From NCBI GenBank assembly GCA_965205485.1, contig OZ242180.1:923016-987015 (forward strand): 64,000 nt of DNA, given 5' to 3'. Below the pieces are notes generated by a model. The model was not told the DNA's origin and made no database searches. It worked only from the letters and a program-made list of their open reading frames with translations. The position numbers and the translations under genes were made by a program. Source of the stretch: Candidatus Latescibacterota bacterium (lineage in GTDB: Bacteria; Latescibacterota; UBA2968; GCA-2709665). Below, piece by piece: positions 1 to 64,000 of this stretch. How positions within the stretch are numbered: the stretch's first letter is position 1; each line of letters starts with the position of its first letter.

Positions 1-756
1 CGCGTCCTTGAGATCGACAACGGGATATTGGCCGCGAAGGTCGCGCCGGCTTTCATGGGATCCGTTATCTCGCTCAGGTACGACGGTATGGAGTATCTCA
101 ACTGTCCGTATCCCAACGTGGAACCGCGCGCGTGGATGAATCCATGGTACGGCGGCCTTTCACCCGAATACGACAGGCTCGAGGATACGCTCTACAAGGA
201 ACGGTTCCGGTACCGGGTGATCGAAAGGAAGGGTCGCCAGGGCCTGGTCTGGCGCGGGGTGCGCGTCCACTGTCGGATCGCTCAGGAGCACGCCCGCGGT
301 CAGTCGATCGCGTGGGAATACCTGCTCGCACCCGGCGCGGACGTTCTGGCCATTCGCGTGACGTGCCGCGACGAACTCGGAATCGGCGCTGAAGGGGACC
401 TGGGCTTCGGCGTGTGGCCCGCGTTTGCCGCGTCACCGGGGACCGCGACCTTCTACAATACGACCGAAACGTCCGTTTCGACACTAGCGGCGCCCCACTG
501 GACCAGCGGCGGCAACTGGAACTGGGGCGGGATCGTCGGGAAGAACGGAGAGGCGTTGTTTCTGAGCGCGGCCGGGGAGGGCGCGCGCGCCGGCGGGTTC
601 GCCCTGGGCGAGGTCGGATGCTTCCTGCTGGGCAACCTGGACAGGTGGATGAAGGCGGGGGAGCGGATCGAGGCGCTGTTCTTCCTCCTGCCAACCACCA
701 GCCTGGAAGAAGGAAAGGCGGGCGCGATCTGGAGTGAGTTTGACGCGCTGCCGTAG
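1..756 (+). CDS. hypothetical protein, 3' part (ORF open to the window start; 5' end truncated)
   Basis: Frame is open from nt 1 with no stop until 754-756. Gly/Trp-rich C-terminus (GGNWNWGG). No recognisable domain. Confidence 0.4.
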   Translation, partial: RVLEIDNGILAAKVAPAFMGSVISLRYDGMEYLNCPYPNVEPRAWMNPWYGGLSPEYDRLEDTLYKERFRYRVIERKGRQGLVWRGVRVHCRIAQEHARGQSIAWEYLLAPGADVLAIRVTCRDELGIGAEGDLGFGVWPAFAASPGTATFYNTTETSVSTLAAPHWTSGGNWNWGGIVGKNGEALFLSAAGEGARAGGFALGEVGCFLLGNLDRWMKAGERIEALFFLLPTTSLEEGKAGAIWSEFDALP

Positions 757-794
757 CGGGGGAAGAAGGCGATCCCCGCGAGGAACCAAATCGA

Positions 795-2117
795 TCAAAC
801 GAGATCGCCAGTCTTGAAATACCTGTTCACTTTGTAACGGAAGAGGACTTGGGACAGGAGGATCAGACTCGCAAGTGCCCCAAACTCAAAGTGATCGGGT
901 ATTCGTGGAGCCGCTTTGAGCGAGTACCAACACAATATTGTAATGCCTATAAGGAGACCGAAAGTGATCACATACCCCCTGACACTCGGAGAAAGCAGAG
1001 GGCCAGATCGCAGGCGAAGCCACAAGAAGAAGGGAGTCAATATAGACATCAGGGATACAGGACGGATAAAGTCGTAACCTGCGAATTGTTCCATCAGGAC
1101 GTCCCTGAGCAGAAAGGCAAGTATCAGGGTACCAAAAAAGACGACGCTATATAGGAGCCCACTCCAATAGATCAGTCTTGAGAATTGCATCCGTGAGATG
1201 GGATAGACCCAACCCTTCTGGAGGAATAGACATTCATCCAGGCAATAGATCAAAGCGCAAGTCGCGGGAACAACGGTTACGATTATGTTTAGTACGCGCT
1301 GGAAGGCTACGGAGTTCTGTTGCAAGGCTTTACCGGGCACGTCCGTCAGGACAAACATGCACGCTGACGCGCCAAGAACGGCTATGGCCGGGATGAAGGG
1401 CGCTCTGGCCGGCCATCCTATTCGTTTGAAGCCAAAGTTTTCGTACTCGCCGGCACGAATCCAGTCAAACAGTCCCGTGAACGGCCCCGTATGTTGCCAT
1501 TGACGACGGGATTCACCCTTCAAGCTCTGCGCGTGCGTCACTGGGCCAAGTGCGTTTGCTCTGGCAACATTGACGTCAAAGAAACGATGAAGGCACAGCG
1601 ACGCGCCAGTCAATGCCAGGAGGACGCACAGAACGGGATGAACTGCGTAAACTTCGACGATGCGATCGACCGTATACATCGCGGTGAACAACAGGATCCA
1701 AATGAGAAAACCAAGACCATATCGACGGATGTCCCTGAACAGTGTGGGCCAAACGGGATTCATTCCCAAAATCAGCCCCACACTGTACCAGAGAAGTACG
1801 GATGAGAAGATGGTGTGCCAGGGGGCAATACCACCAGCGGATGTGTAAATCCACGTTTGGAAAAACGCCGTGACAACACCGGCAAGGAGCAGCGAAAAGA
1901 AGAGTCGCCGACGCAGGTTTGGCAAAGTCCATGAAAACAGCGTATTCCGGAGTTCTTGTACGATTCTCCCAAGCAATACGCCGCAAATTACCGGCGACAA
2001 CAATACAAGAAAGTTGTCATCTAATCCAATCTGGACTAAAAAGTACGCGACTATAACCACAGACATCGCGATGTGCAATGGACGCAACAGCAATCCGAAT
2101 AATGCATGGATGCCCAT
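795..2117 (-). CDS. polytopic membrane protein, probable permease subunit of the YtrA-type ABC export system (paralogue 1)
   Basis: 440 aa and strongly hydrophobic. Shares the termini MGI(H/Y)AL...FGDLV and the motif DWIRAGEYEN(F/Y)G with the adjacent paralogue. Last gene of the gntR-ABC operon. Confidence 0.6.
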   Translation of the reverse strand: MGIHALFGLLLRPLHIAMSVVIVAYFLVQIGLDDNFLVLLSPVICGVLLGRIVQELRNTLFSWTLPNLRRRLFFSLLLAGVVTAFFQTWIYTSAGGIAPWHTIFSSVLLWYSVGLILGMNPVWPTLFRDIRRYGLGFLIWILLFTAMYTVDRIVEVYAVHPVLCVLLALTGASLCLHRFFDVNVARANALGPVTHAQSLKGESRRQWQHTGPFTGLFDWIRAGEYENFGFKRIGWPARAPFIPAIAVLGASACMFVLTDVPGKALQQNSVAFQRVLNIIVTVVPATCALIYCLDECLFLQKGWVYPISRMQFSRLIYWSGLLYSVVFFGTLILAFLLRDVLMEQFAGYDFIRPVSLMSILTPFFLWLRLRSGPLLSPSVRGYVITFGLLIGITILCWYSLKAAPRIPDHFEFGALASLILLSQVLFRYKVNRYFKTGDLV

Positions 2118-2153
2118 GAGACGATCACCTTAAGAGCAAGGCTGATATGCGGA

Positions 2154-3470
2154 TTAGACGAGATCGCCGAATTTGAAGTGTTGTCGGATTTTGCAACGAA
2201 AGAGGTACTGGGACAGGAGGATTAGACTCGCGACGGTTGCGGCCTCGTAGGCGAACGAAATGCAGCAGCCAAACTCAAGCCATATCGTAATCAGGATCGA
2301 ATAGCAGATGATGAAAACAGCCAGAATTACGTATGAAAGTACTTTGAATTGTTCGTTCCGAAAGCGTACCCATTGGATGACAGGGTTACAGATGAACATC
2401 AGCAGGACAGGACGCGCGAGGTCGAGCCCGGTGAAGATTCCGGTCAGGCCATCCAGCAGAAGAAACATCAATAACATGACCCCGCAATGTAGAGCGTTAT
2501 GTAGAAGGCTACACCAGTACGCGAGCCTCGCCAGTTCAAGTCTCGAAAGAGGATAGAGCCATCCGGTTTTCACGTACAAGGACAGTTGCAGCATCCAAAG
2601 ACCCAGGGTGATAGGAACGATAACGGCTTCTGCATGGCCGAATAACTGAATCAGGACCGCCACGGTAGCCAGAATGACAGTTGAGTACAGGAACGCGCTG
2701 CCCAGCCATCCCGCCCATGCGGTACCGTAATTCTCGTATTCACCGGCCCGGATCCAGTCGCCCAGACCGTTGAGCGGAGCCGCGCGTGTCCATTTCCGCC
2801 GGGAGTCGCGTCGTGCCGTCTGGTGAGGTCCGAACGTGTACCGATGGAACACCGGCATCGAGACGAGCGATTTTTCTCTTGTGACTCCGACGCCGGAAGT
2901 GCGTTTCAGGTAGAGTATCGCGATAATAAGCGTAACAAGGGTACATAGGAGGGGTTGGGCTATGTAATAGTCGGTAACGTTATTGATCGAGAGGATGCCG
3001 AATACAAGGATAAGAATCGTAATATACGTGACGACCGAACTGCGGTACCGGAGTGTTCGGGCGTCGACGAATTCGTAGGTCCCGATCGTAAATGCCAGGC
3101 TGTGCCACATGAAACAAGAAGCAAGAATCGGGATCACAGGCGCAGGACCGCCCAACCAATCGTAAGTCCAGGTTGTCAGGGCGGCGAGTCCGATTCCCGT
3201 GATACATACCGAGGAAGAGAGCAGCCTGCGAAGACGGGGAAGCGACCAGGAAATGGGCGTGTGCTGGAGCTCGCCAATACTCTGGCCGATGAAGAAGCCT
3301 GCGATTGAAGGCAGTGCCATCGTGATCAGAATGAGGCGTCCCGGTTCTGACAGGGCGGGGAGTCTCGTGCCCGCGGCCCAGAGCAGACCCAGAATCAGCC
3401 CGGCGAATATCAGGTAGAATGCAAGAATCACCGGCCGCCAGAGCAGGCGGTACAGCGCGTAGATTCCCAT
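2154..3470 (-). CDS. polytopic membrane protein, probable permease subunit (paralogue 2 of 795-2117)
   Basis: 438 aa with the same conserved termini and DWIRAGEYENYG motif. Its start overlaps the stop of the upstream ABC ATPase, suggesting translational coupling. Confidence 0.6.
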   Translation of the reverse strand: MGIYALYRLLWRPVILAFYLIFAGLILGLLWAAGTRLPALSEPGRLILITMALPSIAGFFIGQSIGELQHTPISWSLPRLRRLLSSSVCITGIGLAALTTWTYDWLGGPAPVIPILASCFMWHSLAFTIGTYEFVDARTLRYRSSVVTYITILILVFGILSINNVTDYYIAQPLLCTLVTLIIAILYLKRTSGVGVTREKSLVSMPVFHRYTFGPHQTARRDSRRKWTRAAPLNGLGDWIRAGEYENYGTAWAGWLGSAFLYSTVILATVAVLIQLFGHAEAVIVPITLGLWMLQLSLYVKTGWLYPLSRLELARLAYWCSLLHNALHCGVMLLMFLLLDGLTGIFTGLDLARPVLLMFICNPVIQWVRFRNEQFKVLSYVILAVFIICYSILITIWLEFGCCISFAYEAATVASLILLSQYLFRCKIRQHFKFGDLV

Positions 3471-4354
3471 CAGCAGGTCTCGTCCAGGAGGAGCGGGAAC
3501 ATCTGCTCCAGGTTCAGCGGGCGGCTGGACACGTCAACGGCGTATTTCGCCTTGAAAGCGTCCAGGTTTTTGGAAGCGCCGTTCACGAGCAGACGCGCCT
3601 GGCTGCTGTCACCCTCCCGGGATACGACGAAGTCCTCTTCAAATTGCGCGGGGAGCCTGCCGTTCCGGGCGGTCACCCGCCATTCGGCGAAGCGTTCCTG
3701 GAGATCGTCCAGCGATGCGTCGGCCCTGATCCGGCCCCGGTCGAGACAGATTACGCGGTCGATGACCTTTTCGATGTCGTGCAGGACGTGTGACGAAATC
3801 ACGATCGTATTGGCGTCCTGCTGCAGGAGCTCGAGGAGAAATTTCAGGAACTGCTCGCGCGTGATGGGGTCCAGGCCGCTGACGGGCTCGTCGAGGATCA
3901 GCAGGTCGGGCCGGTGACATACGGCCAGAATGATGCCCAGTTTCTGGGCGTTCCCCGGAGAGAGGGTCCCGACCCGGGCAGTGGACTCCAGTTCCAGTTC
4001 GTCCAGCAGGCGTTCCTCGAGGTCACGGTCCCAGTGTTTGTAGAAGGTGGAGACATAGCGCAGTTGCTGCTCCACTTTCATCCATTCCAGGAACCGGTTC
4101 TCCTGGTGCACCACACCGATGCGGGAGAGTTCATCCGGACCCAGTTTGTCGCTGGGGCAACCAAGGGTGGTGCATGTCCCGCTGGTCGGCAGATACAGGC
4201 CGATGACGTGCCGGAGCATCGTGGTCTTTCCGCTTCCGTTTCTGCCGATGAGACCCACAACAGCCGGCTTCGGGACGGACACGCTCACGTTGTCCAGCGC
4301 GGTGACGTCGCCGAAGGACTTGGTGAGATTCTTGACTTCGAACGCGGATTCCAT
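3470..4354 (-). CDS. ABC transporter ATP-binding protein
   Basis: Walker A GRNGSGKTT, ABC signature LSPGNAQK, Walker B LLILDEP. I place the start at the internal ATG (MESAFEVKNLTKSF), which has an AGGAGG Shine-Dalgarno 9 nt upstream; the 5' ORF extension is not used. Confidence 0.85.
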   Translation of the reverse strand: MESAFEVKNLTKSFGDVTALDNVSVSVPKPAVVGLIGRNGSGKTTMLRHVIGLYLPTSGTCTTLGCPSDKLGPDELSRIGVVHQENRFLEWMKVEQQLRYVSTFYKHWDRDLEERLLDELELESTARVGTLSPGNAQKLGIILAVCHRPDLLILDEPVSGLDPITREQFLKFLLELLQQDANTIVISSHVLHDIEKVIDRVICLDRGRIRADASLDDLQERFAEWRVTARNGRLPAQFEEDFVVSREGDSSQARLLVNGASKNLDAFKAKYAVDVSSRPLNLEQMFPLLLDETC

Positions 4355-4355
4355 A

Positions 4356-4748
4356 TTATGGCTCCTCCTGATTGCCGGCGTCGTCCAGCATCCGGCCGAA
4401 GATTTCCAGGGCCCGCGACTTTTCAATGCCAAGCTGTCTTGCGATGGCGACAATTGGCGCGAGGCTCTGACGGAGCCGGTTGAGCTTGTGGACCTCGACC
4501 GTCTCCGGCTCCAGGTGACTGACGGTCAACGGCCGCCCGCGCCGACGCTCCACGATGCCCTCGGCCTCCAGGTACCCGTAAGCCTTGCTCACGGTCATCG
4601 GATTGACGCCGAGTTGCGCGGAAAGCGAGCGCGTGGCCGGCAGTTTTTCACCAGGCTTCAACAGGCCGCTGGCGATATGAAACTTGATCTGGTCCATCAA
4701 CTGCCGGTAGACCGGCACGCCGCTGTGGTGATCGATCGCGATCAGCAC
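4356..4748 (-). CDS. GntR-family transcriptional regulator, YtrA-like short subfamily
   Basis: N-terminal winged HTH (VPVYRQLMDQIKFHIASGLLKPGEKLPATRSLSAQLGVNPMTVSKAYGYLEAEGIV) plus a ~55-aa C-terminal extension. GTG start with a GAGGAG Shine-Dalgarno. Lies 1 nt upstream of the ABC ATPase. Confidence 0.8.
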   Translation of the reverse strand: MLIAIDHHSGVPVYRQLMDQIKFHIASGLLKPGEKLPATRSLSAQLGVNPMTVSKAYGYLEAEGIVERRRGRPLTVSHLEPETVEVHKLNRLRQSLAPIVAIARQLGIEKSRALEIFGRMLDDAGNQEEP

Positions 4749-4762
4749 TGAGGATTCTCCTC

Positions 4763-4795
4763 TGTGTATTAGTGTATTACTATAAATATACAGTA
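4763..4795. promoter_or_regulatory. candidate operator in the divergent gntR/MR-MLE intergenic region (GTATTA direct repeat plus an AT-rich near-palindrome)
   Basis: GTATTAGTGTATTACTATAAATATACAGTAT sits in an AT-rich gap between divergent genes, which is unusual in this GC-rich genome. Confidence 0.2.
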
Positions 4796-4853
4796 TGGCA
4801 GTGTGAATGTCAAACATATTTCTTTAAGAAACCCCAAAACCGAGGAGCGTACA

Positions 4854-5966
4854 ATGAAGATGACGTCGATGGACCTGTGGACCGTGGGGGTGCCGAGTCT
4901 TCCGGGGCGCGTGAACAGCCCGGAATGGGTCCCGGATGTCGGATGGGACGTGGTGCCCAAGCATATCCTACGGATCAACACGGATACCGAGCATTACGGG
5001 CTTGGAGAGTCCGGCCGCGGCGTGCCCATAGAGGACGTGCGCGCGGGGGCGGCCGTGGTATTGGGACGGGATCCCGAGGCGGTGACGCTGCAGAATATCT
5101 ACGAGCCTCGAACCGACGGTACGGAGACGATGCTGACCGTTGGAACGGGTCCCGCGTATCACGCGCTCGAGATGGCGGTCTTCGACCTGGTGGGCCGTGC
5201 GCGCGGGATTCCCGTACATGCGCTGATGGGCGGCGCGGTGCGCGACCGGGTGCGCGCGGACTACTGGATGGGGTCCCAGACGCCCGAAGACGGAAAGCGG
5301 ACCGTCGCGCGGGCGCTCGAGCACGGCTTCAAGGGCATCAAGATCAAGTGCAAGATCGAGGAGCCGATGGTGGAACGGCTGCGGGCGATCCGGGACGTGG
5401 CGGGTCCGGATTTCAAGGTCACGGTGGACCCGAACGAGCGGTTTCGCACGGCGGCGCAGACGATCGAACTCGCCCGCGAACTCGAGGTCCTGGGCAACGT
5501 GGAAGTATTTGAAGACCCGATTCCCAAATCGGATCTGGAGGGCTACGTTAAAATATACGAGGCCACCGATATCCCTATCGCAATGCACCTCGGGAGCGGC
5601 GATGGGGTGCTCCGTGCGGTGAAGGCCGGCGTGGTGGACTGCGTGAACCTGGGCGGGAGCATGGTGGGCTTTGCGAAGAGCGCCGCCGTCGCGGAGGCGG
5701 CCGGGCTGCGCTGCTGGCACGGTTCTGGCGTCGACCTGGGAATTATGGAGGCTTCGTTCGTGCACGCGATATCTGTTGTGCCGAACTGCACGATGGCGTC
5801 GGACATCGTTGGAAGCTGGGTGAGGGAGCACAGCCTGATCCGCGAGTCGAGAGAATTCGCCGACGGATTCACGCCGGTCCCCATGGCGCCGGGGCTGGGA
5901 TGCGAGCTGGATGTGTCGGCGGTGGAACGGTACAGCCGCGCCTTCGAGTCCGTTCAGGCGCCCTAG
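4854..5966 (+). CDS. enolase-superfamily enzyme, mandelate racemase/muconate lactonizing enzyme family (probable sugar-acid dehydratase)
   Basis: Shows the KIKCKIEEP...RLRAIRDVAGPDFKVTVDPNERF pattern typical of the MR/MLE barrel domain. ATG at 4854 has a GAGGAG Shine-Dalgarno 6 nt upstream. Confidence 0.75.
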   Translation: MKMTSMDLWTVGVPSLPGRVNSPEWVPDVGWDVVPKHILRINTDTEHYGLGESGRGVPIEDVRAGAAVVLGRDPEAVTLQNIYEPRTDGTETMLTVGTGPAYHALEMAVFDLVGRARGIPVHALMGGAVRDRVRADYWMGSQTPEDGKRTVARALEHGFKGIKIKCKIEEPMVERLRAIRDVAGPDFKVTVDPNERFRTAAQTIELARELEVLGNVEVFEDPIPKSDLEGYVKIYEATDIPIAMHLGSGDGVLRAVKAGVVDCVNLGGSMVGFAKSAAVAEAAGLRCWHGSGVDLGIMEASFVHAISVVPNCTMASDIVGSWVREHSLIRESREFADGFTPVPMAPGLGCELDVSAVERYSRAFESVQAP

Positions 5967-6032
5967 CGTCTCCTGTATGATCTCTATTGGAGTCGTGAAA
6001 CAGAAAATCCCGCCGGGTTTTCGGAGATACGG

Positions 6033-8144
6033 ATGATCGCATTGATCCTGAATTGCCTGCTGTCGTTGACGACACCGGCGCTGGCCGCGTCTGACATCCC
6101 CGCGAAGGTGGACTCCCTGATTCAGGTATCCGCTGACACCTCCCTTGGGCTGGACGGACGCAGGGACATCCTGAAGGAGGCGGCGAAGCTCGACCGGACC
6201 GGAAAGGCCCTGCACGCGCTGGCGCGATTGAGGCTGGAAAAAGGCACCACGTATTCGCGCCAGCAGGCGAGGTCCCTGCTGACGCGGGCGATGGAACGGG
6301 AACCCGAGAATGGGGACTATGTCGCGACCTTCGCGGAGCTGCTCTGGCGCACCGGGCCCAGGTCCGGCTCATACAAGAGAGCACGGGAGGCCATCTCGCT
6401 CGACCCGAAGAATGTCCGCGCGTACTACTGGGCGGGACGGTTCGTGGTCTGGTCGTGGGAAATGACGTTCTTCACCCGGGAGGACGAAAGTGACGCCATG
6501 CGCGTGGCCGGGGACGGTGACGTGACGACAGGGCGCACGTTCGCGCAGCGCGGTTACGCGGACATGGACGTGGACGTGGGGATCGACTATTTGAGCCGCG
6601 CCCTGTGGCTGGACGCGGACCACTGGCCGTCCCGCGTGCATCTCGGGCTGGCATACTATATGGCGCGGAAGCCTGACGATCTGATTTCCCTCTTTCAGGT
6701 CGATATCGAACGCCATCCGGGCCGTGCGGACGCCTACTTTTTCATGGGACTCGGCTATCAGGCAAAGGGACACCCCGAAGCCGCGTACCGCGCCTACGTG
6801 GACGGCCTGGCGCGTCTTTCCGACCGGCAACGCCGCTTCATGCAATCGGTCTTCCTGATGCGTGACAAGAAATCGTGGAAGAACGAGGAACCCCCTCCGG
6901 ACGTGGAGGCGATCCGGAAATTCTGGTTCGGGAAGGACCCGTTGTATCTGAGCAAAATCAACGAGCGGATGCTGGAGCAGTGCAGGCGCGTGGCGTTTGC
7001 GAATCTGCGTTTTGGCGACCCCATCAACGGGTACGCCGGATGGGAGACCGACCGGGGACAGGCCTATATCCGATACGGCGACCCTGTGGCGCGGCACATG
7101 ACGCCCGCGGACATCGATATGGGCCTGACGAAAACCCTTGAGGAAGAACAGCGGATGAGGAGGGGTCCGTCCGGCGGAATTTTCGAATTCCACCCTCGCA
7201 AGGATACATGGACGTACGACGGGTTCGAAGTTTCATTCCTGAATACGAATTCCTGGGACTCCTGGCGGTTCGGCGAGTCGAAGCTGGGGGGGCAGACACT
7301 GAGCTTCAGCGAACTGGTGAAGTCGGTACCGGATTACTACCGCTATCCCTATCAGTACAGCGTGCCGTATCAGGTCGCGCAGTTCCGGCGTGAAGAGGGA
7401 AAGACGAGCGTGGAAGTGTACTATGCGCTGTCCGGTGATCAGGTCACGCACGAAGAGGTCGGTCCAGGGGTCCGGGAGGTGGACGTAGTACAGGCGCTGT
7501 TCCTGTTCGACACGGCCTGGGATACGCTCCGGCGGGAGGTCGGCCGCGTGCGGCGGATGCCCTGGCTGCACTACGTCTCGACCAAACGGGGATACCTGAT
7601 TGCGAGCGAGCAGTTGACGCTTGCGCCCGGGAATTATTACCTGGCGGGGGAGGCGGAGGACCAGCCGAGCAAGAAGGTTGGGACGTTCAGGGAACCGTTG
7701 GAGGTGAGGCGGTTCAACCCCGATTCGCTGGAGATCAGCAGCCTGCTGATGGCGCGCCGGATCGTGGAACGCGATGAATGGCCGGTGGAACGCGGCAGGT
7801 ACATCGTGCTGCCCAACCCATTGCATGAGTGCTCGCGCGATGGAAGCGCGTGGTTTTATTTCGAGGTGTACAACCTGGCGCGAGACACTTTCGGCGCCAC
7901 GCATTACAGGATCGGCTATCAGACGCAGGTGCTTCCGGAGAGGCGGCGGCTGGAGGACCCGGAGCCTGAATGGACGACGGCGGTGTCCTACACGTACCGG
8001 GGCGTCCGGGACTGGGAACCCCGGTATCTGCGGGTGGACATGGACGGTACGTCGCCGGGTCTGCGCACGTTCCGGGTGGTCGTCGAGGACTTGCTGGCCG
8101 GCGCCGAGACCGAATCCACAACACGTTTTCGCGTAAGGTGGTAA
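6033..8144 (+). CDS. GWxTD domain-containing secreted protein (paralogue 1)
   Basis: Signal peptide MIALILNCLLSLTTPALAAS. Core motif NGYAGWETDRGQAYIRYGDP. N-terminal TPR-like region. Confidence 0.75.
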   Translation: MIALILNCLLSLTTPALAASDIPAKVDSLIQVSADTSLGLDGRRDILKEAAKLDRTGKALHALARLRLEKGTTYSRQQARSLLTRAMEREPENGDYVATFAELLWRTGPRSGSYKRAREAISLDPKNVRAYYWAGRFVVWSWEMTFFTREDESDAMRVAGDGDVTTGRTFAQRGYADMDVDVGIDYLSRALWLDADHWPSRVHLGLAYYMARKPDDLISLFQVDIERHPGRADAYFFMGLGYQAKGHPEAAYRAYVDGLARLSDRQRRFMQSVFLMRDKKSWKNEEPPPDVEAIRKFWFGKDPLYLSKINERMLEQCRRVAFANLRFGDPINGYAGWETDRGQAYIRYGDPVARHMTPADIDMGLTKTLEEEQRMRRGPSGGIFEFHPRKDTWTYDGFEVSFLNTNSWDSWRFGESKLGGQTLSFSELVKSVPDYYRYPYQYSVPYQVAQFRREEGKTSVEVYYALSGDQVTHEEVGPGVREVDVVQALFLFDTAWDTLRREVGRVRRMPWLHYVSTKRGYLIASEQLTLAPGNYYLAGEAEDQPSKKVGTFREPLEVRRFNPDSLEISSLLMARRIVERDEWPVERGRYIVLPNPLHECSRDGSAWFYFEVYNLARDTFGATHYRIGYQTQVLPERRRLEDPEPEWTTAVSYTYRGVRDWEPRYLRVDMDGTSPGLRTFRVVVEDLLAGAETESTTRFRVRW

Positions 8145-8328
8145 CCGGCGAAGAACCCGCCCTTCTGTCGAAGACACAACGTCAATGCCAGGGGAACCAT
8201 TCTCTCCTCCGGCGGGTCTACAATATGACACGGAATCCGCTGAGGACTTCCCGGAACCGGCTGCCGCTCGCGCTGTCGTCCGGCGCTTTGACGGTTGACT
8301 CTCGTCGCCCGATCAATTGGAAATCCTG

Positions 8329-10362
8329 ATGTTGAGACTCGCCCTGCTGATCACGATCATTCTCTGCGTCTCCAGCCCGACGGCGGCCGCAAAGCGGGAC
8401 GCGTACAAGGTGGCGGCCCTGTTGGCCTCCGCGGCGGATACCTCACTGTCGCACATGAAGCGAGTGTCGCTGATGGAGCGGGCGGCCCGGTATGATCCAT
8501 CGGGAAGGGCGATGCACGCGCTGGCCAGGCACTATCTGAGCCGTGGCACGGTGTTGTCCAGACGGTTTGCGAGGCAGTGGGTGCACAGGGCGATGAAGCG
8601 CGAACCGGAGAACGCCGCATACGTCAAGACGTACGCGGAGATCTACTGGCAGGCGGGTTCGCGCGATGAATTCTACGAGCAGATCCGCCGGGCGATCGCG
8701 CTGTCGCCGAATGACGCGGACGCCCTCTATCAGGCCGGAAGATACGCCGCCCGTGAAATGATGTACAATCTCGAACGGGAAACCCTGAAATCGGGCCCGG
8801 AACGGAAGCGAAGGTTTAATTACGGGAATTACGGCGAAGCAATGCGGGAGCAGGCAATCGGCTATCTGAGCCGCGTTCTGGAAGTGGACCCGAAACATCG
8901 TCCCGCACGGATTCTGCTGGGCCAGGTCTACCTCGAGGGCCATATGGCCGTTCGGCTCGTGGAACTGTTCGAGGATTACGCGGAGCGCAACCCGGAAGAC
9001 TGGGATGCGTTTTTTTTCACCGGGCTGGGTTACCAGACACGAGAAGAACTGGACAAGGCATTCGCCGCCTATTCGGAAGGCCTGAAACAGATGTCAGGAT
9101 TGAAACAGCAATTCATCAGGTCGGTGGTGGTTTTGACGGACCGGGAGGCGTTGAGGGACGGGGGCGAACTTCCTGACGAAGAGACCCTGCGCCGGTTCTG
9201 GACAGGCCGGGACCCCTTGTTCCTGACACCGGGAAACGAGCGGATGCTTGAACACTGCAGGCGGGTGGCGTATGCCAATCTGAGGTTTGCCGATCCGGAC
9301 CGCGGCGTCGAAGGCTGGGAGACGGACCGCGGCCAGGTATACATAAGGTATGGACAACCGGGCGCGCGAAACATCTATCTGGACCGGATGAATTACGTGC
9401 TGCTCCGCGAGACGTGGCGCTATCCGGGGTTCAGCATAACGTTCGAACGCCTGGGTGAAAACAACTGGGACGTGCTGCAGGTTTCGATTCGGGGATCGGT
9501 ACGAAGCAAATACAAGGACCTCGTGGAGCGGGTTCCCGAGTACTACAGCGACCCGTACTGGCTGAAACGGTACGACGCGCCCTTCGAGATCGCGAGGTTT
9601 CGCGGCGAGGACGGCAAGACCCGGGTGGAGCTGTACTATGCGCTTTACGGCGAACACGTCGCGCACCGGGAGGTCAGTTCGGGATTGCAGGCGGTGGATC
9701 TCAGGCAGGGCCTGTTCCTGTTTGACGAAGGATGGCAGGAAGTCAGGAAGACCATTTCACCCATTCATCGAATGCCGTGGATCGAAGGCAATGCCGTGCG
9801 GGATGGATACCTTTTCTGGGGCGAGCGCCTTTCCATGGATCCGGGGACGTACCACCTGGCGGTCGAAACGGAGGACCTGAACAAACACAGCCTGGGGACC
9901 CTTCGCGATTCGTTGCAGATCAGGCGGTACGGCCGGGACAGGCTGGCAATCAGCGACCTGCTCCTGGCTCAGCGGGTGGTCGAACAGGACGATCGACCGT
10001 TCGGCCGGGACAGGTTTATGGTGTTGCCCAACCCGTTGAAGCAATGCCAGCGGGACGCCAGCATGTCGTTCTACTTCGAGGTCTACAATCTGAAGCGGGA
10101 CGAGTTCGGCGCCACCCGTTACCGGATCACTTACCAGACCCGCCTGCTTCCGGAAAAGTGGAAGGAAGAGGACGTGGTCATTCCCGAGTGGACAACGGCC
10201 GTGACCAACTCGTACAGAGAGACGAGGGATTGGCAGCCGCATTATCTCACCCTGGATATGGAGGGGTCCACGCCGGGACCATGGGCATTCAGGGTGATCG
10301 TGGAGGACCGGCAGGCGGAAAGCAGGGCGACGAGTTCGGCGGTGTTCCGCGTGATGCCGTGA
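8329..10362 (+). CDS. GWxTD domain-containing secreted protein (paralogue 2)
   Basis: Signal peptide MLRLALLITIILCVSSPTAAA. Core motif GVEGWETDRGQVYIRYGQP. Colinear similarity to 6033-8144 along the whole length. An in-frame TTG at 8317 is an alternative start. Confidence 0.75.
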   Translation: MLRLALLITIILCVSSPTAAAKRDAYKVAALLASAADTSLSHMKRVSLMERAARYDPSGRAMHALARHYLSRGTVLSRRFARQWVHRAMKREPENAAYVKTYAEIYWQAGSRDEFYEQIRRAIALSPNDADALYQAGRYAAREMMYNLERETLKSGPERKRRFNYGNYGEAMREQAIGYLSRVLEVDPKHRPARILLGQVYLEGHMAVRLVELFEDYAERNPEDWDAFFFTGLGYQTREELDKAFAAYSEGLKQMSGLKQQFIRSVVVLTDREALRDGGELPDEETLRRFWTGRDPLFLTPGNERMLEHCRRVAYANLRFADPDRGVEGWETDRGQVYIRYGQPGARNIYLDRMNYVLLRETWRYPGFSITFERLGENNWDVLQVSIRGSVRSKYKDLVERVPEYYSDPYWLKRYDAPFEIARFRGEDGKTRVELYYALYGEHVAHREVSSGLQAVDLRQGLFLFDEGWQEVRKTISPIHRMPWIEGNAVRDGYLFWGERLSMDPGTYHLAVETEDLNKHSLGTLRDSLQIRRYGRDRLAISDLLLAQRVVEQDDRPFGRDRFMVLPNPLKQCQRDASMSFYFEVYNLKRDEFGATRYRITYQTRLLPEKWKEEDVVIPEWTTAVTNSYRETRDWQPHYLTLDMEGSTPGPWAFRVIVEDRQAESRATSSAVFRVMP

Positions 10363-10393
10363 GCCTCGATCGAGACTCGGGCAAATAGGTAGG

Positions 10394-10421
10394 GCCGACG
10401 GAAATATCGTCGGTTTTTTTT
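10394..10421 (+). terminator. rho-independent terminator after the second GWxTD gene
   Basis: Hairpin CCGACG-gaaatat-CGTCGG followed by a T9 run. Confidence 0.5.
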
Positions 10422-10452
10422 GTGGCGGCAGGATTTCGGGTATGCAACACGC

Positions 10453-12432
10453 TCAGTAATTATGCACGCCGTGCCCCTGGCCCGGAAACCAGATCGCGTC
10501 AACGAGGAAGGAGAGTGTGATGGCCAGCACATAGCCGGTCAGGAGTCCCAGAAAGGCCGGCTGCCATTTTCTGTAGAGATTGACGCCGCCAACCTTGAGC
10601 AGGATGGCCTTGATCGCCCAGACGACGAAGATCGAAAAGAACGTGAGTTGGGTGTTCCATGAGAAGGCAATGGGAAATGCGATGGGGTGAAACGGCCACC
10701 ATGGCAGCCGGTAGTGCAGAAAGGTCAGCAGTGACATCGCGGCGGCGCCCACGCAGAACACGGCCAGACGCTCCCAACTGGTATCGAAGGGGCTTCTCAT
10801 CTGGGTAACGGTGAGGTCGTACGCGAAGCGTCCGGCGCTGGAGAAGGGCCAGGCGTTGAAATTGAAAGCGCCGGTCCGATAGCCCAGGAAGATGGTGAGG
10901 GCGAAGTCGGCCGCGAGGCCCACGACCACGACCAGTGCCAGGGCAGGCACAAGCCGCCGCCGGTTCCGGCGGATGAGGTCCGCGAGTCGGACCACGTGCA
11001 TGAAGGGCGCCATAAAGGTGCCCTTGCCCTGGCAGACGAGGCTGTACGTGAGGCTGATGCCGGACATGCTCGAGGGCGAAAGCGCACTGGTGCCGATCGT
11101 GTACAGGGCGGCGTACTGTTCGGTCAATGTAGTACGCATATAGGCCAGACCCGTCTCGCAGACGATTCGGGCGATGGATAGGTAGTTGACGATCAGGGCG
11201 GGCACGAGAAGCGCGACGAGTTTCCCCTGCATGCCCAGTTGGGAAAAGAAGGCGCAGACAAAGCTGAGGCTGCCGATGAGTCCGAACACGGCAAACCGGT
11301 ACGAGAGCAGTTCACCGGCGTCGTCGGCGTCCCCTTTCCCGAATGCCCTGGCGAAGACGGCCCTGATGTGGGTGCGGGCGGTCCAGAGATTCCACAGCAC
11401 CAGCACGGTCAGCGCGCCGAATCCCTGCCAGGCCGTGACCTCGGTTTCGGCGGAAAAGTTGAGCGGCTTGCGCGGGATCACGTATCCGATGCGGTTGATG
11501 ATGCCGTTTTCGAACCAGAAAAACAGCACGAAGAAGACCCAGATAGAGAACAGGATATTCAGGTTGGCGAAGTACGCGAATCCCGCTGTCAGAAAGTTGA
11601 TGCGGGTGTTGACCCGAGGAAAGCCTTTTGCAAAGACGACCCACTTGCCCTGCAAGGGGATCTTGGGCACGACCGGCCAGAAATAGTTGAGGATATTCCA
11701 GGAAATGGCGCCGAATCCCACGCCGAAACCGCCCCAGAAAAGCCCCCCACGAAGGGCATCCGGAAGAAAACCGCCACGGCTCCCGCGCGTGAGGGTAGCC
11801 CCCACGGATGCAAGCGGAAAGACCAGGCGCTCGTTCCGCACCCACTGCTTGCGGAGGATTACCGAGATACAGAACAGGAGCGTGCATAGGGCCAACAGGA
11901 AGAAGATCCAACTGATCAAAGGAGCAATCCAGGCGTGATAAGGCGCCTGCTGCCCCTCGGGCAGCCCCTCGTAGAACCATTTCATCGCGTGATTCTCGTT
12001 CGAGGGCACAGCCCACTCGGGAATATTTGGATGGAGATAGTTGGCCCACTGATTCTCAGGCGTGGCGAAATAGTAGACGCCGGAGAGAATGCCCAGAAGA
12101 AAGCCCGTGATGCCCGACGTCGGTACCACGGCGCCGACGAACCCCATCGCCAGGATGGTGAGCAGTTCGGACGACTGCAGGGCGCTGTGCGGACGGAGGC
12201 GGCGGACGAAGCCGTTGACGATGACCAGCACGAGGAAGGCGGCGAAGAGGGCGAGGGGGAAAAAGGAGAGCTGCATCCGCGAGGCGTGGATGACGTATTC
12301 GGTGGTTGAAATCCAGAAATTCACGACGAGCACGAGCAGCAGGCCGATGCCGACGGCGCGAAGCGTCACCGCGTCGGTCTTCAGTGCCGTTTGGGATTCG
12401 GACTCCGCTCGAGTTGCGGAACTCTGCGCCAT
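10453..12432 (-). CDS. large polytopic membrane protein of unknown family (M1; paralogue of 27922-29892 and 30012-31997)
   Basis: 659 aa with about 12 or more hydrophobic segments. Conserved block ATPENQW...P(S)N...FEGLP and a C-terminal FPGQGHGVH shared with the two paralogues. Confidence 0.7.
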   Translation of the reverse strand: MAQSSATRAESESQTALKTDAVTLRAVGIGLLLVLVVNFWISTTEYVIHASRMQLSFFPLALFAAFLVLVIVNGFVRRLRPHSALQSSELLTILAMGFVGAVVPTSGITGFLLGILSGVYYFATPENQWANYLHPNIPEWAVPSNENHAMKWFYEGLPEGQQAPYHAWIAPLISWIFFLLALCTLLFCISVILRKQWVRNERLVFPLASVGATLTRGSRGGFLPDALRGGLFWGGFGVGFGAISWNILNYFWPVVPKIPLQGKWVVFAKGFPRVNTRINFLTAGFAYFANLNILFSIWVFFVLFFWFENGIINRIGYVIPRKPLNFSAETEVTAWQGFGALTVLVLWNLWTARTHIRAVFARAFGKGDADDAGELLSYRFAVFGLIGSLSFVCAFFSQLGMQGKLVALLVPALIVNYLSIARIVCETGLAYMRTTLTEQYAALYTIGTSALSPSSMSGISLTYSLVCQGKGTFMAPFMHVVRLADLIRRNRRRLVPALALVVVVGLAADFALTIFLGYRTGAFNFNAWPFSSAGRFAYDLTVTQMRSPFDTSWERLAVFCVGAAAMSLLTFLHYRLPWWPFHPIAFPIAFSWNTQLTFFSIFVVWAIKAILLKVGGVNLYRKWQPAFLGLLTGYVLAITLSFLVDAIWFPGQGHGVHNY

Positions 12433-12462
12433 CTTTCCCTTTCAGTGGATCCCACCGCAAGA

Positions 12463-12487
12463 GGACGGGCGCCCACAAGGGACGCCC
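12463..12487. repeat. 25-bp exact repeat CGGGCGCCCACAAGGGACGCCCCTAC (second copy at 56527-56551)
   Basis: Identical string at two intergenic sites. Contains a GGGCG/CGCCC stem-forming inverted repeat. Confidence 0.5.
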
Positions 12488-12604
12488 CTACGATGCGAGG
12501 TAGTGGGAATTTTCACCAATACATAGAATCGAGAGCATATATTCTGCTCCCGCCTTTACCCTGTTTATCCTGTCCAACCCTGTTTGTCTCGTCTTCTAAA
12601 TTGC

Positions 12605-13573
12605 CTAAGTATCCTCCGGTTCCTTCAGCTTCCAGCCCGGATTCGTGCCGCCCTGCATGTCTGGCGGAAGGGGTTCCGCCAGATTGCCGTAGAGGCCGGG
12701 GCGGCGCGCGCGCAGATAGCGGTACCCGGAGGAGACCGGTATCTTATCGGGCGTGAGCAACCCCACCACGACGTCGTCCTCCAGCGCCTCCGACTCGACC
12801 AGGACTTCGCCGAACGGGTCCAGGATCATCGCATTGCCATTCTTGACGGTATCGTGATCCACGCCTATGGGATTCGTATAAACGGCGTAGACGCCGTTCT
12901 CATAGGCGCGCGCCGGCAGCCAGCGCATGAGCCAGCCACGACCCTTCGGTCCGTTAAATTCCTGCCGGAGCGATACCGGGTCGCGATGACGGTTCTCCCA
13001 GAGGGCGCGGTCGATGACGCCCCGGCCGGGCATGGCGGAGGGCAACCCGCAGGTAACGTGAGGCATGAAGATGATTTCCGCGCCCATCATCGCCGTCAGG
13101 CGCACGTTTTCAGGCAGGTTGTTGTCGTAGCAGATCAGGATGCCCAACCGGCAGCCGCGGAGGTCGAAGACGGTGAACGCGTCGCCGGAGTCGATGAACT
13201 TGCTGATGAAGGCGTGCAGCTTGCGATGCTTCGCGACGTAGCCCTCCGGACCCACGGCGACATAGGTGTTGTAGAGTGCATCGCGTTCCGCTTCCACAAG
13301 GCCGGCCAGTACGGCGACGTTGTATTCCCTTGCGATGTCGATAAGGCGATTCGTGGATGGACCGCCCGGAACGGGCTCGGCCAGTTCGGCGATCAGGGAA
13401 CGTGGGAGGGTCTGCAGAAAAGTGTAGCCCGGAATGCAGCATTCGTGGAAGGAGACGATTTCGGCGCCCGCGTCGACGGCCCGCCTCGTAAGGGCGTCGA
13501 TGCGGGAGAGGTTGTAGGGTTTGTCGGCATCCCGCGCTTCGAACTGTGCGGCGCCGACTCTGATGTCGCGCAT
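12605..13573 (-). CDS. carbon-nitrogen hydrolase (nitrilase superfamily)
   Basis: Catalytic triad context E (SFHECC), K (KHRKLH), C (ILICYD). 322 aa. Confidence 0.8.
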   Translation of the reverse strand: MRDIRVGAAQFEARDADKPYNLSRIDALTRRAVDAGAEIVSFHECCIPGYTFLQTLPRSLIAELAEPVPGGPSTNRLIDIAREYNVAVLAGLVEAERDALYNTYVAVGPEGYVAKHRKLHAFISKFIDSGDAFTVFDLRGCRLGILICYDNNLPENVRLTAMMGAEIIFMPHVTCGLPSAMPGRGVIDRALWENRHRDPVSLRQEFNGPKGRGWLMRWLPARAYENGVYAVYTNPIGVDHDTVKNGNAMILDPFGEVLVESEALEDDVVVGLLTPDKIPVSSGYRYLRARRPGLYGNLAEPLPPDMQGGTNPGWKLKEPEDT

Positions 13574-13664
13574 GAAATTCCGATCTTGCCGTCCGCGATC
13601 GGGCTGAAGGCAATCTAAAGGACTGGACTTCTCGGGCGTCTCCGCGGGAATTGGGGAAAGGACG

Positions 13665-14606
13665 TCAGGCCGTTCCGTCCACCAGCCCCTTCATGTAGCC
13701 GATGGCGTAGAGCCTTCCCATCAGGGTGTAGCCCGGCGGGTCGTTGGCTTCGCCGGAAAGCACCGGGACGTGGTCCGGCCGTATGGGTCCGGTGAAACCG
13801 ATGTCCCGGTACGCCCGGATGCACTCGGCCATGTCCGTGTCGCCCTCGTCATGGAAGGTCTCCTCGAAGCTGGGTACGGTTCCTCTCACGTCGCGGAAGT
13901 GGGAGAAATGGATCCTGTCCCCGAACCGGCGGATGGCTGCCGGCACGTCCGCGCCCATTGCTGCGAAGTTGCCCTGGCAGAAGGTAATGCCGTTGTATTC
14001 GCTGGGAACCATGTCGATGACGCGCTGGAACGCGTCTACGCTGGTGATGATGCGGCCGATTCCCCGGACGGGCGAGAGGGGCGGATCGTCAGGGTGCAGC
14101 GCCTGCCTTACGCCGGCCTCTTCGGCCACGGGAATGACACGCTCGAGAAAGTATTCCAGGGATTCCCAGAGCAGTGCTTCGCTCACTTCCCCATATTTCG
14201 TAGGGGGCGCGTCCTGCATCAGCGTGTCATCGTAACTGCTCACAAACGCATCTCCCCGGCCGCGCGTTGTGAAAGAGGTACGCATCCAGTTGAATACCGC
14301 CATCCAGTTCCAGCACATGATCCCGATACCGGCCGCGCCCAGGTTGCGGATGGTCTGGCAGTACGCGTCGATATCCGCGTCACGGCCATCCAGACCCAGC
14401 GTGATGCGGTTCGAGATCAGTACGGACTCCACCACGGACCACGTGAGACCCGCGTCCGCGATGCGTTGCTTGTGATGTACGATGGCGTCAAAGTCCCAGA
14501 TCGGCCCGCCGTTGGGAAGTGTCGTTACAAGGTCGGTCACGCCGATCTGGCGGGCGAGGGCCATCCGTTCTTCGTCGAGGGGCGACAGGACCAGTGCGAA
14601 TCTCAT
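13665..14606 (-). CDS. uxuA: mannonate dehydratase
   Basis: Blocks shared with E. coli UxuA: GLTWSVVESV, VIPVAEEAGVRQALHPDDPP, IRPDH, PPGYTLMGRL. Confidence 0.8.
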   Translation of the reverse strand: MRFALVLSPLDEERMALARQIGVTDLVTTLPNGGPIWDFDAIVHHKQRIADAGLTWSVVESVLISNRITLGLDGRDADIDAYCQTIRNLGAAGIGIMCWNWMAVFNWMRTSFTTRGRGDAFVSSYDDTLMQDAPPTKYGEVSEALLWESLEYFLERVIPVAEEAGVRQALHPDDPPLSPVRGIGRIITSVDAFQRVIDMVPSEYNGITFCQGNFAAMGADVPAAIRRFGDRIHFSHFRDVRGTVPSFEETFHDEGDTDMAECIRAYRDIGFTGPIRPDHVPVLSGEANDPPGYTLMGRLYAIGYMKGLVDGTA

Positions 14607-14976
14607 TGGATTGGTCTCCTAATCGGGTGTATGGACGGCGTGATGACATGTCGATCGTGCCACGGTTGAAAGGCCTACCAATTTATGCGATCAGGGATTG
14701 ATGCGCAAATCGAAAGGCGCCCTGAATAACGCATATCACGACAACCTGTGTACATTTAGATGCGCCCACAGCCCAACGCGTTTGGAATGCTGGGACGGAC
14801 TCAAACAGGTTCTACCCGAGGCGGTCCATACATTCCCCCCAAACGCGTTCAGTAAATACAAATGATGCCTCAGCCAAAAACAGGATTCGAGGCGTGAGGC
14901 ATCAGGTGTGCTGAGTAATAATACTTCTGTCGTAGAACGAATTGATCTGCGAGCACGTGAACGGATAGGGCTTATT

Positions 14977-15372
14977 TCAGTCCGGATCGATCTCGAATCC
15001 TTCGCTCCATCGCGCGATGCGCTGCAGAGTGATCCGGATCTTCGGCTGAATTCCGCAAATCGCACTGTGTGCGCGATTGTGTTCAGATGGAACGTGACGC
15101 ACTTCGTGACGTTCTCTTCGTACATCTGCTACTTTGAGCTCGACAATGCCGTTATCATCGGGAACTCTCGCTCGATTCTGCGACTGCCGGGGAGTTGAAT
15201 ATTTCGACCAATCTACAGACAGATAGCTACCTGCGAAGCTGAACAATCCGACCGGGAACTCGTGCGCCTTGTTTACCCTTTTTGATTTTCTGATCTCGTA
15301 GTACTTCTTCTTGTTTACGCGGTAATACAGCAAGTCGGAATTCGGTATGTACTCAATGTCCCACCTATGCAT
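14977..15372 (-). CDS. hypothetical basic (K/R-rich) protein, distal gene of a two-gene cassette in a low-GC islet
   Basis: 131 aa. Its start overlaps the stop of the upstream acidic ORF by 8 nt (ATGCATAG). Low-GC context. No recognisable domain. Confidence 0.35.
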   Translation of the reverse strand: MHRWDIEYIPNSDLLYYRVNKKKYYEIRKSKRVNKAHEFPVGLFSFAGSYLSVDWSKYSTPRQSQNRARVPDDNGIVELKVADVRRERHEVRHVPSEHNRAHSAICGIQPKIRITLQRIARWSEGFEIDPD

Positions 15373-15814
15373 TCAATTCCTCCATCCAGTGCGCGATCTC
15401 TTCTGGATCGGGTCTTTGTTCGCCCTGGATAGATCGTTCGCCGTTACAGTTGTCCCCGTAAAATGAAGATGAACCGTCAGCATTAAAGACAATCAATAGC
15501 TCGAAAAGAGGTGTTCGCCAATGAACGTCGACGCTTCCCCCGCTCGCCGGCAAGATCTCGACTTCTCTGGCGAGGCTTTCGCCATTTCCTTGCGAGCACA
15601 ACTCATTTACGAAATCGCTGGCGGACTTGACGGTAATTTCATCGAAAACGGGTGACCCTTCGCCATCCCAATCGGCTTCCAGACTAAATAGCCGTTGCTT
15701 CGCATTCTCGACTATGGCAGCGACGTCGCCTCCATTGCCTGCTGATGACTCATCAACTACAACAGCCTTCTCGTCTTGCCCGCGATATCTTACGTCTCTG
15801 TATTCCATCTGCAA
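15365..15814 (-). CDS. hypothetical acidic (D/E-rich) protein, proximal gene of the two-gene cassette
   Basis: 149 aa. No recognisable domain. Lies in the same low-GC islet. Confidence 0.4.
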   Translation of the reverse strand: MQMEYRDVRYRGQDEKAVVVDESSAGNGGDVAAIVENAKQRLFSLEADWDGEGSPVFDEITVKSASDFVNELCSQGNGESLAREVEILPASGGSVDVHWRTPLFELLIVFNADGSSSFYGDNCNGERSIQGEQRPDPEEIAHWMEELNA

Positions 15815-16168
15815 TACTCATCCAAAGGAGGTAGATGTCTTGCCAGAATTCCAGCGAGTCACCCACAAGGAACATCTCAAAGGTGTCGCCAATGAGAAAA
15901 TGCGTACGTCGGCCAGATCCTCTCAGATCTCGCATGCACAGATTGCAACAGATCAAACTCATCCAGGACGCATCCAAGTCCTGTACATGACCGGATAATC
16001 CGCAATGCAAGCGCAAAAGCCTGGAGATTGCGCGTCAGAAACCTGACGAAATACCGGCTCGGGAAAATATAGCCGAATCTTGAAATCTGTCAACGGTATT
16101 TCACCTTGAGACGATTTCAGAAACGTCGGCTTTGTTTGCTCTTGAAGGCAACTCCCAGGATTTCCACT

Positions 16169-19100
16169 TCAATTGGTTATGGTAGACGGCCTCTTCTGTC
16201 TAAGGCCTGGACTGACGGCGCTCACGCTGCCGCCGTCCGTCCCAACAAGAAGGGCGGACTCTCCATACACTGTCAGGGACTTTATAACGGTAACGCCGGC
16301 TTCCATGCGGTGGCTGCCCACGACCTCTCCGTCGAGAGAAAGAAACACAACCCACCCCTCGGAGGTCCCTGCAACGATTGTCTCCACTTCGTCTTCCTTG
16401 AGATGGACCAGACCGGTCACCCCGCCATCGAGGTCCCGGCGCCAGCGCTTCTTCCCCGTACCGCTCAACAGCGCCACGTGCCCGCTTTCGCTTCCCGCCG
16501 CGAATCCGTGTCCCGGAACCGTCACACCGTACCGGACGTCGTCTCCCAGGTTGGCCGTCCAGAGGATCTCTCCCGAAGTCGAATCCACCGTGTAGACATT
16601 TCCGTCCATGGCGCCGTAGACCGATTCCTTCACGCCGTCGCCATTCAGGTCCGCCAGGGCCAAAGCCGAGAAACAGGGGCCCCCGTTAACCGTCCACCGG
16701 ATCCTCCCGTCGGCCTCCAGCAGATTCGACGTGTAATATTCAGCGCCCACCAGGATTTCCTGCCTGCCGTCTCCCTCCACGTCGCCGACGACCATCGTCC
16801 GCGCGGCGTGGTGTTCGATCTGCCGCTGCCAGACTTCCTCTCCGTCCGACGCCAGCGCCCACACCAGCCACCCGTCCGTGGCTGTCAGGATCACCTGATT
16901 TCCGTCACCGGTCAGATCTGCCGTCGTCACCGCGTTCACATTCTGATCCACCCCGTGCGAATCTGAAAACCGGCGCTTCCAGCAGACCCCGCCTCCGGAA
17001 TCGAACAGCGTCAGCGCGCGGTCCCTTCCACCGGCCAGAAGTCTTCCTTCCTTAAGATCCGCGAGATGCACGGCGCGCACTTCGGCGCGTGTCTCGCGCG
17101 TCCAGCGAATCCGCCCTTCGGGGTCCAGCACGAGTACCTGCCCGCTGCCCGTCCCAACCGCAATCGAGTCAGCCTTCGCATCGGCGCATCGGACCGGTCC
17201 CCGGACCTGCGCCTCCCACAAACGCCTGAGGGACGTATCTTTCGGCACGAAACCGTATTTTCCCGGCGCCCTGCGATGCTCGTAAGGCGTGCCGGACCGG
17301 ACGGCCTCGCGCAGGACGTCCTCAAGACCGGCTTCCAGCGTGATCCGATGGGTTCCGGCCGTGAGTTTGTCCGCCTCTGGTTCCACCACCCCGTCAATAC
17401 AGATGCCCTCGGTCCGAGCCCGGGTCTCCTTGCTTGCGCGGACCTCACCCGCTCTCTCGCCCGGATACAGTACGATGTGCACCGGCACGTCGCATTCAAA
17501 CACCACGCCATTCGCCCACAGACCCGTCGCGTCAAGCAGTATCAGGTTTGATTCGGTCAACGCGAAAGCGGCGGCGGCGACCCTGAGCCCGCCTATTCGC
17601 GCTTCCCCGCCGTCAACGCCGAATACGGTCAGGCCGTCCGGGTGCGCCACCCTGACCCTGCCCTCTCCGATGCGCTCGATCCGCCAGGCATCGATCTCCG
17701 CTTCCGACCCCGCCACCATCAGGTTGAAATACCTTTCAACGTGTCCGGGCCGCCCGTGGAGCGCCTTGTGCTGGTTGAAGATCCGGATCGGGCCGTCCGC
17801 GAACGGATACAGTTCGTAGGGGTCGGTCCCTGCAACGCGGGCTTCCTCCGTCAGAAGCGACTTTTCCGAATCATCCGCATTCAGGAGCCGGAAATACACG
17901 CCCTCCTGTTCCACCGTCAGTTCGCATCCGTCCTGCCTGACCTCGCCCAGCGTCCGCCACAGGCACCTCAGATCGTAATCCGCGTCCCTGAGCAGCCTCA
18001 GCGAGTCCGCGATCAGAAAGAACCCGCCCCTCACCCAGAAGATATCCCGTGTCCAGTCCAGTCCGTTGTATTCCGGCACGACCGTACGCGTGAAGGCGGT
18101 CTTTCCGAAGGCCTCAGCCCACTTCAACGCCACCAGGGGCGGCATCTCCACGGTTTCACCGTCACAGATGGACACGACGGACGAGTGGTGTCGGGGCCGC
18201 TTCCAGATATAATCCAGATCCGCCAGCCACATCCGCCCCTTCCACGTGAGCCGCCCGATCGAGTTGCCGTCCTCGTGTCCGTGGGCGAAGGTTGACGTCC
18301 CGTCCAACAGGAGGTATTCGTCCCCGCTGTCGAAACCTCCGCGCAGAACCAGCTTGTCGAACGCTTCCTCGATCGCCACGTTCGCTCCGCCCTTTGCGTG
18401 CCGCTCCACCCAATCGTAAAGCGAACAGTTAAACGGCGCCACAGAGACCCCTGCCAGCCGATCGGGCGTGCGTTTCGGAAGCGCGCGGTAATAACAGCCG
18501 GGAAACGGCGCGCCGCCCATCCAGTCCAGCGCCCAGAGGTAGCTCGCGTCCTCATAGTACCAGGCCGCTGTGCAGAGCGCCATCGCGAGCTCGAGCGATA
18601 TCGTCTTGTTCTTGAGCGCCACGGCGTACCGCCCCTGCTCGATGTAGGACCACATGTCGCCGAAGCTCACCGGAACGCCGAGATTGTCCGTCACCTGTAT
18701 GCCGTAGTCGGCAAAAGTCCGGAGTTGCCCGTTCTCCAGGAAGCGGAAATCGTCCCGCTTCAAATCGTAGATCACCTGGTGATACGGCGCCAGCCAGCAG
18801 TAGCCCCACCACCCTCCGCCCGCATCGTCGTTCGGCTTGTAGCTGTTCGCCTGTCCGTCGAAAATCGCCCTGGAGTACCGGATCTGCTTCTCGAATCCCG
18901 TGATCCCGTAATAGTTCTGGAAATACTCCGTGCAAATCGAACCGCTCAGCCCCGCGAACGTCCAGTGGTTCTGCCGGATTTCCAGAGGCGGCGGCGTTTC
19001 GGCCTTGAAATAACGGGTGCCGGCCACGTAATTCGCGAGCCCCCACAGCACATTGGTGATCCGGAGGCGTTCCGCGTCGGTAAACGCATCGCTCTCCTCG

Positions 19101-19843
19101 ATCAGGTCCCAGACCAGGAACAGCCGCCACGCCCAGGAATAGATGAACAGCATATGCTCGAACAGCCAGTTCCCGGCATAGCGATTCCTGACCAGGTCCT
19201 CGTAGTAGAAGAGCGCGTCCCGGAACATCCGCGCGCAGCCGGGATCGTGGGTCAGGTGGTGGGCCAGACCCAGGAAGGTGCCCTGCTCGACAGGATAGTA
19301 GCTGAGATTGTCCCGGTACATCTCGGCCACCCAATCGCGGAAGGCCTCGGGCGTCATTTCCGGCAGCAGCGTCTCGTGAACCTCTGTCCGGGACAGATTC
19401 GTATACCCCAATCGCCCCCCGGTTTCTTCCAGTACGCGCTCCAGCACCTCGACCGCGTTGGCCGCGCCATCCAGCGTGCTGGCCCCCACCAGCAACGCGT
19501 TATAGCCGCAGTTCTCCGGATTGTGCACAGTCCTGATTGCATACCCGTCCCCGCCTGGATACCAGTCGTCCAGGAACGCGTATTGCCGCCGGTAAAGCGC
19601 CATGATCGAACCGTTGACCATCGCGTTGCCCAGCAGCACGCGGTGCCGGCCTTCCGGCAGGGGCGCCAGGCTTTCAGGATCTACGATCGGCAGGTCCACT
19701 CCCGCACGCGCGCGGATCATCTCACGCAGCCGCCGACCGAGACGCGCCCATTCCGGCTCTACCGGCGCCACGATCTCCGCCCCCTCCCGGAGGTCCGTGG
19801 TCAGGTGCATATCCTTCAACGTTTCAATGCGATCCTCGGCCAT
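16169..19843 (-). CDS. giant paralogue 1: heparinase II/III-like core with a C-terminal FG-GAP-type beta-propeller, no signal peptide
   Basis: 1224 aa. N-terminal block GRHRVLLGNAM...LYRRQYAFLDDWYPGGDGYAIRT. Central heparinase II/III-like motif LLLDGTSTFAHGHEDGNSI. C-terminal repeats of the DL(T/N)GDG..(E/Q)ILVG type. Intact frame. Confidence 0.8.
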   Translation of the reverse strand: MAEDRIETLKDMHLTTDLREGAEIVAPVEPEWARLGRRLREMIRARAGVDLPIVDPESLAPLPEGRHRVLLGNAMVNGSIMALYRRQYAFLDDWYPGGDGYAIRTVHNPENCGYNALLVGASTLDGAANAVEVLERVLEETGGRLGYTNLSRTEVHETLLPEMTPEAFRDWVAEMYRDNLSYYPVEQGTFLGLAHHLTHDPGCARMFRDALFYYEDLVRNRYAGNWLFEHMLFIYSWAWRLFLVWDLIEESDAFTDAERLRITNVLWGLANYVAGTRYFKAETPPPLEIRQNHWTFAGLSGSICTEYFQNYYGITGFEKQIRYSRAIFDGQANSYKPNDDAGGGWWGYCWLAPYHQVIYDLKRDDFRFLENGQLRTFADYGIQVTDNLGVPVSFGDMWSYIEQGRYAVALKNKTISLELAMALCTAAWYYEDASYLWALDWMGGAPFPGCYYRALPKRTPDRLAGVSVAPFNCSLYDWVERHAKGGANVAIEEAFDKLVLRGGFDSGDEYLLLDGTSTFAHGHEDGNSIGRLTWKGRMWLADLDYIWKRPRHHSSVVSICDGETVEMPPLVALKWAEAFGKTAFTRTVVPEYNGLDWTRDIFWVRGGFFLIADSLRLLRDADYDLRCLWRTLGEVRQDGCELTVEQEGVYFRLLNADDSEKSLLTEEARVAGTDPYELYPFADGPIRIFNQHKALHGRPGHVERYFNLMVAGSEAEIDAWRIERIGEGRVRVAHPDGLTVFGVDGGEARIGGLRVAAAAFALTESNLILLDATGLWANGVVFECDVPVHIVLYPGERAGEVRASKETRARTEGICIDGVVEPEADKLTAGTHRITLEAGLEDVLREAVRSGTPYEHRRAPGKYGFVPKDTSLRRLWEAQVRGPVRCADAKADSIAVGTGSGQVLVLDPEGRIRWTRETRAEVRAVHLADLKEGRLLAGGRDRALTLFDSGGGVCWKRRFSDSHGVDQNVNAVTTADLTGDGNQVILTATDGWLVWALASDGEEVWQRQIEHHAARTMVVGDVEGDGRQEILVGAEYYTSNLLEADGRIRWTVNGGPCFSALALADLNGDGVKESVYGAMDGNVYTVDSTSGEILWTANLGDDVRYGVTVPGHGFAAGSESGHVALLSGTGKKRWRRDLDGGVTGLVHLKEDEVETIVAGTSEGWVVFLSLDGEVVGSHRMEAGVTVIKSLTVYGESALLVGTDGGSVSAVSPGLRQKRPSTITN

Positions 19844-20069
19844 CGCGCATCCCTTGTAAAGGCAGTCACAAACTTGAAGCCTCTCAGTTTCACTTCCCGC
19901 ATTTCAATGGGCAGGCACCCACCGGGCGTGGCCACCGACTTCCGGCGACAAGAGCTCACCGACGTTCTGAGCGTAAACAGCCATCCTGCAGGACAAACTG
20001 CAGCAAGAACGACAACACAGGCTTTCCGACCGGATTTCTGGTCTGTGTTCATGGAATGTAGGTGACAGT

Positions 20070-20429
20070 TTGCCTCGATTCGCGTATCTTTCAGGTAGTC
20101 GCATAATCATCGATGTTCGGAGAATACTGACCGTGACAATAGAGACAATAAAAGAAATCGCAATTCCTGCATGTCGGGAATTCAGGGTAAAAAGATTGGA
20201 TCTGTTCGGATCATTGAGCCGGGGCCAGGGAACTGCTGTCAGCGACGTGGATCTGATCGTGGAGTTCGAGGATCCTACTATGTTTCCTTCGAAGAGGTTT
20301 TTCGGGCTTCTACACCATCTCGAGGACAACCTGAATTGCAAAGTTGATTTGCTTACGTTCAATGGACTCAAGAACCCCTACTTTCGTCGCAGCATCCTTG
20401 ACGAAAGGGTGAACATCTATGGACGATGA
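20070..20429 (+). CDS. minimal nucleotidyltransferase (MNT) antitoxin of an MNT/HepT pair
   Basis: Motif LFGSLSRGQGTAVSDVDLIVEF. The likely start is a GTG about 60 nt inside the ORF, preceded by GGAGAA. Low-GC islet. Confidence 0.8.
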   Translation: MPRFAYLSGSRIIIDVRRILTVTIETIKEIAIPACREFRVKRLDLFGSLSRGQGTAVSDVDLIVEFEDPTMFPSKRFFGLLHHLEDNLNCKVDLLTFNGLKNPYFRRSILDERVNIYGR

Positions 20430-20781
20430 GATACTCAAATACCTCTACGACATCAAGGATGCGGCCTCGGCAATCCTCAAGTTTGTTCAGGACAAGACCT
20501 ATGATGATTATCGAGAAGACGAACTGCTCAAGAGTGGCGTCGAACGAAAATTCGAAATAATCGGTGAAGCACTGAATAGATTGAAACGAGATAATCCGAA
20601 GTTACTCGATAGAATACGGGATCATCGCAGTATCATTTCATTCAGAAATATACTCGCGCATGATTACAACAGTATTGATCACACAATCGTATGGGGGATT
20701 ATTGAAGAAAACCTGGACAATCTCTATTCGGACGTGGGTAAATTACTCATCGATAATGAACCTGAATCGCCTGACGGATGA
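20419..20781 (+). CDS. HepT-like (DUF86/HEPN) toxin
   Basis: HEPN Rx4HxY motif FRNILAHDY. Overlaps the MNT gene by 11 nt. Confidence 0.8.
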   Translation: MDDEILKYLYDIKDAASAILKFVQDKTYDDYREDELLKSGVERKFEIIGEALNRLKRDNPKLLDRIRDHRSIISFRNILAHDYNSIDHTIVWGIIEENLDNLYSDVGKLLIDNEPESPDG

Positions 20782-20853
20782 CCCGCATCATACCTGACTC
20801 AATTCTGTGATCACGCCCCTGTCCGTGCCCGCCACACGAATTCCCTCTATTGC

Positions 20854-23607
20854 TTACTCAACCGGTAGCTCGACCAGAACGCTCGTTTGATCCTCGGAAC
20901 TGAAGACGCGTCTCCCGTCCAGTTCGGCAAACGTCCCGCCGTGCAAGACCACCGACCCGGCACCGTCAGGTCCCCGGCGCACCAGAATGGCGAGGGCGTC
21001 CGTGGTCAGCCCGCCCGCAGTAACTGTTTCATCTCCCGTTCTGAAGACAGCCAGAGCGGATCCATCCGGGCCGCTTACCCGGATGCCGATCCCGCCATGC
21101 CCCGTCACCCGCATCGCCGTAACCGGTTCAGCCTCAGCGGAACGCAGCGGCTGAAGCAGGTGAAGGTAATGCACGCTCTCCACCGGCCCCGGCGTCGGAA
21201 ACCGCAGATAGGGCCGCCGATCCGCATCCCGTGCGGCGGGCGTGGAATCGATCCTGACGGTCGACGCATCGGGCCATAGGTGCCTGATGTGCATCCATGC
21301 CGCGCGTCCCTCGATTCTGGACGTCTCTCCGGCGACTGCCACCTTGCCGTACGGGCTCAGCAGCCGCCACTCGATCTGTCTGGGTTGCTTTCCGGCGGTT
21401 TCGATCTCATCGAACAGCACCAGGTACCGCAGGTCCGGGTCGCCCTGCGGCTTCAGGAACATCAGATGGCGGCGATAGGTATCCAGCAGGGGCCGGTACG
21501 CGTGCGCCGCCTCCCCCCTTACGTAATCGTAGTCCCTTGAGAAATAGGTCTCCTCGATCCGGCCGCTCTTCGAAATTTCCTCTGGTCCCAGCCATTGCAA
21601 TTCGTACTCACGCGGCACAGGGCTTTCCTCGTGCACCGTCGGCTGTCCCCGTCCATCCACCAGAATCGTGTTTCGCCCCGGTGTGCCCTGGTACCAGGCC
21701 GTCAGATCGTACTGCGCCTGCGTCAGCGCCGCCTCCCCCGTCTTCGGTGTCCGCGGCGGCGACAATAGACGCTCCCCGAACGCGGTGAGCGTAAACGCAT
21801 TCTTGTCCCCCTGTTCCTTACTCACTTCCGGTCCGGACGTGAACGTGACGTGTACCCCTTCCGTGTGAAGCGTGTCGTATAACTTGACCAGCCCCAGGTC
21901 CCGGAAGTGAAACCCGGCCACGTCTTTCTTCGGAGCCGCCGGCGGCAGGCTCTCGTCGTAGAACAGGAACTCCCAGGGCCCGTGGAAATAGAGCCCCGTC
22001 GCCGCCGCAACTCCCAGCGTATACGTTCCGTCCATCTCCTCAACCGCCTTGGCGATCTCGTGTTCACCTGTAAATGCGATGCCCCTCACACGCCGCCCTC
22101 CGGACATCAGCATCAGCATTGCCTGCCCGGTATCCGACCGGTACTTACGCAGGGATGCCCGGATCTGGCCGGCGCGCAAGCTGGCGAATTCGAGGGCCGT
22201 CTCCCCCCGTTCTTCCGTCAGCGCCACCGGTCCAGCCAGGCGATCCACGATGTCCCCGCCGGCGTCGAAGACCTCCATAGAAAGGACCTCGACCCGGTCG
22301 CCCTCAACCCGAAGCGTGACCCTGTCGATCCCTTCCACGCGTTCGATATTCTGCCGATCCCGCAGGAGGCCATTCACTTCGATCTGCATCCCGCCGGTCC
22401 CGGCATCCCATCGCAGGGAGACCGTATAAAGGGTTTCAGGATGGTAGTGGACTTTGTCCCGGTTATACCAGTACGCCGGGTAACCCTTCATATCGGGCCG
22501 CAGGTCGTGCTTCAGGGCCAGCCACTGAAGCGCCGGGTCCCGCAGTCTGCCGGCGTGCGCCAGAAGGCCCGCCCGATCGTTATAATGCCCGCGCGACCTG
22601 AACATCTCCATCCCGAAAATCAGAAAGTGCGACAACTGGCGCAGCGGCCCGGTATCGAACAGGTCCGGCCCTCCGTTTCGGGCAAGCGCCTCCATAAACC
22701 GACCCCCGTCGCTCAGGCAGACCCCCAGCCAGCCGCGCCCCTCCATCCGCTCTCCGTCTCTCCCATAGGCCGCCGGCAGCAGGTAATCCCGCGTGAGCAC
22801 CAGACCCATATCCAGCCAGTCCCGCGCCTCTTCGACCTCGTACAGCAGCCCCAGACCCGCCAGTCCCTCAAGCGGTATGCTCCGCCACCTGTGGTTATTC
22901 GCAAGGGACCCCCGACGCGCCGCCGGGTCCTGCGTCAGCCAGTACGCATCCTTCTCGCACAGTTTCCGCCCCTTCTCGCGCAGTCCCGCAAGCAGACGTT
23001 CGCGTTCCTCCCGGGAGAATCGACCGGGAATCCAGTCGTAGACAATCACCGCTCCCGACAGAATCATGGCCGCCTCCATATCCCAGGGATCGGCAGCCGG
23101 ACCCCAGTTCTCCCAGCCCGCGTACGCCAGCGCCCAGGCCTTGGCGCGCCTGGCGAAGACCTCCTCTCCCGTCAGCAGGTATGCGAACGCGTACAACGGG
23201 CCATAGTATTGCATCGCGTATGCGTAAGACAGAAAATCGTAGGTCGCCTTCAGAAACGACCCGTCGTAACTGCCATCGGGTAAGCGGCTGTTGGACGCTC
23301 CCGCAGGCGGGTCCTTCGGGATCGGGTTTCTCAACGTCAGCCTGGCCGCCCGGACGATTCCCTCGGCGCACTCCCGGTACGGTTCCCGCCGGGCCATTTC
23401 GCGCAGACGCGGCACGTCTTCAGCCGTGAAGAAAAGGTAGGGATGCGTGCGTTCGGCCTCCAGCAACGCCCCGCTGATCCCCCGGTTTCCCAGCAGGTCC
23501 CTGATGTTCACAGGCTCACCCCCGAAAACCGAACTCCATGAAACCGCCATTGAGGCAACGAGTGGGCAGACCCCCGCCCATTCTGGTTTCGAAATGAAAC
23601 GCATCAT
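20854..23607 (-). CDS. secreted heparinase II/III-like polysaccharide lyase family protein
   Basis: 917 aa with an N-terminal signal-like region. Alpha/alpha-toroid-like N-terminal half and a beta-sandwich C-terminal half. The family assignment rests on overall architecture and is moderately certain. Confidence 0.65.
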   Translation of the reverse strand: MMRFISKPEWAGVCPLVASMAVSWSSVFGGEPVNIRDLLGNRGISGALLEAERTHPYLFFTAEDVPRLREMARREPYRECAEGIVRAARLTLRNPIPKDPPAGASNSRLPDGSYDGSFLKATYDFLSYAYAMQYYGPLYAFAYLLTGEEVFARRAKAWALAYAGWENWGPAADPWDMEAAMILSGAVIVYDWIPGRFSREERERLLAGLREKGRKLCEKDAYWLTQDPAARRGSLANNHRWRSIPLEGLAGLGLLYEVEEARDWLDMGLVLTRDYLLPAAYGRDGERMEGRGWLGVCLSDGGRFMEALARNGGPDLFDTGPLRQLSHFLIFGMEMFRSRGHYNDRAGLLAHAGRLRDPALQWLALKHDLRPDMKGYPAYWYNRDKVHYHPETLYTVSLRWDAGTGGMQIEVNGLLRDRQNIERVEGIDRVTLRVEGDRVEVLSMEVFDAGGDIVDRLAGPVALTEERGETALEFASLRAGQIRASLRKYRSDTGQAMLMLMSGGRRVRGIAFTGEHEIAKAVEEMDGTYTLGVAAATGLYFHGPWEFLFYDESLPPAAPKKDVAGFHFRDLGLVKLYDTLHTEGVHVTFTSGPEVSKEQGDKNAFTLTAFGERLLSPPRTPKTGEAALTQAQYDLTAWYQGTPGRNTILVDGRGQPTVHEESPVPREYELQWLGPEEISKSGRIEETYFSRDYDYVRGEAAHAYRPLLDTYRRHLMFLKPQGDPDLRYLVLFDEIETAGKQPRQIEWRLLSPYGKVAVAGETSRIEGRAAWMHIRHLWPDASTVRIDSTPAARDADRRPYLRFPTPGPVESVHYLHLLQPLRSAEAEPVTAMRVTGHGGIGIRVSGPDGSALAVFRTGDETVTAGGLTTDALAILVRRGPDGAGSVVLHGGTFAELDGRRVFSSEDQTSVLVELPVE

Positions 23608-23767
23608 GTCCGACTCAATGCGGTGATCCCACCCCGGTCCGTGCCTGCCAAAAGGGCCGGACCATCGGCGAGATCCAGGCCGGCAGGAAGCCCGGGGAGC
23701 TTGTTATTCCGATAGGATATGCTTACTTTAACCGGTCGATCGCGTCACACGCCGGGGAAGGACCAGG

Positions 23768-24902
23768 ATGGCAGCCGTAGTCCTAAAAGACGTCCGAAAG
23801 ATCTATAACGGAAACACCGTCGCGGTAGACGACTTCAGCCTTCGCGTCGAGGACGGCGAGTTCGTGGTGCTGGTGGGGCCCTCCGGATGCGGAAAATCGA
23901 CCACCCTCCGGCTGATTGCCGGCCTGGAGGAGGTGGACGGGGGCGAAATCCACATCGACGGATGCCTGACGAACGACCTTCCGCCCAAGGACAGGAATAT
24001 CGCGATGGTCTTCCAGAACTACGCCCTCTACCCCCACATGGACGCCTACCGGAATATGGCCTTCGGGCTGAAACTGAGAAAATATCCCAGGGAGGAGATC
24101 GACGACCGGGTGCGTGAGGCGGCGGACATCCTGGGAATCCGGGACCTGCTGCACCGAAAGCCGAAGGAACTCTCAGGCGGACAGCGTCAGCGGGTAGCCC
24201 TTGGCCGTGCTATCGTTCGGAAGCCGAAGGTCTTCCTATTCGACGAGCCCCTGTCCAACCTGGACGCCAGACTGCGGGTTCAGATGCGAACGGAACTCAG
24301 CAAGCTGCATGCACGGCTCAACGCGACCATGATTTACGTCACCCACGACCAGGTCGAAGCGATGACCATGGGCGACCGCCTCGTCGTCATGCAAGACGGA
24401 CGGATCCAGCAGGTCGGAGCCCCGGTCCACCTGTACCGGAGACCCGCGAACCGTTTCGTCGCCGGCTTTATCGGCAGCCCGGCAATGAATTTCCTCGAGG
24501 GCGAACTCGTCCGGGATGCCGGCCTGGCCTTCCGGGGAGACGGCCTCCGCCTCCCTGTACCGGACCGGCACCGGGACAGCCTGTCAGGATACATCGGCCG
24601 CCGCGTCATCCTTGGAATCCGCCCCGAGCACATCCACTACGCGTCTTCAGCCCTCGGACCCGGGGAGTCAGAAGACGTTTCCGCGAAGAGTCGACCTCGT
24701 CGAACCGATGGGACATGAGACCTTGCTCTACCTGACCGTCGGACGCGCCTCCTGCGTGGCCAGGGTGACCGCGGATCCCGCACCCGCGGTGGACAGCGAG
24801 GTCCGGCTCGCATTCGACCTCTCCGCCGTCCACTTCTTCGACCGGGAGACCGAAGCCGCGCTGCTCCGGATACACCCGAATAGCAAACCGACGCGGGGCT
24901 GA
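23768..24902 (+). pseudogene. sugar ABC transporter ATP-binding protein (MalK/UgpC-like), frameshifted near 24656-24665
   Basis: Walker [10 protein letters not shown], signature [10 protein letters not shown], Walker B VFLFDEP. The TOBE-domain tail ([15 protein letters not shown]) continues in the +1 frame after the homopolymer tract GGACCCGGGG. Most likely a single-base sequencing indel, otherwise a true frameshift. Confidence 0.7.
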
Positions 24903-24908
24903 AGGCGC

Positions 24909-25778
24909 TCAGGACTTCACCGCTCCCGACATCAGACCCGACGTCAACCGTTTCCTGACCAGCAGAAACAGCAGCACGGTGGGAACCGTCGCCACCACCG
25001 CGGTCGCCATCAGCAGGTTCCATTCCACCACGTTGTTCTTTTCCCACGCATAGAGCGCCATCGTGATCGGCTGCATTTCCCTCCGGGAAACGAGCACCAG
25101 CGCGAAGATGAACTCGTTCCAGGCGGTCACGAACGCAAAGATCGCGGTCGTCGCCAGCCCGGGTCCGGTCAGCGGCAGGGCGATCCTGAAGAGCATGCCC
25201 GTCCGGGACAGGCCGTCGATCATCGCGGCATCTTCCAGCTCTTCGGGAATGTGCCTGAAAAACCCCGCCAGTATCCAGATTGAAAAAGGCAGGGTAACGG
25301 CGGTATTCACCAGAATCAGGCCGCTGTAGGTGTCGAGAAGGTGGAGTGCCTTCATCACCTTGAACAGGGGAATCAGAACGATCACGGGGGAAAACATCTG
25401 CATCACGAGGATGCCCAGACCGAACACCCCGCGCCCGCGGAACCTGATGCGCGCCATCGCGTAGGCCGCCGGAGTCGCCAACGCAATGTTCAGAACCGTG
25501 GTTCCCGTGGCGATAATCATACTGTTCACCAGATGGCGCGCCATTGGAATCCGGACGAAGACGTCCACGTAATTCTGCCACGCAAACAGCCTGGGCACCA
25601 GCGTCGCCGGCGATTGGAACACTTCGCCCAGCGTCTTCAGGGAGGTCCCCGCAACCACCAGAAACGGAAACAGCGCGAAGGCGGCGACGCCCGCTATCAG
25701 GAGCGCCCGCAATACTTCGGCTGGCCGTACGCGGAACGGTCCCAACACTATACCTCCCGCCTGTAGAACACCCGCCAC
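24909..25778 (-). CDS. sugar ABC transporter permease (MalG/UgpE-like)
   Basis: EAA loop EAAMIDGLSRTGMLFRIALPL. Six TM segments. Confidence 0.8.
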   Translation of the reverse strand: MAGVLQAGGIVLGPFRVRPAEVLRALLIAGVAAFALFPFLVVAGTSLKTLGEVFQSPATLVPRLFAWQNYVDVFVRIPMARHLVNSMIIATGTTVLNIALATPAAYAMARIRFRGRGVFGLGILVMQMFSPVIVLIPLFKVMKALHLLDTYSGLILVNTAVTLPFSIWILAGFFRHIPEELEDAAMIDGLSRTGMLFRIALPLTGPGLATTAIFAFVTAWNEFIFALVLVSRREMQPITMALYAWEKNNVVEWNLLMATAVVATVPTVLLFLLVRKRLTSGLMSGAVKS

Positions 25779-26615
25779 TGAAGAAGACTGATCCCAAGCA
25801 GCAGGAAGAACGCCAGAACGGTGAGGGCGCCGGCCTGGCCGAAATTGAAATAGCCGAACGCGCGCCGGTAGATTTCGGTGACCATGATCTGGGTCTGGTT
25901 TGCCGGGCCTCCCCCCGTAATAACGTAGATGAAGACAAAGCTGTTGAAGGACCAGATCACGCTGACCAGCAGAACCGCCAGCGTAACCGGACGCAGGAGC
26001 GGCAGGGTGATATGGCGGAACTGGCGGAATTCCGTAGCCCCGTCAATCCTGGAAGCCTCGTACAGATCGCCGGGGATCGACTGCAGCGCCGACAGGAATG
26101 CGAACGTGGTGAACGGCAGGGCCGTCCACAACCGGGCAACCAGCGCACCCGGCAAAGGCCGTTGAAGCGTCCGTCAGCCACTGAACCGGCGTATCGATGA
26201 GTTGCAGGCCCAGCAGAAGCGAATTCAGGTGCCCGTACTCGCCGTTGTACATCCACTTCCAGGTGATCGCCGCCACCACCAGCGGCATGGCCCAGGCCAG
26301 GATCAGCATGCCCCGGACCCATTCGCTCAAAACCGACTCCCGGCTCAACAACAGCGCCACGCCCAGACCCAATCCCACGTTCATCGCGACCGCCAGGGCC
26401 GTCCACAAGGCCGTGTTCTTCAGCACCAGCAGAAACAGATCGTCCTGCAGGAGTCCGAGGTAATTCCCAATCCCGGCAAACGTCTCTCCCTTGTAGGACG
26501 TGTGATAGAGACTCGTCTCCATCACGTCAAGAATGGGATATCCCATAAACAGAAACAACCACACCGCCGCGGGGGCAACGTAGAGGTACGCCAGCCGTCG
26601 TTTCTCCCGCTCCAT
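25748..26615 (-). pseudogene. sugar ABC transporter permease (MalF/UgpA-like), frameshifted near 26154-26156
   Basis: The N-terminal ORF (MEREKRRLAYLYVAPAAVW...QWLTD) and the C-terminal ORF (PGALVARLWTALPF...EASRIDGATEFRQF, which carries the EAA loop) are in different frames, joined at an A/T homopolymer. A single-base indel restores a normal MalF-type protein. Confidence 0.65.
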
Positions 26616-26636
26616 GCGGCCTCCTTAAAAGCTGTC

Positions 26637-27903
26637 TTAAAATTCCCTGCGATCCTCGCGCGGAAGCGTCGGGTCTTCCAGTTCTCTCATCAGACGCGCA
26701 TAAACCTTGTCCAGCGCCTCACGCGGAGACGCCGTACCCGCCAGAACCATCTGAATCGCCTCTCCCCATCCATCCTGGATCTTCGTCCATTCCGGGTGCT
26801 TCGGCGTCAGTTTGATCAGGTCCGCCTGCGCCAGGTAATTCCGGATCGGCAGGGTCCTGTAATACGCGTGCTCTGACACCGTCCCGGTCACCGGCACGCC
26901 CCCGTTTTCCACGTCCATCAACTCCCGATTTTCCGGCCGCTGCGTAAAGCGGATGAAGTCATACGCCAGGTCTTTCTGCTTCGACGTGGAGAACACGGAG
27001 AGAATGTCCAGAATCAGCAGCATCTTCCGGTCCCGACCCGCCGGCGTCATCAGCGGCTCGCACGCGACTCCGGCATCCCTGCAGCGCCCGTACTGCCAGG
27101 GTCCGCTGAACGTGAGACCTGCCTTTCCCGCATCCATGACCGCATAGCAGTCATCCGCGTTCAGATTCAGGATGCCCGGCGGCATGGCCCTGTCCACGAG
27201 GTGCAGATCCGTGAGAAACGTCACGTACGCCACCGCCTCGGCGCTGTTGATGGCAAGCCGGCCGTCGCCGTCGAAGAAGTCGGCGCCGAAGCCCCACATC
27301 ATCGCGATCTGTTCCTGCATCAGGTGTTTCGGCCTTCCCGCTCCCACACAGATCCCGTAGCGTTCGGGCGGGCTGTTCAGCTTGATTGCCAGGTCCCGGA
27401 CCGCCTCCCACGTTTCGGGGTGTCCGCTTATCCCTTCCTCTTCCATCCAGTCCCTGCGCGCGTAGAGAACCCGGTTGGCGCCCCACAGCGGCACCCCGTA
27501 CGTCTTTCCCCTGTATTCGCCCGCGCTCAGAGCCGTGGAAATCCACGCGTTGCGTTCGTCAGCCGACATGTAGTCGTCCAGAGGCTCCAGCACCCCGCGC
27601 TCCGCGTACTCCGAAATCATCCCCATGAACAGATACCCGAGGTCCGGAAGCGTTCCTCCCTGTATCATGGTATTGTAGACCGTCGGACCCTGATCGTACG
27701 GGATGAACCTCTGCTCGATCCGCACGCCCGGATGTTCCGCTTCGAATCCCTCCTTCCACGCCCGGAACGCTTCCCGTTGCGGGCCCATCCAGGCGATTCT
27801 GAGCGTCGTCTTCTCACCGGGCGATCCATCGTCGGACCCGCCGCAGGCGGCAAGCGCGTAAACGAATAACCAGCCCACCGATAGCCATCGACCCATCTGC
27901 ATG
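26637..27903 (-). CDS. extracellular solute-binding lipoprotein, family 1 (sugar ABC substrate-binding protein)
   Basis: Lipobox LAACGG. ATG at 27903 has an AGGAGAAG Shine-Dalgarno. Sequence features are typical of a family-1 sugar-binding SBP. Confidence 0.8.
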
Positions 27904-27921
27904 TTACGCTTCTCCTGTCTT

Positions 27922-29892
27922 TCAATACGCATGTACACCGTGCCCCTCACCGCCGAACCAGGTGATGTCCAGCACGAACGAAACCCCGACGTTTAGCGCA
28001 TATCCGACCATCAGTCCCAGGAAAAAGGGAATGGAACGCCGGTAGAGAAAAACGCCGCCCGCCTTCAGCACGATCGCCTTTACCGACCAGGCGAGAAACA
28101 CCGACAGCACCGAATGCACCGTCATTCCCGACCAGGTAACGGCCAGGCCCAGCGGGTGCAGCGGCCACCAGGGTACCCGGTAACGCAGAAACGTCAGCGC
28201 GAGCATAGCGATGCAGCCGGCGCCGAAATACCCGAAAACCTCCGGCTTTACCGGATCCGGGCTGGACATCATGCTCACGAATGAATTAAAGGTTGGAACC
28301 GTCCGCCGGAGCAGGGCGATGCTCCCGAAATTGTACGCGCCGATCGTATAACCCCAGTAGAGCGTCAGGCCGACCGCCGTCGCCACGGCCCCGACCAGGC
28401 CCAGCGCGACGGCAAGGCCCAGCCTCCGCCGGTTTCCCCCGATCAGGTCGCCGATCTTCGCCACGTGCGCCAGAGCGGGCATGAAGAGCCCGCGGCCGTC
28501 GTTGCGCAGGGCGAAGGTAAAGGCGAGCGCCGTCATCGCGCGCCCGGGAATCGCGGCCGGGCCGACGGTGCGCAGGATGGCGGTCTGCGGGAACATGGGC
28601 GAGCTGACGTACAGCAGGCCGGACTGCGCCACCACCCGCGCGATGCCCAGGTAGGTAATGAAAAAGAGAAGCACCAGTACCGTAGAAAGGAGCAGTCCCA
28701 TGCCCGAATTGTAGAACCAGGCGATGATGAAAACCAGACTCAACGCCGCGCCGCTCACGGCCGTCCGGTAGGACAGGATCTCATCGGCATCGTCGCCGGA
28801 CGGACGGAGCGCACCTCTGAGGACCTGTCGCAGGTGTTTCCGGGCGGTCCACAGCCCCCACACCACCAGCGTACACAACGCGCCGATGCTCTGCCACGAC
28901 ACGGCCGCCCCGCCCGAGATCCCGCCAACGCCCAGCCTCCCGAAGGCGAATACCTCCCACATCGCCATGAAGTGGAAGAACCAGATGCTGAAGAGCACGT
29001 CCAGATTGGCCAGATACGCGAAGCCGATCGTATAGAAATTGATGGTCGTGTGGAGCGGCGGGAATCCCTTGAAGAAGGTCGTCCATCGCGACGGGATGCC
29101 GAGCGGAATCTCGGGAAACCCCGGCGCGAAGTGCGACATCATGTTCCAGGTCATCACCAGGGTGGCGGCCCCGAATCCGAACTTGAACGCGCGGGTGCGC
29201 ATGAAACCCGGAAACAGGACTCCGTCCCGCACATCTCCGGCCATGTCCGCGGCCACCTGCGCGAGCGGGTACACCAGGCGTTCGTACTCCACCCACTGCC
29301 GGCGCAGAATCACCATCATACACATCGAAGCAAAGGCGAAAGCGCCCACGAGGGCCATCCACCAGCTCAGCGGTCCGGCCCAGGCGCCCACGGGTATCGG
29401 AGCATCCTTCGAGGGGAGGCCTTCGAACAGCATCCTCATGGTGCCGCCGCGGTTCGAAGGTGCGATCCAGTCCGGCATATGGATATGAAAAAAGGCGCTC
29501 CACTGGTTTTCCGGGGTTGCCAGGTAGTACGGAACCGAGATCGTTCCCAGGAGCGTGGTCATCAGACTGAATCCGGGTATCATCGCACCGGTCAGGCCCA
29601 TCGCGACCACCACCAGAATCTCCGACCGGGACAGCCCCCAGCCGTGCCGCAGCGCCCTGAGCGCGGGATTGACGAACAGCGCCAGGAGCATGAACGGCAC
29701 GAACAGCCCCATCGGAAAGTGCGTCACCTGCAGCCAGGAAGCCCGGATCAGATAGAGCGAGTAGAGGATCCAGAAGTTGACGAAGACCACCATCAACAGA
29801 CCGATCCCGACGGACCTCGCCGTGACTCCGCTTCGCATATCCCGAGGGGCTTCTTTCAGTGGCACCGCGGTTTGTATTTGCGATGATTCCAT
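27922..29892 (-). CDS. large polytopic membrane protein of unknown family (M2)
   Basis: 656 aa. Block YYLATPENQWSAFFHIHMPDWIAPSN...FEGLP. C-terminus FGGEGHGVHAY. Paralogue of M1 and M3. Confidence 0.7.
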   Translation of the reverse strand: MESSQIQTAVPLKEAPRDMRSGVTARSVGIGLLMVVFVNFWILYSLYLIRASWLQVTHFPMGLFVPFMLLALFVNPALRALRHGWGLSRSEILVVVAMGLTGAMIPGFSLMTTLLGTISVPYYLATPENQWSAFFHIHMPDWIAPSNRGGTMRMLFEGLPSKDAPIPVGAWAGPLSWWMALVGAFAFASMCMMVILRRQWVEYERLVYPLAQVAADMAGDVRDGVLFPGFMRTRAFKFGFGAATLVMTWNMMSHFAPGFPEIPLGIPSRWTTFFKGFPPLHTTINFYTIGFAYLANLDVLFSIWFFHFMAMWEVFAFGRLGVGGISGGAAVSWQSIGALCTLVVWGLWTARKHLRQVLRGALRPSGDDADEILSYRTAVSGAALSLVFIIAWFYNSGMGLLLSTVLVLLFFITYLGIARVVAQSGLLYVSSPMFPQTAILRTVGPAAIPGRAMTALAFTFALRNDGRGLFMPALAHVAKIGDLIGGNRRRLGLAVALGLVGAVATAVGLTLYWGYTIGAYNFGSIALLRRTVPTFNSFVSMMSSPDPVKPEVFGYFGAGCIAMLALTFLRYRVPWWPLHPLGLAVTWSGMTVHSVLSVFLAWSVKAIVLKAGGVFLYRRSIPFFLGLMVGYALNVGVSFVLDITWFGGEGHGVHAY

Positions 29893-30011
29893 GAATATCG
29901 TACCGAGCCTATCTCAGTCGGAAGATTCCGCAGTGGGTGTCACTGCGTTCCGCACGCGGGGCGGCGGAACATCGGCAGGATCTGCCAGGGGAACTTGGCG
30001 AACGTTGCCAA

Positions 30012-31997
30012 CTACCACCAGTGCACCTGGTGTCCCTGCCCGGGAAACCAGATGGCATCGACGGTAAAGGCCAACACAACGCCCGCCGTGTATCCCACCA
30101 GCAGACCCAGGAACAAGGGCTTGGACCGGCGGTAGAGGGCGACACCGCCTACACGCATGACAACCGCTTTGGCAGCCCACGCCATGAATACCGGCATCGC
30201 CAGGCTGTATACGTTGTCCGCGGCGGCCACGGCCAGCCCGATGGGGTGGATCGGCCACCAGGAAAAGCGATACCGCAGGAACGTGAGTACCGCCATCAGA
30301 CCCGCGCCGATCCCGAAGAACAACACCCGGCTCAACTCGGGCGCACCCGGCGTACGCATCTGTCCCAGGGTGGTGGAGAAGACCGCCTTGGGATTCCCGT
30401 TGAAGAACAGCCGGGAGAAGTTGTAGGCGCCGTGCGTATGGCCCAGATGAAGCGTAAACCAGATTGATGAGACGAGCCCCGCGAAGACGCCCACCGTGAC
30501 GCACAACAGCAGGAGGCGCCGGTTTCCGCGGATCCGGTCCGCCAGGCGCACGGCCTGCGCCAGCCCGGGCGTGAAGAGTCCCCGCATATAGTCGATCAGC
30601 GCGTAGGAAAGCGCGATGGACGTCAGACACGCGCCGGAGAGTCCGTAGGTGCCCCGCAGGTCCATCACGAAGGCCTGCGGCGTCACCGTACCCTGCGCGT
30701 ACGCCACACCGGCCTCGGACACGACCCGGGCCAGTCCGATATAGATGATGCCCAGCGCGAACAGGAACATCGCCGCCGAAATCGCGTCCATGCCGGATCG
30801 ATGGAGCCAGAACAGCGTGAAAATTACGCTCAGCAGCAGGCCCAGGACCGATGCCCGGTACGACAGGACCTCCCTGCCGTCGTCCAGCGGATGGTCCGGC
30901 CGCAGCGCCTTGAGGAACACTCCCCTCAGGTGGGTTCGGGCGACCCACAGGCGCCACGCGACGAGGCATGCAAGCGCGCCGAAGCACTGCCACGCCTCGG
31001 TGGGCGGATCCGCGCTGAAGGTATCCGTGGACCGTTCGATCTGGTACCCGAGCCGGTTGAAGATGCCCCCCTCAACCACGTGTACCAGGAAGAAGAACCA
31101 GATGCTGAACAGCACCTGCAGGTTGGCGAAATACGCGAACCCGATGGTGTAGAACTGCAGGGGCTGGATATAGACGCCTGGAGAGTAGCGCGTAAAGCGG
31201 AAGTAGCCCGCGTGGGGAAAGAACCGGATGCCGGGCATCCCGTGGAAGAACCAGGATGTGGCGTGCCAGGCGAACAGCGCAAATGCGAATACGGCGCCGA
31301 ACCAGAAGAGCCGGCCCTTCATGAAGTCCGGTAGCGTACTCCGGGACGACGCGCCTTCCGCCATTTCCATCGGCACGGCGGCAAGAGGATAGACCAGCTT
31401 CTCGTTTTCGGCCCACTGTCGTCGCAGAATGACCATCGCGCAGGCCGAACCGACCAGGAGCGCCGCGACCAGGCTGCCCCACCACGCCAGGGGCGCGAGC
31501 CACGCATTCCAGGCATCGACCCCGGCCGCGCCGCCTTCGAAGAACGCCCGAAGCGCATCTCTGTCTGACGGGACCATCCATGCCTGAAGATGCGGGTGGT
31601 AGTATTCCGCCCACCCGTTCTCCGGCGTTGCGAAGTAGATCGGGCTGCCGATCACCCCCACCAGGAACCCGGTGACACCGGACGTCGGCACCACCGAGCC
31701 CACCATCCCGATCGCCGCCACCGTCAACAGCTCGGAAGGCGACAGAACTGCGCGCGGCCTGATCCGCCGGAGCAGCGGGTTCACGCCGCCCACCAGGGCG
31801 ATGAAAATGCTCAGCAGCGTCAGCTGAAAGAAACTCAGGTTGAGCCGGGAGGAGCGTACGACTGTCTCCGCGTAGGTCACCCAGAGGTTGATCGCGACCA
31901 CGGCCAGCACGCCGATGAACACTGCCCGGAGGGTGATCCCTTCTTTTGACCTCGAGTGCTGCTCAACCGAAAGGGATTTCTCTCCGGATCGATCCAT
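30012..31997 (-). CDS. large polytopic membrane protein of unknown family (M3)
   Basis: 661 aa. Block YFATPENGWAEYYHPHLQAWMVPSD. C-terminus FPGQGHQVHWW. Paralogue of M1 and M2. Confidence 0.7.
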   Translation of the reverse strand: MDRSGEKSLSVEQHSRSKEGITLRAVFIGVLAVVAINLWVTYAETVVRSSRLNLSFFQLTLLSIFIALVGGVNPLLRRIRPRAVLSPSELLTVAAIGMVGSVVPTSGVTGFLVGVIGSPIYFATPENGWAEYYHPHLQAWMVPSDRDALRAFFEGGAAGVDAWNAWLAPLAWWGSLVAALLVGSACAMVILRRQWAENEKLVYPLAAVPMEMAEGASSRSTLPDFMKGRLFWFGAVFAFALFAWHATSWFFHGMPGIRFFPHAGYFRFTRYSPGVYIQPLQFYTIGFAYFANLQVLFSIWFFFLVHVVEGGIFNRLGYQIERSTDTFSADPPTEAWQCFGALACLVAWRLWVARTHLRGVFLKALRPDHPLDDGREVLSYRASVLGLLLSVIFTLFWLHRSGMDAISAAMFLFALGIIYIGLARVVSEAGVAYAQGTVTPQAFVMDLRGTYGLSGACLTSIALSYALIDYMRGLFTPGLAQAVRLADRIRGNRRLLLLCVTVGVFAGLVSSIWFTLHLGHTHGAYNFSRLFFNGNPKAVFSTTLGQMRTPGAPELSRVLFFGIGAGLMAVLTFLRYRFSWWPIHPIGLAVAAADNVYSLAMPVFMAWAAKAVVMRVGGVALYRRSKPLFLGLLVGYTAGVVLAFTVDAIWFPGQGHQVHWW

Positions 31998-32029
31998 ATC
32001 CGCCTTTTTCCGTGTCTCTCAGCAGAACC

Positions 32030-34384
32030 TCATCCTTCAGCTGGTAGAATCGCGAACTCGTCGAACCAGAAGTGCTGTCCTTCTCTTGCGTTCCCGTGCG
32101 TATAGAATCGGAAGCGCCGCAAATGACGGACTTCCTCGATGTGTTCGCGAATCGTCCGCGCATCCAGTTCCGCAATGTGCCATCGGCCGTCATCCAGCAA
32201 AGCGCATGAATCCGTATAGGGGTATGGACCGCAATCGCGGGACGACGTCCCCCCGACAATTACAACCCCCTCCCCATATGCTTCGGCGGGAAATGCCTGG
32301 AGCCACAGACCCACCGGGATCCCCTCGGGTATCCGATAGGCAAACCGCACTATCGGATAGGCGTCGATATCCCATTCCCCGGGAGCGAGACTGCAGCCCA
32401 GGTCGGACCCGTCGGTCTCAGCAAAGAGCCGAACGCACCTGCTTCCCCCGAAACCACCGGTAACGAATTCATGACCTGTCAGCCGGTTTCCGCGATAGAT
32501 CTTGAACAGGTACCCCCAATCCAGCGTTGTCTCTTCTTCGAAATCGACCACGAGCATCGGCGCGGCAGGATCGACAGGCTGTTCCACCTTAACAAACGCC
32601 ACGTCGACGTCCTCGTCGCCGTCCGCGTACCTCACGCGGACCCGAGACGGATAGTGGCCGGGATCCGAATACACGTGTACGGCTTCGCGCGCCTCCATCG
32701 AGTCGCCGTCGCCGAAGTCCCACCGGACAGAAACGATGTCATTTCCCGCCGGCACGACTTGAAACCTGACTTCATCTCCGGGTTCCGCCCTGACCGGCTC
32801 GGCCTTCGCGATCAGGCTCCCTTGACTCCCCGGTCCACGCTGGTATGCGCCGATATCCGGCGCCGCGCCAGACCAGGGCAGGCTTACCGGATCGCCAGCC
32901 TCCCATTCCATCTCCCGGTCCAGAAGGAGCAGGTCCGGCTGATAGTAGTTGAGTACGACTTTCTCGATGTGGGCGGTCCGATCGCTTTGCCCTATGGCTA
33001 CCCGGTCTCCCTTCTCGCCTTCGATGCCGAACCCGTCGTAGAAGTATCTGCCGTCGTCAACGGGGACCTCCCGGCCATGCCCGGCGCGTCTCGTGAGCGT
33101 CAGCGCCCGTCCCGCGTCGATACACGGACTGTCCGGTCGCAGGCGAAAATCGCGGTTTGACGCGTCCACGAAGCCGGGGTCCACGTCGAGGTTATCCTCG
33201 AATTCCCGCCAGTGTCCCCGGACCACCGAGTTCCGATTGGCTTCGTCCACCGTCAGGAAACGGTCTCCGTACCGCACCACGCGCTGCCCGGCATCCGTGC
33301 CCCGGAACACGTTGCTCAGAAACAGGTTGTCGCCTGCTATTTCCGCCCCCCTCACAATCTGGACGCTGCCGCCGTACTTGTCATTCCAGGAGAAGATATT
33401 GTTGACGAAAACGTTCGAGCTTACGTTGATCCCGGTCAGTTCCCACCCGTACCCGAGGTTGTCCGCGATCGTATTGTGGTACACCCTGGAATTGACGAAG
33501 CGGAACGGATCACGCACGTGGTAGTTGACCGGCACGTAACTCAATGAGTTGAGCGGCGTATGCCGGTTTCCGTAGACCCGGTTGAAGCGGATGATACCGT
33601 CAATCAACAGATTCTTCGCCCGGCTGTCGGCCGAATGCGCGCTGTCGAGCGCCTCGGTAACGATGTTCCCCTCGACAAGGGCCCTTCCGGAAGCCCAGAA
33701 TTCATAGTTGCGCCCCCACGGGTTGTGAAAGCAGTTCGACCGTACCACCAGATTGTTCGTCATGGAAATCTGCAGCGGACAATGCCCGACCCGCGCGAAC
33801 GCGTTTCCCTCGATCAGCACGTACGTGCACTCGACCACCTGGCACATATTGCCGCCGACGCGATCCTTCCGGAAACCGTTGTCGACGAGCCGGACATGCT
33901 CGCATCCGGTGAGCACCAGCGGTGTCGAATGCCCGGCTTTCTCCATATAACAACCCGATACGGAAAGGCGGTGGCATTCATCGGCGCGCATCCACGGCCC
34001 GTCGCCGGGCGCAATCCGGAAGTCTTCGATTCTGATGTTCCGCTTATGCTGCAGATCCACGGCCGGCTGTTTCCCGCCCGCGCCCGAAAGCACCGCCGCG
34101 TGCCTCGCCTCCGACCGGAATCGGATGGGCGCATCCGGTGTTCCCGAGGATTCCGGCGCGATCGTACCGTGGTAGGTCCCCGGAAGAAAGACCACGGTGT
34201 CCCCCGCCTCCGCGCCGGCATTCGCGCGATCGATGCTTCTCCAGGGAGACTCGCGTCCGCCCGGGCCCGAGTCGTCGCCATCCGGCGAGAGGTAGAACAC
34301 CGCGCCCAGGCAGGGTACGGCGAGGGTCGCCAATAAGACGAACAGATCCATGGACACGAGGGCTGTTTCGGACGCAAGCAGCAT
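32030..34384 (-). CDS. secreted right-handed beta-helix (pectate-lyase-like) protein with a PKD domain
   Basis: N/G/S-rich repeats typical of a parallel beta-helix. PKD motif VSVRWDFGDGDSMEAREAVHVYSDPGHY. I prefer the start at the internal Met after a GGAGAAGG Shine-Dalgarno; the full ORF runs to 34438. Confidence 0.6.
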   Translation of the reverse strand: MLLASETALVSMDLFVLLATLAVPCLGAVFYLSPDGDDSGPGGRESPWRSIDRANAGAEAGDTVVFLPGTYHGTIAPESSGTPDAPIRFRSEARHAAVLSGAGGKQPAVDLQHKRNIRIEDFRIAPGDGPWMRADECHRLSVSGCYMEKAGHSTPLVLTGCEHVRLVDNGFRKDRVGGNMCQVVECTYVLIEGNAFARVGHCPLQISMTNNLVVRSNCFHNPWGRNYEFWASGRALVEGNIVTEALDSAHSADSRAKNLLIDGIIRFNRVYGNRHTPLNSLSYVPVNYHVRDPFRFVNSRVYHNTIADNLGYGWELTGINVSSNVFVNNIFSWNDKYGGSVQIVRGAEIAGDNLFLSNVFRGTDAGQRVVRYGDRFLTVDEANRNSVVRGHWREFEDNLDVDPGFVDASNRDFRLRPDSPCIDAGRALTLTRRAGHGREVPVDDGRYFYDGFGIEGEKGDRVAIGQSDRTAHIEKVVLNYYQPDLLLLDREMEWEAGDPVSLPWSGAAPDIGAYQRGPGSQGSLIAKAEPVRAEPGDEVRFQVVPAGNDIVSVRWDFGDGDSMEAREAVHVYSDPGHYPSRVRVRYADGDEDVDVAFVKVEQPVDPAAPMLVVDFEEETTLDWGYLFKIYRGNRLTGHEFVTGGFGGSRCVRLFAETDGSDLGCSLAPGEWDIDAYPIVRFAYRIPEGIPVGLWLQAFPAEAYGEGVVIVGGTSSRDCGPYPYTDSCALLDDGRWHIAELDARTIREHIEEVRHLRRFRFYTHGNAREGQHFWFDEFAILPAEG

Positions 34385-34415
34385 TTCCTTCTCCAAATGA
34401 TGTCCGCGGCGCGAC

Positions 34416-35300
34416 TCAGGCGGAATTTCCGGACGCACGCGCCTGGCATGCTTCCTCGTCTTCGATCAGCGGCACGAGGCTCGGCCGTCTGCTGGCGAAG
34501 GGCGGGTTCATCAATGCGCGCTGCAGCGGCGTCAGTTCATCCTTGAAGGACTCGTATCCGTCAGGGTGGATAGCCGGCCCTGACCCGAACACCATATCAC
34601 CCGCGCCGTATCGATAAAGCAGCGTTCGGCGCTCGTGCGACGCCGTCCAGGGAAACGTGCCGTGGGTGAGCGCTTCGGTGAAGATCAGCGCCGAGCCCGC
34701 CTTCATCGGAAGGTGTTTGAACCACTCCGGGTGCGTATCCAGGCGGCGCACGTTCCCCGGTAAGGGATAGTTCGCCCTGTGGCTGCCCGGAATGCACGCG
34801 AATCCGCCGTCCCCCGGGTTTATGTCCGTAAGCTGGTAACAGACCGCCATCAGCCCGTTCCACATCCGTCCGTCCTGGAATTCGTAATAATAAGGGCCCC
34901 TCGGCGTACCTCCCCCGTGAAACAGGAACCCCTCGGCGCCGGCCGTCATGCTGATTCCGTTCGCGTTTCCATAGCGAAACCCGTCGCCGATCAGTTCCAG
35001 CATGTAGCGCATGGTCCGAGGCTGGGTCAGCAGGTCCCGGAACGGCTGGCACCAGGGTTTGGGCCAGTTCAGGATATTCATGATATCCCCGCGGCCGTGG
35101 GAACCCTTCAACAGGGGCGCGGCCTTGCCCCCATGCTGTTTGGCGGCGCCGGACAACCGCAGCTCGCCCTCCCGGATGTGGACCTGGTCCGGGTTGTTGT
35201 CGATCGCCTCGTTCAGCGCCGCCACTTCGTCGGTTGTCAGGATATCCTTGACAACAATATAGCCGTTCACGTCGAAATGATATCGCTCATAGTTGTCCAT
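34416..35300 (-). CDS. phytanoyl-CoA dioxygenase (PhyH)-like Fe(II)/2-oxoglutarate oxygenase
   Basis: 294 aa. Putative iron-binding histidines in GFACIPGSHRANYPL and in TEALTHGTFPW. The assignment rests on overall pattern and is moderately certain. Confidence 0.55.
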   Translation of the reverse strand: MDNYERYHFDVNGYIVVKDILTTDEVAALNEAIDNNPDQVHIREGELRLSGAAKQHGGKAAPLLKGSHGRGDIMNILNWPKPWCQPFRDLLTQPRTMRYMLELIGDGFRYGNANGISMTAGAEGFLFHGGGTPRGPYYYEFQDGRMWNGLMAVCYQLTDINPGDGGFACIPGSHRANYPLPGNVRRLDTHPEWFKHLPMKAGSALIFTEALTHGTFPWTASHERRTLLYRYGAGDMVFGSGPAIHPDGYESFKDELTPLQRALMNPPFASRRPSLVPLIEDEEACQARASGNSA

Positions 35301-35400
35301 CGGCCCCTCCGTGTTTTTGCGGATGCTGTTTTCGTGTTCGTTTGGAATTCACACCTGTCCAGGACCGAAACCGACCTGGGACCGTGTGGCTGGCGTTCCC

Positions 35401-35424
35401 TGGAGCGAGGGCATCCTGCCCTCG
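35401..35424. repeat. REP-like palindromic element GGAGCGAGGGCATCCTGCCCTCGA (copy 1)
   Basis: Perfect inverted repeat GAGGGCA/TGCCCTC. Related copies at 35741-35766, 35794-35814, 51876-51907, 52049-52080 and 52759-52782. Confidence 0.7.
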
Positions 35425-35554
35425 ACGGCCAAATCGCAAAGCTCTGGCGCCGATATTTTCAAGTTGATCTCGGATACAAAGGAAACACTAAGCCCTTGAT
35501 TCAAAATTATCCGAGGATCTGAACGTCGAGTATATGCAGAAGAACAAAGGCAAA

Positions 35555-35595
35555 TTGACGTCAAGGATCCCGGACACTTGACGTCACTGGACGTG
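35555..35595. promoter_or_regulatory. pair of TTGACGTCA(A) palindromes, candidate operator
   Basis: A 10-bp perfect palindrome TTGACGTCAA at 35555-35564 and TTGACGTCA at 35578-35586, upstream of the PhyH-like gene. A similar pair occurs at 48324-48364. Confidence 0.3.
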
Positions 35596-35740
35596 TAGGG
35601 GAGTTTAATCCATGTGAACGACCTCCATGCCGCGTTTTCGCACCGTCACCTTCTGTGCCTTTTGTGCTTTTTGTGGTAAATTGACGGATGTCTTTTTTCG
35701 AATTAAGATAAGCCTTGATTCCGGTATTGATGGGGCACAG

Positions 35741-35814
35741 GAAGTTCGAGGGCAGGATGCCCTCGCACCGAATGTTTGTGGACCATGCCGTGGAAGAGGG
35801 CAAAATGCCTTCGG
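35741..35814. repeat. two tandem REP-like copies in inverted orientation (GAAGTTCGAGGGCAGGATGCCCTCGC and the degenerate GAAGAGGGCAAAATGCCTTCG)
   Basis: Same palindrome core as 35401-35424. Intergenic between the PhyH-like gene and giant paralogue 2. Confidence 0.6.
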
Positions 35815-35844
35815 TCCACAGGGTGTTTGTGTCCGGTATAGCGA

Positions 35845-38800
35845 CTACAGAGCCTTACCCGGTCCTGCGGCGACTCGCCACACTTCGCTGCCGCATGCCA
35901 TCAGGGTTGCCGTACCGGAGGGTTCCGCGATCGCGCATGGTCCCGGCAACCCGCCCAGAGTCCGGACGTTCCCTGTCCCCGCGACCGCGCTGAGCTGTCC
36001 CTGATCGTCGATAACGAGCGTCTCGTTTCCGAACGGCGCCAGGTGACGGATGCCCTGCTCGAAGAGACGATGCCGGAGCGGACTCCCATCCGGATTGTAA
36101 CAAATCAGGAATCCCTGGCTCGTACCCGCGATCACGCGCTGGTCGGACCCAAGGAACCGGATGCCCGTGACGCGTCCGCCCAGCCGTTTCACCCAGCGCC
36201 TCTCCCATTCCCCGCCCGCATCCAGTTCGAAAATGTGCAGGTTTCGGCCGCGGTTTGCGCCGCAGCCGAGGAAATGCCGGCCTGCGGTTTCGTGAAACGC
36301 CAGCGCCGTGAGGATGCTGGTCCATCCCTCCACGTCCAGGTGCGCCTGAAAATTCCCGCGTGGGTCCAGGATGCGGCATTTCGACGTATCGCTGAGCACC
36401 TCGCCCCCGACCACGATCTCCGGCTCGCCGCACCCATTCACGTCGGCCACACGGATACGGCCGGGCACCCCCTCGTTGTAACGCTGGCGCCACCGTTCCC
36501 GGCCCGCCCCGTCGAAACCCCGGATCTGGATGTCACCGCAGCCAACGGCAAAGAAGGCCGCCCCGTCGAACATTCCGCCTTCCACCTGTACGGGGGCCGG
36601 TGTGGGCAGTTCCCACCAGGGCCATGGACAGGGCTCCCGCTCGATGTCCGTCTGCCAGATCCGACGTCCCCGGATATCCAGGCCGGTCAGCCTGCTCGCG
36701 CCGTGACCGACCGCCAGGATTGTGGCCTCGCCCTCCGCCGCGCCGATATCGTACACGGGACCGTCCAGATCCACGGACCAGACCGGCCCCCGTGCCGGAT
36801 CGAGAAGGGTAACCAGGCCGCCCTCTGTTCCCACAACCAGCGATCCATCGCAAAGCGGGCGCATCGCGCGGATTCGATCGCCGGCGTCAAACACGCGGTT
36901 GGCACCCGTTTGCTCCGAACGGCCGTCAACGGTGAATCGCATCTTCGAGGACAGTCGCACAGGCAACACGTCGAGGCGCCGCGACGTTTCGCATTGTATC
37001 AGGCTGATGTCGTCGCCGGACTCGCGAAGGTGGACCGGGGATTCTCCCGGCCCGCACGCCTGCGCGACGTGTGTCAGGCGCACGCCCTCGCCGGGATCCA
37101 GTCGCACGGCGCGGCGCGCCACAAACGTCGATAATACGACATCGTCCGTATGGTAGCGCTCCTTCCACAGTTCCTGATCCCGGGGATCCTTGTAACGCAG
37201 ATGGACGGGCTCTTCGACGACCGCCAGCGAAACGGCCTCACAAGGGTTCTCGATCCGAAACGTCACGTCACCGGCGGACGGGCTCCGCCTCTCGCAACGC
37301 GCCTCGCAGCCGTCCAGGTCCAGCCGGGCGGGGGTTCGGAAGCGGGCCTCGACGGCATAGTCCCCCGCCTGGTTCGCGATGACGGTATCGTTGAATACCA
37401 CGCAGCTTTCCGGAAGCAGGTGGACTTCGCGCACCCAGTCCGCTCCCGCGTAGTCCTTCAACCGGATCCGCAGGTACACCTTTCCGTCTGCATCCGTCTC
37501 GTTCGCCTCCAATATCGCGAATCCCGGTATCTCACCGGACTCCCCGTCCAGGACGACCGTGACGGCCGACATGTGCTCGGGGGCGGAGTGCACGAAACTG
37601 TCCTCCTGCACGATGAGCGAGAGACCCAGCCTGGCGTAGTCCAGAATGCCGCCCGCGTCGTCGTACGAATGGCTTCCTCCGCCCAGGCCGTCGATCAGGA
37701 GAAAATCGTCATCGGGCTCCCATCCCGTACGCACCGAGAGCTTGTCGAAACACCGTTCGATCGGGGCCGATGGGGGCGTGGTCACAACGCCCGGTGCGCC
37801 CTGGGGGTCCCGTTCCCACGCGTGATAGAGGAGCGGGTCCACCGGAACGACGGTCACCCCCACCCGATCGTCCGGCACTTTCGGAGCCGTCCCTGCGTCG
37901 AACGCTCGCGGCAGCGACGTCAGGTTCACCAGGCGGCGTTCCGGCGGCGCGAGGTCGTGGACGAACCGGTACCGCCCGTCGTCGAAATAGGCTGCGGCCG
38001 TCCGCAGGCTGGGTCCGGGAAACTGGCGGTTCAGATCGCTGTCTCCGGCCGAAGGAAGCCATCCCTCGTTGTTCACCACGGCCAACGCGGCGTCCGCCGC
38101 CTGTCTGGCGCCGCCCTGCTCGAAGTACCCGTGCGAGGGGTCGTTGAGCCCGTATTCCACCATCACCGGTTGCGACATCCACCAGCCGTGGCAGAGACCG
38201 TCGCACAACGGCTTCCATGACGGCCCGTACGGCGCGTATGCCCGCCGGGCGACCTCCTCCCACCGCTCCGGACCGGTCAGTTCGGGGAAATGCGTCCGGA
38301 AATAGGCGGCCGCACAGGCCAACGCCAGGGCCGGGATGAGTTCGTGGTTCTGCCTGGGGACGTGCATGCTCACCACCCTGGGACAGCGCCCTACATGATG
38401 CCATCCTTCGGCGCTTTCGGCCCAGCCGTAGATGAACCGGGTGATGGCAAGCCGTTCCTCCTCGCTGAAGAGGTCCATGTGCTCAACCAGCCGCCAGGGC
38501 TGCAGGCGGCTGAGGCTGTAGAGGTGCGCCTGGACGATTTTCTCCGACTTCACGTATCCGCTTTCGACAACCGCTTCCCACGCCCGGCGGTATTCCTCTC
38601 CGAGTTCGGGGTCTCCCGTCAGATAGTAGAGATATCCCTTCAGGTCTCCCTGCATCGTATTCGCGATTTGCCACGCGGCAGGAAGAAGCGGCTCCGCCCG
38701 GACTTGAGCCGCCTCGCGTGACGACAGCGGCAGCCGCGTGACGTCCAGCACCGCAAAATGGGGAATCGGATCGTCCAGGCGCGAACTAAACGCGTCCGTG

Positions 38801-39186
38801 ACCGACGCGGCGCCCGCGGCGTCGCTGTACCCCGCGTGGATGACGTTGCAGCCGGTTCCGAAAGGGTTGCAGAGCGTCCGAAGTTCGAATCCCCCCGGGC
38901 CCGGATACCACAGGTCCGTCGCGCTAAGGAACCGGAAGTAGAGTTCGCGCACGCAACGGCTGTCCGCCAGATTGCCGACGACGATTACCGGGCGGTCAGC
39001 CGCCGTCAGCGCGTCGCCGGGCGGATCATCCAGAAGCTCGGCGTGAGCGTTTATATCCCGCAACGCCCGGTGGATGCGCCGGGCCGCCGTCCGGCCATGT
39101 CCGGACCGGGGCGCCGCCACCAGGACGCCATTCGGGCCGCGAAGAGGCGTTTCCGGTTCCAGCGGACGCGGACGTTCGATTTTCAT
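35845..39186 (-). CDS. giant paralogue 2: heparinase II/III-like core with a C-terminal beta-propeller, no signal peptide
   Basis: 1113 aa. N-terminal block RPVIVVGNLADSRCVRELYFRFLSATDLWYPGPGGFELRT. Central motif LLIDGLGGGSHSYDDAGGI. Intact frame. Confidence 0.8.
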   Translation of the reverse strand: MKIERPRPLEPETPLRGPNGVLVAAPRSGHGRTAARRIHRALRDINAHAELLDDPPGDALTAADRPVIVVGNLADSRCVRELYFRFLSATDLWYPGPGGFELRTLCNPFGTGCNVIHAGYSDAAGAASVTDAFSSRLDDPIPHFAVLDVTRLPLSSREAAQVRAEPLLPAAWQIANTMQGDLKGYLYYLTGDPELGEEYRRAWEAVVESGYVKSEKIVQAHLYSLSRLQPWRLVEHMDLFSEEERLAITRFIYGWAESAEGWHHVGRCPRVVSMHVPRQNHELIPALALACAAAYFRTHFPELTGPERWEEVARRAYAPYGPSWKPLCDGLCHGWWMSQPVMVEYGLNDPSHGYFEQGGARQAADAALAVVNNEGWLPSAGDSDLNRQFPGPSLRTAAAYFDDGRYRFVHDLAPPERRLVNLTSLPRAFDAGTAPKVPDDRVGVTVVPVDPLLYHAWERDPQGAPGVVTTPPSAPIERCFDKLSVRTGWEPDDDFLLIDGLGGGSHSYDDAGGILDYARLGLSLIVQEDSFVHSAPEHMSAVTVVLDGESGEIPGFAILEANETDADGKVYLRIRLKDYAGADWVREVHLLPESCVVFNDTVIANQAGDYAVEARFRTPARLDLDGCEARCERRSPSAGDVTFRIENPCEAVSLAVVEEPVHLRYKDPRDQELWKERYHTDDVVLSTFVARRAVRLDPGEGVRLTHVAQACGPGESPVHLRESGDDISLIQCETSRRLDVLPVRLSSKMRFTVDGRSEQTGANRVFDAGDRIRAMRPLCDGSLVVGTEGGLVTLLDPARGPVWSVDLDGPVYDIGAAEGEATILAVGHGASRLTGLDIRGRRIWQTDIEREPCPWPWWELPTPAPVQVEGGMFDGAAFFAVGCGDIQIRGFDGAGRERWRQRYNEGVPGRIRVADVNGCGEPEIVVGGEVLSDTSKCRILDPRGNFQAHLDVEGWTSILTALAFHETAGRHFLGCGANRGRNLHIFELDAGGEWERRWVKRLGGRVTGIRFLGSDQRVIAGTSQGFLICYNPDGSPLRHRLFEQGIRHLAPFGNETLVIDDQGQLSAVAGTGNVRTLGGLPGPCAIAEPSGTATLMACGSEVWRVAAGPGKAL

Positions 39187-39336
39187 GATCGTCGCCCTCC
39201 TGCAGCTTCGGTCCCCGCATCAGGACCGCCGCAAACAAGATCCGAGGTCTTCAATCCCGGTTCCAATTGAATTCCCGCCAACTCGATCTGCATTCCAGCG
39301 CCTGGTATCGTCCACGGCTCCTGGTTTTGTCGCAAT

Positions 39337-42300
39337 TTATGCGACATATTCCACCACGCCGTCGCGCCTGCCCACCAGCAGCCCGCCCCCGGGAAACGCA
39401 GCCGCCGCAGTGATGGCATTCCCGCCACTCGACCAGCCAACCTCGCCGCTGCCGTCCAGGCCCACCGTCCTTCCATCTCCAAGCGCCACCAGGCAACCGC
39501 CTCCCTCTCCCGGCGACAGGCCGAACACCGGCGCTGCCAGAAAACGATGCCACAGCCTATCGCCACCAGTTTCGAAACACTGTACGTAACCGTTCGAGGC
39601 GCCCGCGAATATGCGCCCTTCAGCATACGCCACTGACAGCACGGCGCCGCCCGCGTCCGCATCCCACAACACCTCGCCGTCCCCGCCATAGACGATCAAC
39701 TGTCTGTGATTCGTATCGACGCCGCTGAGCACTTCGTCGACGCCATCTCCGTTCAGGTCCGCCGCGCGAAGACACTTCGACCACGAGGGGATTGACCAGC
39801 TCATGATATCGGGCCGCGAGAGCGTCTTCACGCACGCGCCCCTGGCATCGAACACACGGACGCACCCGTGAATCGACGGGTCCGCCATCCCCGCGAGCAC
39901 GTGAAGGCCGTCCCCGTCACGCAGCCGCGCCACCGCGAGGCAGGTAGGCGGACCCCACTGGCAGGCGGAACGCCACAACAGCGCGCCGCCCTCATCGAAC
40001 GCGTAAACGTGACGGTCGGCGCAGCCGGCCAGGATCTCGTCTCTGCCGTCGCCGTCGATATCTCCGGACGCCAGGCTCAGGACTTTGCAGTTCAGCCACG
40101 TCCAGTAGTCCCAGTTCATCGGCTGCCACTCGAGTTGATGCGTCCACACCTCCTGTCCCGATGCGTCCAGCCGGCGCACGGCTTCGCCATCCCCGCCGGC
40201 GACCACCCCGCCGTCGGCAAGGGCGAGAACCGTTCGTACGCGTCCTGACAGACGATGGGTCCATCGCCTTTCACCGTTTCGGTCGAACGCCGTAACGCCG
40301 CCGTCATCGTCGCCCGCGAAGCAGCCCCCTTCCCACACGTCCATCGCCGTAACCGGTGCGCCGCACGATCCTCGCCAGGCCGGCTTCGCGTCACCTTTTT
40401 CGGCGACGAACGGTCCCGCATCGGAGCCGTCCAGGGCGGCGCCCCACGTGGGAAGGACCGCCGCGTCTTCGCCAATCCTGACTTCGTCGCACCCGGCTGA
40501 AAGGGAGACCGTGGCGACCGTCCCCTCGCCTTCAACCCGATAGCCGGACGCTTCGGCAGACATCGCAAACGTCCTTGCTGCGTCCCTTCGTCGCTCCAGA
40601 ACAGGGTGGCCAATCTCACCCCTTCATCGGGCTTGAGGGATTTCAGCGAGCGCTGCGCCCACCGCGTTCCACCTTCTGCCAGAGCCGACGTCACCGGGGC
40701 AAGTTCCCGGGCGCCGCTACCCGAATGCCGCATCTCCAGCCGGGCATCTTCCTGGATTGCTCGAAGCCCCCCGTCGGAGGATTCCACGTCCCCATACACG
40801 TGCCAGCGACACTCGATCAGGTACTCGCCTTCGGCCTTCGCCCGGACTTCGTCGATGACCATAAACCAACCGTCCCGGCTGTTCACGATATGGCGATTCC
40901 AGTCCGCCTGGCCGGGATACCCCATCGACGTCCCCGCGGCGGAGAGTCGGTCTCCCTCCGAGACGTATCGCAGGGCCGCATACCGGGACTCGCAGCCGGG
41001 CCCCGCGCCGTCAACCGCGACGCTCACCCCGTTGTGGTCCCGGATCGATGCCGGACCCACGCGACCCCCGAACCAGTTCTTTCCGCGTCCGGTGTACCGG
41101 ACGATACAGTTTCCGTCCTGATAGGAATGGGAGCCTCCCGAGATACCGCAAAGCAGCAGATAGTCGTCGTCATCCGTCCATCCGGAACGGAAGTAGACCT
41201 TGTCGAACGTCTGTTCGAAAGGCACGTCACGCAGGTAAACACCCTCCGGCGCGAATCCACCGATGTCCTCCAGAGAATCGTAGAACAACCTTGAAAGCGG
41301 AGCCACGCCCACACGGCCCATCCGCTCCGGCGTTGCGGCGCCTCGTCCCGTCACCCAGGTCCGGAACGGCTCCACGTTCGCACGAACAGCCTTCCCGGCC
41401 AGGCCGCCCTCGTCCGACGTTCCGCAAAGCTGCAGGTATTCGTCGTTTCCCGTCACGGCCGCGGCCATCAACATGTACTGTTGCGGCCCGCCTTCGAGAT
41501 TGCTGTGTGCGACCAGCGCCCTGTCCACGCCCTCCAGATAGGGTTTGCTGGTAAAGTAGTCCGTCTTTCCGGAAGCCAATGCATAGTCGGCGGTATTGAA
41601 GAGTGAAAACGACCACTGGTGCCCCCACGAATCGCACACGGGCTTGTTCGACGTCATCTGCGGCGCGAAGAACACCTCCGCCAGTTTCATCCATGCCCGC
41701 CCTTCAGCCAACCCGTGCACCTGGTGGAAATACCGGCCACCATAAAACAGATCGAGACCGGACATGGTCTGATGGTTCTGCCGCACGCGGTCCACACCCA
41801 CGTGGTTGAGGAATCCGGCATTACCGGCGCCTTCCGTGGACCGGTACAGCCCCAGGAATGCTTCAAGCGTCTCCTCCCGCTGGTCTCCGGGAAGGCCCGG
41901 ATGATTCTCGAGAACGGTGAACGGCAGCAGCATGGTCCTCAGGAACCCGTGAATCTGCGGCGGATCGGGCAGGTGGCGTTCGAACCACCGCGTGCGCGCG
42001 AAGTTGCGGACCTGCCGGCAGAACATCGGGATGAGTTCCTCCAGGCCGGTCTGCACCGCCAGCATCCCGATTTCGGAAATGGCCCACATGTAGGTCCAGT
42101 CCCCCGGTCCGCTCGTAAACTCCCGCTCCAAAGCCTCGTCGCCCTGGTTCAGCCGCTCCTGTGCAGGCTTCAGGTACAGGTCGGCCCATCTCCCCAGGTT
42201 CACGTGGTACTGAAATGGAAGTTCCGCACCCGACACCCGGATCGTACGGGAAAGCGCTCCTGCCGCATCCTCGACGTCATCCGCCTGGCTTACTCCCACA

Positions 42301-42629
42301 ACGATCACGTGCCCCGCGTCTTCCAGAGAATCCGGTGCCGTGCGGATTACCCAGCCGCCGGGCCCGGGCCAGATCCGGTCCGTCAGATCGTATGCGCGGA
42401 AGTACATCGTCCTCACAAACGCGCTGTTCATCATGTTTCCCAGCGCGATCACGTGGCGTCCGCCCGCGTCGAGGAGCGCGTCGGGCAGGATCTCCACGCC
42501 GGCCGAAAGCACATCCTTCAGGGCGGATTGAAGACGCTTCGCCGCGGCCTGATACGGCTCGGAATCGGGCGCCGAAATACAGACGCCGGCAGCGAGATCC
42601 GTCTCGTGAACGGGTTTGCGGAAGTTCAT
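39337..42629 (-). pseudogene. giant paralogue 3, frameshifted near 40575-40582
   Basis: The N-terminal ORF (42629 down to about 40580) ends at ...VRLATLFWSDEGTQQ and then becomes garbage. The propeller part continues in the ORF 39337-40563 (ARTFAMSAEASGYRVEGEG...). One missing base restores colinearity with paralogues 4 and 5. Confidence 0.7.
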
Positions 42630-42711
42630 ATCGCAATCCTTTCTCCGTGTGCAACTTTGATACCACAGAGCGGGAATTCAAATGAATGGGCGGGATGGAG
42701 ACTTGCGACGC

Positions 42712-45700
42712 CTACCGGTAGCATTCCAGCGCGCCATCGTTCCGTCCCACCAGCAGGCCGCCGTCCGGCCACGCGGATGCCCAGCCAGCCGCCGTTGCGT
42801 CCGGATTCCCGGTGTGCGTCGTACGAATCTCTCCCGATCCGCCCAGACCGACGACCGTTCCGCCTCCCAGGGCCGCCAGAGACCCACCATCTCCACGCGG
42901 GGCCAGCCCGACCACCGGTTCGGCCAGAAACCGGCTCCACAGGCGTGTGCCGTCCGCCGCGAAACACTGCGCAAATCCGTTGGATGCGCCCGCGTACACC
43001 CGACCCTCACTGGCGTTGACCGACACGACAGCACCACCGACGTCCGCATCCCACAACACCTTCCCATCCCTGCGATACACGATCAACTGACGGTGGTTGG
43101 TATCCACGCCACTGAGCACCTCCTCCCATCCATCCCCGTCCACGTCGCCACGTCGACGCACTTCGACCACGACGGAATCGACCAGCTCATGATATCCGGC
43201 CGCGACAGCGTCTGCTCACACGCCCCGTCCGATTCGAATACCCGGATACATCCGTGAATCGACGGGTCCGCCATCCCCGCCAGCACCTGACGTCGGTCCC
43301 CTTGCCGCAGCCGCGCCACCGCCAGGCACGTGGGCGGACCCCACTGGCAGGCGGAACGCCACAACAGATTGCCCTCGTCGTCAAACGCGTAGACGTGGCG
43401 GTCCGCGCATCCGGCCAGAATCTCGTCTTTCCCGTCGCCGTCGATATCGCCGGCCGCCAGGCTGAGGACTTTACAGTTCAGCCACGTCCAGTAGTCCCAG
43501 TTCATCGGTTGCCACTCGAGTTGACAGGACCATACCTCGCGGCCCGACCCGTCCAGCCGGTGTACGGCTTCCGCCTCCCCGCCAGCCACGACCCCGCCGT
43601 CTGCAAGGGCGAGTATCGTGCGTATGCCTCCGGATATTGAATGGGTCCATCGTATCCCGCCGTTCAGGTCGAACGCCGTGATGGCTCCGCTGTCGTCGCC
43701 CGCGAAGCAGCCCCCCTCCCATGCATCGACCGACGCCACCCTTCCGCCGCATGTGCCGCTCCACACCGGCTTCGACTCGCCCCCTGCGATGACAAACGGC
43801 CCCGGCTCGGTTGCTTCGACGATGCGGCCGGCCATTGGAAGTACGACTGCATCGGCTACCAGGTTCACGCCCTCGCTTTCCGCCGCGAACGAGACCGTCA
43901 CCGCCCTGCCCTGCCCCTCGATACGATAGCCGGACCCCTCCGGTTCAAGCGTATACGAACGAGCCTGCTCCAGATCGTCGCTCCAGAAAAGAGTAGCGTA
44001 CCGCATCCCTTCGCCCGGCTGAAGCGGCTTCAATGAGCGCTGGATCCAACGCATGCCGCCCTTTTCCAGGGCTGCTGTCACCGGTATCAGGTCCTGCGAC
44101 GCGCAGCCCGCGTGCCGCATATTCAGTGTCGCATTACCCTGAACCGAGCGCAGGGACCCATCCGACAGCGTTACGTCTCCGAGCACGTGCCAGCGGCCCT
44201 CAACCAGGAATTCACCTGCCACCTGCGCCTGGACCTCGTCCACCACGAGAAACCACCCCGCCTTGCCGTATACGATATGGCGATACCAGTCGCCCTGACC
44301 GGGATATCGCATCGAAGTGCCCGCCACCGAAAACGCCTCACCCTCCTCCACGTATTTCAAGGTGGCGTATCGGGACTCACGTCCCGGGCCCGCTCCGTCC
44401 ACTGCGATGTTCACTCCGTTGTGGTCGCGCACCGAGGCCGGACCCACGCGATCTCCGAACCAGTTCCGTCCCCGCGCCGTATACCGCACAATGCAGTTGC
44501 CGTCCTGATACGAATGAGACCCGCCCGATATGCCGTCCAACAGCAGATAGTCGTCGTCGTCCGACCATCCGGACCGGAAGAAGACCTTATCGAATGCCTG
44601 CTCGAACGGCACGTCGCGCAGGTACACGCCCTCGGGCGCAAACCCGCTGGAACCCTCGAGCGAATCGTAGAACAGCCGCGAGAGCGGCGCCACGCCCACC
44701 CGTCCCAGCCTCTCCGGCGCTATCGCCCGGCGTCCCGTCACCCATGATCGAAGCGGCTCTTCCGGTCCCTTTATGGATCGTCCGGCCAGGGCATCTTCGT
44801 CAGAGACGCCGCAGGGGTGCAGGTATTCATCGTTCCCCGTGGCCGTCGCGGCCATCAGAAAGTACTGCTGCGGGCCTCGTTCCAGGTTGCTGTGCGCAAT
44901 CAGCGCCCTGTCCACACCCTCCAGGAACGGTTTGCTCGAAACGTAATCCGAGCGCCCCGACGCCAGCGCAAAATCCGCAGTGTTGAACAGTGAAGCGGCC
45001 CACTGATGGCCCCACGAGTCGCACACCGGCTTGTTGGACGTCATCTGCGGCGCAAAAAAGACCTCCGCAAGCTTCATCCACGCCCTGCCCTCGGCCAACC
45101 CATGCACCTGGTGGAAATACCGTCCCCCATAAAAGAGGTCAAGCGCCGACCGGGTCTGGTGGTTCTGCCGAACCCTGTTCACGCCGACGTGGCTCAGAAA
45201 TCCGTTGTTCCCGGCCCCTTCTCCCGATCGGTATAGCGCCAGGAGGGCGTCCAGGGTCTCCTCTCGCATTTCTGTCGGGACGGACGGATGGTTTTCCAGG
45301 ATCGTGAACGGAAGCAGCATGGTCCTCAGGAACCCGTGAATCTGCGGAGGGTCCGGCAGATGGCGCTCAAACCACCGCGTACGCGCAAATTGGCAGACCT
45401 GCCTGCAGAACATCTCCATCAACGCTTCATCCCCGGTCCGGACCGCCAGCATCCCGATGTCTCCGATCGCGCGCATATAGGTCCAGTCGCCCGCCCCGCT
45501 GGTATATTCCCGCTCCAGGTGGGCGTCGCCGGCCTCCAGCCGCTCCCGCGCCGGCCTCAGATACAGATCCGACCACCTCCCCGGCTGCACGCGGTACTGG
45601 AACGGTAGCGTGATACCCGTCTCGGCGATGGTGTTGCTGAGGGCATCCGCCGCCCCGGTAACGTCCTCCGCGCTGCTCACGCCCACGACCACCACGTGAC

Positions 45701-46016
45701 CTACCTCGTCCAGGGAGTGCGGCGCGGTACGGACCGCCCACCCGCCGGGGCCCGGCCAGACCCGGTCCGTCAGATCGAATGCCCGGAAATACAGCGCCTT
45801 CAGGAACGCGCTGTCCATCATGTTCCCAAACGCGATCACATGGCGCCCGCCCGCATCGAGCCGCGCGTCCGGCAGGATTTCAACGCTATCCGAAAGCGCA
45901 CCGTGCAGGGCCGCCTGAAGCCGCTTCGCAGCGGCCTGATACGGCTCGTCACCGGGCGACGAAATACAGACGCCGCCAGTGAGATCCGTCGCGTGAACAG
46001 GTTTGCGGAATGTCAT
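42712..46016 (-). pseudogene. giant paralogue 4, frameshifted near 43145-43150
   Basis: The main ORF 43083-46016 ends at ...SWSKCVDVATWTGMDG. The tail (VEVRRRGDVDGDGWEEVLSGVDTNHRQLIVY...) is in the ORF 42712-43170. Adding one G (GCGAC to GCGGAC) gives CVDVADVDGDGWEEV, which matches paralogue 5. Confidence 0.7.
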
Positions 46017-46268
46017 TTCACATTCCTTTCTCCGTGCCGGCTTGGACGCAAGGGGGTAGTCGGGTTCGGCGCGCCTGAGTCGAACGCGGTTTCTTCCTGA
46101 TTGCCTGAAAGACTTGCGATCGAAGCCCTGTAACGGTTATCTTGTAATTTCACGGGTGTATCGGTCTATTTCATCGCGTCAGGGTGATTTTGTACAATCA
46201 AAATACAATGACCCGGGCATAGAAACCACCTCAAACCGTACTACAGGTCCACAGATAAGGAGAGCGTT

Positions 46269-48245
46269 GTGTCGCAAAGGATTCGCAGTGTCATGATGGT
46301 CGCACTTGCCGCAGGTCTTGCATGGAGTTGCGGCCGCGAACGCGTTTTGGAGTCTTCCGGGTCGGATGACCGGATTGGCCGCGCGCTGAGCAAGGTGGCG
46401 GCAGCGGGCGATGGTCGTGCATCTGGGGCGCTGGTGGAGGCGTCTGTGTCGCGAGATGGCGCGCCCGCGGCACATGTGATGGTCGAATTTGCGCGTTCCA
46501 TTGCCGGGCGGAAGCCGGACTATCGGTGGTCGGGAACGACCGATGCCAAGGGGCGCGTTACAGTGGAGATATCCAGTCCGGCGACGGGTTATTTTCAAGC
46601 GCGCGCGTCTCAGGATGGCGCCGTGACGGGCCACTGGTCCAGCATCCCGGTCAATGATGGTTACAGGACATTGGTCGCGTTGCCCGTTGGCGGAAAGGCG
46701 CGGGTGGCGCGATCATCCAGGATAGGTGTGATTGCCATCGGTCTTGTTCCGCATCTGAGCGGTGTGTTCAGTTCGCCCCGTCCGCCAATGAGAAACGCGT
46801 CTGAAATGGCTCTTGAAGAGATCAATAACGCGCACGGTGAGCCGAGATTCGAGTTCATCATTGAAGATAGCCGCAGCACGATAGATGGTGCCGTTGAGGC
46901 TTTTAAGAAGCTGATTCATCGAGATGGCGTCCTCGCCATTCTCGGTCCTCGTACTTCAAGTCAGGCCGTGGCGGCCTTTCCCATCGCGCAAGAAAACCGT
47001 GTTGTGGCACTCGGTCCGACTTCTGCCGCACGAGGTATCAGTGAGATGGGGGACTTTCTCTTTCGCGCGAGTCTCACCGTAGATCGGTACGTGCCCGGCG
47101 GCATCGAGAAGACGCGGGAGGCGCTCGGCTACAAGCAGGTGGCGACGATATTCGATGACGCGGATGTTTTTTCCCGAAGCAGCGACGAGGTCATTCGGAA
47201 CGCGCTCACGGAAGGCGGCGTTGACATTGTGACGACAGAGACTTTCCAGACCGCCGATGCCGATGTTTCCGCGCAACTGACTCGGATAAAAGCGTTGAAT
47301 CCGGATGCCGTCTTTATTTCTTCTCAAGCTGTAGACATGGCTGATATTCTGATTCAGGGACGGCAAGTCGGTATTCCTGCCGAGGTTCCCTTTATCACGT
47401 CTTCGGTGCTGACGTTAGACGGCATAAAGCGTGCAGGCGTCGCTGCCGAGGGTGTTATTGCGTTTACGGCCTGGAGCAGCATGGCCGATACACCTGGTAA
47501 TCGCGCCTTCGTCGAGAATTATACGTCAAGATACGGGGTTGAACCCAATGTGATTGCCGCACAATCCTACGCCAGTGTTTATATCTTGACGCAAGCAATT
47601 TCAGATGCCCGCTCTGCATCGGGATCTGAGACTCCGGAATCCGAAAATATTCGGGATGCGTTGCGCAATGTTCGGAATTTCGACACGGTGCTGGGTCCGT
47701 TTTCTTTCGATAACGTTGGCGACGGGGTCTACAACCCGACGGTATTGACTGTCAAGAACGGCGCACTTGCTGTTTTCGATCCAACGCCTGCCGCGGTTGC
47801 GACCGCGATAATCGGCGAGACGAATGACAGCGGTTTGACCGGAAAAGCGACTTTCGCACAGTTCGGCGATAATATCAAACTGGTCGTCTCGCTGGCGAAT
47901 GCGTCCGCAGGCGAACACGCCGTCCATATCCATGCAAAGGGCGATTGCAGTGCGTCAGACGGGACATCGGCCGGCGGGCATTGGAATCCCACGGGCGTAG
48001 CGCACGGCAAATGGGGAGAAGGTGAATTTCACCTCGGCGACATCGGCAATGCGAGCGTCGATGACCAGGGCACAGGAAGTATTGAATTGACGACGAATCT
48101 CTGGGAGATCAATACGGGTTCAGCAATTGATATCGTTGGCAAGGCGATCGTCGTCCATGCGCGCGCTGATGATTTCGTCTCGCAACCTTCGGGCAATGCC
48201 GGCGCGCGTATCGGTTGCGGTGTGATTGTGTTGGACCAGCAATAG
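46269..48245 (+). CDS. secreted three-domain fusion: leader, a carboxypeptidase-regulatory-like beta-sandwich, a LivK-type periplasmic binding domain (PBP1), and a C-terminal Cu,Zn superoxide dismutase
   Basis: GTG start with an AAGGAGAG Shine-Dalgarno. PBP1 blocks IGVIAIGLVPHLSGVFSSP...ALEEINNAHG...LAILGPRTSSQAVA. SodC signatures HAVHIHAKGDC, GGHWNP, HLGDIGN, AIVVHARADD, GNAGARIGCGVI. Confidence 0.8.
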   Translation: MSQRIRSVMMVALAAGLAWSCGRERVLESSGSDDRIGRALSKVAAAGDGRASGALVEASVSRDGAPAAHVMVEFARSIAGRKPDYRWSGTTDAKGRVTVEISSPATGYFQARASQDGAVTGHWSSIPVNDGYRTLVALPVGGKARVARSSRIGVIAIGLVPHLSGVFSSPRPPMRNASEMALEEINNAHGEPRFEFIIEDSRSTIDGAVEAFKKLIHRDGVLAILGPRTSSQAVAAFPIAQENRVVALGPTSAARGISEMGDFLFRASLTVDRYVPGGIEKTREALGYKQVATIFDDADVFSRSSDEVIRNALTEGGVDIVTTETFQTADADVSAQLTRIKALNPDAVFISSQAVDMADILIQGRQVGIPAEVPFITSSVLTLDGIKRAGVAAEGVIAFTAWSSMADTPGNRAFVENYTSRYGVEPNVIAAQSYASVYILTQAISDARSASGSETPESENIRDALRNVRNFDTVLGPFSFDNVGDGVYNPTVLTVKNGALAVFDPTPAAVATAIIGETNDSGLTGKATFAQFGDNIKLVVSLANASAGEHAVHIHAKGDCSASDGTSAGGHWNPTGVAHGKWGEGEFHLGDIGNASVDDQGTGSIELTTNLWEINTGSAIDIVGKAIVVHARADDFVSQPSGNAGARIGCGVIVLDQQ

Positions 48246-48323
48246 GAGGTCGAGTCTGACAACCTTGATTCGTCACTTCTTCCGGGACGCAAAGTCGAAT
48301 ACAGGCAAGCGGATAGAGGCGAT

Positions 48324-48364
48324 TTGACGTCGGATTGCCAGGAAACTTCAGGTGACTTGACGTG
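48324..48364. promoter_or_regulatory. second pair of TTGACGT(C) motifs
   Basis: GATTTGACGTCGG and GACTTGACGTGAA lie in the convergent gap between the SOD fusion and giant paralogue 5. They resemble the pair at 35555-35595. Confidence 0.25.
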
Positions 48365-48452
48365 AACGGAAGATACATCCTTCCGGACGACCTTTTCGGC
48401 CCGTTCTGGATGGATTCCCGGCGGCGCGGCGTTGCTTTTTCTGGAATTGCGT

Positions 48453-51400
48453 CTAACGGAAGAGTTCGAGCGCGCCGTCCTTTCGGCCCACCAGCAGGCC
48501 GCCTTCCGGCCATCCGGATGGCCATCCGTAACCGTCACTTCCGAATCCCCTGCGTCCGTCGTCCGGATCTCTCCCGAGCCGTCGAGGCTCACCACGCGCC
48601 CGCCTCTCAGTGCCGCCAGGCATCCTCCATCTCCCGCGGGCGCCAGACCGGCCACGGGCTCGACGAGAAGCCGTCGCCACAAGCGGCTGCCGGCGGCGTC
48701 GAAGCACTGCACGAAACCGTTGGACGCCCCGGCATACAGGCGCCCATCGTGGACCTCCGCGGCGAGCACGGCCGCGCCCATATCTGCGTCCCAGATCACC
48801 TCGCCGTCCCGCCCGTAGACGATCAACTGCCGGTGATTGGTATCCACCCCGCTGATCACCTCGTCCCGGCCGTCCCCGTCCACGTCCGCTACGCGCAGGC
48901 AGCGCGACCAGGAGGGAATCGACCAGTTGACAATATCCGGGCGCCGAAGGGGCTTCCCGAGCGTTCCGTCCTTCGCGAAGACCAGCGTGTGCGCGTGAAT
49001 GGCCGGGTCCGCCAGGCCGGCGAGCGTCTGACGCTCCGGACCATCCTCCAACCGCACGGTATCCAGACACACCGGCGGTCCCCACTGGCAGGGGGAACGC
49101 CATAGTTGGCTGCCGGCGGCGTCGAGCGCGTAGACATGACGGTCCGCGCATCCGACCAGTATCTCTTCACGTCCGTCGCCGTCGATATCGCCCGCCGCGA
49201 GGCTCAATACCACGCAGTTCTTCCTGGACCAGCTATCCCAGTTCATGGGCTGCCATTCGATCCGATAGGACCAGACGGTTTCGCCCGTTGCATCCAGCCT
49301 GTACACGGTCTCTTCGTCCCCTCCCGCTGCGGCGCCCCCATCGGCCAGGGCAGCAAGCGCCCGTACGCCGCCTTCGATCTCCCGTTTCCAGAGAACGTCG
49401 CCGTCGGAGTTGAACGCGGTCACTCCGCCGTCGTCGCCCGCGAATCCTCTATCCTTCCCGATATCCAGCGCCCTCACGGCATCCGCGCACCGCGTTCGCC
49501 AGACGGGTTTCGCCTCGCCGCCGGCGATCTGAAATGGCGAGGAATCGGTCGCTTCCACAGCCCGACCGGCCGTGGGCAGCGTTGCGCCGGATGCAGAGAC
49601 CTCCGGGGTTTCAGCGGTTTCCATGAGTGCAACCGTGACGGGCTCGCGGCCCCCCTCGATTCGAAAACCAGTCTTCTGTTCGACCAGCCTGAAATCCCTG
49701 CCATCGCCGACCGCGTCGGTCCAGAAAAGCGTCGCCATCCGGGTCCCCGTTCCCGGCCGGAGCGCCGCCAGGGAACGTTGGACCCACCGCGAGTGGTCTT
49801 CCGCGCACCAATAGTCCGAAGGGACAAGCTCCTGGCATCCGCTCCCCGCGTGCCGCATGTTCAACTGCGCGTCACCCTGAACCGACTGCAACAGGCCGTC
49901 TGAAAGGGACGCTTCACCCAGGAGGTGCCACCGGCACTCCACGAGAAACTCTCCCGCGACCACGGGCCAGACCTCGTCGATCACCAGAAACCATCCTTCA
50001 CGGCTGTACACGATATGCCGGTACCAGTCGCCCTGCTCAGGATAGGTCATCGACGTGCCCGCCACGGCAAGGTTCTCCCCTTCATGCAGGTACCGCAGCG
50101 CCACGTACCTGGACTCGCACCCCGGGCCGGCGCCGTCTACGGACACGCTCACGCCCGTGTAGTCCCGGACCGTCGCCGGCTGGTGGCCTCCGGCAAACCT
50201 GAACCAGGAGGCGCCGCGGCTGGTGTAACGCACGATGCAGTTGCCGTCCTGATAGGAGTGCGAGCCCCCCGAGATCCCGTCCAGCAGAAGATAGTCGTCC
50301 TGGTCCGTCCATCCGGAACGGAAGAACACCTTGTCGAACGTCTGTTCGTAGGGCAGATTCCTCAGATAGACGCCGTTTACCGGCGCAAACGTCGTGTATT
50401 CTTCGAGAGAGTCGTAGAACAACCGCGACAGGGGGGCCACACCGACCCGGCCCAACCGTTCCGGCACCGCCGCCGGCCGCCCCGTCACCCAGGTCCGCAG
50501 GGGCTCTTCGGCGCCTCGAATGGTCCGTTCCGCCGCCGCGCCTTCGTCAATGGATTCACAAAGCTGCAGGTATTCGTCATTGCCCGTTACCGCCGCGGCC
50601 ATACGGCAGTATTGTTCGGGGCCTCGTTCCAGGTTGCTGTGCGCCATGAGCGCACGGTCCACGCCCTCCAGGTAGGGCGGGCTCGAAAAGTAGTCCATCT
50701 TCCCTGCCGCCAGCGCGTAGTCCGCCGTGTTGAACAGCGAGGCCCCCCATTGATGGCCCCACGAGTCGCACACCGGCTTGTTCGATCCCATCTGCGGCGC
50801 AAAGAAGACCTCCGCCAGCTTCATCCACGCCAACCCCTCCGCGAGCCCGTGTACCTGGTGGAAATACCGGCCTCCGTAAAACAGATCGAGCGCGGAACGG
50901 GTCTGATGGTTCTGGCGCACCCGGTCCACGCCCACGCAACTGAGCAGCCCCGAATTGCCGGCACCCTCCGCGGACCTGAAGAGTCCCAGCAGCGCTTCGA
51001 GCGTCTCCTCCCGCTGTTCGGCGGGAAGCGAGGGATGGTTTTCAAGAATCGTGAACGGCAGCAGAAGCACGCGGATGAACCCGTGGATCAACGTGGGGTC
51101 CTCCAGCGTCCGCTCGAACCAGCGCGTACGGGCGAAGTGGCGGATCTGATGGCAGAACATCGACATCAACCTGTCGTTTCCCGTCTGCACCGCGAGCATC
51201 CCGATATCGGCGATAACCATCATATAGGTCCAGTCACCCGATCCTCCGCCGATGGATTCCTGCTCGATGTCCCGGTTGCTCTTGGCCAGCAACTCTTGCG
51301 CCGGCTCCACGTACAGATCGGACCATGTGCCCGGATGTACCTGGTATTGGAACGGCAGTACGGGACCGTTTTCAGTCTATCGCACCGGCCAGCGCCCCGG

Positions 51401-51766
51401 CCGCATCGCCAATGTCCTCCGCGCTGCTCACGCCCGCCACCACAACGTGCCCCACTTCTGCCAACGAATGGGGCATTGTGCGCACCACCCGCCCGCCGGG
51501 ACCCGGCCAGACGCGGTCGGTCAGGTCGTAAGCCCGGAAGTAGAGGGTTCGCAGGAACGCGCTGTCCATCATGTTCCCCAGCGCGATCACGTGCCGGCCG
51601 TCTGCATCCAGCTTATCGTCCGGCAGCACGTCCACGCGCCCGAAAGGGTCTCCTCGAGGACCGCCTTCAGACTGCCGGCCGCATCCTGGTAGGAATCCCC
51701 CGCCGGCGCCGAAATACAGACGCCTTGCCCAAGATCCGTTTCATGAATCGCAGGTGAGAATGCCAT
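48453..51766 (-). pseudogene. giant paralogue 5, with three single-base frameshifts (about 51638-51648, 51369-51376 and 48520-48535)
   Basis: The true N-terminus MAFSPAIHETDLGQGVCISAP...EETLSG lies at 51766 downward. It continues in the 87-aa ORF (VDVLPDDKLDADGRHVIALGNMM...) and then in the long ORF 48029-51310. The C-terminal tail (GWPSGWPEGGLLVGRKDGALELFR) is in the ORF ending at 48453. Each junction lies at a short homopolymer. Confidence 0.65.
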
Positions 51767-51861
51767 GGTTCATTCCTCCGTTTGATTCGAAAACCGAATA
51801 TTAATAAGAGACGGCCCTTCGCGTACCTCGACCGCCCCCATTCCGCCCTCCATCACGACAA

Positions 51862-52112
51862 GATCAACCACTATCCGGAGCGAGGGCATCCCTGCCCTCG
51901 AACTTCGCGTGACCAATCAATCCCTGAATCAGGTTCCTACGGCTTCCATTGTATCCGACGCCGGTTGTAGAAGGCGGCGCATTGCCGGACGCGAGAGCCC
52001 AGCGCCCGAAGGCAATATGCCCTCTATCAGTAGATAATCCACCATTTTCCGGAGCGAGGGCATCCTGCCCTCGAACTTCGAGTCACCCACCAAGTTCCGC
52101 ATCAGGGGCCTG
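51862..52112. repeat. tandem pair of ~75-bp units, each containing a REP-like palindrome
   Basis: atcaaccactatCCGGAGCGAGGGCATCCCTGCCCTCGAACTTCGcgtgacc... at 51862 onward and aatccaccattttCCGGAGCGAGGGCATCCTGCCCTCGAACTTCGagtcacc... at 52036 onward, about 80% identical. ORFs called here translate the repeat and are rejected. Confidence 0.6.
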
Positions 52113-52363
52113 TAGTTTTCCACGGATCCGAGACTTGATTGGAAATGTAGGCACGTAACGCAATATGACCAATGGCGAAATCCATATGCGTCCACGCTCC
52201 AAAACGAAAAAAGGGGCACCCCGCAGCGCCCCCCACCCCACGGGCCTCCCGCCCGCATCGTCCCTGTTTCTTTCTAAACCGCGAACCCCGCAGCGAATAG
52301 TCGCGTTGGGCGACCACATCGACCAGCGCCTCTATCACAGGCCGCCTGGCGAACTTCGGGCAT

Positions 52364-52594
52364 TCAACCCGTGCCGCTCGCAGGAAGTGGATTTTCCGGC
52401 GGCTTCCACTTTGCGGCGTCGAGAATCGACCAAAGATGAATCAGCCACCCCAACAGGAAAAACCACAGTACAGCGGCCAGGCAAAACTGGATGAGGGCGA
52501 TCAGGAATCGTCCCTGAAGCAACTGACCCAGGCCAGGTATAAGTAAGCTACACAAAGCCGCAAGGACGTTGCCGGCCGAACCTTGTCCGGGCAT
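52364..52594 (-). CDS. small membrane protein (76 aa), possibly TM2/NINE-like
   Basis: Start at the internal ATG with a strong AAGGAGG Shine-Dalgarno. Two hydrophobic helices around the motif LIPGLGQLLQGRF. Family assignment is tentative. Confidence 0.5.
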   Translation of the reverse strand: MPGQGSAGNVLAALCSLLIPGLGQLLQGRFLIALIQFCLAAVLWFFLLGWLIHLWSILDAAKWKPPENPLPASGTG

Positions 52595-52758
52595 GACGTT
52601 TCCTCCTTTTTGTGACGCATCGCGACGGTACTGCCCGACAGCGATCATCCGGGCGCGTTGTAGTAACACGATCGCCATGAATCCAGCTTCATTCTCCCCT
52701 AAGACTCCTAGAAGCCGTGACTCTCAAACTTAAGTGTCTGGCTACCCCCGCCTACCCA

Positions 52759-52782
52759 TCGAGGGCAGGATGCCCTCGCTCC
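52759..52782. repeat. REP-like palindromic element (inverted-orientation copy)
   Basis: TCGAGGGCAGGATGCCCTCGCTCC, immediately 3' of the PhyH gene. Confidence 0.65.
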
Positions 52783-52795
52783 CGGGAACGGCGGA

Positions 52796-53575
52796 TTACG
52801 CCCAGGCCTCGCATCCGGCGAATTGCATGTGTTTTCCTTCGACGTATTTCGGCCGCGGCACATAGTGGTTTCCGACCTCGGGAACCACCTCCCCGCAGCA
52901 CAGGATGGACCGCTGTGTTTTCCGTGTCACGCGAGTGCTGGTGGGAATGTAGCGAAGGGTGAGTCCCACGCGCCAGTGGTCCGATGTATTGTAGTTGGAG
53001 CCGTGGATGATATTGGGGTGGTGGATGGAAATATCCCCCGCCTGGAGTTCCACGTCCACGGCGTCGGCTTCATCGATCTGATCGGGGCGCATTCCGATGC
53101 CGAGTACGTACTTATCGGGATCCAGCTCGACCATCTCCGAGCGTTTGAGTAGACGCCGGGTGTGTGACCCCGGCAAGACCCGCATGCACCCGTTTTCCAC
53201 GGTGGAGTCCGTGCCGGCGACCCACAGCGTCGTCACCTCCATTGGCTCCAGCGGCCAGTAGGATCCGTCCTGGTGCCAGCGCACGGCCTGTCCGGTCTCG
53301 GGCTTCTTGGCGATATAGTGCGCGCCGAACATCGCCAGGTTGGGTCCGATGAACTGTGCCGCGATATCCAGCAGCCGGTCGTCACAGACCACGCGGTGCA
53401 TGAACGGATCGTCGACAAGCAGGCTATGGTGCAATTTCTCGGGCCGCGTGTCGGGATGCCTTTCGACCAGCCACTGCACGTGCTCGACCGTTTCCGCCGC
53501 CAAACCAGCGTCGATGGCCCCGCGAGCGATGCAGAAGCCCGTCTCGTCATATTCCTTCCGCAAAGTCGATTCCAT
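52796..53575 (-). CDS. phytanoyl-CoA dioxygenase (PhyH) family Fe(II)/2-oxoglutarate oxygenase
   Basis: 259 aa. HxD iron motif in WHQDGSYW and a distal His in IHHPNIIHGS. Confidence 0.75.
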   Translation of the reverse strand: MESTLRKEYDETGFCIARGAIDAGLAAETVEHVQWLVERHPDTRPEKLHHSLLVDDPFMHRVVCDDRLLDIAAQFIGPNLAMFGAHYIAKKPETGQAVRWHQDGSYWPLEPMEVTTLWVAGTDSTVENGCMRVLPGSHTRRLLKRSEMVELDPDKYVLGIGMRPDQIDEADAVDVELQAGDISIHHPNIIHGSNYNTSDHWRVGLTLRYIPTSTRVTRKTQRSILCCGEVVPEVGNHYVPRPKYVEGKHMQFAGCEAWA

Positions 53576-53853
53576 TCACACTCTCCTGTTATCGTGCATT
53601 ATTCCCGAAATTGTGATTTCGGGATGCGCTCAGGCGGCTCGTTGCGGCGGTTGTGCCGCCGTGTTCTGATGCCCATACAGATCGAAAACTTGCGCGACCT
53701 ATCTTCTACTCTGAGCCATGATCCAACCATGATTAAAATTCCTTATGATGTCAATCGGTATCCTGACACATACCCACGATTCTGACAGATCCGCGGGTTA
53801 TGTTGTTCGAATATCTCTCCTCACCAGAAAATAGCAGTCTTCCACGCCGCCAC

Positions 53854-53879
53854 AGAACTTTTCAGCCGATTTCGTCGTC
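53854..53879 (+). promoter_or_regulatory. candidate ECF-type autoregulatory promoter (GAACTT-N15-CGTCT)
   Basis: An AGAACTT ... CGTCT arrangement lies about 50 nt upstream of the ECF sigma gene. Weak. Confidence 0.2.
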
Positions 53880-53929
53880 TCACAAGCAGAAGCCTGCAGT
53901 AAATCCCGACTGTTCGCACCGGAGGATGA

Positions 53930-54520
53930 ATGACGGACGCCGAGTTGATCAGGCGCTTCCGCGACGGCGAGTCGCATGCCTTCAATGGTCTGGCAAGGCG
54001 CTGGCACCGCAGGTTGTACAACTTCATCCTGCGCCAGGTCGGAGACCGCGAGGAAGCGCACGATCTGTGCCAGAAGGTGCTGATCAAGGCCCACCGAAAT
54101 CTCCGCCGGCTTCGGGACTCCGGAAAGTTTTCCACGTGGATCTATCAGATCGCAGTCAACACCTGCCGGGACGAGTTGCGGAGAAGAAGGCGTCATCCCA
54201 CAATCTCGCTGGAAAGCCTGGAACACGGCGACGACTCGCGGCCGGAGGACAGATTGAAGATTTCAGCACAGACAGATGCCGCGATTCAAGTGTGCGAGCT
54301 TCGCGATTTACTAAACAGGGCGCTGCAGTGCATTCCGCACGAACAACGGATTGTCGTCGTGATGAAGGAATACGAGCAACTGAAATTCACGGAAATCGCC
54401 GCCATCCTGAACCTGTCCGTCAATACGGTAAAATCCCGGCTCTACTACGGGCTGAACAACCTTCGAAAACTGCTGGATCAATGGAACGTAAACCGGGAGA
54501 CCATCGATTATGAAATGTGA
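53930..54520 (+). CDS. ECF (group 4) RNA polymerase sigma-70 factor
   Basis: Region 2 (FNGLARRWHRRLYNFILRQVGDREEAHDLCQKVLIKAHRNL) and region 4 (FTEIAAILNLSVNTVKSRLYYGLNNLRKLL). Confidence 0.85.
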   Translation: MTDAELIRRFRDGESHAFNGLARRWHRRLYNFILRQVGDREEAHDLCQKVLIKAHRNLRRLRDSGKFSTWIYQIAVNTCRDELRRRRRHPTISLESLEHGDDSRPEDRLKISAQTDAAIQVCELRDLLNRALQCIPHEQRIVVVMKEYEQLKFTEIAAILNLSVNTVKSRLYYGLNNLRKLLDQWNVNRETIDYEM

Positions 54521-55220
54521 TCTGCCAAAAGAGGAGCTAGTCGGCTATCTCTACGACGACGTCGATGTGGACAAGAAGGCCGGCATCGAATCCCACCTGA
54601 ACACCTGTCCTTCCTGCACACAGGCGCTGGAGGAACTCAAGAGGACCGGCAACCTGCTGCGCGCATGGGCGGACGAAAACCCCCCTGCGAGCCTGGTCTT
54701 CGTGCCTGACAGACGCACCTGGTGGAATGGCATCATACCTGACTGCCTGTCCACGGGCAACCGGCGCTGGCTGGCGCCGGGGCTTTCAATGGGACTGGCC
54801 GCCGTCATCTTGATCTTGGCGGCGTTCAACCTTGAGGCACGATTCGACGGTCAGGGGGGAGTTCTCGTGAAGCTTCGGCTCCCCATGGGCGTGGGGCCAG
54901 AACGGACTGACGCGGCCAACGATGTCCCGCTTTCACGGTCGGAGTTTGTGCAGGTGCAGCAACAGTCGCTCGCCGTGATCCAGGACTGGATCGATGAAGG
55001 ACACCAACGGCAGCGCGTAGAACTCGGACTCATCCTGGACGATTTCGCCCGGGACCTGGAAGCCCAGCGCCGCCGGGACCTGCTGCTGGTAGGCCAGGGT
55101 CTACGAGAAATCGACGGGGCAACGGAAAGCCGATTCATGCAGACCGAAGACCTTCTGCACCACCTGCTGGCAGTATCATACGCACAGGCGAATCCGATCA
55201 GACCTCCCACCGTTGAATGA
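54510..55220 (+). CDS. anti-sigma factor with a zf-HC2 zinc-binding motif and one TM segment
   Basis: Motif HLNTCPSCTQALEEL. A TM segment LSMGLAAVILILAAF. Overlaps the sigma gene by 11 nt. Confidence 0.75.
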   Translation: MKCDLPKEELVGYLYDDVDVDKKAGIESHLNTCPSCTQALEELKRTGNLLRAWADENPPASLVFVPDRRTWWNGIIPDCLSTGNRRWLAPGLSMGLAAVILILAAFNLEARFDGQGGVLVKLRLPMGVGPERTDAANDVPLSRSEFVQVQQQSLAVIQDWIDEGHQRQRVELGLILDDFARDLEAQRRRDLLLVGQGLREIDGATESRFMQTEDLLHHLLAVSYAQANPIRPPTVE

Positions 55221-55241
55221 CATACAAAAGGAGCATGAATT

Positions 55242-56497
55242 ATGAAATCCTATCACGTTTTCGCCATCGCAATGGCCTTCTGCCTGGTTCTTCCGGCCCT
55301 TCCCTGCGAAGCCGAAATCGACAGGGAGCGCATGCGGCAGGACCTGGACATCATGGAAGGCATCCTGCAGAACCTCCACGCCAGACGACGTCCAGGCTGG
55401 CCGGAATCCAACGAGAGCCACACGTTAGGGGATTGTACTTCGGAGATTATGGGGTCGTATTCCTGATTGAAGAACCCGGTTCGTCACGATTTTTTTTCCC
55501 TGGTCCCAGATCCTCGCACCGTGTCACGAGGGTGTACAGAATGCAAGCTGATGGCGCTGATACGACTGACTTGAAGGCTCAACGTGAAAAGAAACTCATT
55601 GGAGTTAAGAATCAGCTAGCGGATTTTCTGGGCACGTACGCTGATGCGGTCCGGCAACTGACAGACGACGACCGTATTTCCATCCTGGTCTTTTTGAAAC
55701 GCAATTCTCCTATGCGTTCTAAACTGAAGGCTGCGTCCGCTAGTGAATCAAATTTAAGATCAGCATTGCAGGTAGTATCAAAAGACCGCCCCTTGGAATT
55801 GAAGGGAACCATTGATCCTGAAAGACAAAACAACGACACTTCTCGAAACAAGAAAGACCGGGAACGGAAGACGCAGCACTACACTGTGACGACCGAACAG
55901 TTCTACCTTGAGGCGACAACAAAAAAAAGCGATATCGTGGCATACCGCCGTGAGCGAATTAACGAGGCTCAGTTCAGGAAGAGAATTGATTATCGTGAGC
56001 ACAGAACGGACGGGACTACGATGAAAAAGATCGGAGTTATGGCTGCCATCCTCGATATGACACTAAACCAGCCCGCCCATCTGGTCCCAAACTCCAACAG
56101 AACCGCAGGCATATACCAGGAAGGGCTGGGGGCAATCTTCTTTGTGAAAGAGCACGGCGGGTATCGTAGAGAAATCAATCGAGCCATTATCAGAGAGCTT
56201 AGATCCCCTACTTATCGCCACAGCCATGGGAATGTCATCAAATCAGAAAAGCAGCTTCAGAACCGGCTAAAGGGAGACCTGATTGAGGTGGTGGGGGACT
56301 ACGGATATTCCCTGCGCACCCTCAAGCCTAGCGAATCCATCGTCGTGGACGTGCGGTTTCCGAAGAGAATGCGGAGAAAGCCATCCGATCCTCGAGGCCT
56401 TGTACTAATGGTAAAGAAGCAGGACGTAGATGCCTACACCCGGAAGGACATCGACCTGGCAGCTTTTCGCGAGAAAGTGGATATCCAGGAGTATTAG
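55242..56497 (+). CDS. hypothetical secreted protein with internal repeats, likely one gene with a frameshift near 55400-55440
   Basis: Signal peptide MKSYHVFAIAMAFCLVLPALPCEA in a 74-aa ORF. The long ORF 55217-56497 overlaps it in the -1 frame. Internal duplication RGLYFGDYGVVFLIEEPG / AGIYQEGLGAIFFVKEHGG. Lower-GC region. Confidence 0.4.
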
Positions 56498-56526
56498 ACC
56501 CGCGGAGAACTGTCCCCGGAGGCGGG

Positions 56527-56551
56527 CGGGCGCCCACAAGGGACGCCCCTA
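56527..56551. repeat. second copy of the 25-bp repeat CGGGCGCCCACAAGGGACGCCCCTAC
   Basis: Exact match to 12463-12487. Confidence 0.5.
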
Positions 56552-56680
56552 CATGCGATGAGGAGTGAATCAGGATTGCGGGCGCAGGATCGGTACGGCC
56601 AACCGTGTATCTTGCGGTACGGTCGCCGGACCAGCGCCTCCAACGTTTCAGGCGAACTGCATTGTACCGAAATCGGCGCC

Positions 56681-56722
56681 GTTATTTGAAACGCACGGCG
56701 CCGGGTTTTTTTTGCCCTATGG
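56681..56722 (+). terminator. rho-independent terminator
   Basis: CGGCGCC-gttatttgaaacgca-CGGCGCCG followed by a T8 run. A second, weaker hairpin with a T6 run follows at about 56731-56750. Confidence 0.55.
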
Positions 56723-56849
56723 CGGGCGGCTTTTTTGTATTTCGGAATGCAAGCCGTCCGGGTACCGGTTATTCCACGTGCTTTGAATGGGCTTTTTAGC
56801 TGGATCTGATCTGAGGACAGCGTGTTGAACGGGGATTTTATAAAAAACC

Positions 56850-56919
56850 TTGACAAGCCGACTTGATTGTTTTATATATAAAACAAATTATTGACTATAC
56901 AAAATAACGTTTATATTAT
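56850..56919 (+). promoter_or_regulatory. two tandem near-consensus sigma-70 promoters upstream of the outer-membrane protein gene
   Basis: TTGACA-N17-TATATA at 56850-56878 and TTGACT-N17-TATTAT at 56891-56919, in an AT-rich spacer about 75 nt upstream of the ATG at 56994. Confidence 0.45.
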
Positions 56920-56993
56920 ATCCCATTTGTTTTAAACAGAGTATTCATCCGATCCCGATTGGCAGATCAGGTACAGGGAGGGAGTAAAAAAGC

Positions 56994-58370
56994 ATGAAAA
57001 GAGATCGACTTATAGCAGGCTCCGCCGCGTCGTGGAAGTTCATTCTACTTACGCTGATTCCCGGCTTCCTCGTGTTCTCTCTCGAAACCGCCGCCGCGCA
57101 GGACGGCGCAGCCTCCGGAACGGACAGTGATGTAGCGAGCGCAGAGGTCGAGATGGCCAAGGTCGAGGCGGAGGAGCAGGATACCAGGGTGGATGAGGTC
57201 GACATCAAGGAGCTCGAGCGTCGGATCGAGTTGCTCGCCGAGGAACTCGAACGGCTGCGCAGCGGCGAGCCCGAGTACGAGATGACGCTCGACCAGGTCC
57301 GCGCGCTCGGGCTGGCGCCGTCGGCGGCCGCGACCTACAAGATCAAATCGGGCGTATCGATTGCCGGGTACGGCGAAGCGCTCTATGAGAACCACGCCTC
57401 GGACAAGACCGACCAGTTTGACTACCTGCGGGCGATCCTGTACGCCGGCTACCGGTTCAATGACCGGTTCCTGTTCAATTCGGAGATCGAGGTCGAGCAC
57501 GCCAAGGAGATTTTCGTCGAGTTCGCGTACGTCGACTTCCTCGCAAACGAGAATATCGGCGTTCGGGCCGGCATGCTGCTGGTCCCGATGGGACTGGTCA
57601 ACGAGTTCCACGAGCCGACCGTCTTCCTCGGAGCCGAACGACCGGTGACCGAGAACAAGATCATCCCGTCGACCTGGCGGGAAAACGGGGGCGGCGTCTA
57701 CGGCGCGTACGAAAAGTTCGCCTTCCGCGCCTACGTCGTCAATGGCTTCAACGGTTCCGCCTTCTCGTCGAGCGGCGTTCGAGGCGGCCGGCAGAAAGGT
57801 GGAAAGGCCAAGGCGAACGATTTCGCATTGACCGGTCGCCTCGATTTCACGCCGACTCCCGGCGTGTTCCTCGGCGCCAGCTTCTACACCGGAAATTCCG
57901 GACAGGGGGACATCGTTGTCGACGGCAGGAATTACGGCGTCCGTACGAACATCTTCGACGTCCACGCGCAGGTTCAGATGCGCGGCTTCGACCTCCGGGG
58001 TCTCTTCGCACAGGCGCAGATCGAGGACACGCCCCAGCTGAATCATGTGCTCGCGCTGTCCGGCTCGAGCGGCGTCGGCAAGAAGCTGCAGGGCGGCTAC
58101 GTGCAGATCGGCTATGACCTGCTGTCGCAGGCGTCGGGGACCGGCGACGTGGCGCTCACTCCCTACATCCGCTACGAGAAGGTCGACACACACGCGGCCG
58201 TCACGACCGGATTCACACGGAGCGCCTCCAGGGACAATACGTACACGACGTTCGGACTCGATCTGAAGCCAACACCGGGCGTCGTCGTCAAGGTGGACCA
58301 CATGTGGGTGAACAACCCCGCCGACAGCGGCGTCAACCAGTTCAACGTCAACGTCGGGTACGCGTTCTAG
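56994..58370 (+). CDS. outer-membrane beta-barrel (porin-like) protein with an N-terminal coiled-coil region
   Basis: Signal peptide. An acidic coiled-coil segment. Alternating amphipathic beta-strands. C-terminal ...VNVGYAF ending in a terminal Phe. Confidence 0.6.
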   Translation: MKRDRLIAGSAASWKFILLTLIPGFLVFSLETAAAQDGAASGTDSDVASAEVEMAKVEAEEQDTRVDEVDIKELERRIELLAEELERLRSGEPEYEMTLDQVRALGLAPSAAATYKIKSGVSIAGYGEALYENHASDKTDQFDYLRAILYAGYRFNDRFLFNSEIEVEHAKEIFVEFAYVDFLANENIGVRAGMLLVPMGLVNEFHEPTVFLGAERPVTENKIIPSTWRENGGGVYGAYEKFAFRAYVVNGFNGSAFSSSGVRGGRQKGGKAKANDFALTGRLDFTPTPGVFLGASFYTGNSGQGDIVVDGRNYGVRTNIFDVHAQVQMRGFDLRGLFAQAQIEDTPQLNHVLALSGSSGVGKKLQGGYVQIGYDLLSQASGTGDVALTPYIRYEKVDTHAAVTTGFTRSASRDNTYTTFGLDLKPTPGVVVKVDHMWVNNPADSGVNQFNVNVGYAF

Positions 58371-58583
58371 TCCTGTCGCGTTGATTCCTCTCCAATCGCC
58401 CGCCGATTCATCCCGTCTCACGGCGTTGGGCCGACTTTGCGCAGGTCGTCTGCGTTAAGTCGCCGGTTCCGGAGCGATGCCCTGATCCTGTCGAAGGGCC
58501 TGTCGAAGGATGCGAGACGGTTGACTCGACGGGCGAATTTTGGCAACTTATTTTCCGGACACGACACTGGGAGAAGGCCGATC

Positions 58584-59171
58584 ATGGTGCAGAAGTCGTC
58601 CGCCGGGCGGGCTGCGCACAGGCGCGTTGTGAGCGTTCTGGTCACCTGGCTCGCGCTCGCAGGCGGCGCGGCTTCCGAACAGTCCGGTGTCGTGTCGCGC
58701 CAGGAAGCGCTGAACGCGGTCTTCGCCGGCGCGACAATCACCGGGGATCGCGTCTACCTGACGTTCGAGCAGGTGGAACGGATAGCCGCGCTGGCGGGCG
58801 AGGACGTGCGGACCCGAATCTACGCCCGGTACGTAGTGCGGCGCGATGGCGTCGTCGTCGGCAGAGCGTACGTCGACACGCACGTGGTGCGGACCAAACG
58901 CGAGAGCCTGCTCATCTCGCTCGAACCGGACGGGCGGGTGCGCCGCATCGACGTGACCGCATTTCTCGAGCCGCCCGAGTACATCCCCTCCGAGCGATGG
59001 AAGGGTCAGTACTACGGGAAACCGCTCGTTGACGACGTCGCTCTCCACCGTGCGATCCGACCCATCGCGGGGGCGACGCTGACCGCGCACGCCGTCAACG
59101 CCGCCGTGCGCCGCGTGCTGGCCCTCGACATGGTGCTGGAGGGACGCGAGCCCGGGAGGGAAGGGCAATGA
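58584..59171 (+). CDS. FMN-binding domain (FMN_bind) lipo/periplasmic protein
   Basis: Motif GATLTAHAVNAAVRRVL, which resembles the flavinylation target motif of the RnfG/NqrC type. ATG at 58584 has a GGGAGAAGG Shine-Dalgarno. Confidence 0.6.
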   Translation: MVQKSSAGRAAHRRVVSVLVTWLALAGGAASEQSGVVSRQEALNAVFAGATITGDRVYLTFEQVERIAALAGEDVRTRIYARYVVRRDGVVVGRAYVDTHVVRTKRESLLISLEPDGRVRRIDVTAFLEPPEYIPSERWKGQYYGKPLVDDVALHRAIRPIAGATLTAHAVNAAVRRVLALDMVLEGREPGREGQ

Positions 59172-59632
59172 CCTGGTGGGAACGCTGGGGTTTCAATACT
59201 TTCCACGTCATTGTCACGGGAACCGGGATCGTCTACTTTTACATGAAGTACGCCATGACGACCGATGACCCGTTCGCCGTCGTCAACCATCCGTGGCAAT
59301 CCGCGACGCTGTCGGTTCACATCCTCGTGGCGCCGCTGTTCGTCGCTTTCTTCGGTATGTTGTTCCGCTCGCACTCGTTACGGAAGCTGCGTTCACGAAA
59401 GCCGGCAAACCGACGGTCCGGATGGACCTCGCTTCTGAGCTTCACGGTGATGGCCCTCAGCGGCTATCTGATACAGGTCGTGAACACACCGGCGCTCATC
59501 ACTTTCTTCATCTGGACCCACGTCGCGGCCAGCGCAGTTTTCGTTGTCGGCTACGGCCTCCATCTCGTCAACGGCTGGCGGATCACTCCCCGCAGGGCGA
59601 ATGCCACCGCCTCGCGAATGCCGAGACCATGA
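59168..59632 (+). CDS. 4-TM membrane protein (DUF4405-like) of the flavinylation cluster
   Basis: 154 aa with four hydrophobic helices. The ATGA overlaps couple it to both neighbouring genes. Confidence 0.5.
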   Translation: MTWWERWGFNTFHVIVTGTGIVYFYMKYAMTTDDPFAVVNHPWQSATLSVHILVAPLFVAFFGMLFRSHSLRKLRSRKPANRRSGWTSLLSFTVMALSGYLIQVVNTPALITFFIWTHVAASAVFVVGYGLHLVNGWRITPRRANATASRMPRP

Positions 59633-60717
59633 GGACGCTCACGCTGAACCGACTCGCGGTGCGCCGCGCGGTACCGTGGGTCCTGTGGTTGGGAGTCGCG
59701 GCCTGCGCAACAGGGTCGGCTTCCGCGCGCGACACGGGTGGAAGGTATCCAGTCCGCATCGAGCGCACCGTGTTCCTCATGGGCACGTACGCCACCTTCG
59801 TGGCTGAGACCGAGGATCGTCAGACCGGTCTGGCGAAGCTGGAACGTATGGTCCGCGTCATCGAGGACACCGAAGCTGAGCTCAGCACCTGGCGGGACGA
59901 CAGCGTCCTCAGTGCCGTGAATGGACAGCCTGTGGGAACACCCCTGCCTGTCCCGGCCGCCATCTGCGGGCTCTTCTCCCGCATTGCAAAGTGGCATGCG
60001 GCCACGGACGGCGCGTTCGATCCGGCCGTAGGCAACCTCATCAAGGCGTGGGATCTGCGCGGAGAAGGCAGGGAACCGGATGACGGCGAGGCGCTGGCGG
60101 CGCTGGCCGCTTCAGGCTTCGACAAGCTCGTACTCGATGCCGAGACGTGCGCCGTCACGCGGCGCGCAGCGGTCATTCTGGACGCGGGCGGATTCGGCAA
60201 GGGCGAGGCGCTGGATCGGGTCCGAGAGGCCGAGCGCAACCGGCGCGGCGCATGGTTCATCGATTTCGGCGGGCAGGTGGCAGTGTCCGGCGAAGCGTCC
60301 GATGGCCCGTGGTCAGTCGGGCTTGCACATCCGGCGCAACGCCAAAAGGCGGTTCTCGAGTTATCTCTCGCCGCCGGCTCAATCGCCACAAGCAGCGGGT
60401 CCGATAGGGACCCCGCCACGGCGGACGGCCGCCGCATCGGCCATATCGTCGACCCGCGCAACGGCCGGCCGGTCTACCGAACCGGGTCGGTCACCGTCTG
60501 GCACGAAAACGCATTCGTTGCGGACGTGCTCTCGACGGCGCTGTACGTCATGGGAAAGAAAGAGGGGATCGCCTGGGCCGTGCCGCGCGGCATCGCCGCG
60601 TGCTTCTTTTCCGCTGCCCCGCACGCGGACGATGTCGTGTTCCGCGCCACACCTGCATTCACGGCGCGTTTCCCACTGTCCGATTCACCGCCGGGAGAAG
60701 AAGAAACGAAGGATTGA
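59629..60717 (+). CDS. apbE: FAD:protein FMN transferase
   Basis: Lipoprotein-like leader. ApbE blocks DAGGFGKGEA and SIATSSGSDRD. Start at MRTLTL, 4 nt overlapping the upstream stop. Confidence 0.8.
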   Translation: MRTLTLNRLAVRRAVPWVLWLGVAACATGSASARDTGGRYPVRIERTVFLMGTYATFVAETEDRQTGLAKLERMVRVIEDTEAELSTWRDDSVLSAVNGQPVGTPLPVPAAICGLFSRIAKWHAATDGAFDPAVGNLIKAWDLRGEGREPDDGEALAALAASGFDKLVLDAETCAVTRRAAVILDAGGFGKGEALDRVREAERNRRGAWFIDFGGQVAVSGEASDGPWSVGLAHPAQRQKAVLELSLAAGSIATSSGSDRDPATADGRRIGHIVDPRNGRPVYRTGSVTVWHENAFVADVLSTALYVMGKKEGIAWAVPRGIAACFFSAAPHADDVVFRATPAFTARFPLSDSPPGEEETKD

Positions 60718-60875
60718 GGTCGGGAAAGTTACACATGGCTACACGGATCGGCGCCTCGCGAATTCAACGCACGCCGATTTATCTTGTACTGTGGCGGGCG
60801 CCGTGTTTTTGACTTACATTTCAAAATGGAAGCCTGTCCGGACTCCGGTTGCCGCGCCACCGGCCAGATGACTGA

Positions 60876-61925
60876 ATGAACGCACTCGGGAGCAATTCGA
60901 TGCCGGTCAATCTCTCAAGAGACCTGAAACACAAACAAGACGGTTTCGGCGCCGAGCGAAACATCCACGAATACGAAAAAGGCTTCAGGGTGGCCAGGGA
61001 CGCCGTCGCTGAGAATGAAGACAGCGACGACAGGATGGTCAGCGTTCTGTACTACGATCTGGTTACTGACTTCTACGAATACGGTTGGGGCAGATCATTT
61101 CACTTTGCCCCGCGTGTCCCTGGAGAAAGCTTCGAGGCATCGCTTGTACGCCACGAACGCTATCTGGCGCGGGTACTCGGCCTTGAACCCGGGATGGTCG
61201 TCGCCGACGTGGGCTGCGGCGTCGGGGGCCCGCTAATGGAGATCGCGCGATATTCCGGCGCCAGGATCGTCGGCGTGAACAGCAACGCCTATCAACTCGA
61301 ACGCGCCCGGGAACGTACGGTAGAAGCGGGGCTGACGCACCTGGTCGAGTTCCTGCAGTGCGACTTCCTGAACGTGGATGCCGCGGACGAGTCGTTCGAC
61401 GCCGTATACGATATCGAAGCGACCTGCCATGCGCCGGATAAACTCAGCATCTATAGCGAGATCTTTCGTCTTTTAAAACCTGGCGGACGCTTCGGCGGTT
61501 ACCAATACTGCCTGACCGATCGCTTCGACGCCAACGATCCCCAGCATCTCAGGATCAAGGCCGACATCCAGCTGGGTGGCAGCCTGTTCGTGATCGACGA
61601 CACGCACACGGTCGATCAAGCGCTTCGATCTGTTGGCTTTGAGGTACTGGAAGCACGGGATCTTTCGATCCAGAATGGGCCGTCCATCCCCTGGTTTCAA
61701 CCTCTGATCGGTTCCGGTCTTTCTCTGACCGGCTTCCGCAGATCGAGGATCGGGCGCTGGGTCACGCGGAACTCGCTGAGATCGCTCGAAGCGCTACATA
61801 TCGCGCCACGGGGATCGGCCCGCGTAGCAGCAACTCTGGACCTCTGCGCGGAGGCCCTGGCCGAGGCCGGCCGGCTCGGGATCTTCACGCCGATGTACCT
61901 CGTTCACGCCCGCAAACCAGCGTAA
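60876..61925 (+). CDS. sterol 24-C-methyltransferase (ERG6/SMT)-like SAM-dependent methyltransferase
   Basis: SMT region I YEYGWGRSFHF, SAM motif VADVGCGVGGP, region III YDIEATCHAP, plus KPGG and FTPMYLVHARKP. Near-colinear with yeast ERG6 over about 300 aa. Confidence 0.8.
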   Translation: MNALGSNSMPVNLSRDLKHKQDGFGAERNIHEYEKGFRVARDAVAENEDSDDRMVSVLYYDLVTDFYEYGWGRSFHFAPRVPGESFEASLVRHERYLARVLGLEPGMVVADVGCGVGGPLMEIARYSGARIVGVNSNAYQLERARERTVEAGLTHLVEFLQCDFLNVDAADESFDAVYDIEATCHAPDKLSIYSEIFRLLKPGGRFGGYQYCLTDRFDANDPQHLRIKADIQLGGSLFVIDDTHTVDQALRSVGFEVLEARDLSIQNGPSIPWFQPLIGSGLSLTGFRRSRIGRWVTRNSLRSLEALHIAPRGSARVAATLDLCAEALAEAGRLGIFTPMYLVHARKPA

Positions 61926-61959
61926 AGCAATCCAATCGAGCTTGTTCACATCCTGCCAA

Positions 61960-64000
61960 CTATCTGACGGCGGGCATGAAATCCTGTGAGGCCTGGAACT
62001 CCCCCGCGCCGGGGATGGCTTTGGGTTGAACGGTATATTTCCCCCTGGGAACCACGAAAAAAGCGGTGTTCCTGCGCGCGTCGACCCGGGCGTTGTACCG
62101 GACAATACCGTCCCTGTTGCGGATACTCCAGTCGCCCGGCGCCAGGCCGGTCAGCAATAACTGACAGCTTCCATCCCCACCGACCCCCACCTGCAGCGTC
62201 TGCTCCAGCGGCTTGCCGGTCCGGTTCAAGACCACGACCCGGTCCGCCAGCGTGACAACGAAGGCTTCCGGGAGTTCAACGAGGTCGACCGGCAGCTGCT
62301 CCTCCTGTTCGTCACACATCGTCATCACCGTCAGAAACACATCGTTGCTCCGCTCTTCCACGGGTGAGAACATCACGCGATGGCCGTTCGCTTCAGGACG
62401 GTCCGGTTTTGGCGGCGTAAAGTACTGTCCGAACACGCTATTGGCGTCATTTCCGCTCAGGATCTGCGTATCCCGCTCATCCGCCCCCGGTCGCAGCATT
62501 CGCAGCACGACCTTGCCGCTCCCGTCAGCGTCGCTGTTTCTCAGGATAACGCCGTCGTCCGTCGTTTCGGGCGGGTTGAGGGTGTTGACCTGCCAGTATT
62601 TCCTGAACTCCGGTCTGGCCGTGGTCATATTGTCCAGGACGATCAGCGCCGCGGCAGTCTGCTCGTTGTCGAGGTTCAGGAAGCAGAAGGTCCGGACGTA
62701 GTCCTCGATCTTCTCGCTGTAGGCCGACGTCAGATTGACCGAGAAATAGCTGTAGAACGGCCGCTGAGGGGACGGGCCAAAGCTGGTCGAGACGACGCCA
62801 CCGTTGGCGAACGTCGGATCAGAAAGCGCCTGGTCCGGTGTGGTCGGGCAGGATTGAATGAAACGCACGCCCCCGTCATTGACGGTATTCCGAATGAACT
62901 GCTCTTCAGGATCGACCGCCAGCATCATGCTGTGCGAAATCGAACGTTTACAGAAGTTGAAGTCGTAGGGCGTTCCGTAGAAATGGTACTGCCCCAGGTC
63001 GGCCGCCTGCAGCCCGCGGTAGTAGATCTGGAAGCTGCCCGCGTCGGCGTGCTGGTGATTGCCGAAGTGATACCCGCCGCCCTTCATCTCCACGACCACG
63101 TCGGACGCGCCGGGGCCCATGTTCCATCCGGTCCGGGCGACCATCGAACCGAGGATCGGGCCGAAATCGATGGTGAGCGGCAATGAAGAGAAATCCTCGG
63201 CAGCCTTCAAGTCCGGGTCGTTCAGCAGCAGCACCATGATCGGTTCGGAGGGAAGCCCGCCCTGCCGCTCGAAGTCGTGCTTGATGACCGGATCGTTGCT
63301 GTAGGCGTAGCTGAGCAGTGCTGTAGCGCCGAGACTTGCCGGCCGTCCGTCAGAAAACCCGTCGCCGTCACGTAGCGTCTCTCCGTTCGGCATGCGCATG
63401 TAGAGCCAGAACTTGCAGACATCCGCGATGTTGTCGTCGAAGACCCGCTCGCCGGTCATACGGTTAAACAGCCAGGCCGCGTGCATATCCCATCCGAACC
63501 GGTACGGGCCGTAGCTGACGCCCTGGTTGTGGCGCGGGGACCGGTATTCGAACCGGCGCATCGGAACCAGTTCTTCCAGCATGCGGTAGGCGCAATATCG
63601 ATACGGTACCGGGTCTTCGTCGTAGATGGCGATGGCCATGCAGAGCAGATCGCGGTTGACCTGCGCCTCGTTGCCATGGCCGTTGACGATGATCTGCTTG
63701 AACGGCGGCCAGCCGATTTCCATATCGTCGGCGAGGCGCATCAGGTCGGTGCGAATGCTGTTCCTGTCGCTCGGTGTCATCAACTCGTAGCACCAGTCGT
63801 AAACCAATGCCGCAGAGTAGATGGCCCGGCCGATCTCCCTTGTAATATCAAGCAGATTTCCGAATTCGACCGCGGCGAGATAGTCGCGGATCAGCGCCAC
63901 CGCTTCCCGGCCGGGCGTCTCCTCGCCGTTCATCAGATAAACGAAGGCCCTGGCGACGGCCGCTTTCTCGAGTTTCGGATTGTGGCCGACTTCCGTACCC
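61960..64000 (-). CDS. heparinase II/III-like protein, 5'-truncated at the window end
   Basis: Motif GGGYHFGNHQHADAGSFQIYYRG. The reading frame stays open to nt 64000. Confidence 0.75.
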   Translation of the reverse strand, partial: GTEVGHNPKLEKAAVARAFVYLMNGEETPGREAVALIRDYLAAVEFGNLLDITREIGRAIYSAALVYDWCYELMTPSDRNSIRTDLMRLADDMEIGWPPFKQIIVNGHGNEAQVNRDLLCMAIAIYDEDPVPYRYCAYRMLEELVPMRRFEYRSPRHNQGVSYGPYRFGWDMHAAWLFNRMTGERVFDDNIADVCKFWLYMRMPNGETLRDGDGFSDGRPASLGATALLSYAYSNDPVIKHDFERQGGLPSEPIMVLLLNDPDLKAAEDFSSLPLTIDFGPILGSMVARTGWNMGPGASDVVVEMKGGGYHFGNHQHADAGSFQIYYRGLQAADLGQYHFYGTPYDFNFCKRSISHSMMLAVDPEEQFIRNTVNDGGVRFIQSCPTTPDQALSDPTFANGGVVSTSFGPSPQRPFYSYFSVNLTSAYSEKIEDYVRTFCFLNLDNEQTAAALIVLDNMTTARPEFRKYWQVNTLNPPETTDDGVILRNSDADGSGKVVLRMLRPGADERDTQILSGNDANSVFGQYFTPPKPDRPEANGHRVMFSPVEERSNDVFLTVMTMCDEQEEQLPVDLVELPEAFVVTLADRVVVLNRTGKPLEQTLQVGVGGDGSCQLLLTGLAPGDWSIRNRDGIVRYNARVDARRNTAFFVVPRGKYTVQPKAIPGAGEFQASQDFMPAVR

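Follow-up and report, generated by a model that had tools for sequence, protein, structure and literature searches.

The segment at positions 56994-60717 of the window, the 64,000-nucleotide stretch of DNA analysed here, raises the question of what an outer-membrane porin, an FMN-binding protein, a small membrane protein and an ApbE flavin transferase achieve together in the cell envelope.

Organization and conservation of the locus

Four ORFs on one strand fill the whole interval, at the coordinates already given in the preliminary description. All read on the forward strand, they code in order for an outer-membrane porin (g1, 56994..58370, 458 aa), an exported periplasmic FMN-binding protein with an RnfG/NqrC-like domain (g2, 58584..59171, 195 aa), a protein with four transmembrane (TM) segments that is probably a di-haem cytochrome b (g3, 59168..59632, 154 aa) and a lipoprotein of the ApbE FAD:protein FMN transferase family (g4, 59629..60717, 362 aa). 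The start of g2 is assigned to ATG 58584 instead of TTG 58437, since its homologues are 187-199 aa long and 195 aa is also the length called in locus L001, which is 96% identical. The start of g4 is placed at 59629, replacing 59293. The only overlaps are the ATGA sequences at g2/g3 (59168-59171) and g3/g4 (59629-59632). The four genes had been described as translationally coupled, which holds for g2, g3 and g4 but not for g1 and g2: the revised g2 start leaves between them an uncoupled spacer of 213 nt (58371..58583, forward strand). This spacer is not conserved, is rich in indels when aligned with close relatives, and contains a hairpin at 58432-58462 without significant overall structure (folding z-score -0.9).

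Of 83 related loci, 74 keep these four genes in this order amid differing neighbours, an arrangement far beyond chance. In about 80 distant metagenome loci (essentially all of 85), genes for the porin, the FMN_bind protein and the cytochrome b lie side by side, and any further neighbour is shared by 8 loci at most. The four genes make up a self-contained module. It is carried mainly by Acidobacteriota (Vicinamibacterales) and allied MAGs, to be compared with the Proteobacteria and Firmicutes in which apbE-linked DUF4405 is mainly found (PMC11334425).

ApbE and its predicted flavinylation substrate

Gp4 matches the Pfam ApbE family with 189.3 bits (cut-off 25.6; 1.3e-55) and aligns at 1e-29 to two ApbE proteins of solved structure, 5mgy and 6nxi. 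It has a lipobox VAAC with Cys26 at 59704-59706. The Ser-His-Asp catalytic triad, as defined for ApbE (PMC12052999), is intact, with Ser255/256, His272 (60442-60444) and Asp299.

Gp2 passes the FMN_bind profile narrowly (23.1 bits for a cut-off of 22), and some of its 1,660 homologues were already annotated as PF04205 or named 'FMN-binding protein' or 'RnfG'. Its flavinylation motif RPIAGATLT (residues 159-167, 59058..59084, forward strand) contains the predicted FMN-linked Thr165 at 59076-59078. Residues I158, R159, P160, I161, A162, G163, T165, L166 and T167 are conserved in at least 98% of 120 homologues, T165 being invariant; distant homologues have the canonical TGAT or TGAS, and the target Thr/Ser is again invariant. 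The Asp of the motif D-x-x-[S/T]-G-A-[S/T], called strictly conserved in a review of ApbE (PMC12052999), is missing from g2, which has Ala at position -3. The ApbE and FMN-binding assignments of the preliminary description are thus borne out, the former by its catalytic triad and the latter by its predicted acceptor Thr.

The small membrane protein

Gp3, translationally coupled to both g2 and g4, is the small multi-His membrane protein expected beside a flavinylated partner. Invariant histidines are found at positions 51 (59318), 118 (59519) and 132 (59561), the last two lying 14 residues apart on TM4. His41 and His69 are conserved in at least 90% of sequences, His13 only within the close clade. 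Its best Pfam match is Ni_hydr_CYTB, which is sub-threshold (18.6 bits versus 30.1) and weak but spans the full length (residues 9-151 on profile positions 6-176 of 179). Among 53 homologues, 14 match Ni_hydr_CYTB (best E 2.9e-6) versus 8 for DUF4405 (best E 0.0066), weak matches to families of two-haem cytochromes. The earlier label 'DUF4405-like' is weak: the Pfam search gave no DUF4405 match for the protein of the window, and its 4 TM helices contrast with the 6 described for DUF4405 (PMC11334425).

Gp3 resembles the group formed by cytochromes of the b561/Ni_hydr_CYTB type (FdnI, HyaC, E. coli CybB) and DUF4405 in its length of about 150-180 aa, its four TM segments and the two His 14 residues apart in the last helix. 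It differs from them by its scores under the curated cut-offs, by a TM1 His that is not family-wide and not conserved in distant members, and by a further pair of conserved His located at the membrane boundaries (H41, H69). His51 and His69 are spaced by 18 residues, which is unusual in a bis-haem helix. No solved haem protein is significantly matched by sequence or fold; comparison of the low-confidence structure model with solved structures found generic 4-helix bundles only. The histidine pattern suggests that gp3 probably binds two b-type haems.

A porin with an invariant glutamate ladder

Gp1 has a signal peptide (residues ~1-35), a periplasmic coiled coil (residues 58-90, nt 57165-57263, forward strand) and a 16-strand-type β-barrel ending in YAF. 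The protein of the window has no Pfam match, and two relatives exceed the Porin_O_P cut-off within a family of 2,630 clusters at 50% identity. The fold is that of a 16-strand OprP-type porin, the phosphate porin OprP being closest; the coiled-coil porin DcaP groups with OprP and OprO among the closest known systems. Gp1 nevertheless differs from these Porin_O_P (PF07396) phosphate-selective porins: identity to OprP is 15%, its gene is tied to a redox module and not to a phosphate regulon, and the arginine ladder of OprP gives way to an invariant glutamate ladder with His. The latter (residues 164-176, EIEVEHAKEIFVE, 57483..57521, forward strand) is invariant or nearly so family-wide, and its pattern [FL]N[ST]ExExEH[AG] was chosen, as the most conserved stretch, for the metagenome scan. 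In the strand assignment of the model, Glu164/166/168 and Glu172/176 occupy one face of two adjacent strands, with His169 at the turn; from residue alternation, this face would look into the barrel lumen. A long invariant loop (residues 198-234, PMGLVNEFHEP...PSTWRENGGG) is likely a constriction loop or ligand site. Its core NEFHEP (residues 203-208, 57600..57617, forward strand) is invariant in the close-relative alignment and nearly invariant in the two wider ones, the motifs ExExEH and NExHEP remaining nearly invariant down to 35% identity. The structure model has low confidence precisely in the invariant loops. The glutamate ladder and three invariant His suggest that gp1 is selective for a metal cation. 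Gp1 also carries an invariant basic loop, RGGRQKGGK.

The proposal that the porin is a genuine member of the system is strengthened by its conservation, which equals or exceeds that of the other three (over 69 loci, the median identity to the window is 71% for g1, 67% for g2, 66% for g3 and 55% for g4), and by its fusion to ApbE in at least 10 other lineages. ApbE-porin fusions make up 16 of the 20 long representatives; at least 10 of them have no internal signal peptide and are therefore genuine.

Gp1 shares the concept of a metal-regulated, TonB-independent channel for one metal with metal-selective channels of the outer membrane, among them MnoP (Mn2+, Bradyrhizobium, Mur-regulated) and RopAe (Cu) (PMC6011978). 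By their description these channels belong to other porin families (RopAe is a Porin_2) and they are not encoded with redox partners.

Link to iron in related loci

Published flavinylation-associated clusters (PMC8238504, Meheust et al. 2021; PMC11334425, Huang et al. 2024) likewise place ApbE beside an exported FMN_bind substrate and a small multi-His membrane protein. Their membrane cytochromes are PepSY-like, MsrQ-like or DUF4405; these systems have recurrently been associated with the reduction and assimilation of iron and, being linked to Fur and iron transporters, were proposed to be assimilatory iron reductases (PMC8238504, PMC11334425). The comparison with this catalogue, suggested in the preliminary description, thus succeeds for ApbE, FMN_bind, the multi-His protein and the iron link, but not for the porin, which is obligate here and fused to ApbE in some lineages. 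Neither this porin nor PF07396 occurs in the main text and supplementary files searched of the two papers, and the literature searched contained no description of a porin partnered with a flavin/ApbE cassette. The membrane partner differs too, having 4 TM segments and falling under every Pfam family threshold.

The iron link comes from relatives. A Fur gene adjoins the cassette in L084, L085 and L086, and the 51 distant loci with upstream room include 18 with a Fur gene and 10 with an FTR1 gene, the FTR1 calls being confirmed by Pfam (86-119 bits). For the regulators linked to the cassette, ferric-uptake Fur models give the highest scores, with Zur models about 40 bits lower. L139 has the order Fur, FTR1::FtrD-like, ABC transporter, DtxR-like, ApbE, porin, FMN_bind, cytochrome b, and in L088 FeoA lies upstream of the cassette. 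An exact 7-1-7 operator, TGAGAYYNRRTCTCA, is found in 93 of 168 loci just 5' of the first gene, fur itself included; by our own calculation about 0.03 matches would be expected by chance in 1.86 Mb. A Fur-family operator alone is no proof of iron, Mn, Zn and peroxide being possible as well. The Vicinamibacterales loci have no Fur or FTR1 gene within 6 kb. Their candidate Fur-binding sequence is TGAGACTnAGTCTCA; a divergent 12-TM gene starting from the same intergenic region could be the one that these boxes control, in place of the cassette. The iron lead (Fur, FTR1, FtrD-like, FeoA, DtxR-like and the 7-1-7 operator) is missing from the preliminary description.

Function of the module

We privilege the hypothesis, to which we grant an even chance on the iron evidence from relatives, that the four genes act as a single module spanning the envelope, which acquires iron by flavin-dependent reduction and has its own cation-selective porin. 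The lipoprotein gp4 would draw on FAD in the periplasm and link FMN covalently to Thr165 of gp2. Gp3, with probably two b-type haems on its invariant His, would move electrons from the membrane quinol pool to the gp2 flavin, a step from quinol to low-potential FMN that may be energetically uphill. The flavin would then reduce Fe(III) species in the periplasm, admitted by the dedicated OprP-fold porin, whose coiled-coil stalk, the point of ApbE fusion in other lineages, would keep the maturation and redox partners near. An inner-membrane permease would import Fe(II): in some relatives the FTR1 of the same operon, while that of the window's genome must be encoded outside the cassette.

This passage from flavocytochrome reductase to permease parallels yeast Fre1/Ftr1 (reductive pathway Fre1 - Fet3/Ftr1). 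The reductase is here split into a covalent-FMN protein and a small cytochrome, and an outer-membrane channel is added. As in FTR1-based uptake (FtrABCD, P19-FTR1, EfeUOB), relatives carry FTR1, here within the same Fur-headed operon, but the cassette has no P19, cupredoxin, EfeO or EfeB, and FTR1 is absent from the window and most loci.

Electrons could also run in reverse, the FMN protein and cytochrome b being the sink for periplasmic Fe(II) oxidation that feeds Fe(III) permeation by an FTR1-type protein, with Fe(II) admitted by the porin. This scheme of Fe(II) oxidation and FTR1 is as proposed for FtrABCD and EfeUOB. FTR1 permeases operate with an oxidation step. Of the 51 informative loci, 10 have FTR1 in the operon, with one fusion to an FtrD-like domain. 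P19/FTR1 clusters containing FMN_bind genes have been catalogued (PMC8238504). Genes for a ferroxidase, cupredoxin, P19 or EfeO are found in no cassette, however, most loci lack FTR1, and L139 has an FtrD-like sink besides the cassette. Protein-bound FMN is also usually too low in potential to oxidize Fe(II). We consider this direction unlikely, though it deserves some credit.

Uptake or reduction of another metal (Mn or Cu) under a Mur-, Zur- or PerR-type regulator, or a CybB-like path linked to superoxide or peroxide, appears rather improbable. Ferric Fur models come first for the regulators, the transporter genes that keep recurring beside the cassette are FTR1, FtrD-like and FeoA, accompanied by a DtxR-like repressor, and genes for MntH, ZnuABC or catalase/peroxidase do not recur near the cassette.

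Direct fusion or coupling of ApbE to the porin, the OprP fold and the invariant basic loop speak for a porin that carries FAD or other flavin nucleotides through the outer membrane, either to supply ApbE or to release flavin shuttles; the route of FAD to ApbE is described as unresolved (PMC12052999). The FMN protein and cytochrome would then be a general periplasmic reductase. We hold such flavin traffic to be quite improbable: the invariance of the glutamate ladder disfavours an anionic substrate, FAD (786 Da) would fit only tightly in a 16-strand barrel narrowed by a constriction loop, genes for flavin transport or biosynthesis are absent nearby, and the Fur, FTR1 and FeoA neighbourhood is accounted for only indirectly.

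A conduit analogous to porin-cytochrome complexes such as MtrCAB, in which the flavoprotein passes through the barrel or docks in it and so reduces acceptors outside the cell, would explain an outer-membrane barrel genetically welded to an extracytosolic electron-transfer chain, and ApbE has been proven to act on an outer-membrane protein family, DUF3570 (PMC8238504), but this form of the 'trans-envelope redox' system suggested earlier is highly improbable because gp1 has a 16-strand porin fold and, over its whole length, no Cys, CXXCH or flavinylation motif.

Transcription signals in the window

The operon of the window is preceded by an AT-rich promoter region (56850..56919, forward strand) with two -35/-10 pairs, first reported as two near-consensus sigma-70 promoters. 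The downstream one, TTGACT (56891-56896)-17-TATTAT (56914-56919), is accepted by the consensus scan with 10/12 matches (56891..56919). The upstream one, TTGACA (56850-56855)-17-TATATA (56873-56878), at 56850..56878, fails the scan, its -10 hexamer lacking T at position 6. The two promoter-like matches of the region compare with 1.1 +/- 1.1 in shuffles.

A perfect 20-bp palindrome, TTGTTTTATATATAAAACAA (56867..56886), overlaps the first -10 hexamer and is a candidate operator; a further half-site, ATTTGTTTTA, lies at 56925-56934. Allowing up to 3 mismatches, the palindrome has no second copy in the window, and none of 100 shuffles had a match. The window has no Fur gene, FTR1 gene or Fur-type box, nor any match to TGAGAYYNRRTCTCA even allowing 2 mismatches; TGGATCTGATCTGAG at 56801..56815 (compare TGAGATCTGATCTCA) might, speculatively from its letters, be a decayed remnant of the relatives' 7-1-7 box. 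With a strong AT-rich promoter and a different palindrome in place of a Fur-type operator, regulation in the window's own clade probably differs from that of the relatives. After ApbE, a terminator-like hairpin and T-run (TGTGGCGGGCGCCGTG TTTTT, 60790..60815, forward strand) is the probable end of the operon. The promoter region is conserved in L004, L006 and L001, where the palindrome is kept with 1-2 changes; in L001 an rpsD gene is inserted between this region and the porin gene.

Organization of the four-gene cassette

Four ORFs on the + strand fill positions 56994-60717 and very probably make up an extracytosolic electron-transfer unit that depends on flavinylation and has its own porin. 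Gene g1 (56994-58370) codes for a 458-long protein with a porin fold, g2 (from ATG 58584) for an exported FMN_bind protein of 195 residues, g3 (59168-59632) for a 154-long membrane protein, and g4 (from ATG 59629) for a 362-long ApbE. ATG 58584 is preferred to TTG 58437 as the start of g2 because its homologues are 187-199 residues long and the gene of L001, a locus 96% identical, was called independently at 195 residues. ATGA overlaps connect g2 to g3 and g3 to g4. The translational coupling attributed to all four genes in the preliminary description thus holds for these three and does not extend to g1, which lies 213 nt from g2. This spacer was considered as an RNA element and rejected, as its folding z-score is -0.9 and it is unconserved among close relatives. 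An Rfam search of positions 55000-62000 gave nothing relevant and no tRNA was found across the window. A hairpin followed by a T-run at 60790-60815, 3' of g4, is probably the end of the operon.

The flavin transferase and its predicted substrate

Gp4, the product of g4, is assigned by profile and alignment as a canonical ApbE of the PF02424 family. It scores 189.3 bits against the Pfam ApbE model (cut-off 25.6), covering its full length (profile positions 1-266), and aligns to the solved ApbE structures 5mgy and 6nxi with E about 1e-29. The catalytic centre of Vibrio cholerae ApbE is composed of Ser241, His257 and Asp285 (PMC12052999). In the alignment to 6nxi, the segments ATSSG (Ser255/256), GHIVDP (His272) and ADVLST (Asp299) of gp4 fall on these three residues, so the ApbE recognized from sequence alone comes with its catalytic motif. 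The gp4 amino terminus, MRTLTLNRLAVRRAVPWVLWLGVAAC, carries a lipobox VAAC with Cys26, read by eye from the sequence, and the protein is predicted to be an extracytosolic lipoprotein.

Gp2 passes the Pfam FMN_bind model (PF04205) marginally, with 23.1 bits for a cut-off of 22, and only a minority of its listed homologues have a precomputed PF04205 match. The segment I-R-P-I-A-G-A-T-L-T is near-invariant across 120 homologues. It includes the predicted acceptor motif G163-A164-T165, whose T165 is at least 98% conserved in the same set; the target Thr/Ser expected in the FMN-binding protein is therefore present. Distant homologues have T or S at the acceptor position within a canonical TGAT or TGAS motif. 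The full flavinylation motif D-x-x-[S/T]-G-A-[S/T] includes a leading Asp, whose replacement by Ala has minor effects only (PMC12052999). Gp2 departs from it with Arg159 at position -6 and Ala162 at position -3; its relatives have Arg or His at -6, and the distant ones have Thr at -3. These features place gp2 in the FMN_bind substrate family as a putative member with a variant motif.

A small membrane protein resembling cytochromes b

Gp3 is predicted to have four transmembrane helices (AF2, pLDDT 68). A deep alignment shows no variation at His51, His118 and His132, and at least 90% conservation at His41 and His69, which lie at the membrane boundaries. His51 is carried by TM2, and TM4 bears the His118/His132 pair spaced by 14 residues; His13 in TM1 is 92% conserved in the close clade and absent from many distant members. 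Gp3 scores 18.6 bits against Ni_hydr_CYTB (PF01292), below the cut-off of 30.1, yet the alignment runs end to end. The same model is matched by 14 of 53 gp3 homologues (best E 2.9e-6), and one homologue has a precomputed PF01292 match. The protein had been described as DUF4405-like. This label is weak: gp3 gives no match to DUF4405 (PF14358) at E up to 0.1, eight of the 53 homologues match it below threshold (best E 0.0066), and where DUF4405 proteins have four central His and six transmembrane helices (PMC11334425), four helices are predicted in gp3. Two gp3 alignments used as profiles against all PDB sequences returned nothing meaningful. Gp3 is probably a di-haem cytochrome b, which we infer rather than demonstrate because the family matches are sub-threshold and no solved structure is matched by sequence. 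It cannot be shown to belong to DUF4405 or to Ni_hydr_CYTB, though it probably works in a similar way.

At four loci, including L151 (9966-10538, + strand) and L121 (2403-3113, + strand), the FMN_bind gene is followed by a gene for a different membrane protein of about 190 residues with no match to the gp3 queries. Its position in the g3 slot suggests a modular replacement of the membrane electron carrier.

A porin with conserved acidic residues

Besides its signal peptide and acidic linker, gp1 contains a heptad-repeat helix (residues 58-90) and a carboxyl-terminal region ending in YAF. It has no match in Pfam or NCBIfam, Porin_O_P (PF07396) included, and a porin-family profile gave nothing meaningful against all PDB sequences. 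Two distant gp1 relatives pass the Porin_O_P cut-off of 20.9, with 28.8 and 23.1 bits. Gp1 is modelled as a 16-strand porin with confident strands (pLDDT about 80) and poor loops, the AF2 models of gp1 and gp3 both being of modest confidence overall.

Down to about 35% identity, the near-invariant elements of the porin family are GYGE, E-x-E-x-E-H (gp1 residues 164-169), VEF, the loop N-E-x-H-E-P ... P-T-T-W-R-E-N-G, R-x-G-R-Q, His324 (gp1 numbering) and R-Y-E. The conserved in-strand charges are the Glu series E164/166/168/172/176. By residue alternation, Glu164/166/168 and Glu172/176 of two adjacent strands lie on the same face, which would be the lumenal one. A ladder of glutamates in gp1 would then take the place of the arginine ladder of OprP, suggesting a cationic substrate. 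Gp1 shares the predicted fold of OprP but has no detectable membership of Porin_O_P, and its conserved charges would be the opposite. A role like that of DUF3570 or Cyc2/Mtr proteins was rejected, gp1 having no [S/T]GA[S/T], no Cys and no CXXCH; nor does it resemble the MtrCAB type, in which a large barrel surrounds a multi-haem or other redox protein.

Conservation of the cassette and ApbE-porin fusions

Close relatives of the porin are found in 196 species-level genomes, almost all from Vicinamibacterales (Acidobacteriota). The nearest ones belong to metagenome-assembled genomes that share synteny and 86-96% nucleotide identity with the window and are labelled Gemmatimonadota (RHO1_bin_28, RHO2_bin_5) and Candidatus Latescibacterota, taxonomic labels that conflict with one another. 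The order g1-g2-g3-g4 is kept in 74 of 83 related loci with varying neighbours. Across 69 Vicinamibacterales loci, median identity to the window is 71% for g1, 67% for g2, 66% for g3 and 55% for g4. The porin is therefore at least as conserved as its partners, and such high conservation is unusual for an outer-membrane protein. The low-GC relative L063 is an exception to the cassette rule: its porin gene (5986-7332, 61% identity) stands alone, followed by two large ORFs, and the locus has no homologue of g2, g3 or g4.

The porin family is large, with 2,630 clusters at 50% identity for E up to 1e-3 and 598 for E up to 1e-30. Among its 20 representatives longer than 520 residues, 16 have an amino-terminal ApbE domain and one has FTR1. 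At least ten ApbE-porin proteins lack an internal signal peptide, which indicates that they are true fusions with the order signal peptide, ApbE, linker, coiled coil and barrel. In many loci other than those with fusions, apbE lies directly 5' of the porin gene. ApbE is upstream of the porin or fused to it in 45 of 85 distant loci, which are metagenome loci with remote porin relatives, and downstream in 20.

Iron-related genes and a Fur-type operator in relatives

Several relatives of the cassette are adjacent to genes of iron metabolism. The gene order is Fur, FTR1-porin, FMN_bind, membrane protein and ApbE in L084; Fur and ApbE-porin in L085; the cassette followed by Fur in L086; and FeoA, ApbE-porin, FMN_bind and membrane protein in L088. 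The most elaborate locus, L139 (2195-10322), encodes Fur, an FTR1::FtrD-like protein whose FtrD-like part is an iron-sulfur domain, an ABC transporter of the MacB/FtsX type, a protein with a DtxR-like repressor domain, ApbE, the porin, FMN_bind and a cytochrome b. A similar ABC transporter is encoded 5' of the ApbE-porin fusion in L087. Of the distant loci, 51 include 1.5 kb or more of sequence upstream; a Fur gene is present in 18 of these and FTR1 in 10. No further conserved neighbour, among P19, EfeO, TonB receptors, Feo and clustered flanking ORFs, was found in more than 8 of the 85 loci. Three of the Fur-family proteins are scored best by ferric-uptake regulator models, without reaching the equivalog cut-offs; Zur scores about 40 bits less.

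The palindrome TGAGAYY-N-RRTCTCA (TGAGAYYNRRTCTCA, TGAGACTnAGTCTCA) has an exact match in 93 of 168 loci, for a chance expectation that we calculate at about 0.03 matches in 1.86 Mb. It is located just 5' of the first gene of the operon, fur itself included, often as two copies about 64 nt apart, and other loci carry the variants TGAAAACgGTTTTCA, TGAAAATcATTTTCA and TGAGAATcATTCTCA. This 7-1-7 architecture is that of Fur-family boxes.

In Vicinamibacterales loci (e.g. L002, L007, L018, L025) a second palindrome, CCGACCG-N3-CGGTCGG, recurs in the intergenic regions with the Fur-type boxes, about 200-280 nt 5' of the porin gene. A polytopic membrane protein of about 456 residues and about 12 transmembrane helices is encoded in L002 (8349-9719, - strand), with homologues in 36 Vicinamibacterales loci. 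Its gene is divergent from the cassette across the intergenic region with the Fur-type boxes and may be co-regulated with it. The protein has no match in Pfam, NCBIfam or PDB, which leaves its assignment as a MATE-like flavin exporter unsupported.

Proposed function

The simplest model that joins these findings, to which we give about an even chance, makes the cassette a Fur-controlled, flavin-based module for reductive iron acquisition. An iron species would enter through the porin gp1, and electrons of the quinol pool would pass through the small cytochrome gp3 to the flavin of gp2, itself matured by the ApbE gp4. Fe(III) would be reduced in the periplasm and the iron taken up by an inner-membrane permease, FTR1 where the operon encodes it and another transporter elsewhere. 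The link to iron comes through guilt by association in relatives and from nothing in the window itself. Flavinylated systems with membrane cytochromes have been proposed to act in iron assimilation (PMC8238504; PMC11334425), and the model agrees with that general proposal.

Alternative readings receive less weight. Electrons could flow in reverse, the cassette being a sink for Fe(II) oxidation; the porin could serve flavin trafficking; or the module could handle another metal or oxidative stress. The conduit across the outer membrane, put forward in the preliminary description as a trans-envelope redox or flavin-dependent system, fits poorly with a 16-strand, cofactor-free barrel.

Reductive iron acquisition by this cassette would follow a logic that parallels yeast Fre1/Ftr1. 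In a bolder form, which we consider less likely than not, the cassette would be an undescribed and widespread iron route across both membranes that uses neither siderophores nor TonB. Its two parts are advanced jointly and just as tentatively. One is a family of metal-cation-selective porins, with the glutamate ladder and invariant His, physically recruiting ApbE through a periplasmic coiled coil; the other is a ferric reductase with covalent flavin, to which a new family of mini cytochromes b would supply electrons. If true, it would be the diderm counterpart of the Fre1/Ftr1 reductive pathway, controlled through TGAGACTnAGTCTCA, a Fur operator that had yet to be defined in Acidobacteriota.

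The main texts of two flavinylation surveys and the supplementary files examined for the first make no mention of a porin partner or of an ApbE-porin fusion, and targeted full-text literature searches found neither. Searches combining porin, ApbE, FMN-binding and cytochrome b561, or ApbE, FTR1, Fur and outer membrane, returned general flavinylation papers only; the eLife supplementary files that were examined have no PF07396, PF01292 or Acidobacteria entries. We thus regard the cassette as a variant of known flavinylation systems. Flavinylated extracytosolic electron transfer has so far been catalogued mostly by bioinformatics, and how the oxidised substrate passes to the periplasm of diderms was a question not addressed before. 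To these systems the cassette adds an outer-membrane channel of its own, conserved to an unusual degree, together with proteins in which ApbE is fused to the porin and a membrane cytochrome-like family missed by current profile libraries. In existing surveys such clusters would hence appear as 'orphan' ApbE/FMN_bind pairs. Should iron be the substrate, the cassette would offer a testable model of how Acidobacteriota, a soil and marine phylum both dominant and poorly cultured, and sponge-associated relatives take up iron independently of siderophores. The defined operator could then be used to map their iron regulon, and the porin would be one of the rare diffusion channels selective for a metal, with obvious targets for mutagenesis.

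Transcription signals and flanking genes in the window

With up to 2 mismatches allowed, TGAGAYYNRRTCTCA has no match in the window, and tblastn found no Fur or FTR1 gene there. An AT-rich stretch precedes g1 (GC 15% over 60 nt). One of the two near-consensus promoters noted there, TTGACT-17-TATTAT, passes a consensus scan, and the other, TTGACA-17-TATATA, fails it. The -10 hexamer TATATA is overlapped by TTGTTTTATATATAAAACAA (56867-56886), a perfect palindrome of 20 bp that occurs once in the window and never in shuffles.

This upstream region is conserved only inside the small clade of the window. In L001 and L005 a complete rpsD gene for 30S ribosomal protein S4 (276 bits; L001 9229-9837, corresponding to L005 5229-5834, in a genome labelled 'Latescibacterota') is inserted between the conserved region and the porin gene; rpsD is missing at the corresponding place in the window, L004 and L006. 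The promoter region of the window may be that of rpsD or share a common origin with one. In this lineage the cassette appears to follow a strong promoter of housekeeping type, the palindrome there being a different one of even length, and it may therefore not respond to iron in the ancestral manner. As a speculation, TGGATCTGATCTGAG at 56801-56815 could be a decayed Fur-type box. The GC content of the cassette (about 0.62-0.70), checked for horizontal transfer, is not distinctive against the window average of about 0.61.

The region directly upstream codes, on the + strand, for an ECF sigma factor (53930-54520), a zf-HC2-like anti-sigma factor (54510-55220) and, next to the cassette, a 426-long protein with no assigned function (55217-56497). 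L004/L006 have these three genes and L001 lacks them, which places them outside the conserved module. Directly 3' of the cassette, 60876-61925 (+ strand) codes for a 349-long SAM-dependent methyltransferase whose Sterol_MT_C domain scores 80.9 bits. This gene, here in a bacterium, resembles those of sterol C-24 methyltransferases. It is followed on the - strand by a gene for a 657-long protein with a heparinase II C-terminal domain (61960-63933, 38 bits), and both genes are found in synteny in L001.

Follow-up and report, generated by a model that had tools for sequence, protein, structure and literature searches.

A probable stand-alone sterol C-24 methyltransferase encoded by a sponge-associated bacterium

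The SMT locus and its gene model

The DNA analysed here (the window) is a 64 kb stretch of a 5.13 Mb contig that encodes, close to the window end, a homologue of sterol C-24 methyltransferase (SMT); the surrounding gene content is bacterial. The following features were located (positions 81, 83, 243, and 249 refer to Erg6, the zymosterol C-24 methyltransferase of S. cerevisiae):

60790..60805, + strand: terminator-like hairpin followed by a T-run (pattern match in a consensus scan), in the gap that separates the SMT from the ApbE stop (60717)
60876..60899, + strand: eight further in-frame codons after an upstream ATG, included by the mechanical ORF call and probably untranslated
60888..60892, + strand: GGGAG, Shine-Dalgarno-like, 7 nt 5′ of the ATG at 60900 and inside the eight-codon stretch
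60900..61925, + strand: SMT coding sequence in its probable true frame, 341 aa followed by a TAA stop
61068..61106, + strand: Region I, sterol-binding signature DFYEYGWGRSFHF, which holds YEYGWGRSFHF
61074-61076, + strand: Tyr at Erg6 position 81 (MAFFT alignment with Erg6)
61080-61082, + strand: Tyr at Erg6 position 83 (MAFFT alignment with Erg6)
61200..61232, + strand: Region II, SAM-binding motif VADVGCGVGGP, with Erg6 D125, G127, G129, G132, and P133 all present
61407..61436, + strand: Region III, YDIEATCHAP, with Erg6 E195
61470-61490, + strand: Region IV, LLKPGGR (read from the sequence)
61578..61580, + strand: Gly227, corresponding to Erg6 position 249 (alignment with Erg6)
61725..61919, + strand: Sterol_MT_C (PF08498, Pfam), residues 284-348 in the numbering of the 349 aa version
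61960..64000, − strand: HepII_C (heparinase II-like, Pfam), convergent and running past the window end; syntenic context that does not bear on SMT function

The ORF call (60876..61925, + strand, 349 aa) agrees exactly with the coordinates given in an earlier note on this DNA, but the start given there is probably too far upstream. The ATG at 60900 (Met9) is most likely the true start, leading to a product of 341 aa, since GGGAG lies 7 nt in front of it, nearly all homologues have 341 aa, and the 341 aa product has an exact match on record (5,125,460-bp contig), while there is no record of the 349 aa version. The terminator-like hairpin between ApbE and the SMT suggests that the SMT may form its own transcription unit. 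A sigma-70 promoter scan found no candidate near the SMT. No hits were obtained when the window was scanned with Rfam and for tRNAs, and a riboswitch in the window is therefore not indicated.

The SMT is surrounded by genes for host-glycan degradation, as judged from Pfam. Full-length HepII_C orthologues (934-944 aa) follow the SMT in the loci L001, L002, and L004. Local synteny is common to the window and L004, and four genomes carry the SMT at this locus. A functional tie of the SMT to its conserved neighbours (HepII_C, PhyH, ApbE, FMN_bind) was considered and rejected: common descent suffices to account for the synteny, because it does not extend beyond a single lineage of close relatives, and L002 lacks the ApbE block.

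Sequence features, structure, and relatives of the SMT

Pfam assigned a class-I SAM methyltransferase domain to the protein (Methyltransf_11, E = 1.7e-20), and Sterol_MT_C was recognized with 80.9 bits (cutoff 21.7, E = 7e-23) over 65 of 66 profile positions. The SMT family is not represented by a model in NCBIfam, where the top match stayed far under its cutoff. The Region I sequence YEYGWGRSFHF and the Region II and III blocks reported in the earlier note were all found in the ORF (Region I at nt 61068-61106), and Region IV is present as well. Region II matches the pattern DxGxGxxGP. In a MAFFT alignment with Erg6 all 25 of the residues that are conserved across SMTs with demonstrated activity (Brown and Welander 2025, bioRxiv 10.64898/2025.12.19.695621) are kept. 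The residue register agrees with the published one, since the proline insertion in Region III described for LXNI01016685 was reproduced in our alignment. The protein carries Ala at position 243, and Gly249 was found in 116 of the 120 closest homologues.

By BLASTP, yeast Erg6 (query checked by exact match, NP_013706.1) shares 45% identity with the SMT in a colinear alignment of 297 residues and two small gaps (E = 2e-92), which on the sequence level is far above chance and bears out the near-colinearity noticed earlier. Both enzymes have Regions I-IV, Tyr81, Tyr83, and the 25 conserved residues. The SMT of the window differs from Erg6 by shorter N- and C-termini (341 aa, against 383 aa in Erg6), by Gly249 and Ala243 instead of Asp249 and Tyr243, by its position in a separate, well-supported clade, and by its bacterial genomic context. 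The nearest named relatives are the SMTs of rice, a chytrid, and yeast. The top named eukaryotic protein found, the rice SMT1-like P0153 (49% identity, phmmer), represents the plant cycloartenol C-24 methyltransferases (SMT1); it has the same architecture, but Asn at 249 and a eukaryotic host, and the tree does not settle the deep branching order. With 49% for rice SMT1-like, 46% for the chytrid SMT, and 45% for Erg6, similar to other bacterial SMT clades, the label "eukaryote-like" used in the earlier note is fair. Its identification of an SMT/ERG6 homologue in a bacterial locus is confirmed by the domains, Regions I-IV, the 25 residues, and the tree placement.

The homology search gave 3,657 matches, and the best 120 of these 3,657 showed 66-95% identity. 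In a neighbour-joining tree (156 sequences, 200 bootstraps, SMT-family sequences alone) the SMT fell into a clade (bootstrap 100%) that consists solely of SMTs from sponge-associated bacteria, sponge origin being on record for the LXNJ and LXNI contigs and inferred from isolate or genus names for the MAGs. Labels in this clade include Gemmatimonadota, Latescibacterota, Dehalococcoidia, Acidimicrobiia, Binatia, Acidobacteriota, and Rhodospirillaceae, and members in RefSeq are named "sterol methyltransferase". The best 80 genome loci comprised 51 from Chloroflexota, 18 from Acidimicrobiia, 3 from Binatia, 2 from Latescibacterota, 2 from Ca. Multivorans, 1 each from Gemmatimonadota and Rhodospirillaceae, and 2 from unclassified MAGs. 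For the present lineage, one public MAG bears the label Gemmatimonadota and two others bear Latescibacterota.

In this tree of SMT-family sequences alone, the phylogenetic check proposed in the earlier note placed the protein with tested bacterial SMTs. It shares the 100%-bootstrap clade with ORFs of LXNJ01000389 (Petrosia ficiformis, 62%) and LXNI01016685 (Sarcotragus foetidus, 56%), contigs of sponge SMTs tested in vitro (Brown et al. 2023), and has the same architecture, Gly249, Ala243, and 25 of 25 residues as these SMTs; the 62% match is the closest to a tested contig, and no tested protein is nearer. The LXNJ01000389 ORF has Ser at position 133, and may therefore differ from the tested protein or be inactive. 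Bacterial SMTs of this kind transferred methyl groups to desmosterol and 24-methylenecholesterol when assayed in vitro (Brown et al. 2023, PMC10070321), and SMTs are enriched in sponge MAGs and symbionts (Kelly et al. 2022, PMC9531527). Considering these reports and the 3,657 matches, such SMTs are abundant in sponge symbionts, and the view of the earlier note that bacterial sterol methylation is rare did not hold. The SMT of the window is a genuine and intact further member of a symbiont enzyme family that has already been described and biochemically tested. The Gemmatimonadota/Latescibacterota sub-clade is mentioned neither in PMC10070321 nor in bioRxiv 10.64898/2025.12.19.695621, and a literature search found nothing relevant on sterol metabolism of Latescibacterota, on Poriferisocius, or on Hopanoidivorans.

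An AlphaFold model built from a diverse alignment of 86 sequences (pLDDT 90.9, pTM 0.89) showed an intact Rossmann methyltransferase fold and a helical C-terminal domain. A fold search of the PDB returned TleD, geranyl-diphosphate C-methyltransferase, RebM, AtmM, and MitM as nearest solved structures. These share the class-I Rossmann fold (query-normalised TM-score 0.56-0.66) at 18-26% identity, but lack Sterol_MT_C and Region I. TleD and the geranyl-diphosphate enzyme methylate isoprenoid C=C bonds via a carbocation. The PDB searches found generic methyltransferases and no true SMT structure, and the best non-SMT PDB match was far weaker than the SMT relatives. Comparison of the gene with three relatives revealed purifying selection, with dN/dS values of 0.18-0.29.

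Linkage to sterol genes and origin of the substrate

Pfam scans of about 40 ORFs detected no oxidosqualene cyclase (OSC), squalene epoxidase, CYP51, ERG24, or SdmAB gene beside the SMT in the 64 kb window, which upholds the earlier observation that squalene epoxidase and OSC are absent from it. Sterol-pathway Pfam domains were likewise absent from the 10 kb past the window end in L001 and from 10 kb on each side in L002. A cyclase motif scan gave no hit within 10 kb of about 85 sponge-clade SMT loci, and four control loci were positive. Two cyclase queries were also evaluated for the three chromosomes of the lineage (5,125,460, 5,453,092, and 5,180,620 bp). The 18 matches listed for the L090 cyclase were all lanosterol synthases of Polyangia, the best 120 of 2,200 matches to the OSC of L165 belonged to Myxococcota, Spirochaetota, and Deltaproteobacteria, and none of these matches was located on the three chromosomes. 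The long ORF of L090 probably represents an over-extended OSC rather than an SMO-OSC fusion.

With the SMT lying outside a sterol cluster, the sterol would have to be either synthesized by a pathway encoded at other sites of the 5.1 Mb chromosome or acquired from the sponge host, which is rich in sterols. The first of these possibilities, in which the SMT acts as the final tailoring enzyme of a full bacterial de novo pathway and squalene epoxidase, OSC, CYP51, ERG24, and SdmAB are encoded elsewhere on the chromosome, has a substantial chance of being correct that falls somewhat short of even. Among sponge symbionts, steroid gene clusters are reported from 10 phyla, Gemmatimonadota being one of them, and the SMT and other genes are often scattered (PMC9531527); full clusters that contain a symbiont SMT were found in metagenomes of Aplysina, Petrosia, and Sarcotragus (PMC10070321). 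L165 is an example, its cluster holding SMT, ERG4/24, OSC, squalene epoxidase, P450, and Rieske genes. In de novo clusters like this one, that of the Aplysina symbiont, and that of the Sandaracinus MAG, an SMT of the same family adjoins OSC, squalene epoxidase, CYP51, ERG24, and SdmAB, none of which is found in the present 64 kb; the SMT of the window also differs from cluster-borne sponge SMTs in having no linked sterol genes. Clusters of ERG24, CYP51, and LSS were reported for 115 of 537 sponge MAGs, Gemmatimonadota included, and the positions of sterol genes are often spread over the chromosome (PMC9531527). With sterol genes dispersed in this way, not finding them in 64-85 kb says little about a 5.1 Mb genome. 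Against a de novo pathway stand the lack of sterol-gene linkage in all four genomes of the present lineage, the lack of a cyclase near any of the approximately 85 loci and, to a small degree, the two cyclase queries (best 120 of 2,200 matches in the larger set). We lean slightly towards a sterol derived from the host or another exogenous source, because of the host-glycan degradation genes around the SMT, the cyclase-free tailoring clusters nearby in the tree, and the precedent in Chlamydiae. The steroid-tailoring clusters of neighbouring symbiont SMT clades lack a cyclase and contain transporters with sterol-sensing domains, and related symbiont SMTs are linked to ERG4/24, 3-beta-HSD, steroid 5-alpha-reductase, and KshA-like oxygenases. 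A Chlamydiae sp. MAG from drinking water represents a host-associated bacterium whose SMT has Gly249 and no sterol genes nearby; this SMT was discussed as an earlier case of an SMT unaccompanied by further sterol genes, with host sterol as the proposed substrate (PMC10070321). By description it resembles the SMT of the window, but it carries Phe83 and propylates (bioRxiv 10.64898/2025.12.19.695621), and compared to its genome the absence of sterol genes in the present genome is local in scope.

SMT-like triterpene methyltransferases of Botryococcus braunii methylate non-sterol isoprenoids with a terminal isopropylidene double bond. That the protein acts in this way on squalene, a hopanoid, or another triterpenoid would be in line with the unlinked sterol genes, with TleD and geranyl-diphosphate C-methyltransferase among the nearest folds, and with the inactivity of some residue-intact SMT homologues on two sterols in vitro (bioRxiv 10.64898/2025.12.19.695621). 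We regard it as quite improbable, however, given the intact Region I and functional-SMT residues, the methylation of Delta24 sterols by most of the tested bacterial relatives (PMC10070321), and the unmistakable steroid enzymes next to related symbiont SMTs. If the gene had been acquired horizontally and had become an inactive relic, an orphan without pathway context would be explained, and in vitro tests showed no activity for several SMTs from sponge metagenomes (bioRxiv 10.64898/2025.12.19.695621). The intact frame, the complete residue set, the low dN/dS, the retention of the locus in four genomes, and the confident structure prediction make such a relic highly improbable. Among 11 non-functional SMTs only four kept all conserved residues (bioRxiv 10.64898/2025.12.19.695621), and given this count the intact residue set implies a high prior for in vitro activity. 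Desmosterol was methylated by 20 of 24 metagenomic SMTs (PMC10070321), and in a follow-up only four of ten additional Gly249 SMTs from sponge metagenomes were active in vitro (bioRxiv 10.64898/2025.12.19.695621). We consider it likely that the stand-alone gene of this sponge-associated bacterium, located outside any sterol cluster, encodes a functional SAM-dependent sterol side-chain C-24 methyltransferase.

Predicted products and an allele replacement at the same locus

By analogy to Erg6 and the tested bacterial SMTs, the sterol would be held by Regions I and III together with the C-terminal domain, and SAM by Region II. The Delta24 double bond of the sterol side chain (e.g., of desmosterol) would attack the methyl group of SAM, and the resulting C-25 cation would be converted by hydride shift and deprotonation to 24-methylene or Delta25(27) C28 sterols. 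Roles in determining the number of methylations have been assigned to Tyr/Phe at 81 and 83 and to Gly249, and all four known propylating SMTs carry Phe at 81 and/or 83 (bioRxiv 10.64898/2025.12.19.695621). The SMT of the window shares Gly249 with these enzymes, but its residues 81 and 83 are both Tyr, in contrast to the propylating Aplysina enzymes. From these residues we predict C28 and possibly C29 products: a second methylation is conceivable because position 249 is occupied by a small residue, and a third methylation to a 24-isopropyl side chain is unlikely because of the two Tyr residues.

One new detail emerged from L004. In a near-identical genomic background, the SMT is replaced there by a 74%-identical allele with Phe81 and Phe83; Gly249 is present in both alleles. 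On the basis of these sequences it is imaginable, but rather unlikely, that related symbionts carry interchangeable SMT alleles swapped by recombination at a fixed locus, one leading to C28/C29 and the other to 24-isopropyl C30 sterols, and in this way remodel host sterols. Such bacteria may remodel the sterols of the sponge, because the SMT has no linked pathway and lies amid genes for degradation of the host matrix. If true, the allele content of the symbionts would be a determinant of unusual sponge sterol profiles and of the "sponge biomarker" 24-isopropylcholestane.

24-Isopropylcholestane and other side-chain-alkylated steranes serve as fossil evidence of early animals, and it was argued that SMTs of sponge-symbiont bacteria complicate the reading of these steranes (Brown et al. 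2023, PMC10070321). Our findings do not overturn current understanding. They extend the known carriers of SMTs by one bacterial lineage, for which the labels Gemmatimonadota and Latescibacterota are in use, and an SMT without a linked sterol pathway bears on the question of sterol synthesis by symbionts versus modification of host sterols. The allele swap affects residues that control the number of methylations, and the two alleles thus represent a natural pair for the published residue rules.

Gene start, domains and predicted activity of the SMT

The earlier note had placed a sterol C-24 methyltransferase (SMT, ERG6 homologue) bearing YEYGWGRSFHF and near-colinear with yeast Erg6p at 60876-61925. 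A 349-aa ORF containing this motif was found exactly at 60876..61925 on the + strand, and in BLASTP its product aligned colinearly with Erg6 (NP_013706.1) over 297 residues at 45% identity (E = 2e-92). Frame and stop are as described, but the start at 60876 is probably not. The gene probably spans 60900-61925, since the ATG at 60900 is preceded, at a distance of 7 nt, by a Shine-Dalgarno sequence (GGGAG, + strand, read from the sequence), nearly all homologues in a big-database search have 341 aa, and an exact look-up found the 341-aa product, not the 349-aa version, already in the database.

In the 349-aa version Pfam placed class-I SAM methyltransferase domains at residues 104-206 and Sterol_MT_C (PF08498) at residues 284-348 (80.9 bits, curated cutoff 21.7), while no NCBIfam model scored above cutoff. 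Brown and Welander (bioRxiv 10.64898/2025.12.19.695621) described 25 residues, in Erg6 numbering, that are kept in every SMT found active; a MAFFT alignment with Erg6 showed 25/25 in the window protein. The alignment also reproduced the Region III proline insertion reported in that preprint for the inactive LXNI01016685 enzyme, so its register agrees with that of Brown and Welander. The Sterol_MT_C domain, these residues and the placement among sponge-associated bacterial SMTs confirm the ERG6/SMT identification. Sequence comparison establishes the architecture and motifs of the window SMT, its residues, its clade membership and purifying selection on it (dN/dS 0.18-0.29 versus three relatives), and an active SAM-dependent sterol C-24 methyltransferase is the best-supported prediction.

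According to the same preprint, a small residue at 249 permits a second methylation, and Phe is present at 81 and/or 83 in 4/4 known propylating enzymes. The window protein has Gly249, Ala243, Tyr81 and Tyr83 in the alignment with Erg6. The predicted enzyme would probably form C28, possibly C29, sterols, and C30 products are improbable.

The AlphaFold model, built on a diverse 86-sequence alignment, was confident (pLDDT 90.9, pTM 0.89). Sequence, family-profile and fold searches retrieved no true SMT structure from the PDB: the closest sequence match was MitM (E = 6e-21), and the family-profile search returned generic methyltransferases only, with which the fold search concurred. Natural-product methyltransferases, with 18-26% identity to the window SMT, came closest among solved folds; two of them, TleD and geranyl-diphosphate C-methyltransferase, likewise methylate isoprenoid double bonds.

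Relatives of the SMT in sponge symbionts

The big-database search gave 3,657 matches, the best 120 of which all had 66-95% identity. After clustering at 50% the whole group was covered by one full-length representative (63% identity), with all else at 52% or below. In a bacterial genome set with one genome per species (best 80 loci considered), the top match (98%) was the MAG RHO2_bin_5, labelled Gemmatimonadota, followed by two Latescibacterota chromosomes (85% and 74%). The other 77 loci comprised 51 Chloroflexota/Dehalococcoidia, 18 Acidimicrobiia (including Ca. Poriferisocius), 3 Binatia, 2 Ca. Multivorans (Acidobacteriota), 1 Rhodospirillaceae and 2 unclassified MAGs. The Gemmatimonadota-labelled locus (L001) and the two Latescibacterota loci (L002, L004) have SMT-locus synteny in common with the window and 85-96% DNA identity to it, which places all four in one lineage. 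The public labels of L001 (Gemmatimonadota) and of L002 and L004 (Ca. Latescibacterota) conflict. Among the best matches in JGI/GenBank metagenomes were LXNJ01000389 (62%) and LXNI01016685 (56%), sponge-metagenome contigs from Petrosia ficiformis and Sarcotragus foetidus, respectively; Brown et al. tested the SMTs of both.

In a neighbour-joining tree (156 sequences of the SMT family only, 332 columns, 200 bootstraps) the window protein fell into a sponge-symbiont clade of 34 members (bootstrap 1.00) that holds only sponge-associated sequences, for MAGs as judged from isolate and genus names, with phyla intermixed. Erg6 is in a separate clade (support 0.97-0.99). The backbone was without resolution, as in Brown et al. 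2023 (PMC10070321). Just beyond this sponge-symbiont clade, the named representatives were a rice SMT1-like protein (49%), Ca. Dadabacteria (47%) and a chytrid SMT (46%); because of the rice and chytrid SMTs, the label "eukaryote-like" in the earlier note is accurate. Identities of 57-85% across at least 6 phyla agree with the horizontal transfer of sterol genes among sponge symbionts proposed by Kelly et al. 2022 (PMC9531527).

The window SMT belongs to an already characterised family. SMT1/ERG6 is enriched in sponge-symbiont MAGs (Kelly et al. 2022, PMC9531527), desmosterol was methylated by 8/10 sponge-symbiont and 12/14 environmental bacterial SMTs, and three of the tested bacterial SMTs propylate (Brown et al. 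2023, PMC10070321). The RefSeq name of clade members is already "sterol methyltransferase". Neither Brown et al. 2023 nor the preprint of Brown and Welander mentions the Gemmatimonadota/Latescibacterota sub-clade, and the nearest tested protein has 62% identity to the window SMT.

Two SMT ORFs within 20 kb were seen at seven sponge-symbiont loci of Dehalococcoidia and Acidimicrobiia (L016, L021, L043, L061, L064, L065, L069). In the SMT of a Dehalococcoidia chromosome (L046, OZ244136.1), Region I is degenerate, ISMNMGGGKSFHF, and only 22/25 conserved residues are kept; this copy may be decaying or have suffered a frameshift.

Allele difference between the window and a related chromosome

Window 60400-62000 was compared with positions 9500-11100 of L004, a locus on a 5.18 Mb Latescibacterota chromosome. 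DNA identity was 94-99% for genes upstream of the SMT and 88-95% for HepII_C, but about 60% over the SMT promoter region and first 200 nt and 69-85% over much of the remaining gene. For the SMT, dS was 0.54 and dN 0.157 (dN/dS = 0.29), versus 0.07-0.29 and 0.017-0.07 in the flanks. Since both values exceed those of the flanks in a near-identical background, with dN/dS at 0.29, the divergence island suggests allele replacement by recombination. Confidence in this is moderate, not strong, because the island has no sharp right-hand boundary and recombination has made a mosaic of the whole region: in the comparison with L001, for instance, divergence is lower in the SMT than in the flanks. The dN/dS of 0.29 and dS of 0.54 speak against relaxed constraint as the cause of divergence from L004.

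Region I reads DFYEYGWG in the window and DFFEFGWG in L004 (Tyr81/Tyr83 versus Phe81/Phe83), while both alleles have Gly249 and 25/25 conserved residues. They differ at exactly the residues held to tune methylation number. With Phe81/Phe83, Gly249 and 25/25 residues, the L004 allele would be a "most promising candidate" for 24-isopropyl synthesis by the criteria of the preprint (bioRxiv 10.64898/2025.12.19.695621). Among 281 clade sequences, Region I has YEY in 219, FEY in 35, FEF in 16 and YEF in 10. That symbionts swap SMT alleles and so alter chain length on host-derived sterols is conceivable, but we consider it unlikely. The allele difference is a new detail within an established SMT class.

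Gene neighbourhood and source of the sterol

A porin-like gene and genes for an FMN_bind protein, a small membrane protein and ApbE lie directly upstream of the SMT on the same strand, and HepII_C is convergent downstream after a 34-bp gap. With a hairpin and T-run upstream and convergent HepII_C downstream, the SMT looks monocistronic. The order PhyH ... SMT, convergent HepII_C and a GFO/IDH/MocA gene is common to the window, L001, L002 and L004; in L001, the 10 kb past the window end hold degradative enzymes only. The window is a glycan-utilisation region. Pfam identified heparinase II/III-like proteins, five or six giant beta-propeller/FG-GAP proteins resembling lambda-carrageenase, sugar ABC transport genes, UxuA, two PhyH dioxygenases and the first entry listed here.

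Features of the window
10453-12432, 27922-29892, 30012-31997, all -: three DUF6785+DUF6784 membrane-protein paralogues (~660 aa)
16169-19843, 35845-39186, 43083-46016, 48029-51310, all -: giant secreted-looking family, lambda-carrageenase-like beta-propeller + FG-GAP + PQQ_2 repeats
20070-20781, +: toxin-antitoxin pair, nucleotidyltransferase (MNT-like) and HepT-like RNase
39337-40563, 40116-42629, both -: ORF pair in different frames, ~450 nt overlap
46269-48245, +: single ORF, Peripla_BP_6 (E = 3e-58) fused to a Cu/Zn superoxide dismutase domain (E = 4e-36)
60790-60805: terminator-like hairpin + T-run after ApbE (consensus scan, pattern match)

The giant paralogues have ~71-72% mutual DNA identity. 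The overlapping ORF pair resembles the nearby 977-1113 aa beta-propeller/FG-GAP paralogues (N-terminal part without Pfam match, C-terminal propeller); a frameshift in one such paralogue, or an error in sequencing, probably accounts for it. Two DUF6785+DUF6784 paralogues are in tandem and adjoin a sugar ABC transporter solute-binding protein. The superoxide dismutase fusion lies in a lower-G+C patch (0.565 versus ~0.62). G+C is also low in the patch that holds the toxin-antitoxin pair, which has a large glycan-degradation gene on either side.

The window SMT would methylate Delta24 sterols to C28/C29 products, and the sterol may come from the host or another exogenous supply. By a narrow margin we favour this source because pathway genes are locally absent, the neighbourhood is host-matrix-degrading, and related symbionts have cyclase-free tailoring clusters. 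Across the window, Pfam scans of ~40 ORFs gave no match to a squalene epoxidase, cyclase, CYP51, ERG4/24 or Rieske oxygenase, which bears out the earlier remark that squalene epoxidase and oxidosqualene cyclase are not visible there. A motif scan (DCTAE + QW repeats) found no cyclase within 10 kb of any sponge-clade SMT scanned; as positive controls, four other metagenome loci with more distant SMTs had an adjoining OSC, in each case myxobacterial. De novo synthesis, with the other pathway genes elsewhere in the genome, is a real possibility that falls somewhat short of probable: ERG24-CYP51-LSS clusters occur in 115/537 sponge MAGs, Gemmatimonadota included, and other sterol genes are often scattered in such MAGs (Kelly et al. 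2022, PMC9531527). One compared locus, L165, carries a complete de novo sterol cluster with SMT. Two cyclase homology searches had no match on the chromosomes of the lineage among the matches listed.

Other SMTs of the sponge clade and neighbouring clades have steroid-type neighbours: P450s (often GPP34-fused), KshA-like Rieske oxygenases, SDRs, DUF1295/steroid reductases, ERG4/24, 3-beta-HSD, SnoaL-like proteins and MMPL transporters with sterol-sensing domains. All of these clusters lacked a cyclase. A recurrent GPP34-P450 fusion (~650-675 aa) joins a GPP34 (Golgi phosphoprotein 3-like lipid-binding) domain at the N terminus to a cytochrome P450; its frequent neighbours are ERG4/24, 3-beta-HSD, steroid reductase and MMPL/sterol-sensing genes, without a cyclase. 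The fusion flanks the SMT in 11/80 genome loci (those of cluster 11, with L038 as representative and Binatia among them) and likewise at L163 (Dadabacteria) and L164.

GPP34-P450 fusions at SMT loci
L074: 7772-9796, 12789-14810
L163: 12227-14245
L164: 3996-5954, 7077-9053
L038: 12589-14610
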